DNA of 64,000 bases from Pseudomonadota bacterium (lineage in GTDB: Bacteria; Pseudomonadota; Alphaproteobacteria; Rickettsiales; SXRF01). Positions 1 through 64,000 of the stretch are shown here, one piece after another. Location of the stretch: assembly GCA_963205245.1 (NCBI GenBank), contig CAUJIB010000007.1, positions 446 to 64,445 on the forward strand, in the 5' to 3' direction. The position numbers and the translations under genes were made by a program. Each line of letters starts with the position of its first letter. The first letter of the stretch is position 1. The notes beneath the pieces are model-generated. The model saw nothing but the letters and a program-made list of their open reading frames with translations, was not told the DNA's origin and made no database searches.

Positions 1-92
1 GAAATATTAATTGTACTGTAACACGTACTTATGTGCCAATCGTAGGATGCGTTCCTGCCGATGATACAATGCCACCTACACCAGCAGGGTAA
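1..92 (+). CDS. 3-prime end of an upstream ORF (partial, runs off the window start)
   Basis: Open frame from position 3 to TAA at 90-92 (...TYVPIVGCVPADDTMPPTPAG*), ending 3 nt before the next start. No function assignable. Confidence 0.3.
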   Translation, partial: NINCTVTRTYVPIVGCVPADDTMPPTPAG

Positions 93-95
93 TTT

Positions 96-1301
96 ATGAA
101 AACTATAAAAGCACTATTATCTGATAATGAAGGAAGTACCCTGATTATGGTTGGGGTATTTATGCTTACTATTTTTGCTATTATTGGGGCAGGGGTGGAC
201 TTTGGTCGGGCGCAGCTGGTTAAAATGAAGATCCAGCAAGCTACTGATATGGCAGCATTAGCCGCAGCTAATCCTCCGATTGCTAGCCCTACTATTGATG
301 ATAGGCAGGCTATTGCCAATATGTATTATAATCTTAACTTCCCAGCGGTGTATTTGGGAGTAAAGCGTCCCCCGTTGAATTTTGAGAGCAATAATGTTCT
401 TAATGTTTCAGCAAATAGTTCAGCAAATCTGGATACGAATTTTATCAGGATTTTAGGGCAGAATACGGTTAACGTATCATCTGGCAGTAAAGTTGATATA
501 GGTATTAAAAATCCTAGGTATGATGCTATGTTAGTCCTTGACGTTTCTGATTCTATGGATTGGAAATTTAATGGTGATAAATGTGATTATAAAGGAGAAT
601 CTCCTTGCAATAATAATGATGGAAACGTAGATACTGTTGGTAAGCTATTTTGCTATGACCGTGCCTCTAACTATTATTCTTGCGGTGATAGTTCACGCCT
701 CACGTCCCTGAAGGAAGCAGCGACCAGCTTGACTAGTATTTTATTATCACCTGATATACCGGATAATACTAACCGTATTGCGATAGTAACTTGGAATGAT
801 AAATTCAGGCAGCAACTTGATTTTTCTAATGATAAGGATGGTATAATTACCTTTCTGAATAATATGACCGCCCGCTATTCCACTAACAGCACTACCGGTC
901 TTAACAAGGCTTGGCAATTATCCAAGGCTGCAAATGGATTTAGAACCGATACTGTCCATGCCGTAGTATTGCTTACCGATGGCGAAAATAATGGTGGAGG
1001 CGGTAGCCATGACCAAGCGATAGATAATTCCAGTGTTGCTGTGTGCCAACAATTTAAGAATTTGAATCCACCTACAATTGTATATACTATTGCCCTTGGG
1101 GATGCTGTTAATAAAAATGCTTCTGGTGGTTTCGTAAAGCCCGAAGGGGAGTTTATTGATAAATTCCTAAGAAACTGTGCTTCAGGAACACCAGATAGTA
1201 ATGAAAATAAATATTATTTTATAGCTCCTACATCTAGCCAGTTAAATGAAATATTTAAGACTATTGCAAATAATCTACAGAAATTGCGTATTACGGATTA
1301 G
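96..1301 (+). CDS. TadG-like pilus-associated protein with von Willebrand factor A domain
   Basis: N-terminal TadE/G-like hydrophobic segment (GSTLIMVGVFMLTIFAIIGAGVDFGRA). vWA MIDAS motif DxSxS (LVLDVSDSM) and later LLTDGENN. Confidence 0.7.
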   Translation: MKTIKALLSDNEGSTLIMVGVFMLTIFAIIGAGVDFGRAQLVKMKIQQATDMAALAAANPPIASPTIDDRQAIANMYYNLNFPAVYLGVKRPPLNFESNNVLNVSANSSANLDTNFIRILGQNTVNVSSGSKVDIGIKNPRYDAMLVLDVSDSMDWKFNGDKCDYKGESPCNNNDGNVDTVGKLFCYDRASNYYSCGDSSRLTSLKEAATSLTSILLSPDIPDNTNRIAIVTWNDKFRQQLDFSNDKDGIITFLNNMTARYSTNSTTGLNKAWQLSKAANGFRTDTVHAVVLLTDGENNGGGGSHDQAIDNSSVAVCQQFKNLNPPTIVYTIALGDAVNKNASGGFVKPEGEFIDKFLRNCASGTPDSNENKYYFIAPTSSQLNEIFKTIANNLQKLRITD

Positions 1302-1430
1302 TTATTACTAGTTAACATATTGGAATATATTTATATATTATGGCAAAAATATTTGTCATATAACTGTAACTTGTACGTTTTCCTTATTTTGTTAGGATAA
1401 CAGGGGCAATTCTCATATATAGGCTATTTT

Positions 1431-1967
1431 GTGGAAAATATTCCGGAAAAATTAAAAGAAGAAAGCAAGGAAGTATCTATTCCTACAGCTATTCCTGTGC
1501 CTGTTGAAAATAAGGAAAAGGGACGTGGTGCTGGCGGTTGGATGAATATCCTAGCCTATCCTGTCTCTCTTATTTCTGGCTCTCTTGTGTGGAGAACACA
1601 GGTTTATGAAGAGTCCTACGCTAGTCACAGTCGCAAAGAAGATTTTAAAAATATAAGCGAACCATCTCTAAAAAGGCGTACTGAAATTAGAGAAAACCCA
1701 AATTTTACACCTTCTGAAAAATTGAAGGGTATTAATAATAATATGAAAGAATACAATGAGGCTAGAGACCTAAAATTTAGAGCAATGGGCTATAAAACTG
1801 TATGGGATCACTACAGTTCTATTTCTGGTAGTGCTAAAAATAATGCTTTAATTGCTGGTTTTACGGTTACCGGTATTGCCCTTGGAGTTATATTAACAAT
1901 GGCTAATAGCAAAAATTTTCTTGGCGGTAAAAGCGAGGAAAATAAAAATAGCAGTATGTCCAAGTAA
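1431..1967 (+). CDS. hypothetical membrane-anchored protein (GTG start)
   Basis: 178-aa ORF with two hydrophobic segments and no recognisable motif. Confidence 0.4.
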   Translation: MENIPEKLKEESKEVSIPTAIPVPVENKEKGRGAGGWMNILAYPVSLISGSLVWRTQVYEESYASHSRKEDFKNISEPSLKRRTEIRENPNFTPSEKLKGINNNMKEYNEARDLKFRAMGYKTVWDHYSSISGSAKNNALIAGFTVTGIALGVILTMANSKNFLGGKSEENKNSSMSK

Positions 1968-2012
1968 TTTTTCTTGGTCAGCTATCACTATTACCTCCAG
2001 CCTAATGCCTTA

Positions 2013-4919
2013 CTAACCCTTCGCCAATTTCTTCAGCAACCCATTACTTGCAGTAACTGTTAATGCTTGCTCCACTAGGGCTTTCTGTTCTTTTTCGTGT
2101 ATTTTCAGGTAACCGGCAGCAGGTGAAGCAGCTTCAGGGCGACCAATATAGCGCACGCGGATATTGCGTCCCATATTTTCCAGCATATCATCTATGCGCG
2201 GGCTTACGAATGTCCATGCTCCCATATTCTTAGGCTCTTCCTGACACCAGATAATTTCTGCATTCTTATAGCGTTTTAGCTCATTGGTCAGCTCGCGTTC
2301 AGGGAAGGGGTAATATTGCTCCATGCGGATGATGGCGATATCATCAATATTTTGCGCAGCGCGTTTTTCAAATAAATCATAATATACTTTGCCCGAGGTG
2401 ATAATCACGCGGCGGATTTTATCATCTTTTACTAATTTAGCATTATCAGGGATAATACGCTTAAAATGTGTACCTGTAGTAAATTCTGCTAAATCTGAAA
2501 CAGCGAGTTTATGGCGTAGTAATGACTTAGGAGTCATTACTATTAGTGGTTTGCGGAAATTGCGCTTAAGCTGGCGGCGCAATACGTGGAAGAAATTTGC
2601 AGGAGTGGTGCAGTTTACCACTTGCATATTATCTTCAGCACAAAGCTGCAGGTAGCGTTCTAAGCGCGCTGAGCTATGTTCTGGCCCTTGGCCTTCATAG
2701 CCATGCGGCAGCAGCATCACCAGACCGGACATACGCAGCCATTTAATTTCGCTGGAGGAAATAAACTGGTCTATAATCACTTGTGCGCCATTGGCAAAAT
2801 CACCGAATTGCGCTTCCCAAATCGTAAGAGAATTAGGCAGAGCAAGGCTATAACCGTATTCAAAACCAAGAATCGCGAATTCGGAAAGTGAGCTGTCAAT
2901 AACTTCGTAATGCGCTTGCTCCACACCAAGATTATTGAGAGGAACATAACGTTCTTCGGTTTCCTGATCCACCAGCACGCTGTGGCGATGCGAAAATGTT
3001 CCTCGTCCGCAATCCTGTCCGGAAAGCCTTACTCTTGAGCCTTCTGCAAGCAGTGAGCCATAAGCCAAAGCTTCACCCATTGCCCAGTCTAGACCTGTGC
3101 CTGTTTCCATCATAGTTTTTTTGACTTCTAACTGGCGCACGATTTTAGAATTTACTTTGATATTGGGAGGAATTTTGGCAAGAGCCAAGCCAATTTCCTT
3201 CAGTTTTTCTTCTGCTACTCCTGTATCACCTGCCGGATGTTCGCCCTTAGGGCTTTCCAGTCCTGCCCATTTACCTTCCAGCCAATTAGCTTTGTTAGGT
3301 TTGAAGGCTTTTGCCACATCATATTCTGATTCAAAAAATGCTTTATATTGAGCAAATTTTTCCTCAACATTTGCCTGAGTTAATACTCCCTCTGCCACCA
3401 GTTTATCGGAATATATTTTAGCGGGCAGAGGTTTTTGTGCAATTTTACGGTACATTATTGGTTGGGTGAATGCAGGCTCATCAGATTCATTATGCCCGTA
3501 TTTGCGGTAACAAAAAATATCCACCACCGCGTCGCGCTTAAAAGTTTGGCGGAATTCAGTGGCTAGGGCGCATACATATGAAACTGCTTCAGGGTCGTCA
3601 CCATTAACATGGAAAATAGGGGCTTGTACTGCTTTTGCCACGTCGGTAGGGTAGGGGGTGAAGCGCGAATATTTAGGGCTGGTGGTAAAGCCGATCTGGT
3701 TATTGACAATAACATGTACAGTACCGCCGGTGCGGTAGCCACGCAGCTCAGAAAGTGCAAGAACTTCAGGAACAGAACCTTGACCGGAAAATGCTGCGTC
3801 ACCATGCAGCATAATACTCATTACGCTACCTTTATCTTCAGTATCACCGAATATATCCTGTCTGGCGCGGACTTTGCCGACTACTACCGGATTTACTGCC
3901 TCTAAATGCGATGGATTAGCAAGCAGTGATAAATGCATTTTACCATACTGGGTTTCGCGGTCAGAAGAAGTTCCAAGATGGTATTTAACGTCACCTGATG
4001 AAGTAACCCAATCAGGAAAATCCATATTGCCTTGAAAAATAGAAAGTAGTTCAGAATATGGCTTTTTCATGGTTGTGGTAAGAACGTTCATTCGCCCACG
4101 ATGCGGCATACCGATTACTATTTCTTTCACCCCTACTTTGGCAGCGGTATTGATAATGGCTTCCAGACCGGAAAGCATTGCATCACCGCCTTGCGCTGAG
4201 AAACGTTTTGTTCCCGTATATTTAACCTGCACGAACTGCTCAAATGCTTCCACTTCTACAAGGGTATTCCAGATGGCTTTTTTCTCTTCTTTAGAAAAAC
4301 CGAAATTACCATGGTCTTGCTCAAAGCGTTTTTGTATCCATGCTTTCTGCACAGGATCTTGTATATGCATAAATTCCACACCGATATTACGGCAGTAAGT
4401 CTGGCGCAGGATAGAAACAATTTCGCGCAATTTGGCTTTTTTAATACCTAGTGATCCATCAAGGAAAATTTCCTTATCCATATCTGCTTCAGTAAAGCCA
4501 TATGTCGCAGGGTCTAGCTCAGGATGAGGGGCGTTTATCTCAAGTCCCAGCGGGTCAAGAGTTGCCATTAAATGGCCGCGTACACGGTAAGCCCGTACCA
4601 TCATAATAGCGCGGATAGAATCATGGGCAAATTTTTCAATAGCTGCGCTATCAGGTTTCGGATTTTTGGCTTCAGGCTTTAGGGATTTTTTATCTTTGAT
4701 GATTTCTTCTTCAACTGCTCCGATAACCTGACTTTTTACCTTTGCCCAGCTGGCATTACGCTGTTCGCTACTTGTCGCCCCATTCATGGTGTCGCGGAAA
4801 AAATCACGCCAGCTTGCATCCACAGAGTTTTGGTCCTGCAGGTAACGCTCAAAAAGCTCCTCAATAAAAACGCTGTTGCCGGCAAAAAGAGGGGTGGTTG
4901 CAGTTAAGTTAGTGGTCAT
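2013..4919 (-). CDS. sucA: 2-oxoglutarate dehydrogenase E1 component
   Basis: 968 aa with full-length similarity by eye to SucA (N-terminal NSVFIEELFERYLQD, ThDP-binding core). Lies downstream of sucCD. Confidence 0.97.
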   Translation of the reverse strand: MTTNLTATTPLFAGNSVFIEELFERYLQDQNSVDASWRDFFRDTMNGATSSEQRNASWAKVKSQVIGAVEEEIIKDKKSLKPEAKNPKPDSAAIEKFAHDSIRAIMMVRAYRVRGHLMATLDPLGLEINAPHPELDPATYGFTEADMDKEIFLDGSLGIKKAKLREIVSILRQTYCRNIGVEFMHIQDPVQKAWIQKRFEQDHGNFGFSKEEKKAIWNTLVEVEAFEQFVQVKYTGTKRFSAQGGDAMLSGLEAIINTAAKVGVKEIVIGMPHRGRMNVLTTTMKKPYSELLSIFQGNMDFPDWVTSSGDVKYHLGTSSDRETQYGKMHLSLLANPSHLEAVNPVVVGKVRARQDIFGDTEDKGSVMSIMLHGDAAFSGQGSVPEVLALSELRGYRTGGTVHVIVNNQIGFTTSPKYSRFTPYPTDVAKAVQAPIFHVNGDDPEAVSYVCALATEFRQTFKRDAVVDIFCYRKYGHNESDEPAFTQPIMYRKIAQKPLPAKIYSDKLVAEGVLTQANVEEKFAQYKAFFESEYDVAKAFKPNKANWLEGKWAGLESPKGEHPAGDTGVAEEKLKEIGLALAKIPPNIKVNSKIVRQLEVKKTMMETGTGLDWAMGEALAYGSLLAEGSRVRLSGQDCGRGTFSHRHSVLVDQETEERYVPLNNLGVEQAHYEVIDSSLSEFAILGFEYGYSLALPNSLTIWEAQFGDFANGAQVIIDQFISSSEIKWLRMSGLVMLLPHGYEGQGPEHSSARLERYLQLCAEDNMQVVNCTTPANFFHVLRRQLKRNFRKPLIVMTPKSLLRHKLAVSDLAEFTTGTHFKRIIPDNAKLVKDDKIRRVIITSGKVYYDLFEKRAAQNIDDIAIIRMEQYYPFPERELTNELKRYKNAEIIWCQEEPKNMGAWTFVSPRIDDMLENMGRNIRVRYIGRPEAASPAAGYLKIHEKEQKALVEQALTVTASNGLLKKLAKG

Positions 4920-4992
4920 TTTAAATCCTAAATTGAAAATAAATATATCTTATTTTTATCAGATTTTCTGCTTATGACAATGTTATTTATAC

Positions 4993-5505
4993 TTATCTTC
5001 TCATAGAAATGGCAGATTGCTGCTTATTTACCGCAGTTTCTAATTCTGCGCCCAGTTCTTTAATTCTTGTAAAAATTTTTTGGGCATTATCAGCAAGCTC
5101 ATGGGCATCAGTCAATTCTTTATCTGATATTTTTTTATCCTTAAATCCCTGCTCTGCTTTTTCTCTAAACAGCGCTATTCCAAAAAACTCATTCTCCCCA
5201 ATATTGTTCCCAGTGTTTGGTATATATAAGGATTTCAGGCTTTGAATATCGGATAACAACTCCAGACAATCTTTTATCTGGTTTTTTCTACCCACTCTGT
5301 CTGCAAAACTACGGATACTACTTATTTCTTTATAAAAAACATGATTATAGTCTGCGTTTTGTTCTGTTAGAGAAAAACATTTTTTTGTTTCCGCATAGTC
5401 AATCAATTTACCAATTTCAGTAGAAACAGGTAAATTACATATCTCTTGTGCTATTTCCTTAATAGAGCGCGATGCCTGTTTTCCTTTATCTGTAAATCTA
5501 GCCAT
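4993..5505 (-). CDS. hypothetical protein (orphan between sucD and sucA)
   Basis: 170-aa ORF, no motif, predicted helical. Confidence 0.45.
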   Translation of the reverse strand: MARFTDKGKQASRSIKEIAQEICNLPVSTEIGKLIDYAETKKCFSLTEQNADYNHVFYKEISSIRSFADRVGRKNQIKDCLELLSDIQSLKSLYIPNTGNNIGENEFFGIALFREKAEQGFKDKKISDKELTDAHELADNAQKIFTRIKELGAELETAVNKQQSAISMRR

Positions 5506-5535
5506 TATCTTTTGGTATTTATTTATAGATAAATA

Positions 5536-6420
5536 TTAAGCAGCTTTTTTCTTGAGTAATTCCGCCATGGTACGACCAAGATTAGCCGGTGAATCAGAAA
5601 CCACTATACCTGCTGATTTCATAGCTTCTATTTTGTCTTCTGCGCCGCCTTTGCCGCCGGATACAATCGCTCCAGCATGACCCATACGACGTCCCGGAGG
5701 GGCGGTACGGCCAGCGATAAAACCAACTACAGGTTTTTTAATCTTGCTTTGTTTCAGGAATTCGGCAGCTTGCTCTTCTGCATCTCCACCTATTTCACCG
5801 ATCATTACGATGGCTTGGGTTTCTTCATCATGCAGGAACATATCCAGCACATCCACGAAATTAGTACCATTTACCGGATCGCCACCAATACCCACGCAGG
5901 TGGATTGTCCCAAACCTTCAGCAGAAGTTTGCGCCACTGCTTCATAAGTCAGAGTACCAGAACGGGAAACGATACCAATCCGGCCTTTTTTATGGATATG
6001 CCCCGGCATAATACCGATTTTACATTCCCCCGGTGTAATAACACCTGGGCAATTAGGGCCAACCAAGCGGGTATTGCTGCCTGAAAGGGCGCGTTTTACT
6101 TTCACCATATCAAGAACAGGTATGCCTTCGGTAATACAAATAACCAGTTCCAGTTTCGCGTCAATTGCTTCTAAAATCGCATCAGCCGCAAATTTAGGTG
6201 GGACATAAATAACTGAGGCATTTGCGCCGGTTTTATGTGCGGCTTCTTCTACAGTGTTGAATACAGGCAGGTCTATATGGGTTGTTCCGCCTTTGCTAGG
6301 GGTTACACCACCTACCATTTTTGTGCCGTAAGCCACTGCTTGCTCAGAGTGATAAGTGCCTTCACGTCCTGTAAAACCTTGGCAGATTACTTTAGTATTT
6401 TTATTGATTAATATTGACAT
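5536..6420 (-). CDS. sucD: succinyl-CoA ligase subunit alpha
   Basis: SRSGTLTYE and the phosphohistidine loop MGHAGAIV. 294 aa. Confidence 0.97.
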
Positions 6421-7592
6421 TAGGCAGCCTTTCTTTTTACAGCAGAAACAATTTTTTCAGCGGCATCGGCTAGGTTATCAGCAGGGGTAATGGCCAGACC
6501 TGAAGATGCCAGCATTTTTTTGCCCAACTCTACGTTTGTGCCTTCTAAGCGTACCACAAGAGGTACGTGTAGATTTACTTCACGGGCGGCAGAAATAATA
6601 CCTTCTGCAATAATATCGCAGCGCATAATACCACCGAAAATATTTACCAAAATACCTTTTACATTGGGATCAGAAAGAATTAATTTGAAGGCTTCGCCAA
6701 CCTTTTCTTTGTTAGCCCCACCACCGACATCCAAGAAATTTGCAGGCGCGCTGCCGTATAATTGAATAATATCCATGGTTGCCATAGCTAGGCCTGCGCC
6801 ATTTACCATGCAGCCAATGCTTCCATCCATTTTTACATAAGACAAGCCAAATTTTGCAGCTTTTAATTCCATTGGATCTTCTTCATCAGGATCACGCAGT
6901 TCGTGAATATCGTTGTGGCGGAAGAGGGCGTTTTCATCAAAATTAAATTTAGCATCAAGAGCTATCAGGTCGCCATTGCCTGTAATTACCAGCGGGTTGA
7001 TTTCTACCTGCGAAGCATCAGTATCAATAAATGCATGATAGAGGGCATTTACGAAATGTTCAAATTTTCCGAATAATTCTTTTGGTATATTGAGGGCAAA
7101 AGCCATTTTACGGGAATGGAAAGGTTGGATGCCGCTGGCAGGGTCAACCGCAAGCTTAAAGATTTTGTCAGGGTGGGAATGTGCTACTTCTTCAATATCC
7201 ATACCGCCTTCAGTAGAGGCAATAAATGTAACCCATGAAGTTGCGCGGTCTACTACTAAACTTAAATATAGCTCTTTCTTAATGTCAGAACCTTCTTCAA
7301 CATAAACGCGCTTAACTACCCGACCTTCCGGACCAGTCTGGTGAGTAACCAAAGTCATACCAAGCATTTGCTGTGAAAGAGATTCTACCTCATCTAGAGT
7401 TTTTGCAAGCTTTACACCACCGGCTTTGCCGCGCCCACCTGCGTGAATCTGCGCTTTTACTACCCAAAGTTTTCCACCTAGCCCCTGCGCTGCGGTAACT
7501 GCTTCGGCAGGAGTGTACGCTACTTGTCCATTCGGTACAGGTACGTTATATTTTGCTAAAACTTGTTTGGCTTGGTATTCATGTATATTCAT
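6420..7592 (-). CDS. sucC: succinyl-CoA ligase subunit beta
   Basis: [21 protein letters not shown]-terminus with ATP-grasp core. 1-nt overlap with sucD. Confidence 0.97.
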
Positions 7593-7603
7593 ATATTTTC
7601 TTT

Positions 7604-8563
<960 letters not shown>

Positions 8564-8693
8564 TTAAAGTTAGTAGATAAATCTAGATTGTATATTTATA
8601 ACTAAAAAACCTTAAATCAAGGTTAAGCGAATATAATTAAAAGTGTTTATTTAGTAAGAATTTTTGATTTTTTATACAAATAAAAAGGTATGA

Positions 8694-9392
8694 TTAATTA
8701 GGTTTTCTATCAATGCCATTAGACTTATCAGCTAATTGGGTAATGAGGTAATCCATGCCTTTATTGGTAATTACTGAGCTAAATTCAGAGCGTTGTGTGG
8801 TTATCATGCTGACGCCTTCTACCGTTATATCAAATATAACAAAACCATCTTTATGGCTATTATCTGCACGCACACGGTAATCCACTGAAATTGGTTCACT
8901 TCCTGCTTCACCGGATTTAATCTGCATATTTATGGTAAATTCTTCACCGCCATCATCGCGGGAATTGGTTATAGTAAAGCTACCACTGGTATAATCAGTA
9001 AACCTAGTCGCATAGTGACGTACTAAAAAAGTTTCATATTCTTTGAAATAACGTTTTTTTTGTTCATCTGTAGCTTGTCGGAAGAAACGTCCCAGTACAA
9101 ATTTGCCTATCCAATTTATATCCACATTATCACGGAAAAGCTGTTCAATTTTATTCCTTTTTACTTCTTTATCCAATTTCTTATTAGACAGAGTTTCAAT
9201 AGCTTTGTTACCAACGTTTTCGACGTATTTTCCCGCGTCATCAACCGGTGCAGCAAAGGCAGGAAAGGAGGATAATGATGCGCAAACAAGTGCGCAAGAA
9301 AGAGTTTTGCGAAACAAATTTCCGCAACCAAAATTATTCATTTGTTTTTTCACCTTGTTTTTTAACCGCTTCCAATGATTTTTTGCGGGCAT
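8694..9392 (-). CDS. MlaC/Ttg2D-like periplasmic phospholipid-binding protein
   Basis: Signal peptide, then a toluene-tolerance Ttg2D-like sequence. Follows the mlaA-like gene. The true start is probably the internal ATG near 9341. Confidence 0.65.
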   Translation of the reverse strand: MPAKNHWKRLKNKVKKQMNNFGCGNLFRKTLSCALVCASLSSFPAFAAPVDDAGKYVENVGNKAIETLSNKKLDKEVKRNKIEQLFRDNVDINWIGKFVLGRFFRQATDEQKKRYFKEYETFLVRHYATRFTDYTSGSFTITNSRDDGGEEFTINMQIKSGEAGSEPISVDYRVRADNSHKDGFVIFDITVEGVSMITTQRSEFSSVITNKGMDYLITQLADKSNGIDRKPN

Positions 9393-10119
9393 TAATAGCT
9401 GATTTTACTTCTGCTGCACGATGCTGCATATAACCACTGCGGATAGTGGCATAAGGATCTAGAGAGCTTTTATAAACATCATCAAGCAATTTCAATTTAC
9501 GGTAGCGGGCATCAAGAGTTTTTACTCCCACAACACTGTAGAATACGGCGTCATTAGTATAGCTTATAGGGTCAACAAGAACATCGCCGACTCTGCCTAT
9601 CCCGTCACGAACACTGGAAGGACCAATGATAGGGATAACTATATAAGGACCAGAATCAGCTCCATAAATAGCTAAAGTATCACCAAAGCCTGTTTCACGG
9701 TTTTTAAGCCCAATTTCACTGGCAACATCAAATAAACCACCAATACCGATGGTAGAATTCAACATGAAACGCCATAAGGTACAGAAGCTATTTTGAGGGT
9801 CAGTTTGTAATACAGAATTTACGAAAGTAACCGGCTCATTAATATTGCTCACAAAATTAGAAACCATAATTTTGCCGCGTTCCGGCATTATTTCTCCATA
9901 TCCACGTGCAACTGGCTCTAGAATTATACCGTCAACAGTACGGTTAAACTGGAATATAGCACGATTAAGGGGCTCAGCTGGATCTTGATCAATTTCTGCG
10001 TATTTATCGCTTTTATCGCTTCCGCTATTTGGGGTGGCGCAGGCAGAAAGCAAGCCGGCACAAAATAAAGCGGCTATAAGCATGCTGGTTTTTTTTAGCG
10101 ATTTTTCTAAAGCAATCAT
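9334..10119 (-). CDS. mlaA: MlaA/VacJ family outer-membrane lipoprotein
   Basis: Lipobox (LLSACA) and the VacJ core DPAEPLNRAIFQFNRTVDGIILEPVARGY. Confidence 0.85.
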   Translation of the reverse strand: MIALEKSLKKTSMLIAALFCAGLLSACATPNSGSDKSDKYAEIDQDPAEPLNRAIFQFNRTVDGIILEPVARGYGEIMPERGKIMVSNFVSNINEPVTFVNSVLQTDPQNSFCTLWRFMLNSTIGIGGLFDVASEIGLKNRETGFGDTLAIYGADSGPYIVIPIIGPSSVRDGIGRVGDVLVDPISYTNDAVFYSVVGVKTLDARYRKLKLLDDVYKSSLDPYATIRSGYMQHRAAEVKSAINARKKSLEAVKKQGEKTNE

Positions 10120-10185
10120 AATGTATCCCTATGTAAAAGAAGCTGATTATTAAGAATCATGTTATTCAATAAATATTAAACAAGT

Positions 10186-11220
10186 ATGAATCTTCAGCTT
10201 TTTTGCATCGCCTATTTAATCCTCTTGACTTACGCAAGCAATGGAGTTTTCTTGCTTCTTATAAATAATATAATAAATAAGCACACCTTGTTGCATAGTT
10301 GTCACATAAACAGGCTAGATTTTAGGGGATTTTTTGCTTTGAGTACAGTTAAAACATCATTGGAGCAGATTTTTACAGGGCGGATTCCTTCTGTATCTTT
10401 TGAATTTTTCCCTCCGAAAACTACAGAGATGGAGCAGAAATTATGGGAAGCTATTATTCAGCTTGAAAAATTGAATCCAAGCTTTGTTTCTGTTACGTAT
10501 GGTGCAGGCGGTAGTACCCGTGAACGTACCCACCATACGGTTAACCGTATGGTGCATGAAACAACTCTGAAGCCAGCTGCTCATCTTACTTGTGTTGCAG
10601 CAAGCAAACAGGAAGTTGATGAGGTGGCCGAAGCTTACTGGCAGGCAGGAGTTCGTCATATAGTAGCGCTTCGCGGAGATCCGCCAAGTGGTGCAGCAGG
10701 GTATATTCCACATCCGGAAGGTTATAAATATTCTTGTGAGCTAGTGGCAGGCTTAAAGCGAATTGCAGATTTTGAAATAACAGTTGCAGCATTTCCTGAA
10801 AAACATCCTGATTCATTAAGTTTTGAAGATGATATTGATTATCTTAAGAAAAAAATAGATGCCGGTGCAACCAGAGCCATTAGCCAGTATTTTTTTGATG
10901 TGGAGCATTATTTCCGTTTTATAGAAAGAGTGCGTAAGGCAGGAATTAAAATTCCTATAGTTCCAGGGATATTACCGGTTGGTAATGTCGCGCAGGTAAA
11001 AAAATTCAGTGCAATGTGTGGGGCAAGTGTACCTGTGTGGCTAGAAAAATTATTTGATGGCTTGGATAGCGATCCGACCATGCGTAATTTAGTTGCGGTA
11101 TTTGTTGCTAGCGAACAATGCCGTAAATTGATGGATTTTGGTTGTGAGCATTTGCATTTCTATACTCTTAATCGTGCGGATCTTACTGCCGCTGTCTGCC
11201 GTATTTTAGGGATTAGGTGA
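10186..11220 (+). CDS. metF: 5,10-methylenetetrahydrofolate reductase
   Basis: VSFEFFPPKT and VTYGAGGSTRERT motifs. The first about 50 codons of the tracked ORF look non-homologous, so the likely true start is TTG at 10339. Confidence 0.9.
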   Translation: MNLQLFCIAYLILLTYASNGVFLLLINNIINKHTLLHSCHINRLDFRGFFALSTVKTSLEQIFTGRIPSVSFEFFPPKTTEMEQKLWEAIIQLEKLNPSFVSVTYGAGGSTRERTHHTVNRMVHETTLKPAAHLTCVAASKQEVDEVAEAYWQAGVRHIVALRGDPPSGAAGYIPHPEGYKYSCELVAGLKRIADFEITVAAFPEKHPDSLSFEDDIDYLKKKIDAGATRAISQYFFDVEHYFRFIERVRKAGIKIPIVPGILPVGNVAQVKKFSAMCGASVPVWLEKLFDGLDSDPTMRNLVAVFVASEQCRKLMDFGCEHLHFYTLNRADLTAAVCRILGIR

Positions 11221-11221
11221 G

Positions 11222-11971
11222 TTGTCAGATTCACTTGCACCAATCATAATTCTTATCCGTCCGCAAATGGGTGAAAATATCGGGGCAGTTGCGCGGGCAA
11301 TGAGCAATTTTGGATTAGAGGAATTGCGGATAGTTGCCCCTAGGGATGGTTGGCCAAACCCTAAGGCTTGTGAGATGGCAGCAGGTGGTTTGGAGATTGT
11401 AAATTCTGCAACTGTTTATTCAGATTTTGCTGCTTCTATGGCAGACATAAATATTGCATATGCAACCACTGCACGTCCTCGTGATATGAATAAACGGGCA
11501 GTATCAGCAGAAACCGCAATGAGGGAGATCGCTATAAATCCAATCTCTAAATCTATCAAATCAGCTATAGTTTTTGGGCCTGAGCGAACTGGTATAGAAA
11601 ATGAAGAATTAACTATATGCGATAATATTATAACGATTCCTACCAGTAGCAAAAATCGTTCTCTTAATTTAGCGCAATCTGCTGTTATTATTGGTTATGA
11701 ATGGATAAAAGCAAGTGATGGGTTAGTAGGTATGGGTGATGAACCATATTATTTACCATTAAATAATCAAAATTCAGCACCCAAAGCGGATATGTTAGGG
11801 GTATTTGACCAGCTTGAAAATTACTTGGATAATGCAGAGTACTTCCGCACTCCTGATAAAAAACCGATTATGTGGCAGAATCTAAAAATTATGTTGTTGC
11901 GCGGTAATTGGAGTGAGCAGGAGGTACGTACCTTCCGCGGAATGTTACGCTCGTTATGGGAACATAGATAG
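11222..11971 (+). CDS. SpoU/TrmH-family RNA 2-prime-O-methyltransferase (TrmJ-like)
   Basis: IILIRPQMGENIGAVARAMSNFG N-terminus and C-terminal knot motif NLAQSAVIIGYEW. Confidence 0.8.
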   Translation: MSDSLAPIIILIRPQMGENIGAVARAMSNFGLEELRIVAPRDGWPNPKACEMAAGGLEIVNSATVYSDFAASMADINIAYATTARPRDMNKRAVSAETAMREIAINPISKSIKSAIVFGPERTGIENEELTICDNIITIPTSSKNRSLNLAQSAVIIGYEWIKASDGLVGMGDEPYYLPLNNQNSAPKADMLGVFDQLENYLDNAEYFRTPDKKPIMWQNLKIMLLRGNWSEQEVRTFRGMLRSLWEHR

Positions 11972-11974
11972 AAA

Positions 11975-13216
11975 TTACAGTTTTATTGGTTGGGATGATA
12001 GTTCTATTAGATATACTTGATTAATTGTCAATTTTAGATTGATGCCGCTTACATTTCTGAACTCACTGATCATTCTTCCGTTTCGTCCATTATATAGTCT
12101 AGTGTAAGCATAAGTTTTATCAAAAACAATAGTTTCAAATCCGGCTGCAGCACCTGATTTTTCTTCATCGTATACGGCAATCCAGACTGAACCGTCGGAT
12201 TTATGCATCAGCACGTTCTTGATGCCGAGTGGAGATTTTCCAGCTGCTTTTTGATTAGTAAAAGTTATATTTATATCTTTAGAGGGTAAATTTTTACCAT
12301 TGGGATCGGATAAAAGCTGTGTTGTGTAATGCCAGTAATCGGCAAAAGCCCTTTTTGTACCGTTGGCTTTGTAGAAACCCACTGCATTAGTCATATTATC
12401 ATTTAAGGCATAAACAAATAATCCGACATTGCCTAGTAGATATGAACTGAAAGGTGCCATATGCATGAAAGCACTATTAGTTACATCACTTTGTCTGGTT
12501 GACTGGAACATACCGAATTCTGTCGTATCAACAGGCTTGCCATTTACGGAATAAGCAGCAAGCTCACCTATACGCTCAAGAGCAACGGAAGGTGGAACAG
12601 TAGGATTCAAATAGGTATGAGCATTACCGTAATCTGCTGGCGGATGCCCAAAATTTTTATAATTACCTTCATAAAGCGGTGCTACCCATCCGCCGCCGAC
12701 ACTTAATTGTGAAACTTTTACACCAGCACTATTTCCCACAGTATACACTTGCGATTGGAGCAATGTAGAATCGGCAAGAGTTGCACCCAATGCCATAGGG
12801 TATGCTGTGTCTGGTTCATTTGCACCTTCTATAACATCAATAATTTTAGGTGATGTTTTTAACCAGTTTTGCATTCTGGCAAGTGCTATACGTTGATTTA
12901 TCGGCGAGGTTTGAGGGATTGAGATATGAAACGTAATGCCGGTGGCATTATTAATAGTGCTCCATTTTGTGATTAAATCATCTCTAGTTGCCCAGTCTCT
13001 TGCCCTTCTTGCGCCAATATATTTTAATTTGTCAATAACATCATTGACATTGCTATAATCGCCGCAGCAATTATCCATATGTACATTAACACCAAAGAAA
13101 TTAGTTAGAATAGTTTCAGTCCCAACTGCAGTAGCCGCAGAAGATGGTGTAGATAATGTGGCTATTATAGCGGAGCATACAGAAATTTTTTTGATATTTA
13201 CTAGCGCGATATTCAT
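11975..13216 (-). CDS. secreted clan GH-A-like glycoside hydrolase (polysaccharide locus)
   Basis: Signal peptide. Candidate acid/base NEP (IEGANEPD) and nucleophile TEFG (VDTTEFGM), spaced as in (beta/alpha)8 GH5/GH39-type enzymes. Confidence 0.5.
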   Translation of the reverse strand: MNIALVNIKKISVCSAIIATLSTPSSAATAVGTETILTNFFGVNVHMDNCCGDYSNVNDVIDKLKYIGARRARDWATRDDLITKWSTINNATGITFHISIPQTSPINQRIALARMQNWLKTSPKIIDVIEGANEPDTAYPMALGATLADSTLLQSQVYTVGNSAGVKVSQLSVGGGWVAPLYEGNYKNFGHPPADYGNAHTYLNPTVPPSVALERIGELAAYSVNGKPVDTTEFGMFQSTRQSDVTNSAFMHMAPFSSYLLGNVGLFVYALNDNMTNAVGFYKANGTKRAFADYWHYTTQLLSDPNGKNLPSKDINITFTNQKAAGKSPLGIKNVLMHKSDGSVWIAVYDEEKSGAAAGFETIVFDKTYAYTRLYNGRNGRMISEFRNVSGINLKLTINQVYLIELSSQPIKL

Positions 13217-13470
13217 ATCAAATACCTTTCGTTTTTCAAAAGCACTAAGCTTGGGATTACGAAGATTATTTAACCATATAAAAATTAACCGAGCATAAAT
13301 TAACCATAGCTTTTATGTAGAATGAATATAAAGTTGTTTATAATTTTCCATTCGGAAATTATACGTTTTCTTATTATATATTAGTTGTTTTTTATAATTA
13401 TATATGAAGCTGCAATGGAGCTATATTTCTTGGAAAAGATATAAAATTATAATTTTTTATTTATCAAATT

Positions 13471-14442
13471 CTAATTTTGTGCATGCCAGTTATAAGCAGA
13501 TTGTATAATGCTATCTATGTCACCATATTTAGGTTTGAAGCCAAGTTCACTTACAGCTTTGCTATTATCTGCAACTAGACGGGCAGGGTCACCAGCACGG
13601 CGAGGTTTGAAACTGTGTGGAACTGGATGCCCAAGTTTACTAAAGCTTGCTATAATATCCTGAATAGAATTGCCAACTCCATTGCCAAGGTTATAAGCCG
13701 ACGGTTCCTTACCATTAAGCAGTGCTTCAAAGGCAAGTATATGGGCAGCGGCAAGATCCAGTACATGGATATAATCACGAATAGCTGTTCCGTCTGGTGT
13801 CGGGTAATCATTGCCGTACACATCAAGTGCATTAGTTTTTCCTAGTGCTGCAAAACATGCTCGGGGAATCAAGTGTGATTCAGGTTCGTGGTTTTCACCA
13901 ATGTCACCGTCAAAAGATGCGCCTGCAGCATTAAAATAGCGTAATGCCATCCATGGAATCCCACCAGCATTGCAGAAATCAGCTAGCAATTGTTCGAAAA
14001 ATAGTTTTGACCAACCATAAGGATTTTTAGGGGTTCGGCGATGAGTTTCCGGAATAGGAACTATTTCTGGTTCACCATACACTGCTGCGGTAGAAGAAAA
14101 AACAAAGGCTTTGATGCCGCTATTTTTTAATGCCTGCAGATAAGCTATTTTGCAGGCAAAATTATTTTCATAATATTTTAGCGGATTTGTAACTGATTCA
14201 GCGACCTCTATCGAACCGGCGAGATCAATTACTGCTTCTATTCCATATTTACTGACTGTGTTTTCTACTATATCAATGTCTGAAACTGATGCGTGTACGA
14301 ATTCACCCCAACGTACAAAATGGCGATGACCAGTACATAAATTATCTAAAACTACGGGATAATAGCCAGCAGCATCTAAAGTTTTGCAAACATGTGAGCC
14401 TATATAACCTGCACCGCCAACTACAAGAACTGATTTTTTCAT
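13471..14442 (-). CDS. galE: UDP-glucose 4-epimerase
   Basis: VLVVGGAGYIGSH Rossmann motif and YxxxK (PYGWSKLF). 323 aa. Confidence 0.9.
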   Translation of the reverse strand: MKKSVLVVGGAGYIGSHVCKTLDAAGYYPVVLDNLCTGHRHFVRWGEFVHASVSDIDIVENTVSKYGIEAVIDLAGSIEVAESVTNPLKYYENNFACKIAYLQALKNSGIKAFVFSSTAAVYGEPEIVPIPETHRRTPKNPYGWSKLFFEQLLADFCNAGGIPWMALRYFNAAGASFDGDIGENHEPESHLIPRACFAALGKTNALDVYGNDYPTPDGTAIRDYIHVLDLAAAHILAFEALLNGKEPSAYNLGNGVGNSIQDIIASFSKLGHPVPHSFKPRRAGDPARLVADNSKAVSELGFKPKYGDIDSIIQSAYNWHAQN

Positions 14443-15650
14443 GCTTGTTTTTTCCTTATAATATTCTGATAATGCTGCATATAACCGTCTACCATATTAT
14501 CTACGCTTGAATTAGCCATGAGCGTTGTAGTGAACTCTTCCAGATTTTGAAGAATTTGTTTATCATTGACTGCTCTGATAATTGCATCTGCCAGCGATCT
14601 TGGATTTCCAGCTTTAAACAGTAGGCCAGTTTTTTCGTGTTGTACAAATTCTGGTATAGCACCGATATTGCTTCCTATTACACCCATCTTATAAGCTGCT
14701 GCTTCCACAATCACTACTGGAGCGTTTTCATACCATAGGGACGGGATAAGCAGCCAATCGCTATTACGGAAAATATTATCTTTTTCTTCTCCGCTAATGT
14801 AGCCAAGATAGTTAATTCTTTTATCATTTGCCGCAAGCTCTACAAATTTTTCAGCATAATCACCTTTTCCGGCAACAGAAAATTCAAACGGTAAATCAGG
14901 AGGTAATAATTTTAGTGCCTCAAGCAACACCTCACAGCCTTTTTCAATGGTAAGCCTAGCTGCAAACAGGAATTTTTTTGCTGCGCTATTATCATGTTTT
15001 TTCTCAATGCTGTTTGGTAGTACAATACCATTCCGCATAACAGCAGTATTCTTAGCGGCAAGACCTGCTTCAATATGCTTATTAATCAGGAATTGGGAGG
15101 GACTACAGAATAAATCTATATCGCGGGTAGTTCGTATATGCCATGAGCGATATATACGACAGCCAAGTTGTGGGTTAGTACATATTTTTAATGATTTAGT
15201 AAGCAGCAATGCGCGTGGGCAAAGTAGGTGATAATCATGTGCTGTGTGAATAACTGGTATCCCAGCTTGCTTAGCCTTGCGCCATAATACTGCTGACATA
15301 CCATCAATCAGGTGCGTATGTAAAACATCTGGTTTATGTTTTATTAGTATTTGTTTGAATCTTGTTCCCGCATCTGTGTTCCATGCGTCACGCAAATGCC
15401 AGAGTGCTTTTTCATATCCTCGTCTATCGCCGCGTTCCCAATGCCAGTACATATTTTTCGGAAAAAATCGTATTACTTCCACGCCATTTCTTATTTCAAC
15501 AGGGTATGGTTCAGAATCAGGCGAGCATGTGGAAACAACAGTAACACGATTCCCACGCTCAACCAATCTTTCTGCGAGCATGGCAACAATTAATTCTGCA
15601 CCACCAGCCATAATAGGGGGGTAGATATTATTGGCGATAAGGATATGCAT
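14439..15650 (-). CDS. GT4-family glycosyltransferase
   Basis: C-terminal E-x7-E motif (YENAPVVIVEAAAYKMGVIGSNIGAIPEFV). 4-nt overlap with galE. Confidence 0.8.
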   Translation of the reverse strand: MHILIANNIYPPIMAGGAELIVAMLAERLVERGNRVTVVSTCSPDSEPYPVEIRNGVEVIRFFPKNMYWHWERGDRRGYEKALWHLRDAWNTDAGTRFKQILIKHKPDVLHTHLIDGMSAVLWRKAKQAGIPVIHTAHDYHLLCPRALLLTKSLKICTNPQLGCRIYRSWHIRTTRDIDLFCSPSQFLINKHIEAGLAAKNTAVMRNGIVLPNSIEKKHDNSAAKKFLFAARLTIEKGCEVLLEALKLLPPDLPFEFSVAGKGDYAEKFVELAANDKRINYLGYISGEEKDNIFRNSDWLLIPSLWYENAPVVIVEAAAYKMGVIGSNIGAIPEFVQHEKTGLLFKAGNPRSLADAIIRAVNDKQILQNLEEFTTTLMANSSVDNMVDGYMQHYQNIIRKKQA

Positions 15651-15652
15651 AA

Positions 15653-17371
15653 TTATTTGTCAGATTTATAAAGTATTTTATACAACCAGTTAGGAATATA
15701 AAATTTTCTATTGGTAAGAACAGCACCAATAACTTTTCCACCTAATGAAGTGGTTAGTCGTTTTACTTCCTTTACTACCGGCGCACGAGTGTTTTCCGCC
15801 TCCACTATTATGATAGTGCCATGTGCAATTTTAGCGAGAGATTGGCCTAAATCATCACTAAGTAATCCTGAATTAGTAATAATAGTCCAGCTTTCAGGAT
15901 TGGCGGTAATGAAATCAGAATGCGCTTTTTCTATATTTTTTTGCATATCTTTGGTATTGACAAGCAATACTTTTTTGCCTTTATGGGCAGCAAATGCAGA
16001 AAGTTCTCTGGCAAGACGATCAACATTTTCATTTTCATAACTGCTTACAAACTGGATGATTGGTTGTTTTTCAGTAGAAAATAAATGGTCTATACCGTTG
16101 AATAGCTGAACCATGGCATCTTTTTTCGGGAAATCCGCAAGCACGGGCAATTTCAGTGATCTTGCAAGTTGTCTTGGTGTGCGGAAACGCTCGTCAAAAA
16201 TCTCGCGGGCGAAAACCGCTATTCCACCTAAAACCATCCCAGCCATAATTGCGGCAATTAATGTTAGAAGTTTACGCGGACGTGCTGGTTTTATAGGTTC
16301 TACAGGTGAATCAACCACCACAACGCTGGTTATCTTTCTTTCCCCGAGAGTTGCATTGATACGCGCTTCTTCGCTACGTTCTACGTAGTTTTTATAGCTT
16401 GTTTCATCAACTTGTACTTGTCGTGCTAAGTCATTATAAGTTCCGCGTTGCGCTTCTAGTTGGGAAATACGTTTATTGATAGTATCGTTTTGTCCGGATA
16501 ATGTGCTTTCTTCTGATGAAGAATCCAAATTCTTTTTGCGATCATCCAACTGCCGTTGTGCTTCTGCTATAGATTTTCTAAGAGCCTTTATAGCAGGGCT
16601 GCTGGCTTTATAGGTGGTAAGCATTTCTGCTTCTTTATCTTTCAGTTCAGAAAGCTTCGCCTGTGCATCGTCAACTGCTTGAAAGGCAACTGCTGCCGCA
16701 TTGCTTTTTTGTTTCAACAGCTCATTTATTTCTTCTTCTATGGAAGAAATTCCAACAGAAGATTTGAAATCACGTAGTTTTTGTTGGGATTTATTCAAAC
16801 GCTCTTCAGCAAGTTTTACTTGTTCTTGTAAGAAAATGGTTTGCGGTTTGTTGAATATCTCTAACTGACGGGTAATAAAAATATTCTGAATAGCATCAAC
16901 CAACTCAGCCGCAACCTTGGGGTTGGGGTTCATCACGTTAACATCTATGATATTACTTTGTGAGCTTGATTTTACTGATAAGTGATTACGGTCTAAATTT
17001 TTGATTGCCACCTCTATGGGAGAATCTTTTTTTCCAACTTTTTCAGTTAGTTTAGGATATACTCTCTCAATGCCAACTTTTTCTATAACCATTTTCAGTA
17101 AATCATGGCTTCTGATAATATCAATATTAGATTGTATTATCTCTCTGCGGTCGCTTGGAGTAAGCGGTTCACCGGATTTCGTTTCTGTTACTTTTGCATC
17201 GGCATCAGCCCCGAATTTTATAAGCAGGCTTCCTGATGCTTCATAAAGCGGGGTAGAGATAACTAGCGATACAACTCCAAATAAAATCGCAACAAAAAAT
17301 ATCAGCCGGAATGTTTTATATTGGCGAAAGAAAGAGGCGAGTATATCGCGTATGGTTACAGAATTTTCCAT
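15653..17371 (-). CDS. polysaccharide co-polymerase (Wzz/GumC/Wzc-like) with degenerate C-terminal kinase-like domain
   Basis: N-terminal TM, long coiled-coil periplasmic region, second TM. The C-terminal P-loop-fold segment lacks Walker A (VSSYENENVD). Confidence 0.75.
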   Translation of the reverse strand: MENSVTIRDILASFFRQYKTFRLIFFVAILFGVVSLVISTPLYEASGSLLIKFGADADAKVTETKSGEPLTPSDRREIIQSNIDIIRSHDLLKMVIEKVGIERVYPKLTEKVGKKDSPIEVAIKNLDRNHLSVKSSSQSNIIDVNVMNPNPKVAAELVDAIQNIFITRQLEIFNKPQTIFLQEQVKLAEERLNKSQQKLRDFKSSVGISSIEEEINELLKQKSNAAAVAFQAVDDAQAKLSELKDKEAEMLTTYKASSPAIKALRKSIAEAQRQLDDRKKNLDSSSEESTLSGQNDTINKRISQLEAQRGTYNDLARQVQVDETSYKNYVERSEEARINATLGERKITSVVVVDSPVEPIKPARPRKLLTLIAAIMAGMVLGGIAVFAREIFDERFRTPRQLARSLKLPVLADFPKKDAMVQLFNGIDHLFSTEKQPIIQFVSSYENENVDRLARELSAFAAHKGKKVLLVNTKDMQKNIEKAHSDFITANPESWTIITNSGLLSDDLGQSLAKIAHGTIIIVEAENTRAPVVKEVKRLTTSLGGKVIGAVLTNRKFYIPNWLYKILYKSDK

Positions 17372-17383
17372 TATCTAGCTACT

Positions 17384-18352
17384 CTATCTGTTAAGATTAT
17401 TTTGCGGGTTAAGTTGATATGACATACCAAAAGAAGGAGGCAGGAACTGTTGCACGAATTGTTGGAAATATACATAAACATCAGCGATGTCGCTGCGCGG
17501 TACAAATACCACATCATAAGCAGCAAGGTGCGCATCACTCGCAGGGTCAAGACCCGATTCTGCGGCTTTATAGTCAGTTGTATATGCGGTAGGGAGTGCA
17601 CCGTTTTTATGACGTATAACTATAATACCGGATGGAGAGGCAGAGTTCTTAAGTCCTCCTGCACGGGCGATTGCCTGCATAAGGGTAAGGTTTGGACCTG
17701 CAGTTACAAATTCCCCTGGGCTATTTACTTCACCGGCTACATAGACACGGTTAGGCGCAAAGGAACGTAAAATAATAGAAATTTTAGGGTCGCTAAGCTC
17801 TTTTTCATATTGTTTGGTTAGGTCAGTGCGTAATTCTTTTATGGTTCTCCCGTAAGCCTGAACATCCTCTGCCATAGTGGTGGAGATTAGGCCGTCCGGC
17901 GGGATGATAATGGCTTCATTAAGTTCTGGGTTAAGCCTCAGTTTAATATCCATCGTATCGCCGATTTGCAAAAGATAAGAGTCTAATTCCGGTGCATCTT
18001 TAATATTTTTCAGTGTCTCTAGAGATATTTGTTTTTGTTCTATTTTTTCTTCTTCCGCAGTTGCCGCGCTTATTAGAGTTTCTTTTTGTACGGGTTCTGT
18101 GCTTACGGCAGATCCAGTATTAAAATTATATTTTGGCTGTGCAGCAATATCTGCTTCCTGGTTGGAAGTCAGGCCGGTTTGCTCTGTTTGTGCGTGTTGG
18201 TCTGCTGAATCAGTAGAGCAGCCGGATATAGCAAAGCTTGCCATAAAGCATAATATAGGCAAAGAAAGGGTGGTATGTTTAGCCAAGGTTTTACCTTTCC
18301 ATTTTATTAAAGAATACGCCCTGTTACATGGAAAATCACTTTTTTGCAACAA
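17384..18352 (-). CDS. Wza-like polysaccharide export outer-membrane lipoprotein
   Basis: Lipobox ISGCS. Poly_export-like GDTMDIKL and SLBB-like VYVAGEVNSPGEF. Confidence 0.8.
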   Translation of the reverse strand: MLQKSDFPCNRAYSLIKWKGKTLAKHTTLSLPILCFMASFAISGCSTDSADQHAQTEQTGLTSNQEADIAAQPKYNFNTGSAVSTEPVQKETLISAATAEEEKIEQKQISLETLKNIKDAPELDSYLLQIGDTMDIKLRLNPELNEAIIIPPDGLISTTMAEDVQAYGRTIKELRTDLTKQYEKELSDPKISIILRSFAPNRVYVAGEVNSPGEFVTAGPNLTLMQAIARAGGLKNSASPSGIIVIRHKNGALPTAYTTDYKAAESGLDPASDAHLAAYDVVFVPRSDIADVYVYFQQFVQQFLPPSFGMSYQLNPQNNLNR

Positions 18353-18455
18353 AACATTGCTATAAAAATATTAAAATTTAGTTAATTTTAATAGTGCCGT
18401 ACTTGATAATATGTTGGCAAATCCCTGATTATGTGTTATCACGCCTGAAATTTTA

Positions 18456-19694
18456 GTGAAATTAACTATGCAAATATTTGTTTATACCTGCCTTATTATT
18501 TATTGCGGCTTCTATTTATTTGAAGCACCGGTGCGCTATGGGTTTAATTTAATCGGGGCGGATATGCTTATTTTTGCCCGTGACGTAATACTTGCCATAC
18601 CTTTGCTTTTTATTGTTTTTATCAGGCAATTTATCCAAAGAAACCTGCATCCCGCCTTTTATATTTTTGCCGCGATTATTATCATCCATGGAACAATCAG
18701 CCTGTTTAACATTGGTAGCCCTATAGTATTGTTTTATAGCACTAAAATACTAATTAATGTTTTGGCAGGGGCTGTATTTGCACAATATTTTATGAAAATT
18801 CCAAGAGGGATTGTGATTGGAATTTTGATAGTCTGGCTTATTACATTTTTGGGCGTACTTATTGATAAATATGATATTATTGCCTATCCATGGACGGGGA
18901 TGGAAACGACTATCGGTGATATTAAAGTAGATATTACTAAAAACTGGACGGTAACCGGTTTTGACAAACGGGCGGGCGGGCTAATGCGTTCTTCCATTAA
19001 CGTAGCAATTATTACTCCTATACTCGCTTTCATTCTCTGGTTTAATTTACGTTTATTGCCGCTTCGCCTGCTAATTATGCTAATGACAGGCTTTGTCTTA
19101 TATTGGACCACACAAAAAACTTCTATTCTTGCCTTCGCTGCTACTTGTACTTTATTGCTGGCTGCTTATAAGCGTCCGATTCCTGCACTTAAGATTGGAA
19201 TTAGCGCGTCATTTCTCCTGATGATTGTTTTGCCGATTTTATTGCCGGAATTCACTATGCCTAATGATAAAGGTACATTCAGTATGGAATCTCTTTATTT
19301 GCGGGTAGAAGATATGTGGCCGGAAGCATGGGATTGGATTGCCAAGCATGAAGCTTTCCCTTTTGGCGTAGGATTGGGTGGTATTGGCGGGGCAATGCGC
19401 CTATATGCGCCGGATAGCGTAAATTATGCTGATAACATGTTTGTATTTTTATACGCGTATTTTGGTATATTTGCTTTGCTTTATATATTCTTGTTATGGT
19501 GGGGTTGTATGCGGGTGGAAAATAAAAATTCACCAGAAAGTGCCCAAGCTATGGCTATTATCTTTTTCATTAGCTTCTACGGCATAGCTTTATCCATGAT
19601 TGAAGATCAAATGGTGGCATTATTTCTTGGAGCGGCAGCAGGTTGGTTTATTGGTAAAGAAGATAAGCGTAAGGTAAAAAATTATGATAATTAA
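18456..19694 (+). CDS. O-antigen ligase/polymerase (Wzy)-like integral membrane protein
   Basis: About 10-12 TM segments with a large loop, located in the polysaccharide locus. Confidence 0.6.
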   Translation: MKLTMQIFVYTCLIIYCGFYLFEAPVRYGFNLIGADMLIFARDVILAIPLLFIVFIRQFIQRNLHPAFYIFAAIIIIHGTISLFNIGSPIVLFYSTKILINVLAGAVFAQYFMKIPRGIVIGILIVWLITFLGVLIDKYDIIAYPWTGMETTIGDIKVDITKNWTVTGFDKRAGGLMRSSINVAIITPILAFILWFNLRLLPLRLLIMLMTGFVLYWTTQKTSILAFAATCTLLLAAYKRPIPALKIGISASFLLMIVLPILLPEFTMPNDKGTFSMESLYLRVEDMWPEAWDWIAKHEAFPFGVGLGGIGGAMRLYAPDSVNYADNMFVFLYAYFGIFALLYIFLLWWGCMRVENKNSPESAQAMAIIFFISFYGIALSMIEDQMVALFLGAAAGWFIGKEDKRKVKNYDN

Positions 19695-20724
19695 TAATTT
19701 TACTGTTTTGCGTTTGGTGTTAGCAACTTTGGTGATTTTTGGGCATTTCAAAACCCTAGCAGGTCTTTCTAATGCTGGTGGTATATATGGTTATGTTGAC
19801 TTGGCAGTAAATGCATTTTTTATAGTCAGCGGTTATCTGGTTTATGGAAGTTTTGATAATTCACCTAAGGTTGGCGGTTTTTATATAAAGCGGTTTTTCA
19901 GGATTTATCCGCTCTATGCTTTTATGATTATAGCGCAGATGGTAGCAATGTTTATCTTGCTTAAAGGCAATGTTGGGCTTGCAGAAATGCTAAAATATTT
20001 AATTAGTAACCTTGCCTTTGCCAATTTTATAAGCCCAGATATGGGCGGGTTGCTTGCTGATGCCCATAATCCTGCTATAAATGCCAGTTTGTGGACTCTC
20101 AAAATAGAGGTTATGTTTTATGCTATTGTGCCTGTATTATGGTTGCTGGTGCAGCGGGTAGGACTTAAAATTTTACCGGCAATTTATATTGCTTCTGTTT
20201 TATTTGCGGCCCTAGCTATTCATTACGGGCATGAGTCATGGACTAAGCAACTTCCGGGACAATTACGCTTTTTTGTCGTAGGATTCTTACTTTACCATTA
20301 TCGTGATAAATTTAGGTTTTCTCTTCCTGTAGCGGTATTTTTGGCTCTTATCTGTTTTATTATTAGCTCTATGCGTAAGGATTTATTCCCCGAATATATA
20401 GCATTGCTGGTTGAACCAATAATTATAGGTGCGTGGGTATTTATTTGTGCTTTGCGTTTACCAGTATTAAATCTGAAATATGATATATCTTACGGTGTAT
20501 ACCTCATTCATGCACCTCTTATCCAGATATCTTTACTGCTCGGGATTTATGAGGATGATACCGGATTTTTAGCATTGCTGGTTGGAGTGGTTTACATATT
20601 GGCATTTTTAGCAGAAAAACTTATTGAAATACCAATGGTCAAATTAGGTAAAAAACTCTCTACTCGGGCTTCAGGAAAAATAGCTGCCGTAGAAACAGAA
20701 AAACTTGAAGTAGAGAAAATATGA
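19684..20724 (+). CDS. acyltransferase family 3 (O-acetyltransferase) membrane protein
   Basis: RLVLATLVIFGHF N-terminal motif, polytopic. Confidence 0.8.
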   Translation: MIINNFTVLRLVLATLVIFGHFKTLAGLSNAGGIYGYVDLAVNAFFIVSGYLVYGSFDNSPKVGGFYIKRFFRIYPLYAFMIIAQMVAMFILLKGNVGLAEMLKYLISNLAFANFISPDMGGLLADAHNPAINASLWTLKIEVMFYAIVPVLWLLVQRVGLKILPAIYIASVLFAALAIHYGHESWTKQLPGQLRFFVVGFLLYHYRDKFRFSLPVAVFLALICFIISSMRKDLFPEYIALLVEPIIIGAWVFICALRLPVLNLKYDISYGVYLIHAPLIQISLLLGIYEDDTGFLALLVGVVYILAFLAEKLIEIPMVKLGKKLSTRASGKIAAVETEKLEVEKI

Positions 20725-21944
20725 ACCCAATTGTAATTATCCTCAATGATTATTGCCATATTAATGGCGGGGCGAGTAAGGTAGCGATTGACGAAGCGGT
20801 GGGGCTTGCTGCGGCAGGGCAGAAGGTAATTTTTATCGGTGCATGCGCACCAATTTGCCCTGAGCTTGCAAATGCTAATTTAGAAGTTATCTGTCTTGGA
20901 CAGACTGAGCTTATCAAAGCAGGAAAAAATCCTTTTGTAATGCTGCAAGGGTTATGGAATTTCAAAGCCGCACAAACCATGCAGGATTTATTGAAGAAAA
21001 TGGACAAAAAAAATACTATTGTCCATCTCCATGGCTATACGAAAGCCCTTACTACCAGCCCAGTGCGGGTAGCAGTTAAGCAGGGTTTTAAGGTGGGATG
21101 CACTTTGCATGATTTTTTCCCTGCCTGTCCTAATGGTGCTTTTTTTGATTATGTAAAATGCACTCCTTGTCCAAAACGGGCAATGTCGTTTGATTGCATA
21201 ACAACCCAATGCGACAAACGCCATTATGTACATAAATTATATCGGGTGGCCCGTACCTTTATTCAGCAGAAATTTGGCGGCCTGCCATCTTCGGTGAAAG
21301 ATTATATAACCCTTTCCAAACAATCGGCAGGTTTGCTTCGCTCTTATCTTCCTAAAGATGCCCGTTATTTTCCGTTGGAAAACCCGATTGCAATTCCGCA
21401 TTTGCCGCAAGTGAATGTTGCAGAAAATAAATCAGTAGTGGCAGTAGGCAGGCTGGATGCAGAAAAAGGTATAGAGATATTACTGGAATCTGCAAAAAAA
21501 TCTGGGATCAATTTAACTTTAGTGGGGGATGGCCCATTGCGCCCGCTTGCTGAAAGTTACCAGAATTGCCAGGTGACAGGCTGGGTAACACCAAAGCAAG
21601 TGGTGGAGGAATTAGCAAAAGCCCGCGCCCTTGTATTTCCAAGCCTGTGGTATGAAACTTATGGGTTGGTGGTAGCCGAAGCGGCGGCGCGGGGCGTGCC
21701 TGCCATAGTTAGCGATATTTCTGCTGCCTCCGAACGGGTGGAAGACAATATAACAGGTTGGCATATACGCTCAGGTGATATAGAAGATCTTGTCCGTGCT
21801 TTGAATATTACTAAGGATGATGAAACAGTAAAAAGAGTAGGGGAGGCAGCGTATCAGCAATTCTGGAAGTCGCCGCCTGTACTTACCAAACATATTGAAG
21901 GCTTGCGGAACATTTATAATCTGTTATTGGAAAAAACATTATGA
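20721..21944 (+). CDS. GT4-family glycosyltransferase
   Basis: E-x7-E motif (YETYGLVVAEAAARGVPAIVSDISAASERV). 4-nt overlap with neighbours. Confidence 0.8.
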   Translation: MNPIVIILNDYCHINGGASKVAIDEAVGLAAAGQKVIFIGACAPICPELANANLEVICLGQTELIKAGKNPFVMLQGLWNFKAAQTMQDLLKKMDKKNTIVHLHGYTKALTTSPVRVAVKQGFKVGCTLHDFFPACPNGAFFDYVKCTPCPKRAMSFDCITTQCDKRHYVHKLYRVARTFIQQKFGGLPSSVKDYITLSKQSAGLLRSYLPKDARYFPLENPIAIPHLPQVNVAENKSVVAVGRLDAEKGIEILLESAKKSGINLTLVGDGPLRPLAESYQNCQVTGWVTPKQVVEELAKARALVFPSLWYETYGLVVAEAAARGVPAIVSDISAASERVEDNITGWHIRSGDIEDLVRALNITKDDETVKRVGEAAYQQFWKSPPVLTKHIEGLRNIYNLLLEKTL

Positions 21945-22891
21945 AAAAAATTGGCTTATTCGATACTTCAATCGCTTCAGATAATCTTGGCGATGGTATA
22001 ATTATGGATGCAGTGAGCAGCCACTTGCGCGCTATGTATCCTACTGATCAATTTATTAATGTGCCTACTCATATAAAAATGAGTGCGCAAAACCGTGCAG
22101 ATATAAAAACCAGTGAAATTGGTTTCGTGGGCGGAACAAATTTGTTATGCGCAAATTGGCTGCTCAAAGCGCAGTGGAAAGTGGGCTTATGGGATTTGCT
22201 CTATGTTCCAAATACTGTGCTTATGGGTGTGGGTTGGAAATTTTACCAACGCCCAACCGAATTTGTTACGGCATTATTTCTAAAGCAGCTTCTTTCCAAA
22301 AACTATATTCATTCGGTGCGCGATGCTTATACCGAGCAACGCTTGAGAACGATGGGCATAAATAACGTCATCAACACGGCCTGCCCAACGATGTGGAACC
22401 TTACGCCTGAACATTGTGAGTTCATACCCACGAAGCGCGCGCCGCATGTTCTTACCACTGTCACTGCTTATCGCTATGATCCTGAGCTGGATAAAAAATG
22501 GTTGGAAATTTTACTCGCTGCTTATGATAAAATTTATCTCTGGCCGCAAATGCAAGGCGATGCTGAATATGTTCAGGCTATGAATCTTGGCAAAAAAATT
22601 GAGGTGTTAGAGCCAACTCTTTCTGCTTATGACAATGCCCTTGCTACACTTGACGTGGATTTTCTTGGCACACGTTTGCATGGCGGTATCCGCGCTTTAC
22701 AGCATAAACGCAGAACCTTGATTATAGAGGTGGATAACCGCGCAGTGGAAATCGCCCGTGATACTGGTCTGCCTACTATCAAGCGCGATGATGTGGCTGG
22801 GATAAAAAACTGGATAGAAAGCACTACCCCGATAAAATTAACCCTGCCTTGGGAAAATATCAAAAACTGGAAAGCACAGTTCCGGAAATAA
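21941..22891 (+). CDS. polysaccharide pyruvyl transferase-like protein
   Basis: N-terminal SDNLGDGII motif and size typical of CsaB/WcaK-type enzymes. Confidence 0.65.
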   Translation: MKKIGLFDTSIASDNLGDGIIMDAVSSHLRAMYPTDQFINVPTHIKMSAQNRADIKTSEIGFVGGTNLLCANWLLKAQWKVGLWDLLYVPNTVLMGVGWKFYQRPTEFVTALFLKQLLSKNYIHSVRDAYTEQRLRTMGINNVINTACPTMWNLTPEHCEFIPTKRAPHVLTTVTAYRYDPELDKKWLEILLAAYDKIYLWPQMQGDAEYVQAMNLGKKIEVLEPTLSAYDNALATLDVDFLGTRLHGGIRALQHKRRTLIIEVDNRAVEIARDTGLPTIKRDDVAGIKNWIESTTPIKLTLPWENIKNWKAQFRK

Positions 22892-22912
22892 TTTTTTATT
22901 GGAAAGAAGTTA

Positions 22913-24397
22913 TCAAAATATCCGCGTGCGGTTGCGCGGGTGATTGGGATTGTTCGGATTATTTGGATCTCGCGTACGATCAGCAAAACTTTTGTCGTCC
23001 GGATTGAGCGGCGAGGCGGGAGAGATATTAGCGGACGCTCCAAGATTTTTTGCTTCCCGCGCTATTTTTGCATTCATATGCAGCATGTCATTGGCTTGTT
23101 TATGGCTTTTATGTATTGCGCTTCCTGCCTGCTTGATGGCGGCCATGTCTATTTTTCCTAAAGCTTCAACTGTTTTTGAATCTCCGCGCAGGTTAGCAAG
23201 AACCCTCTCGTGTTGAATAGCGGTGTAAGCCTTATGGGCTGCTTTATTTATTGCTTTATGCATATGTTGACGGCGACGGCGACGGCGCATTTTTTCTGAT
23301 TGCTCGGCAAGGGCAGATTCGGTTTCTTCTTTATGCTCATGCTTTTTATGCGCTTCAATTTCTTCATTGGCTTTTTCCACGCCGCCTTCCATTTTATGCA
23401 TCAGGCGGTTGAGGCTCACACTCTGGAATTTTTTTGCACCTTCAATATCAGCTGATATTTGCTGTAGTGATGATGCTTGATTAGGTATTTCTTTAGCGGC
23501 CATCAATTTTATTCCATTTGCGCAATTACCCGCTGCATCATTGGCATTTTTTACCCGCTCATCATTGATGATATTAGGGTTGGTACGCATTGCCTCAGAA
23601 AGCAGGTTTTTGTAAACATCAAGCATTTCTGAAACCCTTTTAGCAAAGGCAAGTTTTTCATTTGGCCTGCCTGTATCAATTGCATCTTCTATATTCCTGT
23701 CGCTGAACGTCATATTTTTTAAGCGGCGTAATATTTCCCGTGCTAATTCTATGGATTCTTCCCGCGCAGGATCCTCCAACGTGTCAATAGAATAAAGCTG
23801 CCGCACCGCGTCTTGAATAATATTGCTGACTTCAACCAGCCTATCCACAGGAGATCGGTCGCCAAGCGGTTTATTCAAAAGATGGCTAAGTCCGCTTTCC
23901 AGAGAATCTATCAATTGTTCAGTACTCTGCGTTTGCCTGTTATCCCATTCCGGTAAAATTTCATCAAGCTCGCTATCTAAAGCATCTGCCGAAGGGCTAT
24001 CTTCAGGCAGGTTTTCTAGAGTATGCAGTGTGACAGAAACTGCTATACTTCCCACAGCATGGTTAGCGTGATCAATAGTAAAATGATTAAGTAAATCAGG
24101 ATTGCTGATTTGCGCGATTTTTACCTGTCCGGTATAAATATTAATCAGGTTTTCCAATATAGATATTTTGGTTTGTTGCTCGGTCAGGCTATCAATCTTA
24201 AGCCAGTTTTCCATATCTTGCGGCAGGCCTTGCAGATTCCTCAGGAGGCGCAAATTTTTTCGCACTGTTTCTATGATATTGTCCTGCGTAGGTGGAACAG
24301 GTAATGATTCTGGGGATTGCAGTTTATGCGCTATATCAAGCAGTGCGTAGCTGCTTACGAGCAATTTACCTAAAAGGTTTTGGGATTGTTCTTCCAT
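22913..24397 (-). CDS. hypothetical protein, helical/coiled-coil, basic patch and Pro/Asn-rich tail
   Basis: 494-aa ORF with an RRRRRQH patch and a C-terminal DPNNPNNPNHPRNR tail. No enzymatic motif. Confidence 0.5.
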   Translation of the reverse strand: MEEQSQNLLGKLLVSSYALLDIAHKLQSPESLPVPPTQDNIIETVRKNLRLLRNLQGLPQDMENWLKIDSLTEQQTKISILENLINIYTGQVKIAQISNPDLLNHFTIDHANHAVGSIAVSVTLHTLENLPEDSPSADALDSELDEILPEWDNRQTQSTEQLIDSLESGLSHLLNKPLGDRSPVDRLVEVSNIIQDAVRQLYSIDTLEDPAREESIELAREILRRLKNMTFSDRNIEDAIDTGRPNEKLAFAKRVSEMLDVYKNLLSEAMRTNPNIINDERVKNANDAAGNCANGIKLMAAKEIPNQASSLQQISADIEGAKKFQSVSLNRLMHKMEGGVEKANEEIEAHKKHEHKEETESALAEQSEKMRRRRRRQHMHKAINKAAHKAYTAIQHERVLANLRGDSKTVEALGKIDMAAIKQAGSAIHKSHKQANDMLHMNAKIAREAKNLGASANISPASPLNPDDKSFADRTRDPNNPNNPNHPRNRTRIF

Positions 24398-24427
24398 ATC
24401 TGCTATATTATAACAATATAATATTAG

Positions 24428-24706
24428 TTATGCTGGTTGGGCAGGTTGTTGGTTATTTTCCTCAGCGGCGGCAGTACCCATTGCGTATACACATAAATCC
24501 TCAAAAGAAACATTGTTTTCCAATGCGATTTTATGAAGGCGTTCAAAGCTATCCATAACTTCCTGCGGGATAGTGCCACCGCGAATAGTAGATAGCCACC
24601 ATGCCTGATGTTGCAGCGGATGGCGGGCAGGGTGGGGTTCGCCTACATAAACATGGAATGGATATTTTACCCCATTAAAATCACACGGAACAGTAAAACG
24701 CTTCAT
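24428..24706 (-). CDS. small conserved-looking hypothetical protein
   Basis: 92-aa ORF (MKRFTVPCDFNGVKYPFHVYVGEPHP...). Function not assignable. Confidence 0.45.
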   Translation of the reverse strand: MKRFTVPCDFNGVKYPFHVYVGEPHPARHPLQHQAWWLSTIRGGTIPQEVMDSFERLHKIALENNVSFEDLCVYAMGTAAAEENNQQPAQPA

Positions 24707-25005
24707 AGTTTACCCAATGTTTTTTAAGTTTTTGAATTTAAGATAATATAACATAGCTATATTACAAAATTATGACAGAAAGCTATAAAAAATCTAGCGC
24801 AAATAGCCGTTGTTTATTTGGTAATTATCAGTTCTTGTTTTTGTAAAATATGAAATCAGAATTTTTTATGACGTTTACTATATTTTAATAATATCTTAGT
24901 AAAAGTATTTTTTATATATTTATTGCATTAGTTGCGTTGTTTAACTACTAGATATGGTATATTCGTAATTTGATGTATCTATAGTATCACAGAATAGGGT
25001 AGATC

Positions 25006-26970
25006 GTGAAAAAAATGTCAATCAGAATTGTTTTGCTTCTGTCTTGCGCTGTTTTGACATCAAGCTGTGATATGAGCCGTAAGGATTATAGCAAGCTAGA
25101 TCCCATTGATCGTGATGCTTCCCTGACAAGGGAAGATTTCAGGGCAATGCGTGATGCTTCTACTCTTAAAAAACCGGAAATTACCGCAAATGCAACTAAT
25201 GTGGTTGAGCCACCAATCCCTGATCTAGCTGAGATTCTTGCTGCCCCACCGAAGCCAAAAATCGGTGAAACACAGCTTGTGTCACTTGCTGTAACGGATG
25301 ATGTGCCGCTTAAAGATGTATTATTGGAAGTAGCCCGCCTTGCTAATATAGATATTGATGTGGATGCCGGCATAACAGGTGGCGTATCGCTTCGCGCTAA
25401 GGACAGGCCGTTTAATGAGATAATAGAGCGTATCTCTGATATGGCAGGGTTGCGTTATAGCATGAAAAATGGAGTGCTGCGGATAGAACGTGATACGCCT
25501 TATGTTAAACTTTATTCTTTAGATTTGCTAAATAGCGAGCGTAGCTCTAACGGTAGTATAAATATTGGTGGTTCAGCTGGTGGTGCTTCCTCTGGTGGTG
25601 GAGCTGATGGCGGTGGAGCTGGAGGCGGATCATCAGGTATGAGTGCCAGTGGCTCTAGTTCCAGCATTACTGCAAAGGCGGACAGTGATTTTTGGAGAAA
25701 GTTTGAAGGTAGTATAGGTCAGATTCTTGCATATACCCCGACACCACGTGCTTCAGCAACAACTATTGCACCAGTTCCTGCTCCTCCGCAAGGTGTAGTA
25801 CCTCAGCAACAATCATCTAATTCTAATGCAGCTTCTGGTTTGACAGTGAAACCAGTGCAGGCATCTGTGTTTGAGCCAGTGCCAAATCAAGTTCCAAACG
25901 GTCAGGTAGGATCTTCTACGCAAGTTACGGGCGCACCGGGAACATTTTATGTGGTGAACCGTCAGGCTTCTACGCTTACTGTTTCTGCGACAGAAAAACA
26001 ACATGAGATGATCAAGAAATTTCTAGATAAGATTGTTGCCAATACTTCATCGCAGGTCTTGATAGAAGCAAAAGTGATAGAGGTAAGTTTAAGTGATTCT
26101 TATCAAAGCGGTATCAATTGGACAAAGTTTGGTGGTAATAGCATTAGCTTTGCTGGAGATTTATCAAAATCCGTAGAAGGTACTACTGGCAATGAAGTGC
26201 CTGTTATGACCATTCTAAAAAATGATGTTTTACGAACTGGGATTGATCTTTCTGCTGCTGTTAATTTGTTGGATGAGTTTGGAACAACGCGTGCTTTATC
26301 TAGCCCACGCCTTAATGCTATGAACAACCAGCAGGCTGTACTCAGTTTTGTTGAGGATTTAAGATTCTTTGAAGTAAAGATTGATACCACTGATCCAATT
26401 AGGGATAATGTCGGTAATATAACAACTCCGGCAAAAGTAACGGTTAACAGTACACCAAAAACATCTCCTGTTGGGATAGTGCTTAATTTACAACCTTCTA
26501 TAAATATGGACAACAAGGAAGTTACTCTCAGTGTTCGCCCAACCATTACACGCTTGATAAAACTGGTATCAGATCCCGGTTTTGAAGTATCAAAAGCAAC
26601 TGCTATTGCGGCACTTTCTGAGAGCGGATCTCCAGCTTCAACCATTACGGCTCTTTCTTCTACCCATAGTGATTTTCCACAGTTGGAAACACGTGAACTT
26701 GATTCTATAGTTAAGGTTAAAAGCGGTCAGACCTTGGTAATTGGTGGTTTGCTGGAAGATAAAATCATTAATATTGATGGCGGCGTACCCTATGCTAGCG
26801 AAGTTCCGTTCTTTGGCAATCTCTTTAAGGCTGTTGATAAAAGAAATACCAAGAAGGAACTGGTTATTTTTATCCGTGCTACGATTGTAGGAAGCAGCGG
26901 CAGTGCCGATTCTTATGATAAGGCGATATATGACAAATTTATACAAGATCCGCGCCCGCTTAAATTTTAG
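25006..26970 (+). CDS. secretin-family outer-membrane lipoprotein (GspD/PilQ/MshL-like)
   Basis: Lipobox LTSSC. C-terminal secretin core (VKSGQTLVIGGLLEDK...GVPYASEVPFFGNLF...ELVIFIRATIV). Internal Gly/Ser-rich linker. Confidence 0.85.
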   Translation: MKKMSIRIVLLLSCAVLTSSCDMSRKDYSKLDPIDRDASLTREDFRAMRDASTLKKPEITANATNVVEPPIPDLAEILAAPPKPKIGETQLVSLAVTDDVPLKDVLLEVARLANIDIDVDAGITGGVSLRAKDRPFNEIIERISDMAGLRYSMKNGVLRIERDTPYVKLYSLDLLNSERSSNGSINIGGSAGGASSGGGADGGGAGGGSSGMSASGSSSSITAKADSDFWRKFEGSIGQILAYTPTPRASATTIAPVPAPPQGVVPQQQSSNSNAASGLTVKPVQASVFEPVPNQVPNGQVGSSTQVTGAPGTFYVVNRQASTLTVSATEKQHEMIKKFLDKIVANTSSQVLIEAKVIEVSLSDSYQSGINWTKFGGNSISFAGDLSKSVEGTTGNEVPVMTILKNDVLRTGIDLSAAVNLLDEFGTTRALSSPRLNAMNNQQAVLSFVEDLRFFEVKIDTTDPIRDNVGNITTPAKVTVNSTPKTSPVGIVLNLQPSINMDNKEVTLSVRPTITRLIKLVSDPGFEVSKATAIAALSESGSPASTITALSSTHSDFPQLETRELDSIVKVKSGQTLVIGGLLEDKIINIDGGVPYASEVPFFGNLFKAVDKRNTKKELVIFIRATIVGSSGSADSYDKAIYDKFIQDPRPLKF

Positions 26971-26993
26971 TTTATAAAAACAGGGAGCTTTTT

Positions 26994-27752
26994 ATGCTTA
27001 CCAATATCCGCTATATATTAATTACTGCGTTACGCGACAGATTATTTATTGGTTTATTAATTGGCGTTTTAATAGCGACGGCTATATCTGCTACTTTAGG
27101 TAGCACTGCATTTATAGAAGAGCGGGAAATGACTATTACCTATGCCTCTGCTTCGGCACGGCTGATTCTGATGGTGGGTATGATAGTTTTTGTTTGTTTT
27201 CATATCCGTAGTGCCTTTGACACAAAAGAAATAGATGTAATTCTCTCTAGACCTATTTCCCGCACTAATCTGATTATCTCATACTGGCTTGGTTTTTCGT
27301 TTGTTGGTTTATTACTGATTTTGCCTGTAGTGGTTATAATTGCTTTTATTGGTGCTAATAATTTTTCTGGTTTTCTTGGATGGTCAGTAAGTCTATTATT
27401 AGAGATGACTCTAGTGGTCGTATTGGCTTTGTTCGCTGCATTTACCATGCGTAGTGCAGTCACTGCAGTACTTGGCTGTATGGGATTTTATGTTCTTTCA
27501 CGGATGATGGCATTTTTTGTATTTACATCGGATTCTGGAATTTTTAATGATCCTAAATTTATAGTTTTACGCTGGCTTCTTAAAGCAATTTCTACCCTGC
27601 TTCCCCGCCTTGATTTATTTGGTAAAAGTGAATGGTTGGTTTACGGTTTTAATTCAGCTTTAGAATGGCAGCTATATGTTTCTCAGGCATTAATTTTTAT
27701 TCCGCTTTTGATTGCTGCTACCATGATAGATTTTAAGCGTAAGCAATTTTGA
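26994..27752 (+). CDS. polytopic membrane protein (ABC-2 permease-like topology)
   Basis: About 6 TM segments. Follows the secretin gene after a 23-nt gap and overlaps the next ORF by 4 nt. Confidence 0.5.
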   Translation: MLTNIRYILITALRDRLFIGLLIGVLIATAISATLGSTAFIEEREMTITYASASARLILMVGMIVFVCFHIRSAFDTKEIDVILSRPISRTNLIISYWLGFSFVGLLLILPVVVIIAFIGANNFSGFLGWSVSLLLEMTLVVVLALFAAFTMRSAVTAVLGCMGFYVLSRMMAFFVFTSDSGIFNDPKFIVLRWLLKAISTLLPRLDLFGKSEWLVYGFNSALEWQLYVSQALIFIPLLIAATMIDFKRKQF

Positions 27753-28462
27753 TTATGGGGATAAAATTACAATTTTTTTTGCGTAATTATTCACTGCTAT
27801 TAGTGCTGTGCTTATTGCAATTGGGTTTTTGGTATAAAAGCAAGGATGTTGTACCGGAAATGGGAATTGTACCTGATGTGCCGGGGCGAGAGGCGCTACA
27901 TGCTATGACCTTTGGTGATGACCAGTTTTATTTTCGTATGTTTGCTTTTAATCTGCAAAATGCCGGTGATACTTTTGGCAGATCCACAGCATTGCGTTAC
28001 TATGATTTTAATAAACTTTACCATTGGTTTAATTTGCTGGATGAGTTAGATGCAAAATCCAATATGATTCCGGCAATGGCTACTTACTATTTCAGTCAAA
28101 CCCAGAATGTAGCAGATGTACGTTATATAGTTGATTATATTTATATCCATTCTACTCGGGATGTTGCTGCAAAATGGTGGTGGTTGGTGCAGGCTATTTA
28201 TTTAGCTATGCACAAATTGGAGGATAAAGACCTAGCCCTAAAAGTATCTACGCCGCTGGTAAATGAAAATGTACCGGCATGGGCACAGCAGATGGCAGCG
28301 GTGGTGCGTGAAAAGCGTGGGGAGATGGAAGATGCCTTAAAGATAATGGAAACCATAAATGACAATGCCAAAGAGATCAAAGATTCTGATTTGAAATATA
28401 TGACTTATTTTATTGAGGAGCGTCTTAAAAAATTAGACAAAACACAAAAATCAAAAAGATAA
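27749..28462 (+). CDS. hypothetical protein with N-terminal membrane anchor
   Basis: 237-aa ORF, 4-nt overlap with the upstream gene. Confidence 0.45.
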   Translation: MIMGIKLQFFLRNYSLLLVLCLLQLGFWYKSKDVVPEMGIVPDVPGREALHAMTFGDDQFYFRMFAFNLQNAGDTFGRSTALRYYDFNKLYHWFNLLDELDAKSNMIPAMATYYFSQTQNVADVRYIVDYIYIHSTRDVAAKWWWLVQAIYLAMHKLEDKDLALKVSTPLVNENVPAWAQQMAAVVREKRGEMEDALKIMETINDNAKEIKDSDLKYMTYFIEERLKKLDKTQKSKR

Positions 28463-28476
28463 TTAAAAAGAATAAT

Positions 28477-29340
28477 ATGTTTGGTACGATTTTAGAGCAG
28501 CGCGCGATTATAAGTTTAAGTGGTGAAGAAACGATAGATTTTCTTCAGGGGCTTATTAGTAATGATACTCGTCCTCTTACAGAGGGGGAAGTTGTTTATG
28601 CTGCTCTCCTTTCTCCGCAAGGAAGATTTTTGCACGATTTTTTTCTAGTACCATGGCTGGGGAAAATATTAATTGATGTAAGCCGCAGTCGTTTGCCAGA
28701 TCTTTTGGCTCGTCTTAAACTCTACCGTCTCCGTTCAAAAATTGAAATTACGCCGGAAGATACATTATGCGTTGCGGCATTATGGAATGAGAAATTAGAT
28801 AGTGAAGCAATTAATAACGATAATTATAAAATTTATACTGATCCACGCCTAAAAGAGTTAGGGGTTAGGTTGGTTGGTTCAAAAGACTCTATAAATACAT
28901 TTTTCAACCAGTTAGTTTGTGAAAAAGTGGAAGAGGCTGCATATAAATATATGAGGATTTCGTTAACTATTCCCGATACAGAAGACATGATTGTTGAGAA
29001 ATCATTATTGCTTGAATGTGGGTTTGAGCAATTGAATGGAGTGAATTTCTCCAAAGGATGCTATATTGGACAGGAAGTTACTGCCCGTAGCAAGTTCCGT
29101 GGTCAGGCACGCAGGTCTTTTTACCAAGTTAAATCCAGTAATGATTTACCGGAAATAGGTGTACCTATAATGCTAGGGGATAAAGTGGCAGGAGAGTTAC
29201 GTACTTCTTGTAATAATATAGGTATAGCGATTATTTATAATGAGGATTATGAAGCCGTACGTAATAACAATATGGCTTTGATATGCAAAGGTGAAAAGCT
29301 TGATGTCTCACCTGCAAGTTGGGCGGAAAAATTAGAATAA
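28477..29340 (+). CDS. ygfZ: YgfZ/CAF17 folate-binding Fe-S cluster repair protein (GcvT-like)
   Basis: Signature KGCYIGQE and LSPQGRF. Confidence 0.8.
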   Translation: MFGTILEQRAIISLSGEETIDFLQGLISNDTRPLTEGEVVYAALLSPQGRFLHDFFLVPWLGKILIDVSRSRLPDLLARLKLYRLRSKIEITPEDTLCVAALWNEKLDSEAINNDNYKIYTDPRLKELGVRLVGSKDSINTFFNQLVCEKVEEAAYKYMRISLTIPDTEDMIVEKSLLLECGFEQLNGVNFSKGCYIGQEVTARSKFRGQARRSFYQVKSSNDLPEIGVPIMLGDKVAGELRTSCNNIGIAIIYNEDYEAVRNNNMALICKGEKLDVSPASWAEKLE

Positions 29341-29398
29341 ATTGGTTATGTTTTATTTTTGTGTTTCATTTTTACAGAAATAAGCTATATTTGTAGCC

Positions 29399-30040
29399 AT
29401 GATAAAAAATATAACAGTGGCGAAACAAAAAATAATCCCGTCGGGGTTAAACCCTGACGCTAACTATGGCGTAGGTTATCGCACAGGTTCTCTCGCCGGA
29501 AAATTTTTGGTGGCATCTCCAGCACTTTCTATGCAGGAATCCTGCTTTACCCGCTCAGTGATTTATGTATGTGCGCATAATGAGTCAGGGGCTATGGGTG
29601 TTATTATTAACTACGCCATAGAAAATGTCAAAATTGATGATGTTATGGAGCAGGTTAATATAAAAACCAAAGCCCCTTACGGTTTGCCGGTATATTTCGG
29701 GGGGCCTGTTGAGAATAACCGCGGATTCATTATTCATAGTGATGATTATTTGGCTGATGGGGTCATTGCTCGCCATGATGGGGTGGTTGTTACCTCAAAT
29801 GCAGAAGTATTGCAGGCAATAGCTGATGGTGTAGGGCCTAAGAGTTTGTTGTTAGCTTTGGGCTATTCCGGTTGGACAGCAGGACAATTAGAGGCAGAAA
29901 TGGAAAGCGGTAGCTGGATAGTAGTTTCAGCTAATAAGCAGCTTTTATTTGAAACAGATAACGATATGAAATGGGCTCTCGCCATAGCTTCGCTCGGGTT
30001 TGATGTCGGAAATCTTTCCAGCGTTGTTGGTCACGCTTAA
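29399..30040 (+). CDS. YqgE/AlgH family (UPF0301) protein
   Basis: FTRSVIYVCAHNESGAMGVIIN and GYSGWTAGQLEAE motifs. Confidence 0.85.
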   Translation: MIKNITVAKQKIIPSGLNPDANYGVGYRTGSLAGKFLVASPALSMQESCFTRSVIYVCAHNESGAMGVIINYAIENVKIDDVMEQVNIKTKAPYGLPVYFGGPVENNRGFIIHSDDYLADGVIARHDGVVVTSNAEVLQAIADGVGPKSLLLALGYSGWTAGQLEAEMESGSWIVVSANKQLLFETDNDMKWALAIASLGFDVGNLSSVVGHA

Positions 30041-30293
30041 AAATAGATTAATCACCTTGTATCACTACTATACCCATCTTTTGGCTATTGATGGAGGCAG
30101 CATTCATATTGAAGATGTAGCATATTGATAAATATAAATATCACCAATGCGAACTTCAAAATGTACCACCATTTTTTGAGGTTGTACATAAACAACTATG
30201 AATGGAAATAAACACAGATAACCAATAAGCCTAGAAAAACCAATGACTTGCTAAACTCAGGCAAACATTAACAAATCAGGAGGGGAAAGAAAA

Positions 30294-30379
30294 TGGTGGA
30301 GGAGGCTGGATTTGAACCAGCGAACTCCTAAGAGGACAGATTTACAGTCTGTTGCCATTGACCGCTCGGCCACTCCTCC
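30294..30379 (-). tRNA. tRNA-Tyr (anticodon GTA), encoded CCA
   Basis: Hand-folded cloverleaf: acceptor GGAGGAG/CUCCUCC, anticodon loop CUGUAAA, long variable arm, T arm GCUGG-UUCAAAU-CCAGC. 86 nt. Confidence 0.9.
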
Positions 30380-30435
30380 ACATAAAAACAAGAAGCAATC
30401 AGTTACGGCACTTGTGTCATAAAGTCAAGCCGCAA

Positions 30436-31692
30436 TCAACGCAAAGGCTGATTAAATCTGTCTTTATAATAATAAAGGGCAATAAGGGAGCAGATATTGC
30501 AGAACATTACATACCAACCGATGGAGCTGTTATCTAAGGTGGAGCGTATAAGCCATTCACATACTATGGGGGCTGTGCCGCCAAAAATAGCAGCGGCAAC
30601 GTTATAAGCAATTGCCATTCCTGTAAAACGAATATTGGTAGGGAACATTTCCACCAGTAGGGCAGGGACTGCGCCTGAATACATGCCAACCAGAGCGGCG
30701 AATATAAATTGTGCTACCCCAATAGATAACATAGGTTCTCCTATAACCATTTGGGAGAATAAAATAGGAGTTATAAAAAACATAGCAATTACAGCTGTAA
30801 TCATCAGTTTTCTGCGTCCTATACGGTCAGAAAGCCAGGCAGAAAAAGGCATGGTAAACAGCATAGCTAACATATTATAAACATTAAAATTCAAGGCCTG
30901 TTTCATGCTGGCACCGAGATGATGCTCGCTAAAGCTGATAAAATAGACTGAGGCAAGGTAAAATGGCATAGTAACGCTCATATATATAGCAAAACCACGC
31001 AACATTTGCCATGGATGTTTGGCAAAAGCCTCACGTACCGGAGTTTTAGATATATTATTATCCTGCTTGGCCGCTTCATATACAGGGCTTTCTTCGCAGC
31101 ATCTGCGGATATAAAAACCAACCAGACCAATGATAATTCCGGCTAGGAACGGTACACGCCATCCCCATGCAGTAAACTCTTCAGTGCCAAGTAAGCTTAC
31201 AGTAAAATTTACTACCAGTGAACCAAGTAAAAACCCTAAAATTAAACTTACTAAAGAAGCAGAACCAGCCCAGCCGCGTTTGTTTGCCGGTGCATGTTCT
31301 ACAATATAAGTAATAGAGCCGGCAAATTCTCCACCTAGTGATAAACCTTGTAACAGGCGGATGATAGTAAGCAAAACCGGTGCGATAATACCAACTTCTG
31401 CATAAGTTGGAAGTAACCCGATGCAACCTGTTGGAATCGCCATCATAAGCACCGCAATTACCATAGCATTTTTGCGACCATAAGCATCACCTATCCAGCC
31501 AAATAATATCGCACCTAGTGGGCGTACTATGAAACCAGCGGCAAAAACTCCGAATGTGGCAAGTAGCTGTACGCTTGCATCACCTTTAGGGAAGAATAAA
31601 GTGCCAAGCAGTGCAGCCATTTGTCCATATAGGGCGTAATCATACCATTCCAACCCATTACCGATCATGCCGGAAGCGACGACTTTTTTCAT
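30436..31692 (-). CDS. MFS transporter, ProP/MHS-like (osmolyte or metabolite:H+ symporter)
   Basis: 12 TM segments and the MFS loop motif GWIGDAYGRK. Confidence 0.85.
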   Translation of the reverse strand: MKKVVASGMIGNGLEWYDYALYGQMAALLGTLFFPKGDASVQLLATFGVFAAGFIVRPLGAILFGWIGDAYGRKNAMVIAVLMMAIPTGCIGLLPTYAEVGIIAPVLLTIIRLLQGLSLGGEFAGSITYIVEHAPANKRGWAGSASLVSLILGFLLGSLVVNFTVSLLGTEEFTAWGWRVPFLAGIIIGLVGFYIRRCCEESPVYEAAKQDNNISKTPVREAFAKHPWQMLRGFAIYMSVTMPFYLASVYFISFSEHHLGASMKQALNFNVYNMLAMLFTMPFSAWLSDRIGRRKLMITAVIAMFFITPILFSQMVIGEPMLSIGVAQFIFAALVGMYSGAVPALLVEMFPTNIRFTGMAIAYNVAAAIFGGTAPIVCEWLIRSTLDNSSIGWYVMFCNICSLIALYYYKDRFNQPLR

Positions 31693-31785
31693 TTTTTATC
31701 CATGCTTAAAAAAATTACTGGCAAACTAATAGCAAAGTACGAAAGCAGCAAGCTTTTTTGATGTTATAAAAACGAATGGGGAAAG

Positions 31786-32214
31786 TTAGTTTTGAGGATT
31801 GGATGGCTGTGGAGGGTTTATAGGTGCTGCAGATAATATTTTATCAAAGTCAATTTCAGTATCACTTTCCTCTAGATCTTTAGGGTTAAGACCAAATATT
31901 TCAGCTACTTTCTCAGTTACTTCACGTGGTGGGGTTCTTCCTTTGCCTGATACGACAATTTCACCATAAGAATCTTTTACAAAATTCTGGATATTATATT
32001 TATCAGCAATTGCTTTTTGGAATTTTTTAGCAAGGCTAGGCTTTACTGCTACATAACACCAATATGAGCCGCGTGTTTCCATAAGACCGCGTACCAGCAT
32101 AACAAGGCGTGATGTGTTATCTCTATCATCAGCCGTAACGCCTGACATTAGTTCTACCTGTGCACCAAGGCAACCGTTGCATCTTGCATTCTTTCGGCAA
32201 ATTTGCTTGCCCAA
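31786..32214 (-). CDS. hypothetical protein (likely start at the internal ATG, 32148)
   Basis: ORF only. Forms a pair with the upstream small membrane ORF. Confidence 0.4.
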   Translation of the reverse strand: MGKQICRKNARCNGCLGAQVELMSGVTADDRDNTSRLVMLVRGLMETRGSYWCYVAVKPSLAKKFQKAIADKYNIQNFVKDSYGEIVVSGKGRTPPREVTEKVAEIFGLNPKDLEESDTEIDFDKILSAAPINPPQPSNPQN

Positions 32215-32411
32215 TGTCCTACAACGCCGCCAGCTATAGCAGAACCAATAGCAGTAAGAGCTTTACTCCCACCTATAATTGTTGCTACTTCTGCGCTAGA
32301 AGCCACAAGAGCAGTAATAGCAGCCGCTCCAATAATTACAGAACCCCAATTCACATCTTGTAAAGCCATAATCTTCTCACTATTTAAGTATGTCAAAAAC
32401 TTTATGTTCAT
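32154..32411 (-). CDS. small glycine-zipper membrane protein
   Basis: GSVIIGAAAITALVASS...IGSAIAGGVVG hydrophobic Gly-rich segments. Confidence 0.35.
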   Translation of the reverse strand: MNIKFLTYLNSEKIMALQDVNWGSVIIGAAAITALVASSAEVATIIGGSKALTAIGSAIAGGVVGHWASKFAERMQDATVALVHR

Positions 32412-32605
32412 ATAGTAACATAAAATATAAAAAAATTATATTACAATTATATGAAAAGATCATTACATGCTAATATTCATATTTTTCAGTATATTAATAA
32501 ATTGTAAAAAATATATTATTTAATTTAATTATATATAAATTAAGATTTATATAGTTTAATATATTTTAAGCAATGTCTTATTATGTTATGAATAACAGGT
32601 AGATT

Positions 32606-33871
32606 ATGAAGTATCTAAATTTGAGTGTCAGTAATTCTACTTTTGAAAATAAGAGCAAGAGAGTTACTCATTTGCATGAAGATGGAACATCAAATAAAAT
32701 AGATATATTTTATGAATTCGACAGAATTATCCCTTGGTCTGATAAAACTCTTTTGGATGCTCATCTGTTGTCTGTTTTAATGTATGCTTCAAAGCGTGGG
32801 AAAAATATAAAAGTTTACGGTACAATTTCTCATCAGTTGTTGCGTAATATAGAGGAATATTTATTAGCTTGGCATAGATGGCGGCCGGAGATTTATAAAG
32901 TTATAGAAATTATTCCTGAACGAATAGAAACAGTTATTAAAAGTCCTTCTCAGGAAAAAGCCATTGCTGCTTTTTCCGGTGGTGTTGATGCTACATTTAC
33001 TGCTTTGCGTCATACTAGAATGCTACCGGAATCTACACGTTATCCATTACGTGGTGTTGTAATGGTGCATGGGTTTGATGTGGATATATATAATCATAAT
33101 GGTTTTGCGCGTCTTATTAAGAGAGTGCAGCCATTATTGGATGATTTGAAGCTGGATTTACGTACAATCCGTACTAATAGCCGTGAATTAAAACTACAGG
33201 ATTGGGAAGATTCGCACGCGCTAGAATTGGCAGCATGTTTGCATATGTATTCAGATGAATTTAATTTTGGCCTTATCGGTAGTACGGATTCTTATGAGGC
33301 CTTAGTGTTGCCGTGGGGATCTAATGCAGTTACAGATCGTTTGATGTCAGGAAATAATTTTTCAATAATTCATGATGGTGCCGGATTTTGTAGGACAGAT
33401 AAAGTTGCAGAAATAGCAAAACACCCTCTTGCCTGTAAGGTATTAAAAGTTTGTTGGGCGGGCGCAGATCAAAGTGATAATTGTGGAAAATGCGAAAAAT
33501 GTGTACGGACTCACCTTAATTTTCTAGCTGTAGGAATGAAGGATAAACCTTCTTGTTTCCCTCGCGAACTTGATCTAAATCTTATAAGTAAAATGGAATT
33601 ACAGTCAGAGGGGCATTTTGCAGAAGTTGTAAGCATCGCAGAATATGCAAAAGCTCATAATATAATTGGTAAATGGGTAGATTTATTGAATGAAAGAATA
33701 AAAATATGGCATCCTATGGATGCTGATATATTAGAGAGAAAGAAAAAAGGTGGTTGCCTGAAAATTGTAATAGTGACAATATTGCAATGTGCGAATCTGG
33801 AAAAGCCGGCAAAAAAAATATGGCGACGGTTGCGTCGTGCCATGGTAAAGCTGAGCATAATACCGCAATAA
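32606..33871 (+). CDS. uncharacterised PP-loop ATP pyrophosphatase-superfamily protein, QueC-like Zn motif (paralogue A)
   Basis: SGGVDAT PP-loop at 32975-32995. C-x9-C-x2-C-x2-C (CWAGADQSDNCGKCEKC) at 33452-33502. Extra about 120-aa N-terminal domain and a basic tail. Confidence 0.6.
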   Translation: MKYLNLSVSNSTFENKSKRVTHLHEDGTSNKIDIFYEFDRIIPWSDKTLLDAHLLSVLMYASKRGKNIKVYGTISHQLLRNIEEYLLAWHRWRPEIYKVIEIIPERIETVIKSPSQEKAIAAFSGGVDATFTALRHTRMLPESTRYPLRGVVMVHGFDVDIYNHNGFARLIKRVQPLLDDLKLDLRTIRTNSRELKLQDWEDSHALELAACLHMYSDEFNFGLIGSTDSYEALVLPWGSNAVTDRLMSGNNFSIIHDGAGFCRTDKVAEIAKHPLACKVLKVCWAGADQSDNCGKCEKCVRTHLNFLAVGMKDKPSCFPRELDLNLISKMELQSEGHFAEVVSIAEYAKAHNIIGKWVDLLNERIKIWHPMDADILERKKKGGCLKIVIVTILQCANLEKPAKKIWRRLRRAMVKLSIIPQ

Positions 33872-33887
33872 TATAATCATTTAATTG

Positions 33888-33964
33888 GCACCCGTAGCTC
33901 AGCTGGATAGAGTGTTGCCCTCCGAAGGCAAAGGTCGGACGTTCGAATCGTCTCGGGTGCGCCA
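33888..33964 (+). tRNA. tRNA-Arg (anticodon CCG), encoded CCA
   Basis: Hand-folded: acceptor GCACCCG/CGGGUGC, anticodon stem UUGCC/GGCAA with loop CUCCGAA, T loop UUCGAAU. 77 nt. Confidence 0.9.
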
Positions 33965-34800
33965 TTCTTCGATATCGGTCGCTTTGGCATAGAGGTCAAA
34001 GAGCTTACGCAAGGAAAACAGCAACTCTCCGCCTTTCAGCGAGAGGTTAGAAAAGACAAACCCCAGAAGTCGGCGTTTTCCGCTATTGTTTGAACTGATG
34101 AACAATTCGTGGGCTTTTCTGCCGAGTTCGAGCGTATCGGCCACGGCATCGCGGAATCCGTCATCGGCCATGTGGTAGCTGTTCAGCTGGTTGGCGAGCT
34201 CAATCTGGCGGGCTTTGAATTTCTGGCGTTTCAGGTCGTGTTCCTGCTTGGACACCGCACCATCGAGCAGCAAGTCCATCAGCTTGTCGAGCTTACCCTG
34301 AATCCCTTCGCTTTCGCTCTGGAGCTTCTGAATCTGGCGTTTATGGAACACCTTCTCGGATTCACACGCCTAGCGCGCATAAGCGACCACATCCTAGAAT
34401 AAATCATCATCGGGCGACATGGATTTGAACACCTGCTCCACCTGCGCCATCACCTGTTCTTCACGCACCCAGAGCTTTTTAGCTGGATTCTCAGTACTCC
34501 AGCACATCAGGTAGGTATATTCCGCCCTGCGGCCATTGCCGTAGGTTTTCACCTTGGTGTCCGCCGTCACCACCTTGCCCGTGGTGGCGCAGGTGAGAAG
34601 CCCACGGAAGACATAATCTTTCTCGCCGTAAGCAAAGGGCTTTTTGTGCCAGCCAAACCGCACTGCTTGACACGCATCGTAGAGTTTTTTGGTAATCAGC
34701 GGTTCATAGACATGGGGGAAATTCCTCCCCTTACGGGCAACGAATGCGGCAAGGTCTGACAGGTGGTTTTTACCAGTCGCCCCACCTTGACGTAGGGCAG
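33965..34800 (-). pseudogene. large serine recombinase remnant (N-terminally truncated, frameshifted)
   Basis: Fragments in at least two frames: HVYEPLITKKLYDACQAV / KKPFAYGEKDYVFRGLLTCATTGKVV (recombinase and zinc-ribbon-like region), then a C-terminal coiled coil (33965-34351). No catalytic resolvase domain. Confidence 0.65.
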
Positions 34801-35326
34801 ATCATAGCGGCTTTCGCTCGCCCACGCGTCGAACAAAACGCAACAAAATAGGTGTCGTAAATGTCCTGATGGTGGGATGGTAATGTCATAAGCCGCTGCC
34901 GCTGTTTGGTTTTTTAACCACTATACAACATCCACGTGATTGCACCAGTATCTATGAAACTATCCGTGCAGTCACCCACCATACCCCCCACGGCTTAGGT
35001 ACGTCCTGCGATAATCCTATACGGGGGCGCAAGGCGCAGCATTTCGCTAGCGACAGAAAACATATTTGCATTTCGTTTCGGTTTTATTGGCGCAAGCGAT
35101 TGAAAATCGTGACGATGCTGAAAATCCGAACAGAAAAACATGCCGTGAAACATTTCGCAAACAGCTACAGGATAGGATGCTTGCATCCTTGTAAACTGAA
35201 AACTCAACTTTCAATTTTCAAGGATATTTTGTGCGGATTGTGTGAAGAAGTGGTTATATTGGCTTGCGAATTTAAAAGCATAAATCAACTAATGTTGCAA
35301 TTTTACGCGGATCGCCTTAAAAGCAA

Positions 35327-35340
35327 TTGATACACATCAA
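35327..35340 (+). promoter_or_regulatory. FNR/FixK box TTGATACACATCAA upstream of the fnr-like gene
   Basis: Perfect TTGAT-N4-ATCAA palindrome ending 19 nt before ATG 35359. Confidence 0.7.
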
Positions 35341-35358
35341 TCATTCCTATTAAGACTT

Positions 35359-36084
35359 ATGAAATCAACATTATCACCATTTTATTCGCTTAACGAACAG
35401 CCGCTTTTCCAAAACCAGCCAACGGTATTACATTCACTTATGCCGCATACCAAAATAAAGATTTACAATAAGGATGATGTTGTTTTGCACCACGGCGATG
35501 TGGCAGTAAGACTGTGGTTGGTGCTAAAAGGCTGGGTGAAGCTCACGCGTCAAACCCCAGATGGGAAAGAAAGTATAATCGGTCTGTGCACTGAGGGGGA
35601 TGTATTTGGTGAAGCGGCGTTGTTTCCACATGCAAATTATCCATATCACGCGCAAACACTGGCGGCGCACACGCAGCTTGCGGCAATTCCAGCGGATATT
35701 ATTCGTAAATTGATTGCAGAAAATGCAGCGTTTTCGGGTGTCGTCATGGAACTGCTAAATGAGCGAACATCACAGGCGCAGCTTAAGCTAGAGCAGATGA
35801 GTACCATGTCCGCATCACAGCGCTTGGGATGTTTTTTGCTGCGGTTGTGTCACACGCAGGCAAATGGATCTAAGACGCTGACGATTCCCGTAGAGAAGCA
35901 TATTTTGGCAGCTTATTTGGGCATGAAACCAGAAACGCTTTCGCGTAGTCAGCAGCAATTAAAACCGCTTGGGCTATCGGTGACAGGGCAAGATATCACT
36001 ATTAGTAATATTGAGAAACTCCGAGAGTTTGTATGTAATAGCTGTTCGGAATCTGGCAGTTGTGAAGCGGAAGCGACAGGCTAA
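35359..36084 (+). CDS. CRP/FNR-family transcription regulator (FixK/FnrL-like)
   Basis: cNMP-binding-like beta-roll. HTH with the E--SR recognition motif (PETLSRSQQ). C-terminal CNSCSESGSC cluster. Confidence 0.85.
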   Translation: MKSTLSPFYSLNEQPLFQNQPTVLHSLMPHTKIKIYNKDDVVLHHGDVAVRLWLVLKGWVKLTRQTPDGKESIIGLCTEGDVFGEAALFPHANYPYHAQTLAAHTQLAAIPADIIRKLIAENAAFSGVVMELLNERTSQAQLKLEQMSTMSASQRLGCFLLRLCHTQANGSKTLTIPVEKHILAAYLGMKPETLSRSQQQLKPLGLSVTGQDITISNIEKLREFVCNSCSESGSCEAEATG

Positions 36085-36503
36085 TCCTGCAACATAGTCT
36101 CTAACGCCTTTGTAAGTCTTCCCGTATTAGAAGGCGCACTAAACCACGCCAACATCAGTGGATATTCAATTTCAGCTACTACTTGTTTGGACACGGAAAT
36201 TGGCAATGAAGCCTGCGTCCACGAAATATCATTGGCGCTGCCTACCAATACAAGCTGACTAAAATCACCATGTTCCAAGGCATTAGTTAGGCGATCACGC
36301 AGATCATTTGCAAATGAGGATATATTGCTCCCATTCTCCAAGAGCGGTGACAGATGCCCATCCGATTGCTTCTGGAATAATGCCGCCATCCCCTCGCATG
36401 CTGCCAGCACCCATACATTTGACTTTGTGCGACAACCGCCACTCTTGCATTTGCCAGAGCAGGCTTTGTTTGTGGTGATGGGTGTGATGGTACAGCCAGA
36501 CAT
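36081..36503 (-). CDS. hypothetical protein, host-attachment-protein-like core with Cys-rich N-terminus
   Basis: VWVLAACEGMAALFQKQSDGHLSPL resembles the N-terminal strand of host-attachment family proteins. Assignment is by recollection only. Confidence 0.35.
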   Translation of the reverse strand: MSGCTITPITTNKACSGKCKSGGCRTKSNVWVLAACEGMAALFQKQSDGHLSPLLENGSNISSFANDLRDRLTNALEHGDFSQLVLVGSANDISWTQASLPISVSKQVVAEIEYPLMLAWFSAPSNTGRLTKALETMLQD

Positions 36504-36505
36504 GG

Positions 36506-36559
36506 CTAGAACTTATAACCAAAAAGTACCGCTAGTGCACCATAAACAATCTTTTTCAT
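36506..36559 (-). CDS. 17-codon hydrophobic small ORF (MKKIVYGALAVLFGYKF)
   Basis: AAGGAG Shine-Dalgarno 6 nt upstream. Its stop lies 2 nt before the next ATG, and an FNR-like box lies about 56 nt upstream. Confidence 0.25.
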   Translation of the reverse strand: MKKIVYGALAVLFGYKF

Positions 36560-36614
36560 AAGTTCTCCTTCATTTATTACTGCGCTGAAAATAGACGAGT
36601 AAACCCAGCAATCC

Positions 36615-36628
36615 TTGATTTGTGTCAA
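36615..36628. promoter_or_regulatory. FNR/FixK-like box TTGATTTGTGTCAA
   Basis: TTGAT-N4-GTCAA (one mismatch to consensus) in the divergent region between the small-ORF operon and the DUF465 pseudogene. Confidence 0.55.
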
Positions 36629-36683
36629 GCGCTCACTTCACCTGCGTGACTATGTTGGTTGGGAACAACAAAAGTAGTTATGT

Positions 36684-36923
36684 ATGCCACTTGAAAATCA
36701 CAGCCTGATCAATGAATTTCTAGAAATGCGCGAGCGCATTCACCAGATAAAAACATCTGACAATCATTTTGCGAGGTTATTTGCGGAATATGATTAGGTA
36801 GAACATTCTGTACACCGCATTGAGTCAGGTGCATAATCAGGCTCAGATGCGCTGGAGACATTGAAGAAACAGCGCCTTAGCCTTAAAGATGAGCTCTTTG
36901 GCTTGCTGATAAAAGCGGCGTAA
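36684..36923 (+). pseudogene. DUF465 (YdcH-like) gene with two in-frame stop codons
   Basis: MPLENHSLINEFLEMRERIHQIKTSDNHFARLFAEYD*VEHSVHRIESGA*SGSDALETLKKQRLSLKDELFGLL. TAG at 36795-36797 and TAA at 36834-36836, all in one frame. Confidence 0.65.
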
Positions 36924-36927
36924 GCCG

Positions 36928-37317
36928 CTACCACTCCATAGTTCGTGCCATGGTTTCGTGGTGCAGGCGTGAGCGGATTACCAAATCCTGCCATTGTTTG
37001 TGCTGCATTGCCTGCATTTGTAAGAGGTTTCCAGTAGCGTGGCCAATGCCAGAGGCTCGTTGCCAATCGTTCCATGCATCCAGCATCGTCTCAGGAGAAA
37101 TCCCAAGCGCTTTACTGTGTGCGTGTAATTTATCACGCCAGAAATTTTTGGTTTTTTCATCATGACCGTGGCTCATATGCGAGGTGGCTAGGCGCTGCGG
37201 ATGCTCCAACATGATCTTACGCCAATGCTCTAACAATTTTTCAGTTTCAGCATTTGAGGTATCAAATGCCGGAAGCTGATTGACATAATCATGCAGTAAC
37301 AAACCGATATTCTGCAC
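36928..37317 (-). CDS. hypothetical His-rich protein (GTG start), possibly the distal part of a split gene
   Basis: 129-aa ORF that opens 4 codons after an in-frame TAG and overlaps the upstream ORF by 29 nt. Confidence 0.3.
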   Translation of the reverse strand: MQNIGLLLHDYVNQLPAFDTSNAETEKLLEHWRKIMLEHPQRLATSHMSHGHDEKTKNFWRDKLHAHSKALGISPETMLDAWNDWQRASGIGHATGNLLQMQAMQHKQWQDLVIRSRLHHETMARTMEW

Positions 37318-37531
37318 CCGACCGCTGCACTATGGGGTCAAGTGTTTTCTCAATGGAGATGCGCGGAGCATCTGTCGATATACGGTGGCGCGGTGCGCTT
37401 GTATGTTCTTTTATTTTTAGATTTTCCAGCGCTTTATTTAGCAGAACTGGGTCTTCATGATGCATCAAATCATGCACGGCATGCGGTAAATATGTGAGCA
37501 AAAAGGGAATATCGTCACCATGCCATTTCAT
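37289..37531 (-). CDS. hypothetical protein coupled to ccoS (ATGA overlap)
   Basis: 80-aa ORF whose ATG overlaps the ccoS stop. Confidence 0.3.
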   Translation of the reverse strand: MKWHGDDIPFLLTYLPHAVHDLMHHEDPVLLNKALENLKIKEHTSAPRHRISTDAPRISIEKTLDPIVQRSGAEYRFVTA

Positions 37532-37683
37532 GCTACGTCCTCGTCTTCGTCATCACGCAACACCCGATGCGCTGCGCCGTCTAAATCCTCAAACTGCCCA
37601 TTTCTCATCGCCCAGAAGAACGCCACTAGCCCAGCCAATCCCAAGGTAAGCGCTATGGGAATGAGGTAGAGGAGTATGTTCAT
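37528..37683 (-). CDS. ccoS: cbb3 oxidase maturation protein CcoS/FixS
   Basis: Not in the ORF track; translated by hand as MNILLYLIPIALTLGLAGLVAFFWAMRNGQFEDLDGAAHRVLRDDEDEDVA. ATGA overlap with the ccoI stop. Confidence 0.85.
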   Translation of the reverse strand: MNILLYLIPIALTLGLAGLVAFFWAMRNGQFEDLDGAAHRVLRDDEDEDVA

Positions 37684-39821
37684 GACTTCCTCGCATTGAG
37701 TCGAATCGCATTAGCAATCACTAGCAGCGACGAGCTGGACATGGCAATGGCGGCGATCAGCGGCGTCACCATGCCAGCAACGGCCAATGGTATAGCAACC
37801 ACATTATATAGAATCGCCAGCAAAAAATTTTGTTTTACCAGTGTTTGTGAATATTTTGCGGTTTTCCAAGCGTTGATTACGGGCTGTAATCTATCACCCT
37901 GAAACACAATATCAGCCGCATTTTGTGTAATGTCCATCGCACTAGCAGGCGACATGGATATGGTGGCAGAAGAAAGTGATGGTGCGTCATTTAGCCCATC
38001 ACCGACCATTAGCACCTTTGCGCCGCTGGTTTTTAGCAACGCGATCTTTTCGGTTTTCTGCACAGGCGATAATGCGCCCTCAAATATCTCAATCCCCAGC
38101 TTTTTGGCAATGTCTTTTGTCACTTCCTGCCGATCACCTGAAAGCAGAATGGTTTTGATGCCAGCGGATTGCAAGGTAGTGATAATTTCTTTTGCATCGA
38201 CGCGTAGTTGATCGGCAAAGGTGAAGCGAATGGGCGACCTGTCATCTTCTGTGAGCCATAATTCCAGTGTATTTTCACCATCATCAGCCAGTTGCGTCGC
38301 CCAACTTCTTTTACCCAATTTAATGCCCTTGGCTTCAAGCCCGCAGCCTTGTACTTCATTTACCGTAAGTGGCAATAATTGGCCAGCATAGGCCTTGCTA
38401 ATTGCCTGTGATAGTGGATGTTTGCTATGTGCTGCGAGTGAGGCTGCTAGCTGTAATTGCTCACTGGAATGAGTAGAAGAGAGGGTTGGTTTGCCCAGTG
38501 TCAGCGTTCCTGTTTTATCAAACACAGCATAGGTGATTATCGCAAGTCGTTCCAACGCACTGCCGCTTTTAAGCAGAATACCGCTACGCATCAGCTTGCC
38601 ACTGGCGAGCACCTGCACCACCGGAACAGCAAGACCCAGCGCACATGGGCAGGTGATAATGAGCACGGTTGCGGCATAAAGCAATGCCACTTGCCACGCT
38701 ACGCTTCCAAACACCATCCAACCAATAAATGTTCCCGCCGCCAGAAAATGCACCACGGGCGTGTACCAGCCGGAAATTTTATCCGCGACAGTGACATATT
38801 TCGCCTGGGTTTGCTCAGCAGACTCCATGAGCTTGATGATTTCCGAAAGCAGCGAACGCTCGCCCGCCTTGGTAACGCGCATGGTGATGGGCGCGGTCAT
38901 ATTGATGGTTCCTGCAAATAACGCCTCACCCACATTCACCTTACGCGGCTGGCTTTCACCAGTGATTAGACTGGTATCAATTTCGGATGCGCCAGAAATT
39001 ACCACGCCATCCGCACCGATCTTCTCACCCGCTGCAACTAGTAGCACTATGCCTTCTTTTATCTCAGAAAGTGGGATTATTTCTTGTTTGCCACCTTCAT
39101 GTAAAACAGTCGCAAACCCCGTCATCATTTTCAGCAAATCATGGGCAGCAGAACGAGCGCGGCCACGAGCACGGGCTTCGAGATAACGCCCGATGAGCAG
39201 GAAAAACAGCAGCATCACGGCGGAATCAAAATAGGAATGTGAGCCAAAGGTGACAGTTTCAAACAAGCTCATAAGCGTGGCGAGAATAACCGCCACCGAA
39301 ATCGGTACGTCCATATTGGTTTTCCACGCACGCAAGACCTTCCACGCCGACCGGTAAAAAGGCATGCCGCAATAAGCAATGGCTGGAATCGCTATTGCCG
39401 CCTGCAACCAATGGAAAAATGTGCGTGTTGCCGCGCCCATTTCAACACTATCGCTTGTCCATAGCGGGATAGAAAATAACATCAGATTGCCACTGGCAAA
39501 GCCAGCTACAGCCAAGCAGCTCAGCAGGAATTTCTCTTCTTTCTTCTCGGCAGTTTCAGCGGTTGTTGGGTCAAACGGCACGGCACTGTAGCCCATGCCA
39601 TTAATTAGCTCTACCCACTTATCGCCTAGCTCCAAAGCACCGTTCCACGTTACGCGCAAACGTTTGGTAGAGAGGTTGAGGCGCGCTGTTTGGACTGCCT
39701 GCTGCTTCTTCAAACCATTTTCAATAATTGCCACGCAACTCGGGCAATGTATTCCATCCACCAGCAGATTTACGTTGTGTGTGCCGTCAGATTCAGTTGT
39801 GATGAAGGGTTTGGTGGTCAT
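37680..39821 (-). CDS. ccoI: copper-translocating P1B-type ATPase CcoI/FixI
   Basis: N-terminal HMA CPSC, TM CPC motif (ITCPCALG), DKTGT and GDGLND. Confidence 0.93.
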   Translation of the reverse strand: MTTKPFITTESDGTHNVNLLVDGIHCPSCVAIIENGLKKQQAVQTARLNLSTKRLRVTWNGALELGDKWVELINGMGYSAVPFDPTTAETAEKKEEKFLLSCLAVAGFASGNLMLFSIPLWTSDSVEMGAATRTFFHWLQAAIAIPAIAYCGMPFYRSAWKVLRAWKTNMDVPISVAVILATLMSLFETVTFGSHSYFDSAVMLLFFLLIGRYLEARARGRARSAAHDLLKMMTGFATVLHEGGKQEIIPLSEIKEGIVLLVAAGEKIGADGVVISGASEIDTSLITGESQPRKVNVGEALFAGTINMTAPITMRVTKAGERSLLSEIIKLMESAEQTQAKYVTVADKISGWYTPVVHFLAAGTFIGWMVFGSVAWQVALLYAATVLIITCPCALGLAVPVVQVLASGKLMRSGILLKSGSALERLAIITYAVFDKTGTLTLGKPTLSSTHSSEQLQLAASLAAHSKHPLSQAISKAYAGQLLPLTVNEVQGCGLEAKGIKLGKRSWATQLADDGENTLELWLTEDDRSPIRFTFADQLRVDAKEIITTLQSAGIKTILLSGDRQEVTKDIAKKLGIEIFEGALSPVQKTEKIALLKTSGAKVLMVGDGLNDAPSLSSATISMSPASAMDITQNAADIVFQGDRLQPVINAWKTAKYSQTLVKQNFLLAILYNVVAIPLAVAGMVTPLIAAIAMSSSSLLVIANAIRLNARKS

Positions 39822-40255
39822 TCTACGACAATACGTTTTCTTTGCTGATAATGCACGCCCTCATGCTCGGTATCTACCCGCACTTCCCACAAACCGTTTG
39901 CTGGAAAATATATAGTCGTTTCCGCGCCCTTTAACTCCACCGTAAAATCCATACCTTGTTGTGTCGGGCGGGTTATGGTGGCGGTGGTTTTTTCAGGAGC
40001 GATAGGCAGATTGTTTTTGTCGTGCAGCGCAAAATGTAGCGCACCATTTTTGTAATCAATAACGCCTTTCCACCCAAGTGACTCTTGCTTTTTCTCAGCG
40101 TCCACCACCTGATTATAAACAAGACCTTTTTCATATGGATGCTCGGTGACAACGCCGCTATGGGTGCGGATGGCGAGCGTGACCATCACCGCATTCACCG
40201 CTGCGACAAAGCCGAAAAACGCCACAAAATACCACCATACGCGCCTGCCAGTCAT
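39818..40255 (-). CDS. ccoH: CcoH/FixH cbb3 oxidase assembly protein
   Basis: Single N-terminal TM (WYFVAFFGFVAAVNAVMV) and size typical of FixH. 4-nt overlaps on both sides. Confidence 0.8.
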   Translation of the reverse strand: MTGRRVWWYFVAFFGFVAAVNAVMVTLAIRTHSGVVTEHPYEKGLVYNQVVDAEKKQESLGWKGVIDYKNGALHFALHDKNNLPIAPEKTTATITRPTQQGMDFTVELKGAETTIYFPANGLWEVRVDTEHEGVHYQQRKRIVVE

Positions 40256-41541
40256 CGTCCCTCACTTACAAAAATTGTGTCTTTGGCTGTAGTGATACTG
40301 CTGCTGGTTTCCATGAGTTGGAATGTTATTTCACGGCGATGATTGGTTTGTTTTTCAGCAGTGATGAACACGCGGAAATGCCCTACGGAATCGGCGAATA
40401 CGGGCAGATTATCTGCAGGAATATCGTTGCTCGCCTGCACGCGAATGGCAGCATTTTCGATGCCTTGTACGGTGAGCGCGTAATTCTTATCCTCATGATG
40501 TTTGTTGATGATCGTAATGTTGTAGCCATTACGCACAGAACCATCGGACAGCTTCACGAATAATGGATTGCGGTCGTGAATAACATTCATCTCCAGCGGT
40601 GAGCGCGTGAGCAAGCTATAGAGCATTAAACACCCGACCAGCGCGATAATTCCGCTATACCAAAAGGTGCGCGGACGGAAGGGGTTAAACTTTTCTTTGC
40701 TCTCCGTGTCATAGCGGATAAGGCCTTTGGGTAGACCAATTTTTCCCATCACATTATCACACGCATCGACGCATAATCCGCAGGCGATGCACTCCATCTG
40801 CAACCCTTCACGAATATCAATTCCCATCGGGCAGACGACGACACATGAGTCACAATCAATGCAATGGCCTTTACCTTCCCAACTATCGCCCGCTTTATGT
40901 TTTCCGCGTGGCTCACCGCGTGTTTCATCATAAGCTATAATCAGTGTATCTTTATCAAACATGGCGGATTGAAACCGCGCATAGGGGCACATATAGGTGC
41001 AGACCTGTTCACGTGCGAAACCCGCCATGAGGTAGGTAGAAAAAGTGAGTCCTAGAATCCAACCACCAACGCTCCACGGCACATCTAAATGTAAAATTTG
41101 ATCGAGTAATGTCGGGGCATCATTAAAATAAAACACCCACGCACCGCCAGTGCAGAGGCCGATGATGAGCCAGATGATGTGTGTGAGTCCCTTTTTGCGT
41201 ATTTTCTCTAATGTCCATTTTGATTCATCCAGTTTTTTGCGGGCATTTCTGTCGCCCTGCACAATGCGCTCTACCCACACGAATAAATCTGTCCAGACCG
41301 TCTGTGGGCAAGCATAGCCACACCATACGCGCCCAAATAGGGAAGTGACGAAGAATAATCCTACCGCCGCGAGAATTAAAATGCCGGTGATATAATAGAC
41401 TTCCTGCGGCCAGATTTCTATGCCGAAGAAATAGGCGCGTGTGTGATTGAGGTCGATAAGAATTGCTTGATCAGGGGATTGCCCGCCACGATGCCAACGC
41501 AGCCACGGCGCACCGTAATAAATAGCGAGCAATGTCACCAT
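40252..41541 (-). CDS. ccoG: CcoG/FixG cupric reductase/ferredoxin; 5-prime end frameshifted relative to the ancestral ATG at 41630
   Basis: CGYACPQ, CIDCDSCVVVCP and CIACGLCVDAC motifs. The conserved KIYPRRVWGRFRKLKW lies in frame upstream of Met-41541 but has no in-frame start codon. Confidence 0.85.
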   Translation of the reverse strand: MVTLLAIYYGAPWLRWHRGGQSPDQAILIDLNHTRAYFFGIEIWPQEVYYITGILILAAVGLFFVTSLFGRVWCGYACPQTVWTDLFVWVERIVQGDRNARKKLDESKWTLEKIRKKGLTHIIWLIIGLCTGGAWVFYFNDAPTLLDQILHLDVPWSVGGWILGLTFSTYLMAGFAREQVCTYMCPYARFQSAMFDKDTLIIAYDETRGEPRGKHKAGDSWEGKGHCIDCDSCVVVCPMGIDIREGLQMECIACGLCVDACDNVMGKIGLPKGLIRYDTESKEKFNPFRPRTFWYSGIIALVGCLMLYSLLTRSPLEMNVIHDRNPLFVKLSDGSVRNGYNITIINKHHEDKNYALTVQGIENAAIRVQASNDIPADNLPVFADSVGHFRVFITAEKQTNHRREITFQLMETSSSITTAKDTIFVSEGR

Positions 41542-41633
41542 CGACAGCCATTTCAGCTTACGAAACCTGCCCCATACACGCCGTGGATAGATTTTTTCTT
41601 GTTTTTTGAAGAGCTGTATAGGCGCTGCATTGA

Positions 41634-42518
41634 TTATTCCTTCGGTTTGTCGGCTTCGCCCCCACCGAGTGAATGTACATAAATACTCAGCTGCTTAATA
41701 GTCTCATCCGGCAGTCGCGTCTCCCAGGTTGGCATCACACCATGGCGCGGATTAGTCACTTGCTGCATGATGCTGGCCTTGTCACCGCCATAGAGCCAAA
41801 TCGCATCAGCCAAATTTGGCGCACCAACTTGTCGCCCTCCATGGCCGGTATCGCCATGGCACGAAGCACAATTCTGCTTGAAAATGGCTGCCCCTTGTTC
41901 ACTATCACCTTTGCCACTGGAGAGGCTAAGTACATGGTCGGCAACGCTTGAAATTTCATCGTGCTTCAGGATTTCACCAAACTCAGGCATTTGCGATGTA
42001 CGCGTATCTTCATGCGTAGAGCGAATACCAACTTTGATGGTGTGGTATATGGATTCAAGGTCGCCGCCCCACATCCAGTCATCGTCGTTTAGGTTAGGGT
42101 AGCCCCTTCCACCGGCTGCACCAGTGCCGTGGCACGCAGCGCAGTTTTCCTTGAACATGGTTTTGCCGCCTGCGATAGCGAAAGCGTAAAGTTCGGGGTC
42201 ATTCTGGATTTCTTCCAGGGAGTGCGATTTTATTTTTGCTGCAAGCTCTCCCCTCAGACTGGTTATTTCCGCCTGTTCTTCAGCCAGTTTTTTATATGAT
42301 GACCAGCCGAGCGTGCCTTTGGTATACCCTGAAAGTGTGGGCCATGCAGGGTACACTATCCAGTATCCTACCGCCCAGATACAGGTGATAGCAAACATAA
42401 CCAGCCACCAGCGCGGTGCCGGAATATTCAATTCTTTGATTCCATCCCACTCATGACCAGTGGTTTCCACGCCGGAATGCAGGTCTATATCTTTGTCTTT
42501 ATTTTTATGGTCAGCCAT
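41634..42518 (-). CDS. ccoP: cbb3-type cytochrome c oxidase subunit P (dihaem)
   Basis: Two CxxCH sites (CAACHG, CASCHG) and an N-terminal TM. Confidence 0.93.
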   Translation of the reverse strand: MADHKNKDKDIDLHSGVETTGHEWDGIKELNIPAPRWWLVMFAITCIWAVGYWIVYPAWPTLSGYTKGTLGWSSYKKLAEEQAEITSLRGELAAKIKSHSLEEIQNDPELYAFAIAGGKTMFKENCAACHGTGAAGGRGYPNLNDDDWMWGGDLESIYHTIKVGIRSTHEDTRTSQMPEFGEILKHDEISSVADHVLSLSSGKGDSEQGAAIFKQNCASCHGDTGHGGRQVGAPNLADAIWLYGGDKASIMQQVTNPRHGVMPTWETRLPDETIKQLSIYVHSLGGGEADKPKE

Positions 42519-42664
42519 TAATTTTCCTCCGACAGTGGGATATAAGCATGGGCTTGTAATTTTTCTTTCGCACCAGGGCGATATGCGCGGTACGCTATCA
42601 CTACAAATACGCTGAAGAAGAAAACCAGACCTATGGAAGGCGCATGTTCATATAAAAAATTCAT
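42518..42664 (-). CDS. ccoQ: cbb3-type cytochrome c oxidase subunit Q (FixQ)
   Basis: Not in the ORF track; 48 aa, [53 protein letters not shown] junctions with both ccoO and ccoP. Confidence 0.7.
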   Translation of the reverse strand: MNFLYEHAPSIGLVFFFSVFVVIAYRAYRPGAKEKLQAHAYIPLSEEN

Positions 42665-43455
42665 TATTTGCTCCCACTAGCGTCTTTTTCATTAAGATTA
42701 ATATCGTAATCTTTTATATCAGCAAGCGTGCCGAGCGTTTGCAGATAAGCAACCAGGGCATCCATTTCCGACACAAAGTTTTTCTGCCCATCGAAATCAC
42801 GGACATTCACTTTCTTGCCATAGCGGGCGTTTAAACCAGACGGGTCGCTGTCGGCATGTGCCTGTGCCATCGCGTCATTATAGGCGTTCTCGATCATATC
42901 ATCGGTATAAGGTACGCCAACAGTGCGGTATGCTTTCATAAGGTTTTTAATATCCAATAAATCTACCCCATGGTTTTTCATGAAGCTGTAAGATGGCATG
43001 ATGGATTCAGGCACTACATCCCTTGGGCGCGTAAGATGTGCTGTGTGCCATTCGTCGGAATATTTGCCGCCCACGCGCGCGAGATCAGGACCTGTACGCT
43101 TGCTGCCCCAGAGGAACGGGTGTTCATACATGCTTTCCGCCGCGAGGGAATAATGCCCGTAACGCTCTACCTCATCGCGTAATGGGCGTATCTGCTGGCT
43201 ATGGCATGCTGTGCAATTCTCGCGGATATAAATTTGTTCCCCAGTTAGCTCCAGTGGTGTCAGTGGGCGCATGCCGCTGACTTTTTCGATGGTGGTTTCT
43301 ATGCGAAACAGCGGTACGATTTCAACCAATCCGCCAATGGAAATCACTATGATAGAGAATATCAGCAGAAGTACGGAGCTTTTCTCAATTTTCTCGTGTT
43401 TTTCAAGCATTGCCAGCATCCTTATTATTGTGGGCATTTGCGCGGGATTCGACAT
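42664..43455 (-). CDS. ccoO: cbb3-type cytochrome c oxidase subunit O (monohaem)
   Basis: CTACHSQ haem site and FixO-like core. The true start is probably an internal Met ([13 protein letters not shown]). Confidence 0.93.
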
Positions 43456-44890
43456 TGTTTCCAGTGATGGTTTTATAGCAGTTATATATCATGATAAGCA
43501 TTCCTGATAGATAGAGAAGACCGCCAAGTGCGCGGATAATATAATATGGGTGCATAGCTTCCACAGTTTCCACAAAGGAGTATTCAAGGAAGCCCATAGA
43601 GTCGTAAGCGCGCCACATAAGCCCCTGCATGATACCAGCAACCCACATTGCGGTGATGTAGAGCACTATGCCTATAGTGGAGACCCACAGGTGGATATTC
43701 ACAAGGCGCATGGAATACAAGCCTTTTTTTCTCCATAGCACCGGCACCATATGATAGAGTGCTCCAAAGCTTATGAATGCCACCCAGCCAAGTGCGCCGG
43801 AATGCACGTGACCGATGGTCCAATCGGTGTAATGCGACAGTGAATTAACTTCCTTTATAGACATTAGTGGTCCTTCAAATGTACTCATGCCATAAAATGC
43901 CAGAGCGACAACCATGAAGCGCAGTACGGCATCGTCGCGTAGCTTGTTCCACGCGCCAGAAAGCGTCATTACGCCGTTAAGCATCCCGCCCCAGCTTGGC
44001 ATCCATAGCATGATAGAAAATGTCATGCCCAGAGTTTGCGCCCAGTCTGGCAGGGAGGTGTAATGCAGATGGTGTGGCCCTGCCCATATATATATGAATA
44101 TAAGTGACCAGAAATGTATTATCGAAAGGCGGTAGGAATATATAGGGCGGTTGGCACGTTTGGGGATAAAATAATACATGATGCCAAGGAATCCTGCGGT
44201 AAGGTAAAAGCCAACCGCATTATGCCCGTACCACCATTGGATGAGGGCGCTTTGGACGCCACCCCAGACCGATACTGATTTTGTGCTCAACAAAGATACG
44301 GGAACGCTTACGCCATTTACCAGATGCAGAACGGCAACTGTTGCGATAAATCCCAGAAAAAACCAGTTTGCCACGTAAATATGTGGTTCTTCGCGCCTGG
44401 CCAGTGTCATCATATAAATTAGCAGGTATGATACCCAGACTATGGTGAGCCACAAATCAGCGTACCATTCCGGTTCGGCGTATTCTTTGTTCTGCGTAAT
44501 GCCAAATATATAGCCTGTTGCCGCCATAATGATAAAAAGCTGGTAGCCCCAGAAGGTAAAATTCGCGAGCTTATCGTTCCATAAGCGCGTACGACAGGTG
44601 CGTTGTACAACAAAATAAGAGGTAGCAAAAAGCACGCTGCCGCCGAAGGCAAAAATCACTCCCGATGTGTGCACAGGGCGCAGGCGGCCAAAGCTGAAAT
44701 ACGGTTCAAAATTAAGATCGGGAAATGCTAATTGCAGAGCAATCACCAGCCCCACCAACATTCCCACCGTGCCCCAAAACAGTGCGGCAATGGTGAATTT
44801 CTTGACAATGTCGTCATTATAAATTGGCGCAGCCTTCGTTGGCACATAACGTGGATCGATTTCAACTTCACGTTCGTTTGGGGATTGCAT
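43403..44890 (-). CDS. ccoN: cbb3-type cytochrome c oxidase subunit N (catalytic)
   Basis: 12+ TM segments with haem-copper oxidase His ligands ([24 protein letters not shown]). Confidence 0.95.
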
Positions 44891-44894
44891 GTTT

Positions 44895-45542
44895 TTACCT
44901 CATTACTTTTGCGGCCAACACTAACAGTGCCAGCCCGTTAAGCACTATACCAAAGCGGCCAATTCCGCGCATCATTTCCTGCCATTTCACTGCCAGCATA
45001 GCAGCCCCGCCGCTTGCCACCAGCAAGGCCGGAATCGTCCCCAACACAAATAACCACATCGCAAACATTCCTACGAGTGGGTTGGTGAATGTTGCAGCCA
45101 TCATCAGCGCGGCATAAATCAATCCGCAGGGCATAAAACTCATCAGCACACCACGTAAAAAAGCATTTTTAGGCGTATAGGCAAGCAATGCATGTTGATT
45201 AGGTACAATAGCACTGAGCAGGAATAATCCACCCGCCATCACCATCATCGTCGCTGAAAGTGCTGGCCAATACGATGCTGCCGCAAGTTGCTTGGAAAGT
45301 AGTGCGACAGAAAAACCAAGTGCTCCATAGGTTAAAAGTCGTCCCAGATGATACTGCCATTGCGCTGCCGCGCTCATACGCTTGCCACACCCACCGCCAC
45401 ATGCTGACTGGCACGCCACCACCGGCCCGCACATGACAAGGCAATGGGTGAGGCTGCCTGTCAGTCCTCCTAGGAAAAATACGGCAAACAAGCCCCCATG
45501 CTGGGAAAATGCCACTGAACAATGCACTAATAATGCTTCCAT
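44895..45542 (-). CDS. DsbD_2/TauE-like membrane protein upstream of ccoN
   Basis: [16 protein letters not shown] motif, 6 TM, 4 nt upstream of ccoN. Start set at ATG 45542 rather than the tracked TTG 45602, which lies inside the FNR box. Confidence 0.6.
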
Positions 45543-45588
45543 CAACAATCCTTTGGGAAGCACTCTATAATTAAGATGTTTCAGTGCC

Positions 45589-45602
45589 TTGATTTGAATC
45601 AA
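45589..45602 (-). promoter_or_regulatory. FNR/FixK box TTGATTTGAATCAA upstream of the cco operon
   Basis: Perfect TTGAT-N4-ATCAA, centred about 53 nt upstream of ATG 45542. Confidence 0.75.
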
Positions 45603-45626
45603 GGGTATTAGATCAATATCCTCAAT

Positions 45627-46240
45627 TTACAAGCTGAAAGCTGAATAATTTCCTATACTCATCCCGCCAGCTATTTCACCCGCAGGCAGTGCATGGTGAT
45701 ATTCGGTGAGCAGCGATAGCAGCTTTTGCTTATATTCCGTATCGTCATTGCCATTAAGCTGAAGACCTTTGGTTTCAAGCACCAACATCCGATCCCCATT
45801 TATACACGCAACAAAATCGGGATAGATTTTATTGCGTTGCCAGCCTTGTAGTGAATAATCTTGCCGCGCAACCATGCGGTGCCACTAGGCGACTGCCTCG
45901 TCATCTGCTAGGTACAGCGCGAAATCCTTTTCGAGCGAATTAAATTCTTTTTCAAAGACAAACTAGAACAGATTGTTCTGTATCAGCGTGTTATCTTTCC
46001 GTATCAGTTTGCGATCCTGCTTGCTGGCGAGTTGTTTCAATTCCCGCGCAATCTCAAAATTCAGGCGTTCATTGTCGTTTGTCACGAGGGGGAAGGTGAC
46101 TCGCCCCTTTGCCAGTTTATCACGGAAAATAGCCTCTGATTGCTCATGCACCACCTGTTTGAGATATCGTTTGATGCTATCAATCAGGAAAAGGCGGTTG
46201 TTAAACAGCGTATCATCCTGCTGCCCTTTTCCGATGCTTA
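45627..46240 (-). pseudogene. C-terminal remnant of a Res-type (type III restriction / DEAD-box helicase family) protein with in-frame stops
   Basis: A single frame reads ...KGRVTFPLVTNDNERLNFEIAREL...NNLF*FVFEKEFNSLEKDFALYLADDEAVA*WHRMVARQDYSLQGWQRNKIYPDFV... TAG at 45963-45965 and 45885-45887. The N-terminal bulk is missing. Confidence 0.6.
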
Positions 46241-46371
46241 GGAAACTCTATGACAGCCGCCCGCTGTTCGGGTAGGGTTCTAACGGCGTCGATAGCCGCG
46301 CGCCATAAAACATTATGATTTTATATATTAGTTATACAGAATAATTTCTGTACAGAGTCCTTTGTCGTGCG

Positions 46372-47061
46372 TCATCCCTGTGCAGGCGGTAATATTTTCT
46401 GTTTTTGGTTACCCAATAAATCATGAAGCAGATGCAGCATGGTTGTTACGCCTAAAACAGGCACAGCAAGATTAAGTAAAGGAATTGTAGAGAAAAAGCT
46501 AATCGCTACACCTATTAATAACACAGTGTTTCCAGCTTTTTTCTGTAGCTGCAAGGCTTGGGATTTGGACACCCTTCTTCCTGCTGCCATACGAAAAAAT
46601 TGTGTGCCTAGTAAATAGCCATTTAATCCATAATAAATAATAATCCCAATCATTGGGATTATATAAAGCGGCAGGAAAACTATATTAAGTCCGATAGCCT
46701 TTAATGAAAACATTATATCACTTGTTATAGTAGGCCAGAAAGGTGGCTGGGCTGTTGGTAGTTGAGTATATTCTTCGCGCTCAATTATTTCAGCAATTTT
46801 ATCATCAAAAAAACTGATTAATATGGGATAAAGCAATGGAAAAAAGAACCATCCTATCATCACCCCGCCAAAAGTACTAAGTATACCGATAAAAAAGCCT
46901 TCTGCACCTGAAACCGAAATATAGCTGGATATAATTTCTGAGATAGCAAAGGTGAGTATTCCCCATCCGACTACATAGGCAAGCATACATAATAAGAAAA
47001 TTTTTATAATGTCAGGGAGTAATAAATTATGAAGTGCTTTGGTGAAATTTGAAAGTAGCAT
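46372..47061 (-). CDS. EI24/CysZ-like membrane protein
   Basis: 4-5 TM segments and an IPLLNLAVPVLG-type C-terminal motif. Confidence 0.55.
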   Translation of the reverse strand: MLLSNFTKALHNLLLPDIIKIFLLCMLAYVVGWGILTFAISEIISSYISVSGAEGFFIGILSTFGGVMIGWFFFPLLYPILISFFDDKIAEIIEREEYTQLPTAQPPFWPTITSDIMFSLKAIGLNIVFLPLYIIPMIGIIIYYGLNGYLLGTQFFRMAAGRRVSKSQALQLQKKAGNTVLLIGVAISFFSTIPLLNLAVPVLGVTTMLHLLHDLLGNQKQKILPPAQG

Positions 47062-47137
47062 AATTGTCTTCTAAAAATTTTATACTCGCGCCAATATAGC
47101 ATAATTGCTGAAAAAAAGAAGGTAATATCTTTGTTGT

Positions 47138-47602
47138 TTATTTTATGTGCAGAACACAAATAAGGGTAAATAATCTTCTGGCTGTTGGGAAATCCACAAC
47201 AATTCTGTCTTTTAATATATCTTGTAGCATCTGTGAACCTTCGTTATGTATGCCGCGCCTGCCCATATCAATGGCTTCTATTTTACTGGGGTTTGCTGAA
47301 TTAAGGGCGGTTTGATAACTATCAAAAATTATAAAATAATCACGGATGATACCACGCAGTGGAGTAATAGAAAGTATTACCTTTGAATGCTTTTCTTCTT
47401 GTGGGGACTGAACATCCAGCACCAGCTTACCTTCCTCAATAGCCAAGTGGATATTATAAGGGCCGCTTTTCATACAGCGCGGTTCAAAATTATTTTCATC
47501 AAGTAGGTCAGCTATTGCTACATTCCGTTCATGCTCTGCCTCTGGCGAGCGTTTTTTCATGCTGCTTTCATCCAGTGAAATCTTTGCTATTTTCTCACTC
47601 AT
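47138..47602 (-). CDS. UPF0262 family protein
   Basis: EAEHERNVAIADLLDENNFEP...GPYNIHLAIEEGKLVLDV. Overlaps hisD by 4 nt, as is typical in alphaproteobacteria. Confidence 0.8.
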   Translation of the reverse strand: MSEKIAKISLDESSMKKRSPEAEHERNVAIADLLDENNFEPRCMKSGPYNIHLAIEEGKLVLDVQSPQEEKHSKVILSITPLRGIIRDYFIIFDSYQTALNSANPSKIEAIDMGRRGIHNEGSQMLQDILKDRIVVDFPTARRLFTLICVLHIK

Positions 47603-48894
47603 GATCTTATAGAAACAGATAGTTTATGAGCGTGAAGACCTTCACTTTCTGCTAATGTTTGCGCATAACGGCTAAGCTCTGCAAGTGATTTTTCACTACA
47701 CCCTATAATTGAAGTACGTTTTATAAAATCAAAAACAGAAAGACCGGAAGAAAAGCTTGCTGTGCGTGAAGTTGGTAGTACATGAGATGGTCCTGCGATA
47801 TAATCTCCAATTGCTTCTGGTGTATAACTACCAAGGAAAATTGCCCCAGCATTGCGTAATAATGGGAAAAATTCTTCCGGTTGCGCAATTGCTAATTCTA
47901 GATGTTCAGGGGCGATTTTATTGGAAATATCACAGGCTTCCTGCCAGTTCTTCACCAATATTACTGTACCAAAATCCTGCCATGATTTTTTCGCTATATT
48001 ACGGCGTGGCAAGTCAATTAAAATTCTCTCCACCTCTATAATAACTTTTTCAGCAAAAGTATCATCATCCGTGATTAAAATTGATTGAGCCTGTGCATCA
48101 TGCTCAGCTTGCGAGAGTAGATCCGCTGCGATCCAGGCAGGATTATTGTTTTTATCTGCAATAACCAGAATTTCTGATGGTCCTGCAATCATATCAATAC
48201 CTACCCGTCCAAATACCTGCCGCTTTGCCTCGGCCACATAAGCATTACCCGGACCTACTATTTTATCTACTGCTTTAATGCTGGGTGTGCCATAAGCAAG
48301 GGCAGCAATTGCCTGCGCTCCGCCAATTTTATAAATTTCATCTATTCCTACGATATGACAAGCAGCAAGCACTGCTGGGTTTAATTTGCCTTCCGGTGCA
48401 GGAACAACCGCAACCAATCTTTTAACTCCAGCAACTTTAGCCGGCATCGCATTCATTAGAACTGAACTCGGGTAAGAAGCTAACCCACCCGGCACATAAA
48501 GACCGACTGCATCTATTGCCGTCCAGCGATGACCAAGCCTTGTCCCGCTAGCATCTACATAATCCAAATCCTCCGGTAGTTGCTTTTTACTATAATCGCT
48601 AATACGCTGCGCCGCAATTTTAAGTGATTTAATTAATTCTGGCGAGCATAACGCCAGCGCGTTTGCGATCTCTTTTTCATCAACCTTAATATCATCTAGT
48701 GTGGCAATAAATTTATCAAATTTTTTTGTATATTCTAAAACTGCTGCGTCACCATTTTTTCTGACGTGCATAATAATATCAGATACTACGCTGCTTACCT
48801 CAGCTTCTCCTCCTTCGCGCATTGTAAGGAACGCCTCAAATTTCTTATTAAAATCGGGTAGGGAAGTTGATATTCTAATCACTAACCGCCTCAC
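47599..48894 (-). CDS. hisD: histidinol dehydrogenase
   Basis: LLSQAEHD motif and full-length HisD-like sequence. Confidence 0.95.
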
Positions 48895-49525
48895 GAAATT
48901 TCTCTATAAGTTCACTAATTTCAGTATTACTGGTTTTGAACGCGGCACGGTTTACAATCAAACGTGAGGAAACTTTTGTTATCTCCTCAACTTCTTTCAA
49001 GCCATTGGCTTTTAAGGTGCGTCCTGAACTCACCAAATCCACTATACATGGTGCAAGGCCGAGTTTAGGTGCAAGCTCCATGGCCCCGCTTAATTTTATG
49101 CATTCTGCTTGAATGCCTTTTTGCGCAAAATAACGTCTGGTAATATTAGGATATTTAGTTGCTACACGAATATGACTTATGCGTGATAAGTCAGCATCAT
49201 TTTTTCCAGAATCCAGTTCAGCGACAGAAAGTCGGCAATGCCCAATATCCAAATCCAGCGGTGCATATAAATCAGGATAGTCAAATTCCATCAATACATC
49301 GCTGCCTGCGATTCCTAGATGTGCTGCCCCAAAAGCAACAAATGTCGGCACATCAAAACTCCGCACGCGGATAATTGAAATATTAGAATCTTTACAGGAA
49401 AATTGCAGTTGCCTTTCATTATCATCAAAAAAAGCCTGTTCAGGAAAAATACCAGCTTGCCTTAAGATAGGCACAGCTTCTTCCTGAATACGTCCTTTAG
49501 CAAGAGCTATGATAATTGGTTTCAT
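48875..49525 (-). CDS. hisG: ATP phosphoribosyltransferase (short form)
   Basis: 216 aa with [10 protein letters not shown] and [14 protein letters not shown] motifs. Confidence 0.9.
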
Positions 49526-49533
49526 GTTCTTTT

Positions 49534-50364
49534 TTACCTGTTAACCATATTGTTTTGTAATTCATTTTTTACCATAGCTATTATTGAGTTAAAAGAAAAT
49601 GACATTATTGGCATTTGCGGTGGAATATTCCGGTTATCTTTTAACATATCGCTAAGTAGTGCCATTTTGCCATTCGCAACATGGCTGTAAATCCCAGATG
49701 CCAAATTTATAGCCCCATAATATGGATTTTCATTTGTGATATTTTTTTTTGCCGCATCAACGACTGCTTTGGAATTTTGAGAATTCTCCATAAGCTTATC
49801 GTAGTTCCAGTTTGGAACTTCTTCAATATTGCTGACGATATTCATTGTTTTATCACATATTTTTATTAATTTAGTATTAGGAGAGGCGATCCCGATATGT
49901 TGCACCTGCCACTGTGTTTTTGTAATGCTATTTCCATCTGAATCTCTGAATTCCTTAGGGTTGGTTAGTTCATGAAGGGAAAAAATAAGTTTTTTTGCAA
50001 AATTTTTATCGTCAAATTTAGATTCAATTATTCCTATGACTTCTTTACGGGCACTCTCTTCTGTTGTTGATCCAGATTTTATTTCTTCTTTTTTATAGTC
50101 CTCTATTACATCATGGAGCAGGCTTGCTGCTAATGTTACATCTTTATTTTTTATATTTCTGGGTAGGCATCTATTTACTAAATCATATACCTGTACAGGG
50201 TGTGTTATATAATCCAGTTTATCTATGCCTTTACGGTATTGCCCTTCATGAAGCTGCACCGCCAGAAAGTAAGCTATGCGTACAGGATCATCTTTTTCTC
50301 TCTTTAGAATATCACCGTTAATTATGTGATTTACATATTGTGGATATTCTTTATTTTCCCCCAT
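49534..50364 (-). CDS. HD-domain protein, RelA/SpoT-type (p)ppGpp hydrolase-like
   Basis: H...HD pattern ([11 protein letters not shown] ... [11 protein letters not shown]). No synthetase domain. Confidence 0.65.
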
Positions 50365-50370
50365 GGCATT

Positions 50371-51681
50371 CTAGGCTGCTTCTGTCAAAGAAAATGGTCG
50401 GGTTGGACGTTCACTAATTCGCTCAATTCGTGCGCCACAGGCAGATAATTTTTCCTCTAACCGCTCATAGCCCCTATCCAGATGGTAAACGCGGTGTATA
50501 ACTGTTTCCCCGCGCGCAGCAAGGGCAGCAATTACCAAGGATAAGGAAGCCCTGAGGTCAGTCGCCATTACCTCTGCGCCAACTAATTCTTCTTCACCCC
50601 TAATCATTGCGCTTGAACCATGCACCACAATTTTTGCTCCCATCCGCGTAAGCTCAGGCACATGCATATAGCGATTCTCAAAAATCGTTTCGGTAATCAT
50701 GGACGCTCCATCAGCCACGCATAGTAATGCCATCATTTGTGCCTGCATATCTGTAGGGAATCCCGGATATGGTTGAGTTATAATGTCAATACACTGAATT
50801 CGTTCTTTGGCTATCACCCGCACACCACGCTCAGTTTCATACATTTCTACGCCAGCATCAGTGAATTTTTCTGCAACCGCCTGCATATGTTCCATGCGGG
50901 CACCAATCAGTTCTACATCTCCACCTGTAATAGCGGCAGCTGCGGCAAAAGAGCCAGCTTCAATCCGGTCTGGCACCACGCTATAATCGCAACCATGAAG
51001 TTTTTCTACACCTGTGATACGAATAGTATCCGTACCAATTCCTTCAATTTTTGCTCCCATTTTCTGCAGGCAATAGGCAAGATCACAAACCTCCGGTTCA
51101 CGCGCTGCATTACGCAGTACGGTTACACCTTCGGCAAGGCTTGCCGCCATTAGGATATTTTCGGTAGCACCAACAGAAATTTTTTCAAAATTAATTTCAG
51201 ATCCCTTTAGTCTGCCATGAGTATGGGCATGAACATAACCTTCTGCTAGTTCAATATGAGCACCCATTAACTCTAGTGCTTTTAAGTGTAAATCAATAGG
51301 GCGTGTACCGATTGCACAGCCGCCGGGCAAGGACACTTTTGCTTGCCCAAACCGTGCAAGAAGCGCGCCTAGAACTAGTACTGATGCCCGCATGGTGCGT
51401 ACCAAATCATAAGGCGCAGTAAAGTTGTTAATATACTGAGAAGAAAGCGACATATTCTTGCCAAATTCCTGCGCAGATGCAGAAAAAGAAATATTGGTTC
51501 CATGTTGTGCTAGCAAATTTGCCATGGTCACAATATCAGCAAGATAAGGAACATTGGAAAGCTTTAATGTATCTTCTGTAAGAAGGCTGGCAGCCATCAG
51601 CGGCAAAGCAGCATTCTTCGCGCCGGAAATCTGTATTTTTCCAGTAAGCCTGTTACCGCCAATAATCCTGATTTTATCCAT
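50371..51681 (-). CDS. murA: UDP-N-acetylglucosamine 1-carboxyvinyltransferase
   Basis: [35 protein letters not shown]-terminus. 436 aa. Confidence 0.95.
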
Positions 51682-52244
51682 TACGCTATCTTCTCTATCC
51701 GTGGTAAGGTTACACCTTTTTGTCCTTGGTATTTTCCTTTGCGGTCACCATAAGAAACTTCGCAAACAGAATCACCTTTCAAGAATAAAAACTGGCACGC
51801 GCCCTCATTGGCATAAATTTTTGCCGGAAGCGGGGTGGTGTTGGAGAATTCTAGTGTTACATGTCCTTCCCATTCCGGCTCAAGTGGAGTAACATTAACT
51901 ATAATCCCACAACGTGCATAAGTTGATTTGCCGACACAAACCACCAAAACATCACGCGGGATACGAAAATATTCCACTGTGCGGGCAAGAGCAAAGCTGT
52001 TCGGAGGGATGATACATACATCGCTTTTCCTATCAACAAAACCTTTAGGTGAAAATTATTTAGGGTCAACAATTGCCGAATCAATATTGGTAAAAATCTT
52101 AAATTCGTCTGATACCCGTGCATCATAGCCATAGGAAGATACCCCATAAGAGATAACTCCTTCACGGGTAAGGTTCTCTACAAACGGTTCAATCATTCCT
52201 TTTTTTGCCTGTTCCCTAATCCAGCTATCCGACATTATCCCCAT
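51681..52244 (-). pseudogene. dcd: dCTP deaminase interrupted by a single in-frame TAA (52056-52058)
   Basis: The same frame reads ...[86 protein letters not shown]... Both halves are strongly Dcd-like. Confidence 0.85.
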
Positions 52245-52301
52245 ATCATTACCTCTTGATTTGCGTTATTTTATAAATAATGTTAATTTCTACTGTTAAT
52301 A

Positions 52302-53099
52302 ATGAAAAAATCAAAGGGAAAATTAATAAATATGATTGATCAGCTTACACTTGCCATAGCCGGCTTTACCGGTCGTATGGGGCAGGCACTTATAGCCAGT
52401 GCGCAAGGCAACGAACGAATAAAGATCACAGCAGGCAGTGTCCGCACTATGAGTGCGCAGCCAGCAACAGACTTGTATGTTACTTCTAATCCGGCAATTT
52501 TGGCTGATAAAGCTGAGGCAGTGATTGATTTTACTACTCCGGAAGCGACCATTGCTCTTGCCCGTGAAGTGGCGAGGACAGGTGGAATTATGATTGTGGG
52601 TACAACCGGTTTTTCTGACGGTCAGCAAAAGAAACTTGCTGAATGTGCAAGTAGTGCCCGCATCATCCAGTCAGGCAATTTTAGCTTGGGGGTCAATATA
52701 TTAGAATCATTAGTAGAACGGACAGCCGCACTGCTTAACGAGCAATATGATATTGAAATTAATGAAATGCATCACAAATATAAAAAAGATGCGCCATCTG
52801 GTACTGCCCTAATGCTGGGGCGGGCAGCGGCCAAGGGGCGGGGCGTATCACTGGACAGCAAAAAAGTTGTGGATCGTGCTGGTGAGCGCAAGGTCGGTGA
52901 TATTGGTTTTTCTGTATTGCGCGGCGGAGATGTGGTCGGCATCCATAATGTATTGTTTGCAGGCGGCGGTGAGCTTATTACTCTTTCACATCATGGGTTT
53001 TCGCGTGCTATTTACGCTAACGGCGCAATTGCTGCAGCACTCTGGGCGAGGGATAAAAAAGCAGGATTGTACTCCATGCACGATGTTATTGGGCTTTAA
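52302..53099 (+). CDS. dapB: 4-hydroxy-tetrahydrodipicolinate reductase
   Basis: [10 protein letters not shown] and [15 protein letters not shown] motifs. An alternative start ATG lies at 52332. Confidence 0.92.
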
Positions 53100-53526
53100 C
53101 AATAGCTCCACGTGCTAGCGCATCAGCACGCTCGTTCATTGCATGCCCGTTATGGCCTTTTACCCAATGCCATTTTATGATGTGGGGTTTGGTGGCTTCT
53201 TCCAGCCTTTGCCAATATTCCACGTTTTTTACCGGTTTTTTATCGGCAGTTTTCCAGCCCCGCGCTTTCCATGCCGGCAGCCATTCATCTATCCCTTTTA
53301 ATACATACGAGCTATCGCTATAAATATCTACAATACAAGGGCTTTTAAGTATTTCCAGCGCAGAAATCACAGCCATTAATTCCATACGGTTATTGGTGGT
53401 TTCCGGTTCTCCGCCTGAAATTTCTTTCTCATGTTCGCCATACACCAGAATCGCCCCCCAACCACCTGCACCTGGGTTGCCGGAACAGGCACCGTCTGTA
53501 TATATTTTTACATGCTTTTTAGTCAT
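53086..53526 (-). CDS. rnhA: ribonuclease HI
   Basis: [26 protein letters not shown] and a C-terminal NERAD motif. Confidence 0.92.
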
Positions 53527-53597
53527 AGAAGCTTATTATTATTGTTTTGCAAGGAAGAGCAGTGTAATTTCCTTTATAAGAAAAAAGCAATAAAAAC

Positions 53598-54527
53598 ATG
53601 GAAAATATAGAAGATATAGAAAAAGCCGCGCAAGCGTTGCGGGATGGGGATCTAGTAGCATTTCCCACAGAAACTGTATATGGGTTGGGCGGAAACGCGC
53701 TTTCGGATACAGCAGTTGCGGCTATTTACGCGGCTAAGGGACGGCCTAGTTTTAACCCACTGATTGTTCACATTCCATCAATTGCTGCCGCGAAAAAATA
53801 TGTTGAGTGGAATGAAATAGCGCAAATTCTTGCGGAAAAATTTTGGCCGGGGTCGCTTACTTTTGTCCTGCCGCGCAGGCAGGGTTGTGAGCTTTCTCTG
53901 TTGGTAAGCGCTGGATTGGATTGTGTAGCAGTGCGGATGCCTTCCCATCCTGTAGCTCTTGCCTTACTGGAAAAAACAGGATTGTCGCTAGCAGCACCAA
54001 GTGCCAACCGTTCCGGAAAAATCAGCCCAACCCTTGCTGAACATGTTGCAGAAGAGCTGGGAGATAAGGTGAAAATAGTGTTGGACGGTGGGGCGTGCAG
54101 CGTGGGCATTGAGTCAACCATTGTGGATTTAACTACCACACCGGCAACCATTCTACGCCATGGAAAAATCACGCAGGACGAGTTAGAAAAATATATAGAG
54201 ATCGGTAAGTATAGCGCAGGTGGAATAAAAGCATCGGGAATGCTCAAAAGCCATTACGCCCCCAATGCAAAAATTCGTCTTAATGCAAGTGATATTCAGG
54301 AAGATGAGGTATTATTAGCCTTCGGTAAAGCACTAGCCGGAGCTAATATTGTAGAAAATCTAAGCGCAACACGAAATCTGGAAGAAGCAGCGGCAAATTT
54401 ATTTCGGATGCTGCGCGCACTTGATGCAAAAAACCCCATATCAATAGCAGTGATGGCTATTCCCGAAGAAGGGTTAGGAATAGCAATTAATGACCGCCTG
54501 CGCCGCGCCGCCGCCCCCAGAAAATAA
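53598..54527 (+). CDS. tsaC: L-threonylcarbamoyladenylate synthase (Sua5/YwlC type)
   Basis: FPTETVYGLGGNA and KGRPSFNPLIVH motifs, plus a Sua5 C-terminal domain. 309 aa. Confidence 0.9.
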   Translation: MENIEDIEKAAQALRDGDLVAFPTETVYGLGGNALSDTAVAAIYAAKGRPSFNPLIVHIPSIAAAKKYVEWNEIAQILAEKFWPGSLTFVLPRRQGCELSLLVSAGLDCVAVRMPSHPVALALLEKTGLSLAAPSANRSGKISPTLAEHVAEELGDKVKIVLDGGACSVGIESTIVDLTTTPATILRHGKITQDELEKYIEIGKYSAGGIKASGMLKSHYAPNAKIRLNASDIQEDEVLLAFGKALAGANIVENLSATRNLEEAAANLFRMLRALDAKNPISIAVMAIPEEGLGIAINDRLRRAAAPRK

Positions 54528-54608
54528 TTAATTTTTTATTAATTTAATATTGATTTTCTTAATTATTATGTTAATATTTTCTAACTTTAATCGTCTTATC
54601 TAATTAAA

Positions 54609-55883
54609 ATGATTGGTGAAAATATGAGCAGCGTTATTCATTTGCGAGTTTCCAATTCTGTAAAAAACGGTAAATCACGCCGTATCACACAATTATCCAA
54701 GGATGATGGTAGCAAGCCAATAGAGATATTCTATGAGTTCGACCGTATAATTCCTTTTACTGATTCATCCACTTTAGATGGTCATGTGCTTGCTGTATTG
54801 TTATATTTAGCTGGGCAAAGATTGCCGGTGCGTGTACATGGCTCGCTTTCGGCTACGTGTTTGCGCAATATGCGGGAAATTCAACTGGCGTGGAAACGCT
54901 GGCGACCAAAACTATATGGCTGCGTTGAAATAATTCCTGATAATGTAGTAAAAGTTCCTTCTCCTATAGTTCAGAATCATGCGATAGCTGCATTTTCAGG
55001 AGGTGTTGATGCAACTTTTACTGCTCTAAGCCATACTAAGCTATTGCCTGAATTGGTGCGTTATCCTCTGCAGTCTGTTTTGATGGTAAAGGGTTTTGAT
55101 GTAGATCTTGATAATAACCATGATTTCAAGCAGCTAGTAAATCGTGTAAAACCTTTACTGAACGAATTAAATTTAGATCTGCGCACCATGAGCACAAACA
55201 GCCGTGAGTTACGGATCCAGAATTGGTATTATTCTTCTGGAATGGAACTGGCGGGATGTCTGCAAATGCTTTCTGATGAGTTCCAGTTTGGTCTTATGGG
55301 TAGTAGTAATTCCTATGAATCACTTGCTATACCGTCCGGTTCAAGTCCGATATTTGACCATTTAATGACAACTGACCGTATGTCCATAATTCATGATGGT
55401 GCGGGTTTTTGCCGTACTGAAAAGGTTCATGCTATAACAAAATTCCCAACTGCACTTAAAACTCTTAAGGTGTGTTGGTCTGGTGCTGACCAGAGTAATA
55501 ACTGCGGGCGTTGTGAAAAATGTATACGTACCCGCCTTAATTTCATTGCAGCAAATTACCCGAATCCAGATTGTTTCAAAGGTAATTTGGATTTAGAGCT
55601 TATCAAGGATATTTATGTTGAAAATGAATGCCAGCTCAACGAACTGAAAGGAATATTAACCTATGCTCAGGAGCATAATATCAGTGGACTATGGGCTGAT
55701 TCACTGATGCAGCGTATTAATAGCTGGATTCCGGTTGATGACGAAATACTCAACCGCAGACGTTACGGCAGCCCAACAAAAAAAGCCGTTGTCAAAGTTA
55801 TAGAAAAAGCAGGTATGCGCAAACCAATACAAAAAATATGGCGTACCTCCCGTCGTGGCGTTTTCAAGATAAAGAGTGTATAA
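54609..55883 (+). CDS. uncharacterised PP-loop / QueC-like Zn-motif protein (paralogue B of 32606-33871)
   Basis: AIAAFSGGVDATFTAL and CWSGADQSNNCGRCEKC, collinear with paralogue A over the full length. By eye more than half of core residues are identical. Confidence 0.6.
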   Translation: MIGENMSSVIHLRVSNSVKNGKSRRITQLSKDDGSKPIEIFYEFDRIIPFTDSSTLDGHVLAVLLYLAGQRLPVRVHGSLSATCLRNMREIQLAWKRWRPKLYGCVEIIPDNVVKVPSPIVQNHAIAAFSGGVDATFTALSHTKLLPELVRYPLQSVLMVKGFDVDLDNNHDFKQLVNRVKPLLNELNLDLRTMSTNSRELRIQNWYYSSGMELAGCLQMLSDEFQFGLMGSSNSYESLAIPSGSSPIFDHLMTTDRMSIIHDGAGFCRTEKVHAITKFPTALKTLKVCWSGADQSNNCGRCEKCIRTRLNFIAANYPNPDCFKGNLDLELIKDIYVENECQLNELKGILTYAQEHNISGLWADSLMQRINSWIPVDDEILNRRRYGSPTKKAVVKVIEKAGMRKPIQKIWRTSRRGVFKIKSV

Positions 55884-56342
55884 AGCCTGAAAGTTGCGTG
55901 CTTTTAAGTGTAAGCTGCTAAGATCGTGGTAATATTTTAGGAATGGTGCCGCTTGTCGGATTCTGTACCACAAAAATAAGCTAATGTATTATAAAGCGTA
56001 TTTAGCATATATAATTGTAGTAATGTACTAGTCCTCTGTATTAATTGCAATGGCAAAAATACCTTAATACCTCGTCAGGGATTCTAGACAATACATCCAC
56101 TCATCAAATAATATAAGCATGCAGGGGTGGCATGGGGACATAGGGGGTATATGGGTATTCATATATTAATCCCCTATAAAATCTCCATTTTGGATTTTGT
56201 AAACCACCCCAAAATATATAAAATCTTACAATTTAGGATATAGAAATATTAGGAATAATTTTAGTGAAGTAGTTGCAATATTCACTTTTCTTTCAAATTT
56301 ATATGTGCATATTCACTTTAGCACTAATCAATTGGAAAATTT

Positions 56343-57338
56343 ATGCTCCCCAAATTAAGCCGTTCTATTCTTGCGTTAGATGATGAGCAGCTTGAGGAGC
56401 TAATTCTTAAATGGATATATAACCATTCTGAATACGATAGTGTGGAAAGCTTCAGGGGAACTGGTGATAAGGGAAGGGATGTTGTAGGCTTTTATTCTAA
56501 ATTAAAACACGAAGGTGAATGGGATAATTACCAATGCAAACAATACGGCTCCCCCTTAAATAGCACTAATGTCATACGTGAGATTGGCAAAATGCTTTAT
56601 TACTCGTATCAAGGTGAGTTTTCATTACCTAAATCATACTATTTTATCGCGCCTAGAGGACTTAATAGAGAAGCTGAAAAACTTTTATTCAATCCCCAAA
56701 TTTTTAAAGAGACCATCTTAAATGAATGGGATAATAAATGCCGTAAGAACATAATAAAAACAAAAGAAATCTGTTTAGGTAAAGACCTAATTAAGCACAT
56801 TAATAAATATGATTTTTCTACTATATTCCGAATAAATCTTGATAAACTCCTAATGTCTGCAGGAATCAAAGCCGTACTGCACAAAGATTTTGGGGTAGAG
56901 CTTGATGCACCACCACAGGGAAATGTCCCCCAAGCAGTCCAAGACATAGAATTACCGTATATAGGACAACTTTTAGATGTTTATGGTGAACGCGATAAGT
57001 GCATATATTGTCAAGATGAAGCTACAGACCACCTTGTACATGGAGAGCATCTAAGAGAACAGAGAGAACGATTTTTCCATGCGGATGCTTTTGAAAGACA
57101 CTTTCGGGACAATTCTTTTCAGGACGACTTAGGCTTGCTAAGGGGGGAAGTTTACAGCGGTGTAAAAGATGTACATAAAAAAACTTATACAGATGGCCTT
57201 GAAAGACTAGGTGCAGTAATGGCTCAAGCGGCGGTAGCAAACCCTACTAGCCCCCTAGCTAAATATGCACAAATTCAAGTTAAGCAAGGGCTTTGCCACC
57301 ATTTTGCAAATGAGGGAACATTAAAATGGAAAAAGTAG
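56343..57338 (+). CDS. Mrr/PD-(D/E)xK-like nuclease effector of a Lamassu type II / ABC-3C-like system
   Basis: GDKGRDVVG (56463-56480) and QCK (56532-56540) fit the Mrr-cat D...QxK pattern. Long helical C-terminal domain. 13-nt overlap with the next gene. Confidence 0.65.
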   Translation: MLPKLSRSILALDDEQLEELILKWIYNHSEYDSVESFRGTGDKGRDVVGFYSKLKHEGEWDNYQCKQYGSPLNSTNVIREIGKMLYYSYQGEFSLPKSYYFIAPRGLNREAEKLLFNPQIFKETILNEWDNKCRKNIIKTKEICLGKDLIKHINKYDFSTIFRINLDKLLMSAGIKAVLHKDFGVELDAPPQGNVPQAVQDIELPYIGQLLDVYGERDKCIYCQDEATDHLVHGEHLREQRERFFHADAFERHFRDNSFQDDLGLLRGEVYSGVKDVHKKTYTDGLERLGAVMAQAAVANPTSPLAKYAQIQVKQGLCHHFANEGTLKWKK

Positions 57339-57832
57339 CTTCTGTAACAACGGCTGAACCTGCTTTGTTTAATAGTATGTTAGAAACTGGATTACGTGCA
57401 GTCATTATATTAGATGCAGCTTATCCAAAATCTTATGATCTAAATTGGCTTACTTGGTTAGATTATCTGGTAGTTCATACAGCTGATATAGATGGTCCTC
57501 CTAGCTTGCATCCAGAAATACCTCAACGTACTGGTGAATTACTAGTACGTAGAAGACTTATTGAAAATAGCTTAACGGCAATGAGAAAACTTCATTTAGT
57601 GAACATTAATACGGATGAATCTGGTTTTTCATATGAGGCAAGTGATGAGGCTACCGCTTTAGTTAGTGTATTGCATACAAAATACGCAATAGCGTTAAAA
57701 GATAGGGCTAAATGGCTTATAGATAAAATTAAAGTATACGATCACAAATCTATGGAAAATATTATAAATGAACGAATTAATCATTGGAAAATTGAATTTC
57801 AACAGAAAACCAAAACTATGGTTCAATTATGA
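57326..57832 (+). CDS. small all-helical middle component (LmuC / ABC-3C MC-like)
   Basis: 168 aa, sandwiched with overlaps (13 nt and ATGA) between the nuclease and the ATPase. No catalytic motif. Confidence 0.5.
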   Translation: MEKVASVTTAEPALFNSMLETGLRAVIILDAAYPKSYDLNWLTWLDYLVVHTADIDGPPSLHPEIPQRTGELLVRRRLIENSLTAMRKLHLVNINTDESGFSYEASDEATALVSVLHTKYAIALKDRAKWLIDKIKVYDHKSMENIINERINHWKIEFQQKTKTMVQL

Positions 57833-59700
57833 GTGATGAGAGAATTGTAATTAAACATTTAACATTTACTGGTGAGAAAGCAGCGCAAGCCGACTTAACT
57901 TTTCAAGAAGGAGTAAACGTTCTGTATGGAGCTTCAAATACAGGAAAATCTCTAACTGTTCACGCAATAGATTTTATGTTTGGTGGCAGCAAACCACCAC
58001 CTTCAGATTTAAGAGAGATTCAGGCATATAATAAAATATGGATGGGATTGCAAATAAATGAAGAGACCCCAGTTACATTGATGAGAGCAACAGCCGGCGG
58101 AAGCTTTGAACTGCATCCTAATTTAGTAAGAGAAAGTATAAAAGGTACAAATGATATTAGAACACTTTCTGCGCGCCATGATCGTGTTAATGAGAATAAT
58201 TTGTCTTACTATTTGTTAGAAAAGCTTGGATTGTTAAATAAATCTATTGCTACCAAAGCTTCTGGAGAAAAACGTGGTCTTAGTTTTCGTGATATTACCC
58301 AATTATGTATCGTAGATGAAACTAGTATTCAAAGTACAACTTCTCCCTTTGAAAGGGGAGATACTATGACAAGAACAGGTGAAAGAAGTGTCCTAAAGTT
58401 TTTTTTAACAAAGATTGATGATGATGCGATTGTTCCTGTCGTAGACCGTAAAACTTTTAATGCAGCTAAGGCTGCTAAAATGGAACTTTATGATGACATG
58501 ATTGAATCCATAAGCGCAGAACTTATGGCAGATTTTCCTGAACCTGAGGAGTTATTTAATCAGTTAGAGCATTTAGAAGAAAATTATAAAAATTTACGCC
58601 AAACTGCGGATAATGCCAATAATTCTATAAGGGATTTATTTCATCAGAAACATAGTATAGGACAAGATATTGATGCTTTTAATACAAGGTTAGAAGAAAT
58701 AGAAATTAACCTTGAAAGATTTACTAAGTTAGAATCCATATACCAATCAGATATAGAACGTTTGGAATCCATAGAAGAAGTAGGATTTGTTTTATTATTA
58801 GATGGAAAGCAGGATTGCCCTTTGTGTGGTGCGGTTCCAGAGGTGCAAAAACATATTCATGGGCTTGATGATGTAGAAATGACAAAGAAGGCTGCAATAA
58901 TAGAGATTGCGAAAATAAATCAACAGCAAGCTGATTTACAGATAAGCATTGAGGATTTAAAAGAAGAAAAAGCTAACATAACTAAACAATTGCCTGAGAT
59001 TATAAAAAAAATTAATGCTATAGAGGATGAAATAAAACTATTTTCTCCACATGTAAGTGATGCTCAAAATAACTTAGCAAACATACTGCCAATACGAGAT
59101 CGTGTAAAACATGGTATACGTTTAATTACAGAACGAAAATCTTTGAGTAATAAAAGAGATGAACTGTCATCTATAAAAGCAGCTGGTAAAACTGCCCAGC
59201 CACAACTAGGAGTTTCTAGCCTTATTGCCCATGATTTTGCACAAGAAATAAGCCGAACTTTAAAGTTATGGCATTTTCCAGGAGACTGCCATGTCGCGTT
59301 TGACGAAAATACCTATGATTTTAAGATAGATGGTAAGCTTAGACAAAATAATGGTAAAGGTGTAAGGGCTGTAACTCATGCCGCTATAAAAGTATCATTG
59401 CTAACATATTGCAGAAAACATGGATTACCTCATCCTTGTTTCTTAGTGCTAGATACCCCACTTTTAACTTATCGTGACCCACTAAATTCCAAAGAAGGTG
59501 AACTATCAGATGATGAAAGAGTTCTAGCACATAGCCCGCTTAAAAAACATTTCTTTGAACATCTAATAAGCCTTAAAAACGAAGGACAATTTTTAATTAT
59601 GGAGAATGTTGACCCTCCTTCTTTTGTATTGGAAAAAGCTAATGTAGTAGTTTTCTCTGGTCAGAAAAATTCCAAGCGAGCAGGGCTTTTATGGTCATAG
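57829..59700 (+). CDS. coiled-coil ABC/SMC-like ATPase (LmuB / ABC-3C ATPase-like)
   Basis: Walker A GASNTGKS (57928-57951). Long heptad-rich insert with CPLC at 58816-58827. Walker B FLVLDTP (D at 59452-59454). Confidence 0.75.
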   Translation: MSDERIVIKHLTFTGEKAAQADLTFQEGVNVLYGASNTGKSLTVHAIDFMFGGSKPPPSDLREIQAYNKIWMGLQINEETPVTLMRATAGGSFELHPNLVRESIKGTNDIRTLSARHDRVNENNLSYYLLEKLGLLNKSIATKASGEKRGLSFRDITQLCIVDETSIQSTTSPFERGDTMTRTGERSVLKFFLTKIDDDAIVPVVDRKTFNAAKAAKMELYDDMIESISAELMADFPEPEELFNQLEHLEENYKNLRQTADNANNSIRDLFHQKHSIGQDIDAFNTRLEEIEINLERFTKLESIYQSDIERLESIEEVGFVLLLDGKQDCPLCGAVPEVQKHIHGLDDVEMTKKAAIIEIAKINQQQADLQISIEDLKEEKANITKQLPEIIKKINAIEDEIKLFSPHVSDAQNNLANILPIRDRVKHGIRLITERKSLSNKRDELSSIKAAGKTAQPQLGVSSLIAHDFAQEISRTLKLWHFPGDCHVAFDENTYDFKIDGKLRQNNGKGVRAVTHAAIKVSLLTYCRKHGLPHPCFLVLDTPLLTYRDPLNSKEGELSDDERVLAHSPLKKHFFEHLISLKNEGQFLIMENVDPPSFVLEKANVVVFSGQKNSKRAGLLWS

Positions 59701-59703
59701 TTT

Positions 59704-60009
59704 TTATCGTTTAGGCTCACCTTTATCACCATACATAAGCCAAATAGCAGGTTTCTTTAGTATTCTGGCAAGGGCATCCAGTTCAACATCAGATACTCTT
59801 CTTGACCCACGTTCTATTGCTGAAATCATTGACTGATTCATTTCAATATCAAAATCTACGGACAAAGCTGCCGCTAGCTCCACTTGGTGCATTTCCCTAT
59901 CAATTCTAGCTAATTTTATCTGTTTGCCACAAAGGTTTGATTTTTTCGCCTTCATAAACCCGCCTATTGGTATGTTAGGCGTAAAAGCTAGCAATATTAG
60001 TTTATTCAA
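59704..60009 (-). CDS. XRE-family helix-turn-helix regulator
   Basis: IKLARIDREMHQVELAAALSV...QSMISAIERGSRRVSDVELDALARIL. The likely start is the internal ATG (MKAKKSNL). Confidence 0.7.
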   Translation of the reverse strand: MNKLILLAFTPNIPIGGFMKAKKSNLCGKQIKLARIDREMHQVELAAALSVDFDIEMNQSMISAIERGSRRVSDVELDALARILKKPAIWLMYGDKGEPKR

Positions 60010-60102
60010 GTAGCTTGTGTATAACTATGATAGTTGATAATAGAATATAAAATCCTTTATTTAACTAATATATTGTATATAACACTAACTAATGAGGAAT
60101 TT

Positions 60103-60351
60103 ATGAAAACTAAAATATCTATAAATTCTGCCATCTTCGTAACAATTTTATGCTTTTCCCAATCAGTAAACGCAAAAGGCTTTAACATGAATGACTTTGC
60201 GAAAGGTTTTTTAGAAGGAAATCAAGGAAATGAATGTGAAAAAACATATAGCCCAGCTATGTGCGCCCAAATGGAAGATGATTTAGCAGGCACTCGTTCA
60301 AAATTGAATCAGCTTGAGAGTCAGCAAAACCGTAATAGCCGTAATAGATAG
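60103..60351 (+). CDS. small secreted protein
   Basis: Signal peptide MKTKISINSAIFVTILCFSQSVNA with two Cys. Start taken at the internal ATG of tracked ORF 60034-60351. Confidence 0.4.
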   Translation: MKTKISINSAIFVTILCFSQSVNAKGFNMNDFAKGFLEGNQGNECEKTYSPAMCAQMEDDLAGTRSKLNQLESQQNRNSRNR

Positions 60352-60355
60352 TATT

Positions 60356-61348
60356 ATGATTGGTTTTATTCTTTCAACTTTTGATATTTTAAGCGGCACT
60401 ATCGCTGGAGTTTGGCTGGCATATAAAGGCGAATGGAATTATTTGATTTTAAGCCTTTTGTTTTTCTTTACATCTGGTTTTGTTTTAAGGCTGCTAATAA
60501 CACCAGTTGTAATCTTTGCTGTTCCTGCATCAAGAGCAGAAGAGAATGGCAGTTATGGGCTATCTTACTTTCTTAGATTGCTAGCATCATTATGGATTCA
60601 TATTGCAATTACGATATGGTGCTTAACTATATTCTTTGTCTTTGCCAATAATACTCCAAAGGAATTATTGATACTGGTTTTGGTATGGTCATATTCTGTA
60701 GCTAATAACCCTATTAAGGAAATGGCATGGAAAGAATCTAAGCAAGGTGACGGTGGTGATATATTGACGTTAGCTATATTTTCTTCCTTAGCTTATATTA
60801 CCATATCTGTATTGAAAATTTCTAGCCATTACTCAATGGCAGAGTTGATAGCAGTATATGCCTCATTCATTATATTTGGGTACTTTGTAGTCATATTTAA
60901 TGCTTACAGAAAGCCATCGGCAAATAACCAAACACCTCAATTTAAAGCTGGTAGTTCTGTGGTGTACCCTTCGCATGGGATAGGCAAAATAATCTCGGAT
61001 GAAATACAGATGATAGGAGATATTGAACTTCGTATGCTGGTTATTACTTTTGAAAAGGATAATACCACTCTTCGTATCCCTTTATCCCGTGCCTTTGATG
61101 CTGGTTTAAGACCAATAAAAACGGAAAAAGATAAGAAAAATATAGATTATGCTTGGTTTATAAATGTAATCTTAGCTGTATTTCTAATCGGTTCTGTATT
61201 GACGTATTATGAGAATACACAGAAGAAATTAGAAAAATCTAGTCCTGACAAGGTGTCATTTAATTGGACTAAAGACAAAATTGTTGGTGACAGCGATATG
61301 ATTAAAGATATGCTCTCGGTTGATAAGTTTCATAAGGGGCAGGATTAG
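60356..61348 (+). CDS. polytopic membrane protein with embedded CarD/CdnL/TRCF-type RNAP-interacting-like domain
   Basis: About 5-6 N-terminal TM segments, then FKAGSSVVYPSHGIGKIISDEIQMIGDIELRMLVITFEKDNTTLRIPLSRAFDAGLRPI (60941-61117), then one further TM. Confidence 0.55.
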   Translation: MIGFILSTFDILSGTIAGVWLAYKGEWNYLILSLLFFFTSGFVLRLLITPVVIFAVPASRAEENGSYGLSYFLRLLASLWIHIAITIWCLTIFFVFANNTPKELLILVLVWSYSVANNPIKEMAWKESKQGDGGDILTLAIFSSLAYITISVLKISSHYSMAELIAVYASFIIFGYFVVIFNAYRKPSANNQTPQFKAGSSVVYPSHGIGKIISDEIQMIGDIELRMLVITFEKDNTTLRIPLSRAFDAGLRPIKTEKDKKNIDYAWFINVILAVFLIGSVLTYYENTQKKLEKSSPDKVSFNWTKDKIVGDSDMIKDMLSVDKFHKGQD

Positions 61349-61894
61349 ATATATCTTCCTCTTTTAGTGCTATTAATTCCTAAAATCGCAGTAGTGCTAT
61401 ATGTGCCCTTTAAACGCATTTAAATGCCTGTTTCAGAGGAGTTAGTTAATTAATATGGTAGTTGTATGAAATCCAATTAAGCCTCTGTAATGGCTTGTTT
61501 AACGCCTTAAAATTGATATTAAGTAAACTCGGTTAATATTTGTTAATAGTATGGATTTAATCCCACCTATTAGCCTATCTTTATGGGTAATATTTTAGAC
61601 TATAAATGGCTCTCAATAATGGTTACAGAGTTTTTTGTATGAGTATATGGAATACCACTAGGTTATTATTAATAAGTAGTAATAGGCATAACCCTTTACC
61701 TATAGTTTTACCTTAAGGATGCTTTAAGTAATACCTACAGGAAACTTAAGGTCAGAGTATCCTACTTGTAGGGATATATTTAGTAATATAATATTCTTTA
61801 AACAATGTTTTAATGGTAGTTATAGTCAGCCGTAATGTTTATAGGGCAAACAATAACCCACTTATATTACCTTTAGGAGTACGGATTAACTTCA

Positions 61895-63412
61895 CTACTC
61901 TTTGGTAATTATGGGAGCTTTATCAACCTTCATTATTTTACGGTATGAATGTTCCATAAGTTCTCTAAGTTCAGCTTCATATTTAGCATCGCAAATAAAA
62001 CTATCATGGAGGCATAATATAGGCTTTCCTGATGCTGTCATAGATTTGATTATAAGTTCTGCTATTTGTGAATCCTTATTTTGTAGTTTAATACCAACCC
62101 CAGTAGATAAATACTTTGCTATAGGGGAGTTATGGGATTGGAACTGTTTATCAAGTAGTTTTAGGTTTTCAATATTCTTTATATTATCGTCACTAGGGAA
62201 TCTATTACCTTTAGTAGTCACATCCTTTTCAATAGCTTTTTCTAGTGCTCCCCATGCCTCACCGTCATCAGAAGCATTAAGCCGTATTAGAAGCATTTCT
62301 TTTAGGAGATTACGGATTTTCTTTTTATCAGGATGATTGTCATAGTTAGGAAGAGTATAAGGGTCAAAACCATCTACCCATTCAGCATCTTCCATTTGGT
62401 ATAGCATAAACGGATGGTATGCCTTGAAATCAAGCTCTATAGTAGGCTGACCATTTATAGTTATACCTTTACGGTCATTCTTTTTAATATCAAATTGCCA
62501 CCAACCACCATAAAACCTTCCTCCATTAGTCCATTTCTCATTATTGAAAACACGGTAGACTAATTTACTACCCCAAGCACATCTTAACTTATAATTGGAG
62601 TCAGTGTGGCTAATATCGGATTGGTGTAAAAGGGCATTATAATCACGCAATATGATACGCATCTTTTTTGTTTTTTCAGTATATGTATAATCAATCAAAG
62701 GCTTTATTTTCAGTTCGTTCTCAGGAGCTTTAAACTCTACAAATTCTTGTTTACGGTGAGGTATAAAACTAAGGTAAACATCAGAGAATGCTATAAGGTA
62801 TTTATCTACCAGCTTATCAGTAGCTTTCATTCTTGAAACTATACTATTGCTTCTTCCTGCGAATGCTTTTCTATCATGGAAGCCCATCTCATTACTAATA
62901 TAACCAAGCTCAGATAGGCTATCCACAACGAAGATAAAATATTTATAACTAAAACCAGATTTACGGTAGCGTACAGGAATATTAATACGATTTATATCCC
63001 GTGAATAAGAAAGCCAATATTCCCTGCCTCGTAATACTCGTACACACTGTAAATTAATTAGAACAATTTTAGTAACCGCAAATATTTGGTCTTTTTTATA
63101 TCTGGTGGATTGAGAATTTATATCAAGTTCAGAACATAACCTATCTACTGACTGGTCAATTTCTGGGTTTTCATACCATTCATCTTGATTGAAAGAGCCA
63201 CGTTTTTTATAAGAATCTTCTTTTTCCTGAGACTCAATATACATTTCCAGCATTTCTGGGCTATTAAGCCATGTATCAAATTCTTCTCTTTTCCTTTTTA
63301 TATAGTCTGCTTCTTGTGACTCTTCGCCATCATCAAGCATATTTAGCATTTCTTCATCAGTGTAGTCATCTAGAGGTATTGTCGTATTATCTGCCATATA
63401 TATTCCCATCAA
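61895..63412 (-). CDS. hypothetical protein with family-A/T7-like polymerase palm-fingers motifs
   Basis: TNGGRFY (GGRFY at 62510-62524), ELDFKAYHP (D328), RNLLK (R367/K371) and LHDSF (61997-62008), in the order and spacing of the TGR / A / B / C motifs. Confidence 0.45.
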   Translation of the reverse strand: MMGIYMADNTTIPLDDYTDEEMLNMLDDGEESQEADYIKRKREEFDTWLNSPEMLEMYIESQEKEDSYKKRGSFNQDEWYENPEIDQSVDRLCSELDINSQSTRYKKDQIFAVTKIVLINLQCVRVLRGREYWLSYSRDINRINIPVRYRKSGFSYKYFIFVVDSLSELGYISNEMGFHDRKAFAGRSNSIVSRMKATDKLVDKYLIAFSDVYLSFIPHRKQEFVEFKAPENELKIKPLIDYTYTEKTKKMRIILRDYNALLHQSDISHTDSNYKLRCAWGSKLVYRVFNNEKWTNGGRFYGGWWQFDIKKNDRKGITINGQPTIELDFKAYHPFMLYQMEDAEWVDGFDPYTLPNYDNHPDKKKIRNLLKEMLLIRLNASDDGEAWGALEKAIEKDVTTKGNRFPSDDNIKNIENLKLLDKQFQSHNSPIAKYLSTGVGIKLQNKDSQIAELIIKSMTASGKPILCLHDSFICDAKYEAELRELMEHSYRKIMKVDKAPIITKE

Positions 63413-64000
63413 TAAACTTGGTTAGGCTTTCAGGATTAATCAGCAAATCAACCAGTTTAGTTTCACTTGTTACAGGTTCTTTTAGCAATCGTTTAGATAG
63501 TGGCAATCCCTCAGGGTAATCAATGATATTTTCCTTAATTTCTTTATCTAAAACATACCATGTGTTTTTGCCTTCTAGCTTATAGTAACAAGTTACACCA
63601 TCAGGTGAGTATATAGCTTTATTCAAGTAAAATTCTATCATCTGATGTTTATCAATTTCTTGCTTACTTGCTTTACCCCTATCAGTATCAATCAGTTTAC
63701 TAGAGCTTATGGGAGGCATTATAGGCTGTTGGTTATGCCCTCTTTTCATACATGATAGTAAGGCGTGTTTGTTATTCCCAACAACTATTTCATAATGAAT
63801 CCATCTATCACCAAAATGTTTACTAGCAATACGGTTATATGCTTCTGCCAGTGATAAAGCCTGCATTTGTTCTTTTACCAACACGCTCTTTGGTTTTGAT
63901 GCAGGGGAAATCACAGCTATTTGTTGAGTAGCATTGTATAAGGCAGGATTTAAAGCGTAGTTGGTTTTTATGTAATAACTACTCAAATCTATTGGAATGA
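63387..64000 (-). CDS. hypothetical protein (frame stays open to the window edge, 5-prime end possibly missing)
   Basis: The tracked ORF starts at a TTG at 63986, but no upstream stop occurs before position 64000. Overlaps the polymerase-like ORF. Confidence 0.4.
   Translation of the reverse strand, partial: IPIDLSSYYIKTNYALNPALYNATQQIAVISPASKPKSVLVKEQMQALSLAEAYNRIASKHFGDRWIHYEIVVGNNKHALLSCMKRGHNQQPIMPPISSSKLIDTDRGKASKQEIDKHQMIEFYLNKAIYSPDGVTCYYKLEGKNTWYVLDKEIKENIIDYPEGLPLSKRLLKEPVTSETKLVDLLINPESLTKFIDGNIYGR

Follow-up and report, generated by a model that had tools for sequence, protein, structure and literature searches.

The 421-aa protein encoded at positions 32606..33871 on the plus strand of the 64,000-nucleotide stretch of DNA analyzed here (the window) belongs to a large family whose one recurrent genomic partner is the polysaccharide pyruvyl transferase (PF04230, PS_pyruv_trans; PyrT), to which it is linked by gene adjacency and by gene fusion. 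From this association, a set of conserved motifs, and a predicted PP-loop fold, we propose, with a probability of roughly 0.6, that the family protein is a membrane-peripheral PP-loop enzyme acting on a carboxyl group of surface glycans, probably that of a pyruvate ketal, with amidation as the likeliest reaction. The safer part of the proposal, which appears quite likely, is that the protein works with pyruvyl transferases in glycan modification, and amidation of the pyruvate ketal as the reaction is put forward tentatively.

Domain architecture and comparison with known PP-loop enzymes

The family protein under study (copy 1) consists of an N-terminal alpha/beta domain (aa 1-111, delimited by the predicted model and the alignment), a PP-loop core (aa 112-280), and a C-terminal helical domain (aa 325-420). 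The ATP pyrophosphate-binding motif SGGVDAT was placed at aa 124-130 (32975..32995, plus strand) by a script and the alignment, and a script located the four-cysteine (Cys4) motif CWAGADQSDNCGKCEKC, with the spacing C-x9-C-x2-C-x2-C, at aa 283-299 (33452..33502, plus strand), where C283, C293, C296, and C299 lie inside KVCW...NCGxCEKC. Both motifs had already been reported in a first-pass annotation of this DNA, as had the extra N-terminal domain, which comprises about 110 aa and is conserved in the alignment. Among 58 aligned sequences, S124, G126, D128, and the four Cys residues are invariant, as are HGFD155-158, R173, T190-N191, C211, R263, and K266, and the N-terminal domain positions D51, G72, W89, and Y97 are conserved; these features of copy 1 are thus not due to chance. 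The PP-loop of the Azospirillum members reads SSGLD. The AlphaFold model of copy 1 had a pLDDT of 94.1 and a pTM of 0.92, and a model of the core domain only had a pLDDT of 91.6. By analogy with QueC and NASAT, the Cys4 motif is presumed to be a zinc site.

The protein ends in a predicted cationic amphipathic helix, KKIWRRLRRAMVKL (aa 403-416; 33812..33853, plus strand), which is the basic tail of the first-pass annotation, and its final 25 residues contain 8 K/R and 1 D/E. The hydrophobic moment of copy 1 peaks in this helix (0.77), the tail is likewise the hydrophobic-moment maximum in a second copy found in the window (copy 2), and the C-terminus is rich in K/R throughout the family. Neither copy has a transmembrane segment. 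Judging from these sequence properties, the C-terminal helix of copy 1 would be an in-plane membrane anchor.

Library searches against Pfam, NCBIfam, PADLOC, and PDB sequences were performed with both the single sequence and the 58-member profile as queries. All matches were sub-threshold and at the motif level only, and assignment to a library family was therefore rejected. According to the model, the fold is that of a deeply divergent PP-loop ATP pyrophosphatase for which no single family is closest; the core model matched LarE, GMP synthetase, NcsA, MnmA, NadE, TtuA, and ArtA with Foldseek probabilities of 0.96-1.00, at E values of only ~1e-3, TM scores of at most 0.5, and identities of 12-20%. 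Generic PP-loop ATP pyrophosphatases, including TilS, have the Rossmann-like alpha/beta/alpha core and SGGxD in common with copy 1, but their sequence matches are confined to the PP-loop region, their scores fall short of the curated cut-offs by more than 100 bits (LarE, 15.1 bits vs. 150; NadE, 14.6 vs. 255; GuaA, 13.2 vs. 339), and their flanking domains and genomic context differ. The TilS model matched one of the 58 members and the TtcA model none, and no model of QueC, QatC, TilS, TtcA, or LarE reached its cut-off. The searches turned up no tRNA-modification family of the housekeeping kind, and the ATP-binding motif is preserved. As at first pass, the protein counts as uncharacterized.

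LarE was the top core-domain fold match (E = 1e-3) and the commonest weak NCBIfam match (31/58 members), TtuA and NcsA were also among the fold matches, and C211 is invariant besides the Cys4 residues. These observations would suit a sulfur-inserting enzyme of the LarE/TtuA/NcsA type, which would exchange oxygen for sulfur on an adenylated carboxylate or carbonyl by means of C211 or an Fe-S cluster on the Cys motif and yield a thiocarboxylate or thio-sugar. However, the matches span only the generic PP-loop region, and the spacing of the Cys4 motif fits zinc sites such as that of QueC, not three-Cys [4Fe-4S] sites, which TtuA and NcsA have. Furthermore, sulfur-carrier and cysteine-desulfurase genes are not recurrent near the family gene, and no bacterial polysaccharide with such a thio modification is known to us. 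Because of C211 and the LarE match, sulfur chemistry keeps a small share of probability, but we regard it as very unlikely.

The first-pass annotation had called the protein QueC-like and had suggested a role in nucleic-acid modification or defense. The Pfam QueC model (PF06508) scored 12.9 bits on copy 1 (cut-off 22) over aa 281-305 only, where profile positions 181-205 of 210, the zinc-site region, align to the Cys4 motif. The zinc site of QueC has the spacing C-x8-C-x2-C-x2-C; as in copy 1, it follows the PP-loop, and the spacing in copy 1 is one residue longer. The top whole-chain fold match in the PDB was Cap9, a QueC-like protein of type IV CBASS (probability 0.98, E = 0.04). The label is thus justified as regards the Cys4 alignment and the Cap9 match but is too specific, because other PP-loop families score alike. 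The best E values of QueC among the 58 members were 3e-4 (Pfam) and 0.063 (TIGR00364), QatC gave weak NCBIfam matches in 15/58 members (best E = 0.0096) and PADLOC matches in 3/58 (best E = 0.018), and copy 1 itself had no PADLOC match. Such matches, and a basic tail that could bind nucleic acid, favor a QueC/QatC/Cap9-like 7-deazaguanine enzyme for DNA or tRNA modification or anti-phage defense. Against such an enzyme, the QueC and QatC matches span about 25 residues and are far under the cut-off in all 58 members, QueC structures in the PDB are absent from the sequence and fold matches, and the core is as near to LarE, GMP synthetase, and NadE as it is to QueC. Compared with QueC, Cap9, and QatC, copy 1 also adds the N-terminal domain of ~110 aa and a C-terminal helical domain of ~120 aa with the amphipathic tail.

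Some PP-loop enzymes act on bacterial glycans. AsnB-type amidotransferases (WbpS and the exosortase-associated asparagine synthases) are encoded in O-antigen/EPS clusters and amidate carboxylates, but copy 1 is much shorter and has no glutaminase domain, and similarity to the family is seen only at the PP-loop, with one weak match in the 58 members. NASAT is a PP-loop and Zn-Cys4 enzyme of LPS biosynthesis, with its PP-loop at residues 122-127 and the Cys motif CXXC-Xn-[GN]XCXXC (PMC10607449). The PP-loop of NASAT/WbuX/WbpG/PseA is thus at nearly the same position as that of copy 1, and NASAT occurs in LPS, capsule, and flagellin-glycan loci, a context that is also seen for the family but does not prove that it belongs with NASAT, and adds nitrogen to a sugar; by this analogy, it is the best functional precedent for the family. 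However, the NASAT model TIGR03573 matched neither copy 1 nor any of the 58 members, and the NASAT structure 8WEX was absent from the profile-vs.-PDB matches at E ≤ 10 and from the top 50 fold matches. In copy 1, only GKCEKC fits the second half of the NASAT motif, the first pair being C-x9-C and not CXXC, and, in contrast to NASAT, the Cys motif is located after the PP-loop domain. To our knowledge, NASAT is not paired with pyruvyl transferases.

The sole library family that recognizes the copy 1 lineage is DUF6395 (PF19932), which scored 15.8 bits on copy 1 (E = 0.015, cut-off 25) over aa 276-311 only, gave weak matches in 54/58 homologues (best E = 2.8e-6), and is the precomputed annotation of several relatives at ~44% identity. 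A length of ~400 aa and the phyletic range are common to both, but the Pfam model has 174 positions, spans only the Cys motif and the C-terminal part, and has no assigned function. Judged by its sequence, copy 1 fits best as a divergent clade within the same sequence superfamily as DUF6395. At 50% identity, the family, which borders on Pfam DUF6395, forms 8,250 clusters; the nearest homologues of copy 1 come from MAGs labeled Rickettsiales or Alphaproteobacteria. We found no paper that mentions DUF6395 by name, and a literature search on PP-loop proteins with pyruvyltransferases, QueC-like proteins with polysaccharides, and amidated carboxyethylidene groups returned nothing. One paper on Psychrobacter capsules was uninformative on the family.

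Association with polysaccharide pyruvyl transferases

We collected 86 loci of the family and dereplicated them to 59 lineages. In 40 of the 86 loci, a PF04230 gene (E = 3e-33 for the partner's Pfam assignment) lies on the same strand as the family gene, in either order, and overlaps it or is within 200 bp of it. At the level of lineages, PF04230 directly adjoins the family gene in 14/59 and is found within 10 kb in 22/59, and cases of adjacency occur throughout the family tree, also in the clade of the window (L010 and L012). In Azospirillum, the family gene and PyrT stand alone as a two-gene cassette. The two domains also occur in a single chain: of the 18 long homologues tested, 12 combine the family domain with PS_pyruv_trans, all over the Pfam cut-off, and such fusions recur in independent assemblies. 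Clustering placed capsule/EPS genes no farther than 5 kb from the family gene in at least 35 of the 59 lineages and detected no polysaccharide gene over that distance in the other 24. In the K-loci of Psychrobacter, which have housekeeping genes at both ends, we recognized no other carboxylate-introducing enzyme. These recurrent partners argue against the nucleic-acid or defense role suggested at first pass, and queD/E/F, tgt, QatABD, and CD-NTase genes were missing among the recurrent neighbors in the 86 loci. Some family copies are located on mobile elements or beside ThyX.

The same polysaccharide context would also fit a PP-loop enzyme that acts on another glycan group than the pyruvate ketal, with PyrT as a parallel decorator instead of the substrate supplier. 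Its products might be uronamides or amino-acid amides of uronic or ulosonic acids, as with the AsnB-type WbpS, or acetamidino groups, as with NASAT/WbuX/PseA. KdsA and NeuB are encoded near two close relatives, an AsnB-like PP-loop gene adjoins the family gene in 8 lineages, including cyanobacteria and Thiobacillus, and NASAT, with its PP-loop and Zn-Cys4 site, acts on sugar N-acetyl groups (PMC10607449). Two long homologues carry an O-methyltransferase fused to the family domain, and the domain may therefore partner decorating enzymes in general. However, fusions to PS_pyruv_trans outnumber those to O-methyltransferase by 12 to 2, PyrT is the immediate neighbor in 14 of the 22 lineages that have it nearby, and the Azospirillum cassette contains no further gene. 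The NASAT model never matches, and uronic acids were rejected as the substrate because only 2 loci encode Ugd-type dehydrogenases close to the family gene. We therefore give an enzyme acting on another group a minor, though real, chance and prefer the ketal carboxylate as the target.

The two family genes in the window

Copy 2 (54609..55883, plus strand, 424 aa) is a paralogue overlooked at first pass; it is 52% identical to copy 1 over 413 aa and keeps the PP-loop, the Cys4 motif, and the basic tail. Hence, copy 1 is not the only family gene in the window. Copy 1 is preceded by an intergenic leader between divergent genes (32412..32605, 194 bp, 12.9% GC), as AT-rich as the first-pass annotation had it, with promoter-like hexamers on both strands. 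The leader contains no riboswitch (preQ1 or other) and no Rfam element. On the other side of it are c50 (32154..32411, minus strand), encoding a Gly/Ala-rich protein of 85 aa with a single TM-like segment, and c51 (31786..32148, minus strand), encoding a protein of ~120 aa from a lineage-restricted family of 46 proteins. Homologous pairs of these small divergent genes are found in the window, L003, and L008. A three-gene module with c50 and c51 was rejected because the pair is present without the family gene in L100, which is the same syntenic block, and in L101, at another place; c50 is thus a syntenic neighbor of copy 1 and no obligate partner. Downstream, tRNA-Arg(CCG) (33888..33964, plus strand) starts 16 bp past the stop codon of copy 1 and forms the edge of an island of ~48% GC; it is context outside the system. 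Putative recombinase-like ORFs adjoin this tRNA gene.

Two features of the window could speak for defense, as 460 bp separate copy 2 from an ABC-3C conflict system and the tRNA-flanked island borders directly on copy 1. In addition, a Sua5/TsaC gene lies 82 bp ahead of copy 2 on the same strand. Among about 90 other loci, none repeats the ABC-3C or the Sua5 adjacency, and both the defense reading of these neighbors and a functional link to Sua5/TsaC were rejected for this reason. As the first-pass annotation had observed, queD/E/F and tgt are absent near copy 1, and the same is true of copy 2. Only 8 family loci were present in 2.9 million viral contigs, with no PyrT nearby, and an association with phages was rejected as well. 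With polysaccharide genes as the family context and without que, tgt, or defense partners, the 7-deazaguanine or defense role is largely refuted by context, and we consider it highly improbable.

The Sua5/TsaC gene, a relative that overlaps ThyX, and the many PP-loop families that act on tRNA might instead suggest a housekeeping enzyme of tRNA or nucleotide metabolism, and a scaffold for the pyruvyl transferase that binds ATP without catalysis is also conceivable. However, the family is patchily distributed, with several paralogues per genome, its presence varies inside one syntenic block, and tRNA-modification models gave no match. The invariance of catalytic-type residues across the family argues against a scaffold. 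Neither role seems to us at all probable.

The window contains a capsule/EPS-type locus (13471..22891) 10-19 kb upstream of copy 1, which encodes an epimerase, a GT4, and GNVR/Wzc-like and Poly_export/Wza-like proteins on the minus strand and Wzy_C, Acyl_transf_3, GT4, and PS_pyruv_trans proteins on the plus strand. A series matching that of the minus strand adjoins a 59%-identical paralogue in the MAG ssMAG-31 (L090). The polysaccharide pyruvyl transferase of this locus (21941..22891, plus strand; PF04230, E = 1.2e-20) lies at a distance of 9.7 kb from copy 1, and its PF04230 subfamily is not that of the usual neighbor. Its sole homologue in the fetched loci (43% identity) is encoded 1.3 kb from the family gene of L010. 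We regard it as a candidate trans-acting partner of the family protein. Neither copy adjoins a polysaccharide gene; being separated from the polysaccharide locus, both would work in trans.

Proposed reaction and its implications

Taking the preferred reading, the family protein would be a soluble PP-loop ATP pyrophosphatase that decorates a capsule, EPS, or O-antigen alongside a pyruvyl transferase. The cationic amphipathic helix would keep the enzyme on the cytoplasmic side of the membrane, the site at which lipid-linked repeat units are assembled, and the pyruvyl transferase would add a 1-carboxyethylidene group (pyruvate ketal) from PEP. At the expense of ATP, the PP-loop domain would then adenylate an oxygen of a glycan carboxyl or carbonyl group, most probably of the ketal carboxylate, with release of PPi, and ammonia or an amine would displace AMP to form an amide and neutralize the charge. 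We infer the adenylation step because this chemistry is common to all PP-loop enzymes. The Cys4 site would bind a structural zinc, and the family-specific N-terminal domain might shape the substrate pocket.

The model for this reaction is QueC, which converts a carboxylate to an adenylate and then to an amide; QueC and ArtA carry such chemistry on to a nitrile. More speculatively, the family gene and PS_pyruv_trans could form a widespread two-enzyme module, at times on one polypeptide chain, that installs the ketal and turns its carboxylate into a carboxamide, a nitrile, or an amine conjugate. We know of no described polysaccharide modification of this kind, and the proposed product has no known example, as a 2019 review of glycan pyruvylation does not mention an amidated pyruvate ketal.

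Few charged decorations of capsules, exopolysaccharides, O-antigens, and cell-wall polymers are as common as the pyruvate ketal, which influences recognition by phages and the immune system, the rheology of biofilms, and the anchoring of S-layers. The adjacency, gene order, and fusion with pyruvyl transferases point to a step in glycan pyruvylation that pathway schemes and serotype-prediction tools ignore. For this large and uncharacterized family, the link to pyruvyl transferases means that the label of hypothetical or QueC-like protein can be replaced by a testable role, and it cautions against reading proteins with a PP-loop and a Cys4 motif as defense or queuosine genes. If the amidated ketal is real, structural surveys may have overlooked the product, an anionic decoration would be turned neutral in thousands of bacterial lineages, and the family would offer a handle on how bacteria tune their surface charge.

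A divergent PP-loop family with a Cys4 motif

The ORF at 32606-33871 (+) proved to be real and encodes a protein of 421 aa, which the first-pass annotation had read as a QueC-like PP-loop protein with a possible role in nucleic-acid modification or defence; the architecture was borne out, while the function was wrong. By script, we located the PP-loop SGGVDAT at aa 124-130, the Cys motif CWAGADQSDNCGKCEKC at aa 283-299 (C-x9-C-x2-C-x2-C), and the basic tail KKIWRRLRRAMVKL at aa 403-416, and the AT-rich leader corresponds to an upstream intergenic region of 194 bp with 12.9% GC. The GC content of the gene itself is 36.7%, against an average of 40.2% over the preceding 32 kb. A search of 5.8 billion proteins yielded 545 full-length homologues of the window protein. 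In a 58-sequence alignment, all four motif cysteines were invariant, together with S124, G126, D128, H155-G-F-D158, R173, T190-N191, C211, R263, and K266 in the core and residues including D51, G72, W89, and Y97 in the N-terminal domain; because of this invariance, the motifs of the window protein are not due to chance. The invariant C211 would suit a LarE-like sulfur insertion, a reaction that we nevertheless consider very unlikely for these enzymes.

No curated library (Pfam, NCBIfam, PADLOC, or PDB sequences) assigns the window protein. The Pfam models DUF6395 (15.8 bits, cut-off 25, aa 276-311) and QueC (12.9 bits, cut-off 22, aa 281-305, corresponding to the Cys motif) matched weakly, the NCBIfam models LarE, NadE, and GuaA matched the PP-loop region only (E ~ 0.01), and PADLOC and PDB sequence searches with the window protein gave no matches. 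The family profile found only the PP-loop region of GMP synthetase among PDB sequences (E = 0.045). Separate scans of each of the 58 members left this picture unchanged: DUF6395, a name for which our literature search found no paper, matched 54 of them (best 2.8e-6), QueC 52 (best 3e-4), LarE 31, GuaA 17, QatC 15 (best 0.0096), PADLOC QatC three, TilS one, and NASAT none, and the QueC, QatC, LarE, and TilS matches all lay below cut-off. The whole-chain AlphaFold2 model from the family alignment was confident (pLDDT 94.1, pTM 0.92). Four parts can be told apart in it: the N-terminal domain (aa 1-111) is of alpha/beta type, next comes a Rossmann-like core whose PP-loop follows the first strand, then the Cys motif, and the C-terminal domain is helical, its last element being a long helix (aa 399-418). 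The top whole-chain Foldseek match in the PDB was the QueC-like Cap9 (probability 0.98, E = 0.04, TM 0.62, 181-residue target), followed by GMPS, TtuA, NadE, TilS, YcfA, and asparagine synthetase. The core domain modelled alone (aa 112-325, pLDDT 91.6) matched LarE, GMPS, NcsA, MnmA, NadE, TtuA, and the nitrile synthetase ArtA, all with probability ~1.0 but E >= 1e-3 and TM <= 0.5. We conclude that the window protein, although deeply divergent, is a genuine PP-loop ATP pyrophosphatase; with its QueC-type Cys4 motif it belongs to a separate family and is not a QueC.

Relatives were confirmed in at least 577 species-level genomes. The matches listed include Alpha-, Beta-, and Gammaproteobacteria (with about 16 Psychrobacter), cyanobacteria, Actinomycetota, Acidobacteriota, Chloroflexota, Planctomycetota, and Verrucomicrobiota. 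When 1.84 billion representatives clustered at 50% identity were searched exhaustively with an HMM, 8,250 matched at E <= 1e-3, and 2,631 of them also did so at E <= 1e-30. In the Azospirillum members (loci L015, L016, and L018; protein P0081), SSGLD replaces SGGxD in the PP-loop, and the aligned S124, G126, and D128 are kept. One homologue (P0048; locus L087, contig_1810, 1.86 Mb) lies among transposases, a TrwC relaxase, and a phage-type integrase, which indicates that the family can travel on integrative mobile elements.

Probable partnership with polysaccharide pyruvyl transferases

Genomic context provided the decisive evidence on the role of the family. In 86 loci, each comprising the family gene and up to 10 kb per side with ORFs called and clustered, the commonest neighbour (40 loci) encodes a ~360-aa protein on the same strand, upstream or downstream, and either overlaps the family gene or lies within about 200 bp of it. 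This neighbour is a polysaccharide pyruvyl transferase (PyrT; Pfam PF04230, E = 3e-33). Other recurrent neighbours by Pfam were GT2, GT4, CapD/Polysacc_synt_2, Wzx, EpsG/Wzy, Wzc, and Bac_transf, and two further clusters resemble Wza and a DegT-type aminotransferase in sequence. In Psychrobacter, the K-type loci, bounded by housekeeping genes, have the order Wza-Wzb-Wzc-CapD-Wzx-GT2-[family gene]-PyrT-GT2-GT4-EpsG-GT2-GT4-BacTr-DegT. After dereplication to 59 lineages, PyrT was directly adjacent in 14 and within 10 kb in 22, and a recurrent polysaccharide gene lay no more than 5 kb away in at least 35, a lower bound because singleton glycosyltransferases were left out of the count. PyrT adjacency is spread over the whole family tree. 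In Azospirillum, PyrT and the family gene form a stand-alone two-gene cassette amid unrelated genes; this cassette (L015, L016, and L018) lies beside a TetR/RND efflux operon. In eight loci from cyanobacteria, Thiobacillus, and some other lineages (L027, L056, L060, L062, L064, L069, L081, and L085), a ~600-aa AsnB-like PP-loop protein (SGGLDS; N-terminus MANF..., without the usual Cys2) is encoded directly upstream of the family gene, placing two ATP-pyrophosphatases side by side in one polysaccharide locus.

Gene fusions tell the same story. Sixteen of the 150 best representatives (of the 8,250) are 590-1182 aa long, and when 18 long homologues were scanned with Pfam for second domains, the family domain was fused to PS_pyruv_trans in 12, all above the gathering score. 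Two (P0303 and P0227) carry a Methyltransf_24/TylF/CmcI-type O-methyltransferase, a domain that recurs in Pelagibius (L089), where the gene order is PyrT, TylF-type methyltransferase (6914-7630), family gene, Wzx. Pfam detected no second domain in the remaining four; P0205 and P0285 have ~400-aa N-terminal extensions without a Pfam match. Independent assemblies from JGI, ENA, and Logan contain the fusions again, with no difference in length, and two are named as pyruvyl transferases by their sources ('WcaK-like' and 'EpsI'). Because adjacency in both gene orders, a free-standing cassette, and repeated fusion coincide, functional partnership with pyruvyl transferases is the best-supported statement about the family, an uncharacterised PP-loop group distinct from the others and linked to polysaccharide pyruvylation.

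These partners differ from those that the proposed QueC-like or defence function would need. That function, hinted at by sub-cut-off QueC and QatC matches, has no supporting partners and no riboswitch, PADLOC reports nothing for the window protein, the viral distribution speaks against it, and the neighbours of the second window copy are non-recurrent, so that we regard it as highly improbable. We give just as little credence to a housekeeping tRNA enzyme or a non-catalytic scaffold.

The two window copies and their surroundings

A second paralogue, missed in the first-pass annotation as was a polysaccharide locus (13471-22891), lies at 54609-55883 (+) and encodes 424 aa with 52% identity over 413 residues; PP-loop, Cys4 motif, and basic tail are all shared with the first copy. 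The second copy starts 82 bp after Sua5/TsaC (53598-54527) and is followed after 460 bp by an ABC-3C conflict system (56343-59700, +; about 35% GC) comprising CTD6 (56343-57338) and MC2 (57326-57832) by Pfam and a 623-aa ORF with weak similarity to a DUF3732 protein of solved structure (9hqu, E = 6e-4). Sua5/TsaC and ABC-3C adjoin the family gene in no other locus fetched.

By domain content, the region 13471-22891 is a capsule/EPS-type locus, with epimerase, GT4, GNVR/Wzc-like, and Poly_export/Wza-like genes on the minus strand and Wzy_C, Acyl_transf_3, GT4, and PS_pyruv_trans (21941-22891, E = 1.2e-20) on the plus strand. This PyrT belongs to a PF04230 subfamily other than that of the usual neighbour, and the fetched loci contain a single homologue of it (L010, 43% identity), 1.3 kb away from the family gene of that locus. 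In the Rickettsiales-labelled MAG ssMAG-31 (L090), a paralogue with 59% identity is flanked by an MFS gene and Wzx and is followed by a 411-aa ORF, epimerase, GT4, and Wzc-like genes, the series found at 11975-17371 in the window. The 411-aa ORF is the same-position counterpart of a 413-aa ORF (11975-13216, -) flanking the window locus; this 413-aa product starts with a signal-peptide-like sequence and matched no Pfam model. Since further close relatives are also embedded in polysaccharide loci (L010, L012, and L013), the window's clade shares the family link to polysaccharide genes; the window gene is an ordinary, detached family member, and both detached copies would act in trans. Between the polysaccharide locus and a PilQ-type secretin gene lies a highly charged, low-complexity 494-aa ORF (22913-24397, -) without a TM segment or Pfam match, ending in a Pro/Asn-rich tail (...PNNPNNPNHPRNRTRIF). 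The clade is expanded, with several paralogues per genome (L003, L011, and L090 of ssMAG-31; L008; L099); the 465-kb ssMAG-31 contig JAOAUZ010000002.1 has at least four, including a tandem pair that L100 lacks in the corresponding syntenic block.

Upstream of the family gene, an 85-aa Gly/Ala-rich ORF with one TM-like segment (32154-32411, -) and a ~120-aa ORF (31786-32148, -) are homologous to genes at the same position in two MAGs. This two-gene unit (80-85 aa plus 110-120 aa), without Pfam match, is conserved in L003, L008, L099, L100, and L101, and the family of the ~120-aa protein numbers just 46 sequences, every one of them from an uncultured Alphaproteobacteria-type MAG. The shared position suggested a three-gene module, which was ruled out because the pair also occurs without the family gene, both within the shared syntenic block (L100) and elsewhere (L101, where it adjoins a PTPS/QueD-family gene). 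In our view the pair is no more than a syntenic neighbour, and its occurrence alone in L100 indicates that the family gene is variably present, as is usual for decorating enzymes. Downstream, a tRNA-Arg(CCG) starts 16 bp past the stop codon (from 33888), and GC rises to about 48% (47-50%) for about 12 kb (33888-46000), versus about 40% on the other side, so that an island boundary follows the family gene, which itself sits on the host-like side. This junction was confirmed in two Logan assemblies independent of one another (L001 and L002). ORF fragments at 33899-34663 (-) look like putative recombinase remnants and had no match in a PDB sequence search.

A predicted ketal amidation

QueC and ArtA convert carboxylates into amides and nitriles, and Cap9 conjugates a QueC-type carboxylate to an amine. 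In all characterised PP-loop enzymes, a carbonyl or carboxyl oxygen is adenylated with ATP and PPi is released, after which AMP is displaced by a nitrogen or sulfur nucleophile; this chemistry is well established and has been reviewed (Fellner et al. 2018, cited in PMC10607449). NASAT, which combines a PP-loop with a Zn-Cys4 site, functions in LPS biosynthesis, where it adds ammonia to the N-acetyl group of a sugar (PMC10607449). Because Ugd-type dehydrogenases were close to the family gene in only two loci, PyrT is the sole recurrent neighbour that introduces a carboxyl group, which would be the pyruvate ketal. Since the partner creates a carboxylate and PP-loop relatives convert carboxylates, the most economical inference is that the family enzyme, with zinc presumably bound at its Cys4 motif, would use ATP to adenylate the pyruvate-ketal carboxylate on a lipid-linked repeat unit and convert it into an amide through a putative nitrogen nucleophile. 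A less likely alternative, though the strongest of the rivals, is that the enzyme acts on another glycan group and PyrT is a parallel decorator. In both window copies, the helical hydrophobic moment peaks in the C-terminal segment (0.77 and 0.72), neither copy has a TM segment, and C-termini are K/R-rich family-wide; these sequence features fit an in-plane membrane anchor, by which the C-terminal helix may hold the enzyme where repeat units are assembled. In this scheme the fold, the motif conservation, and the link to pyruvyl transferases are shown, and the use of ATP, the binding of zinc and membrane, and the identities of substrate and nucleophile are predicted.

A 2019 review of glycan pyruvylation makes no mention of an amidated ketal; the predicted product would thus be new, and this is equally a caution. 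The interest lies in this family-level prediction rather than in the window gene, and the family has cultured carriers in Psychrobacter, Azospirillum, Thiobacillus, and Nostoc.

Follow-up and report, generated by a model that had tools for sequence, protein, structure and literature searches.

A G+C-rich cbb3 oxidase block beside a tRNA-Arg gene in an uncultured alphaproteobacterium: probable transfer within the lineage on a since-decayed element

The stretch of DNA analysed here (the window, 64,000 nt) belongs to a Rickettsiales-labelled alphaproteobacterium and contains a 12.3-kb block, adjoining a tRNA-Arg gene, that carries a cbb3 oxidase gene cluster. The locus raises the question of whether this cluster was acquired laterally and, if so, from how distant a source; the original prediction had proposed import of a complete low-oxygen respiratory module into a lineage where cbb3 oxidases are unusual. 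The host sequences flanking the block include genes for the TCA cycle, polysaccharides and pili together with his and aro genes; this repertoire does not resemble that of a reduced Rickettsiales genome, and the host is not obviously an obligate endosymbiont.

Composition of the block

Given no coordinates in advance, a maximum-likelihood segmentation with two breakpoints places the G+C-rich block at 33887-46304, in agreement with the predicted shift after the CCA end of the tRNA and return at 46305. The G+C content is 48.3% in the block (33965-46305) and 39.4% in the rest of the window, where equal-sized segments reach at most 40.8%, and the two 60-nt spot counts originally given are exact (31/60 at 38881 and 21/60 at 49681). 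Calculated for every ORF, third-position G+C (GC3) is 0.45-0.67 in the block and 0.18-0.43 outside, with no overlap of the ranges. Pseudogene and other non-functional DNA of the block is 47-53% G+C as compared with 29% for host non-coding DNA, and the block values for GC1, GC2 and GC3 (0.54, 0.42 and 0.50) fit the equilibrium values of a genome of ~49% G+C. The left and right flanks share one common composition. In codon usage the block lies nearest to DNA of relatives (the L092/93 cluster, the L094 flanks and L007) and far from the host. The break is directly observed in these measures and does not extend to the G+C-normalised tetranucleotide signature, in which the block is indistinguishable from the host and the anticipated discontinuity did not appear.

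Gene content of the block

The cbb3 genes lie on the reverse strand, and their identities are established directly by Pfam and NCBIfam models. The first gene of the operon encodes a DsbD_2-family membrane protein (44895..45542; PF13386), whose position is conserved across all loci of the clade described below. It is followed by ccoN for the catalytic subunit (43403..44890; TIGR00780, 735 bits against a cutoff of 583), ccoO (42664..43410; TIGR00781, 335 against 201), the 48-aa ccoQ (42518..42664; PF05545 FixQ, matched on the identical gene in L001 and L002) and ccoP (41634..42518; TIGR00782, 340 against 180). The assembly genes comprise ccoG (40252..41631; TIGR02745, 528 against 317), which is 459 aa from the upstream start as in the L002 gene call, ccoH (39818..40255; PF05751 FixH), ccoI for a copper-translocating P1B-type ATPase (37680..39821; Pfam; TIGR01511, 518 against 397) and ccoS (37528..37683; PF03597; TIGR00847, 87 against 28). 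The core cco genes are full length despite the decay around them and appear functional, as equivalog models are passed at full length and the promoter box is conserved.

A Crp/Fnr-family regulator (35359..36084, forward strand; cNMP_binding and HTH_Crp_2 in Pfam) is preceded, 19 nt upstream of its start codon, by a perfect FNR box, TTGATACACATCAA (35327..35340, forward). Alignment with clade homologs reveals the recognition motif E--SR and, at the C-terminus, a conserved C-x2-C-x5-C motif; the top NCBIfam match is FtrB-like and under cutoff, and none of the FixK, FnrL and Fnr equivalog models is passed. A second perfect box, TTGATTTGAATCAA (45589..45602, forward), lies upstream of DsbD_2-ccoN and is conserved in relatives, with an equal position in L010, L092, L093, L094 and L102. 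An FNR-like box with one mismatch, TTGATTTGTGTCAA (36615..36628, forward), is located upstream of a gene for a conserved 140-aa protein (36081..36503, reverse; weak baeRF_family12 match in Pfam), which sits between OmpW and the regulator in related clusters and has 38-66% tblastn identity to L010, L011 and L094. Perfect TTGAT-N4-ATCAA boxes number three in the window against 0.23 expected by chance. Two further genes are damaged: a DUF465 pseudogene (36684..36914, forward) has two in-frame stops and one gap and 74-80% tblastn identity to the DUF465 proteins of L010 and L011, and a pair of ORFs of 80 and 129 aa (36928..37531, reverse) corresponds by tblastn to a single 202-aa gene after ccoS in L010, with the identical split in the independent assembly L098. 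The proposed content holds throughout: the fnr/fixK-type regulator belongs to the Crp/Fnr family, the three boxes comprise two perfect and one near-perfect, a DsbD_2-like gene accompanies ccoNOQP and ccoGHIS, and the block is self-contained, with regulator, structural and assembly genes all inside.

Edges of the block

The left edge is the 3′ CCA end of a tRNA-Arg(CCG) gene (33888..33964, forward; ARAGORN), the likely integration target. Abutting it is a large serine recombinase pseudogene (33965..34735, reverse; frame translation), which keeps residues ~224-490 out of ~500 aa in one frame with two in-frame stops, lacks the catalytic N-terminus and matches Zn_ribbon_recom weakly in Pfam. Its frame continues into the tRNA complement to a stop at 33899. 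In tblastn the pseudogene matches recombinase family proteins on Legionella and Neochlamydia plasmids, and homologs are 63-88% identical, including P0264 with an intact N-terminus and a PF00239 resolvase domain. The region is 79% identical in nucleotides to L099, the whole tRNA included, and L099 and L101 have the same junction to the base: the frame end ...ATCG(A/G)AGAA|TGGCG... abuts the CCA end of tRNA-Arg(CCG) in the window, Arg-ACG in L099 and Arg-TCT in L101. At least eight family members, their C-termini read by eye, end in the tRNA-complement peptide. Cargo varies among these recombinase/tRNA loci, and cbb3 genes are absent from the other loci carrying a homologous recombinase. Because homologous recombinase genes elsewhere enter tRNA-Arg 3′ ends at the same base, the left edge is, on sequence grounds, a site-specific integration junction, and this recurrence of the junction elsewhere adds to the earlier observation of a broken recombinase beside a tRNA 3′ end, both parts of which stand. 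Between the recombinase remnant and the region upstream of the regulator, G+C-rich DNA (34736..35050, ~52% G+C) has a homolog in none of the compared loci.

At the right edge, a Res-like DEAD/DEAH helicase-nuclease pseudogene (45627..46305, reverse; frame translation) retains the C-terminal ~210 aa in a single frame with three in-frame stops and is truncated at 46305, so that the broken Res-like gene is also as originally described. It matches HSDR_N weakly, and its tblastn identity is 45% with Proteus and 39% with a helicase on a Chryseobacterium plasmid, encoded beside a DNA methyltransferase. The decayed state of both pseudogenes is directly observed. Repeats and conserved elements are both lacking at the right junction. 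Neither an att direct repeat nor a displaced copy of the tRNA 3′ end occurs there or elsewhere in the window, which leaves only one end of the element documented; the right edge represents a deletion scar.

Origin of the block and related systems

In the three nearest relatives of the host the locus reads hisG-hisD-UPF0262-infA-maf, and the tRNA, EI24 and cbb3 genes are all missing from the hisD-UPF0262 position. An empty tRNA-Arg(CCG)|EI24 site was not found, as no genome in the searched databases exceeds 79% HisD identity. Related cbb3 clusters occupy at least six different contexts, and the DsbD_2-ccoNOQP-ccoGHIS ... Crp/Fnr architecture recurs in the host's own lineage, including MAGs with paired HisD/CcoN data whose HisD is 79% and 68% identical to that of the host. 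In neighbour-joining trees, the only kind built, the window's cluster falls in one 100%-supported clade with L010, L011, L092/93 and L094, which leaves the Micavibrio-like loci and other sampled Alphaproteobacteria outside; this membership and the different locus in relatives are direct observations. Within the clade individual gene trees conflict. CcoN places the window outside an L011, L092/93 and L094 group (95% support), and CcoG and DsbD_2 place it with the near relative L092/93 (96%), as vertical descent predicts. The CcoN identity is 86-88% with a near relative (HisD 79%) and equally with a more remote one (HisD 64%), while between these two the value for DsbD_2 climbs from 61% to 86-88% and that for CcoG from 76% to 93-95%; the identities of CcoN and CcoP do not track species distance, and this mosaic speaks against plain vertical descent. 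The sampled sequences contain no donor above 90% identity in CcoN or 78% in DNA. The original counter-case, relatives with the same cluster at this locus and a phylogeny congruent with the species tree, is borne out by half: relatives carry the cluster, but at other loci and with conflicting gene trees.

It is hardly credible that the block belongs to another organism and was joined in silico during assembly or binning, for instance via conserved tRNA sequence. The source is a metagenome-assembled contig and the left junction lies exactly at a tRNA, a conserved sequence able to bridge assembly graphs, but independent run-level Logan assemblies from two runs reproduce the junctions at 100% identity (the left in L097 and L098, from different runs, and the right in L001). 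The right junction offers no repeat for such bridging, the flanks are equal in composition, and the recombinase/tRNA junction is a natural arrangement in unrelated genomes. Import from a distant donor of a capability foreign to a Rickettsiales-like lineage would account for the strong G+C and GC3 break beside a tRNA and mobile-element debris, and in Rickettsiales proper cbb3 is reported for Midichloria that live inside mitochondria but not for those that do not (bioRxiv 10.1101/2022.05.16.490919). It is nevertheless very improbable and largely refuted by the lineage clade and by the MAG with 79% HisD identity that has the same cluster: every cluster protein finds its nearest homologs in MAGs from the host's lineage, where the gene order is identical, and the tetranucleotide signature is not foreign.

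Vertical inheritance with relocation, in which unrelated mobile elements, a recombinase element at the tRNA and a restriction-modification gene, inserted by chance and decayed on each side and the G+C excess arose otherwise than by recent transfer (e.g., through biased gene conversion, or through selection on codons in a respiratory operon under high expression), is unlikely but has more in its favour. Clusters of this type are characteristic of the lineage and fall in one clade, the CcoG and DsbD_2 groupings and the unbroken tetranucleotide signature fit it, the recombinase element elsewhere lacks cbb3 cargo, and the L094 cluster is also moderately richer in G+C than its flanks (0.53 vs 0.46). 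Against it, the ~0.2 GC3 excess runs unbroken through pseudogenes and unassigned DNA, beyond the reach of selection, all other conserved host genes, across 52 kb, stay below a GC3 of 0.45, and the composition steps fall exactly at the two pseudogene edges. Moreover, CcoN and CcoP identities are decoupled from species distance, the clusters of L010, L011, L092, L102 and L107 show no excess over their flanks, and at ~80% protein identity synonymous sites should already be equilibrated to host bias.

The block was probably transferred within the lineage as a cbb3 module on a tRNA-Arg element from a donor of ~48-50% G+C and then decayed. An integrative element would have entered at the tRNA-Arg(CCG) 3′ end, with the large serine recombinase gene at the element's terminus crossing the attachment site into the tRNA complement like its homologs elsewhere, and this element, or a composite island built on it, would have delivered the Crp/Fnr regulator, DsbD_2-ccoNOQP and ccoGHIS from a more G+C-rich member of the same uncultured alphaproteobacterial lineage. 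We infer their arrival together with the element only from contiguous composition, because cbb3 is not cargo at other recombinase loci. On the Legionella plasmid a tyrosine integrase adjoins the homologous recombinase, so that either enzyme may perform the tRNA integration, a further point against this explanation. Later deletions and point mutations would then have cost it the recombinase catalytic half, most of the Res-like restriction gene, the distal att site, the OmpW gene and the function of DUF465; the 202-aa gene appears to be split as well. At low oxygen the regulator, probably O2-sensing via its C-terminal cysteine motif, is predicted to bind the TTGAT-N4-ATCAA boxes and activate DsbD_2-ccoNOQP, and CcoGHIS to supply copper and assemble the enzyme for high-affinity microaerobic respiration. 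Lateral acquisition thus stands as regards foreign G+C and GC3, the tRNA junction and absence from the relatives' locus, but not as a new capability from afar or as an unusual trait: this module type is already common in the bacterium's lineage, and the event suggests ordinary gene exchange among relatives.

Rhizobial fixNOQP-fixGHIS-fixK modules reside on symbiosis plasmids and islands. They share with the block a complete cbb3 structural and assembly set, a Crp/Fnr-type activator, TTGAT-N4-ATCAA promoter boxes, horizontally mobile DNA and microaerobic respiration. The block differs in that its operon begins with DsbD_2, fixLJ is absent, the regulator, with its C-terminal cysteine motif, passes none of the FixK, FnrL and Fnr models, and the vehicle would be a decayed element at tRNA-Arg in an uncultured lineage of low G+C. 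Close systems also include the lineage's own loci (L010; L011, GCA_964530085.1; L092/L093, GCA_021733565.1 and GCA_040080715.1; L094, GCA_033762715.1; L102; L107), which have the order DsbD_2-ccoNOQP-ccoGHIS-...-140-aa gene-Crp/Fnr and core Cco proteins 69-95% identical, with CcoH, DsbD_2, the 140-aa protein and the regulator lower. OmpW, DUF465 and the 202-aa gene are intact there in differing combinations, and none of these loci has the recombinase/Res debris or the tRNA-Arg(CCG) site; those of L010, L011, L102 and L107 match their flanks in composition and are placed among core genes.

A tRNA attB is the common organisation for tyrosine integrases, and the serine-integrase prophages of the same study used other sites (PMC8092301). 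Tyrosine-integrase islands and prophages resemble the block in tRNA 3′-end insertion, an adjoining recombinase gene, deviating composition and a gene whose C-terminus is altered by reading through the att site (PMC8092301), but here the adjacent recombinase is a large serine recombinase, a pseudogene, and the distal att repeat is missing. The cbb3 oxidase of 'Candidatus Midichloria mitochondrii' (Sassera et al. 2011, as cited in PMC4623255) is, by the published account, likewise that of a Rickettsiales-labelled bacterium and read as a low-oxygen adaptation (PMC4623255; bioRxiv 10.1101/2022.05.16.490919), whereas genes for the TCA cycle, histidine, aromatic amino acids and polysaccharides are present in the host considered here.

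Composition and borders of the block

The block at 33965-46305 has a G+C content of 48.3% versus 39.4% in the rest of the window, and the 270 segments of equal size taken outside it all stay at or below 40.8%. Two-breakpoint likelihood segmentation, run with no prior coordinates, places the breakpoints at 33887-46304, which corresponds to the block of the original prediction plus the G+C-rich tRNA; segmentation and GC3 agree on the predicted break after the tRNA that lasts until 46305, and the two 60-nt spot counts given with that prediction are exact. The GC3 values of all ORFs form disjoint ranges, 0.45-0.67 in the block and 0.18-0.43 outside, and the compositional shift falls on synonymous sites. 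Codon selection is excluded as the cause, since pseudogenes and other non-functional DNA are also G+C-rich, at 47-53% in the block versus 29% for host non-coding DNA. The intact genes of the block have GC1/2/3 of 0.54/0.42/0.50, the equilibrium expectation for a genome of about 49% G+C, compared with 0.51/0.38/0.32 for host genes. In codon usage the block most resembles relatives' DNA with GC3 of 0.48-0.51, namely the related cbb3 cluster in L092/93, the flanks of that in L094, and housekeeping genes of the relative L007, and is far from the host. Both composition steps fall at the edges of two pseudogenes. The G+C-normalised tetranucleotide signature (z-scores) shows no break, the block-host correlation of r = 0.54 being close to the r = 0.56 among host segments. 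Taken together, G+C, GC3 and codon usage deviate as expected of a tRNA-associated island, with sharp borders, but the tetranucleotide signature does not.

Both junctions are found in independent Logan run-level assemblies, the left at 100% identity in L097 (24225-35291) and L098 (32351-37984) and the right at 100% identity in L001 (41935-48586). These contigs come from two different runs, and the right junction contains no repeat able to mislead an assembler. An assembly chimera, which would make the borders artificial, is highly improbable.

Two other regions of the window are of compositional note. A polysaccharide biosynthesis and export cluster at 13471-24397 encodes an epimerase, glycosyltransferases, a GNVR chain-length protein, a Wza-like exporter, a Wzy-like polymerase and a pyruvyl transferase, with G+C mildly raised (0.44) at 21-24 kb. 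The stretch 56343-64000 is AT-rich (32-36% G+C) and holds an ABC-3C system C-terminal domain 6 protein at 56343-57338 along with several large ORFs without Pfam match; it may be a defence island of opposite compositional sign.

Oxidase genes and their predicted control

The minus strand of the block carries ccoS, ccoI, ccoH, ccoG, ccoP, ccoQ, ccoO, ccoN and a DsbD_2 gene, with ccoG, ccoH, ccoI and ccoS directly downstream of ccoNOQP, and Pfam and NCBIfam uphold the full predicted gene list including the Crp/Fnr regulator. Curated equivalog cutoffs are passed over their full length by CcoN (TIGR00780, 735 bits versus a cutoff of 583, model positions 3-470 of 474), the mono-haem CcoO (TIGR00781, 335 versus 201), the di-haem CcoP (TIGR00782, 340 versus 180), CcoG (TIGR02745, 528 versus 317) and CcoS (TIGR00847, 87 versus 28). 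CcoI scores 518 versus a cutoff of 397 with the copper P-type ATPase subfamily model TIGR01511, and CcoH is recognized by PF05751. The 48-aa CcoQ, encoded at 42518-42664 between ccoO and ccoP, has no NCBIfam match and is assigned by PF05545 (FixQ) on the identical gene in the contigs L001 and L002. The ORFs are intact and full-length, and the cbb3 enzyme is predicted to carry out high-affinity oxygen reduction. CcoI, CcoG, CcoH and CcoS would function in copper supply and oxidase assembly, and electrons would arrive via a bc1 complex and cytochrome c, necessarily encoded elsewhere in the genome.

The Crp/Fnr regulator, encoded on the plus strand at 35359-36084, contains a cNMP-binding domain and HTH_Crp_2 according to Pfam. 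It passes no curated FNR, FnrL or FixK model in NCBIfam, the best being FtrB (109 versus a cutoff of 211), and the N-terminal cysteine cluster of FNR proper is absent. The recognition helix reads ETLSRSQ in five of six aligned sequences and ETFSRSQ in the related cbb3 locus L102, where E--SR, the recognition motif for TTGAT half-sites, is kept, and a C-terminal C-x2-C-x5-7-C motif of the form FVC(N/G)SCSES-G-x-C is found in all six clade members aligned. The cysteines may be ligands of an oxygen-labile iron-sulfur cluster, an organization shared with Bacillus subtilis Fnr.

The three FNR boxes predicted in the block are present as two perfect TTGAT-N4-ATCAA sites, at 35327 (19 nt upstream of the regulator gene) and 45589 (upstream of DsbD_2), and one site with a single mismatch at 36615. 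The window as a whole has three perfect boxes compared with 0.23 expected by chance, the third being outside the block, and the box upstream of DsbD_2-ccoN is kept in five related loci. The perfect box outside the block (TTGATAACTATCAA) is at 47312-47325, within the UPF0262 coding region, and could be either a chance occurrence or a host target of the regulator. Based on established knowledge of FNR/FixK-regulated cbb3 operons, low oxygen would cause the regulator to activate DsbD_2-ccoNOQP from the conserved box, and its own gene and the 140-aa gene would probably be further targets.

Edge pseudogenes and the tRNA-Arg junction

On the left, tRNA-Arg(CCG), identified by ARAGORN on the plus strand at 33888-33964, is met by a large serine recombinase pseudogene on the minus strand, which runs from about 34735 down to 33965 as a single frame with two in-frame stops and reads on into the tRNA complement (33899-34735 in total). 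A Legionella plasmid encodes a 499-aa 'recombinase family protein' of which residues ~246-482 match the frame; the zinc-ribbon region is present, and the catalytic N-terminal ~220 residues (PF00239 domain) are missing by truncation. Zn_ribbon_recom itself scores weakly, its 18 bits lying under the cutoff, but annotated recombinase family proteins align over the full length with E = 1e-25 and the homologs carry PF07508, which assigns the remnant the recombinase domain, zinc ribbon and coiled-coil C-terminal region of a large serine recombinase. A single frame with in-frame stops and no catalytic N-terminus is in keeping with the broken serine recombinase originally described at this border. Homologs of the remnant are 63-88% identical, and one of these, protein P0264 (81% over the shared part), keeps the PF00239 resolvase domain.

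The family examined comprises the window remnant, 4015-5060 of L099, 10001-11035 of L101 (GCA_016307145.1) and proteins P0262-P0278. A homolog adjoins tRNA-Arg(ACG) in L099 and L100 and tRNA-Arg(TCT) in L101 with the same convergent geometry, bringing the isoacceptors used to three (CCG, ACG, TCT). Nucleotide alignment of the window with L099 extends at 79% across the entire tRNA and ends at the tRNA 5′ end. The frame ends as ...ATCG(A/G)AGAA|TGGCG... in the window (33964/33965), L099 and L101, and the Trp codon TGG is thus the complement of the tRNA's CCA. By reading of C-termini, at least eight family members end in the tRNA-complement peptide EW-R...DSN, and three others have an alternative conserved tail, W-(R/L)-x-L-V-D-x-(L/I)-R-T, possibly representing the non-integrated form. 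As the same recombinase/tRNA-Arg junction is present at several loci, 33964/33965 is an att-type junction, and its repetition in L099, L100 and L101 with other isoacceptors supports the proposed integration site at the tRNA 3′ end. On sequence grounds, the element family is predicted to integrate at the very 3′ terminus of tRNA-Arg genes, and the data point to a family of putative tRNA-3′-end-associated serine recombinases, for which IMG/VR contains no match. All tRNA-adjacent copies with examined N-termini are without the catalytic domain. A tyrosine integrase adjoins the Legionella homolog, and both the serine recombinase and a tyrosine integrase are therefore candidates for the integrating enzyme. 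A tRNA attB is the common organization for tyrosine integrases, where the element DNA rebuilds the tRNA 3′ end and genes at times cross attP (PMC8092301); relative to that description, a serine recombinase beside a tRNA 3′ end is in a less usual position.

The cargo beside the recombinase varies with the locus: L099 has Fic, DUF6880 and an SNF2 fragment, whereas L101 has a phospholipase-like gene. At 3556-4920 of L099, an N-terminal fragment of an SNF2/ResIII helicase continues in frame into the central part of the recombinase (…IDEAHKLR|IGECIGTAPIGYLN…), the scar of a deletion in a further remnant from this element family.

On the right, a Res-like pseudogene extends on the minus strand from 46300 down to 45627, and the broken Res-like gene expected here is indeed a C-terminal, single frame with three in-frame stops. 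It corresponds to the last ~210 residues of DEAD/DEAH helicase-nucleases at 39-45% identity, and one of these matches adjoins a DNA methyltransferase. A type III restriction Res subunit would combine a helicase core with a C-terminal nuclease and be encoded beside a Mod methyltransferase; the fragment lacks the core, and no Mod gene occurs anywhere in the window. The other loci that carry the recombinase contain nothing corresponding to the fragment. Neither an att direct repeat nor a second copy of the tRNA 3′ end rises above the shuffle null at the right edge or in the whole window; as the distal border cuts a gene, the missing repeat is consistent with deletion, and a scar left by such a deletion is the preferred reading of the right edge.

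Inside the block, the accessory genes that separate ccoS from the regulator are also decaying: DUF465 contains two in-frame stops, the 202-aa gene of relatives is present as 80-aa and 129-aa ORFs (36928-37531), a split repeated in an independent assembly, and the OmpW gene of relatives is missing. In the host DNA, dcd (dCTP deaminase, 51681-52244, minus strand) appears split into an N-terminal 62 aa and a C-terminal 98 aa in different frames, and relatives have a single 187-aa gene. The split dcd is either a host pseudogene or an assembly indel error, a caveat shared by the split 202-aa gene.

Probable origin of the cluster within its lineage

The HisD encoded in the flank, which serves as a gauge of species distance, has nearest distinct matches of at most 79% identity, several of them labelled 'MAG: Rickettsiales bacterium', and genomes linked through HisD carry the same cbb3 cluster. 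The best CcoN matches have 86-90% identity, with loci L010 and L011 (GCA_964530085.1) showing the gene order of the window (DsbD_2-ccoNOQP-ccoGHIS ... 140-aa gene-Crp/Fnr) among core genes, in DNA of ~55% G+C and with no compositional step. CcoN MEQ1705897.1 and HisD MEQ1705508.1 (79% to host HisD) have neighbouring accession numbers and presumably originate from one MAG, GCA_040080715.1. A 163-kb contig of GCA_033762715.1 contains both CcoN (L094) and a HisD 68% identical, L102 is on a 530-kb contig equal in length to one with a HisD 70% identical, and L107 has hisD, hisG and aroA (58-64% identical) ~4-9 kb from its cbb3 cluster. In neighbour-joining trees of CcoN, CcoO, CcoP and CcoG, the window is placed in a clade with L010, L011, L092/93 and L094 at 98-100% bootstrap, and Micavibrio-like loci and other sampled Alphaproteobacteria are outside. 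A scan of genome contigs with CcoN gave, among the matches listed, at most 77% identity (Micavibrio, other Alphaproteobacteria), and these are outgroups and not donor candidates. Membership in this clade indicates that cbb3 is normal in the lineage, contrary to the earlier view of it as unusual among Rickettsiales-like bacteria, and that the module is no import from a distant donor, a source given only a slight chance. For Midichloria, the presence of cbb3 in a Rickettsiales-labelled organism is also on record (bioRxiv 10.1101/2022.05.16.490919; Sassera et al. 2011, as cited in PMC4623255).

The gene order dcd-aroA-HD-hisG-hisD-UPF0262 is common to the window and the nearest relatives compared, L003 (GCA_025464625.1), L005 and L007 (GCA_963205195.1). 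Counting only long blocks, as tblastx synteny yields many short spurious hits, UPF0262 is followed in these relatives by infA-maf-comM, and EI24, the tRNA and cbb3 are all absent there. The genes flanking the block, an EI24/CysZ-like gene (46372-47061) and a 421-aa ORF without Pfam match (32606-33871), have host-like composition. Neither sits beside hisD-UPF0262 in the three nearest relatives, and the host locus is itself rearranged. In L107 (1-6287 and 9962-20224), the cbb3 cluster is ~3.7 kb from the dcd-aroA-hisG-hisD block on the dcd side, opposite to the window, and the two thus have no junction in common.

The cluster was probably acquired within the lineage, from a relative. Of the lateral acquisition originally proposed, the island and its integration site stand; the donor, however, was probably a relative, and the lineage possesses the trait in any case. 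The main rival, a native cbb3 cluster lying between unrelated debris, is considered unlikely. The matching tetranucleotide correlations fit a native origin and, equally, a close donor; furthermore, cbb3 is not cargo in the other loci with the recombinase element, the cluster in L094 shows a milder G+C excess (0.53 versus 0.46), and the genomes searched, with the nearest HisD at 79%, include neither an empty site nor a close donor. An apparently low-G+C flank in L092 (0.39 versus 0.49) proved to be an artefact of an 820-nt run of N; the true flank has GC3 of 0.43-0.47, and the L092 cluster has almost no G+C excess over it.

Against a native origin stand the G+C-rich non-functional DNA of the block, codon positions that fit a ~49% G+C genome and not the host, codon usage near that of relatives, and composition steps that coincide with pseudogene edges. 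The cluster also has a different context in every related genome examined, and its protein identities are out of step with species distance: from L107 (HisD 64%) to L092/93 (HisD 79%), identity increases from 61% to 86-88% for DsbD_2 and from 76% to 93-95% for CcoG, whereas it is level at 86-88% for CcoN and declines from 80% to 75% for CcoP. In L092/93, the near relative, CcoN shares 91-94% identity with its counterparts in more distant genomes and only 88% with that of the window. In the neighbour-joining comparison, which includes few paired genomes, the Cco and species groupings are congruent at the clade level, and the gene trees conflict within the clade, where CcoG joins the window to L092/93 (96%) and CcoN leaves the window out of a group of L011, L092/93 and L094 (95%). 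The suggested comparison of CcoN with housekeeping genes gives congruence for the clade as a whole, but inside it CcoN disagrees and CcoG agrees.

The 3′ end of a tRNA (Arg-TCT, Met, Gln or Thr) faces the cbb3 cluster within 0.2-2 kb in five related genomes, at 4677-4942 of L092, 464-654 of L093, 20827-21088 of L094, 7867-9941 of L102 and 8106-9962 of L107. In L102 and L107 the tRNA is 1.8-2 kb upstream of the cluster, and the gaps contain pilin-like and unknown ORFs, unremarkable in composition and with no integrase remnants; a general tRNA-cbb3 association is therefore only suggestive. With tRNA 3′ ends facing the cluster in the window, L092/93, L094, L102 and L107, a bolder and rather doubtful proposal is that the module is a recurrently exchanged cassette landing beside tRNA genes. 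At least one of its moves would then have been mediated by undescribed large serine recombinase elements that target tRNA-Arg of any anticodon, with an ORF spanning att and a C-terminal tail swapped for the tRNA-complement peptide.

Acquisition from a relative suggests how a low-G+C, possibly streamlining bacterium could obtain or re-obtain a microaerobic module from its relatives, keeping the useful core as the vehicle decays. It also cautions against taking a strong G+C island at a tRNA as proof of a distant donor or of a trait new to the lineage. An intact member of the recombinase family, if shown to be active, would hold some interest for the biology of mobile elements and for integration tools. 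Horizontally mobile cbb3 modules that include a Crp/Fnr activator have well-known examples in the rhizobial fixNOQP-fixGHIS-fixK genes on symbiosis plasmids and islands, and tRNA-linked genomic islands are textbook; the more unusual part of this locus is the serine-recombinase family with an ORF reading into tRNA-Arg 3′ ends.
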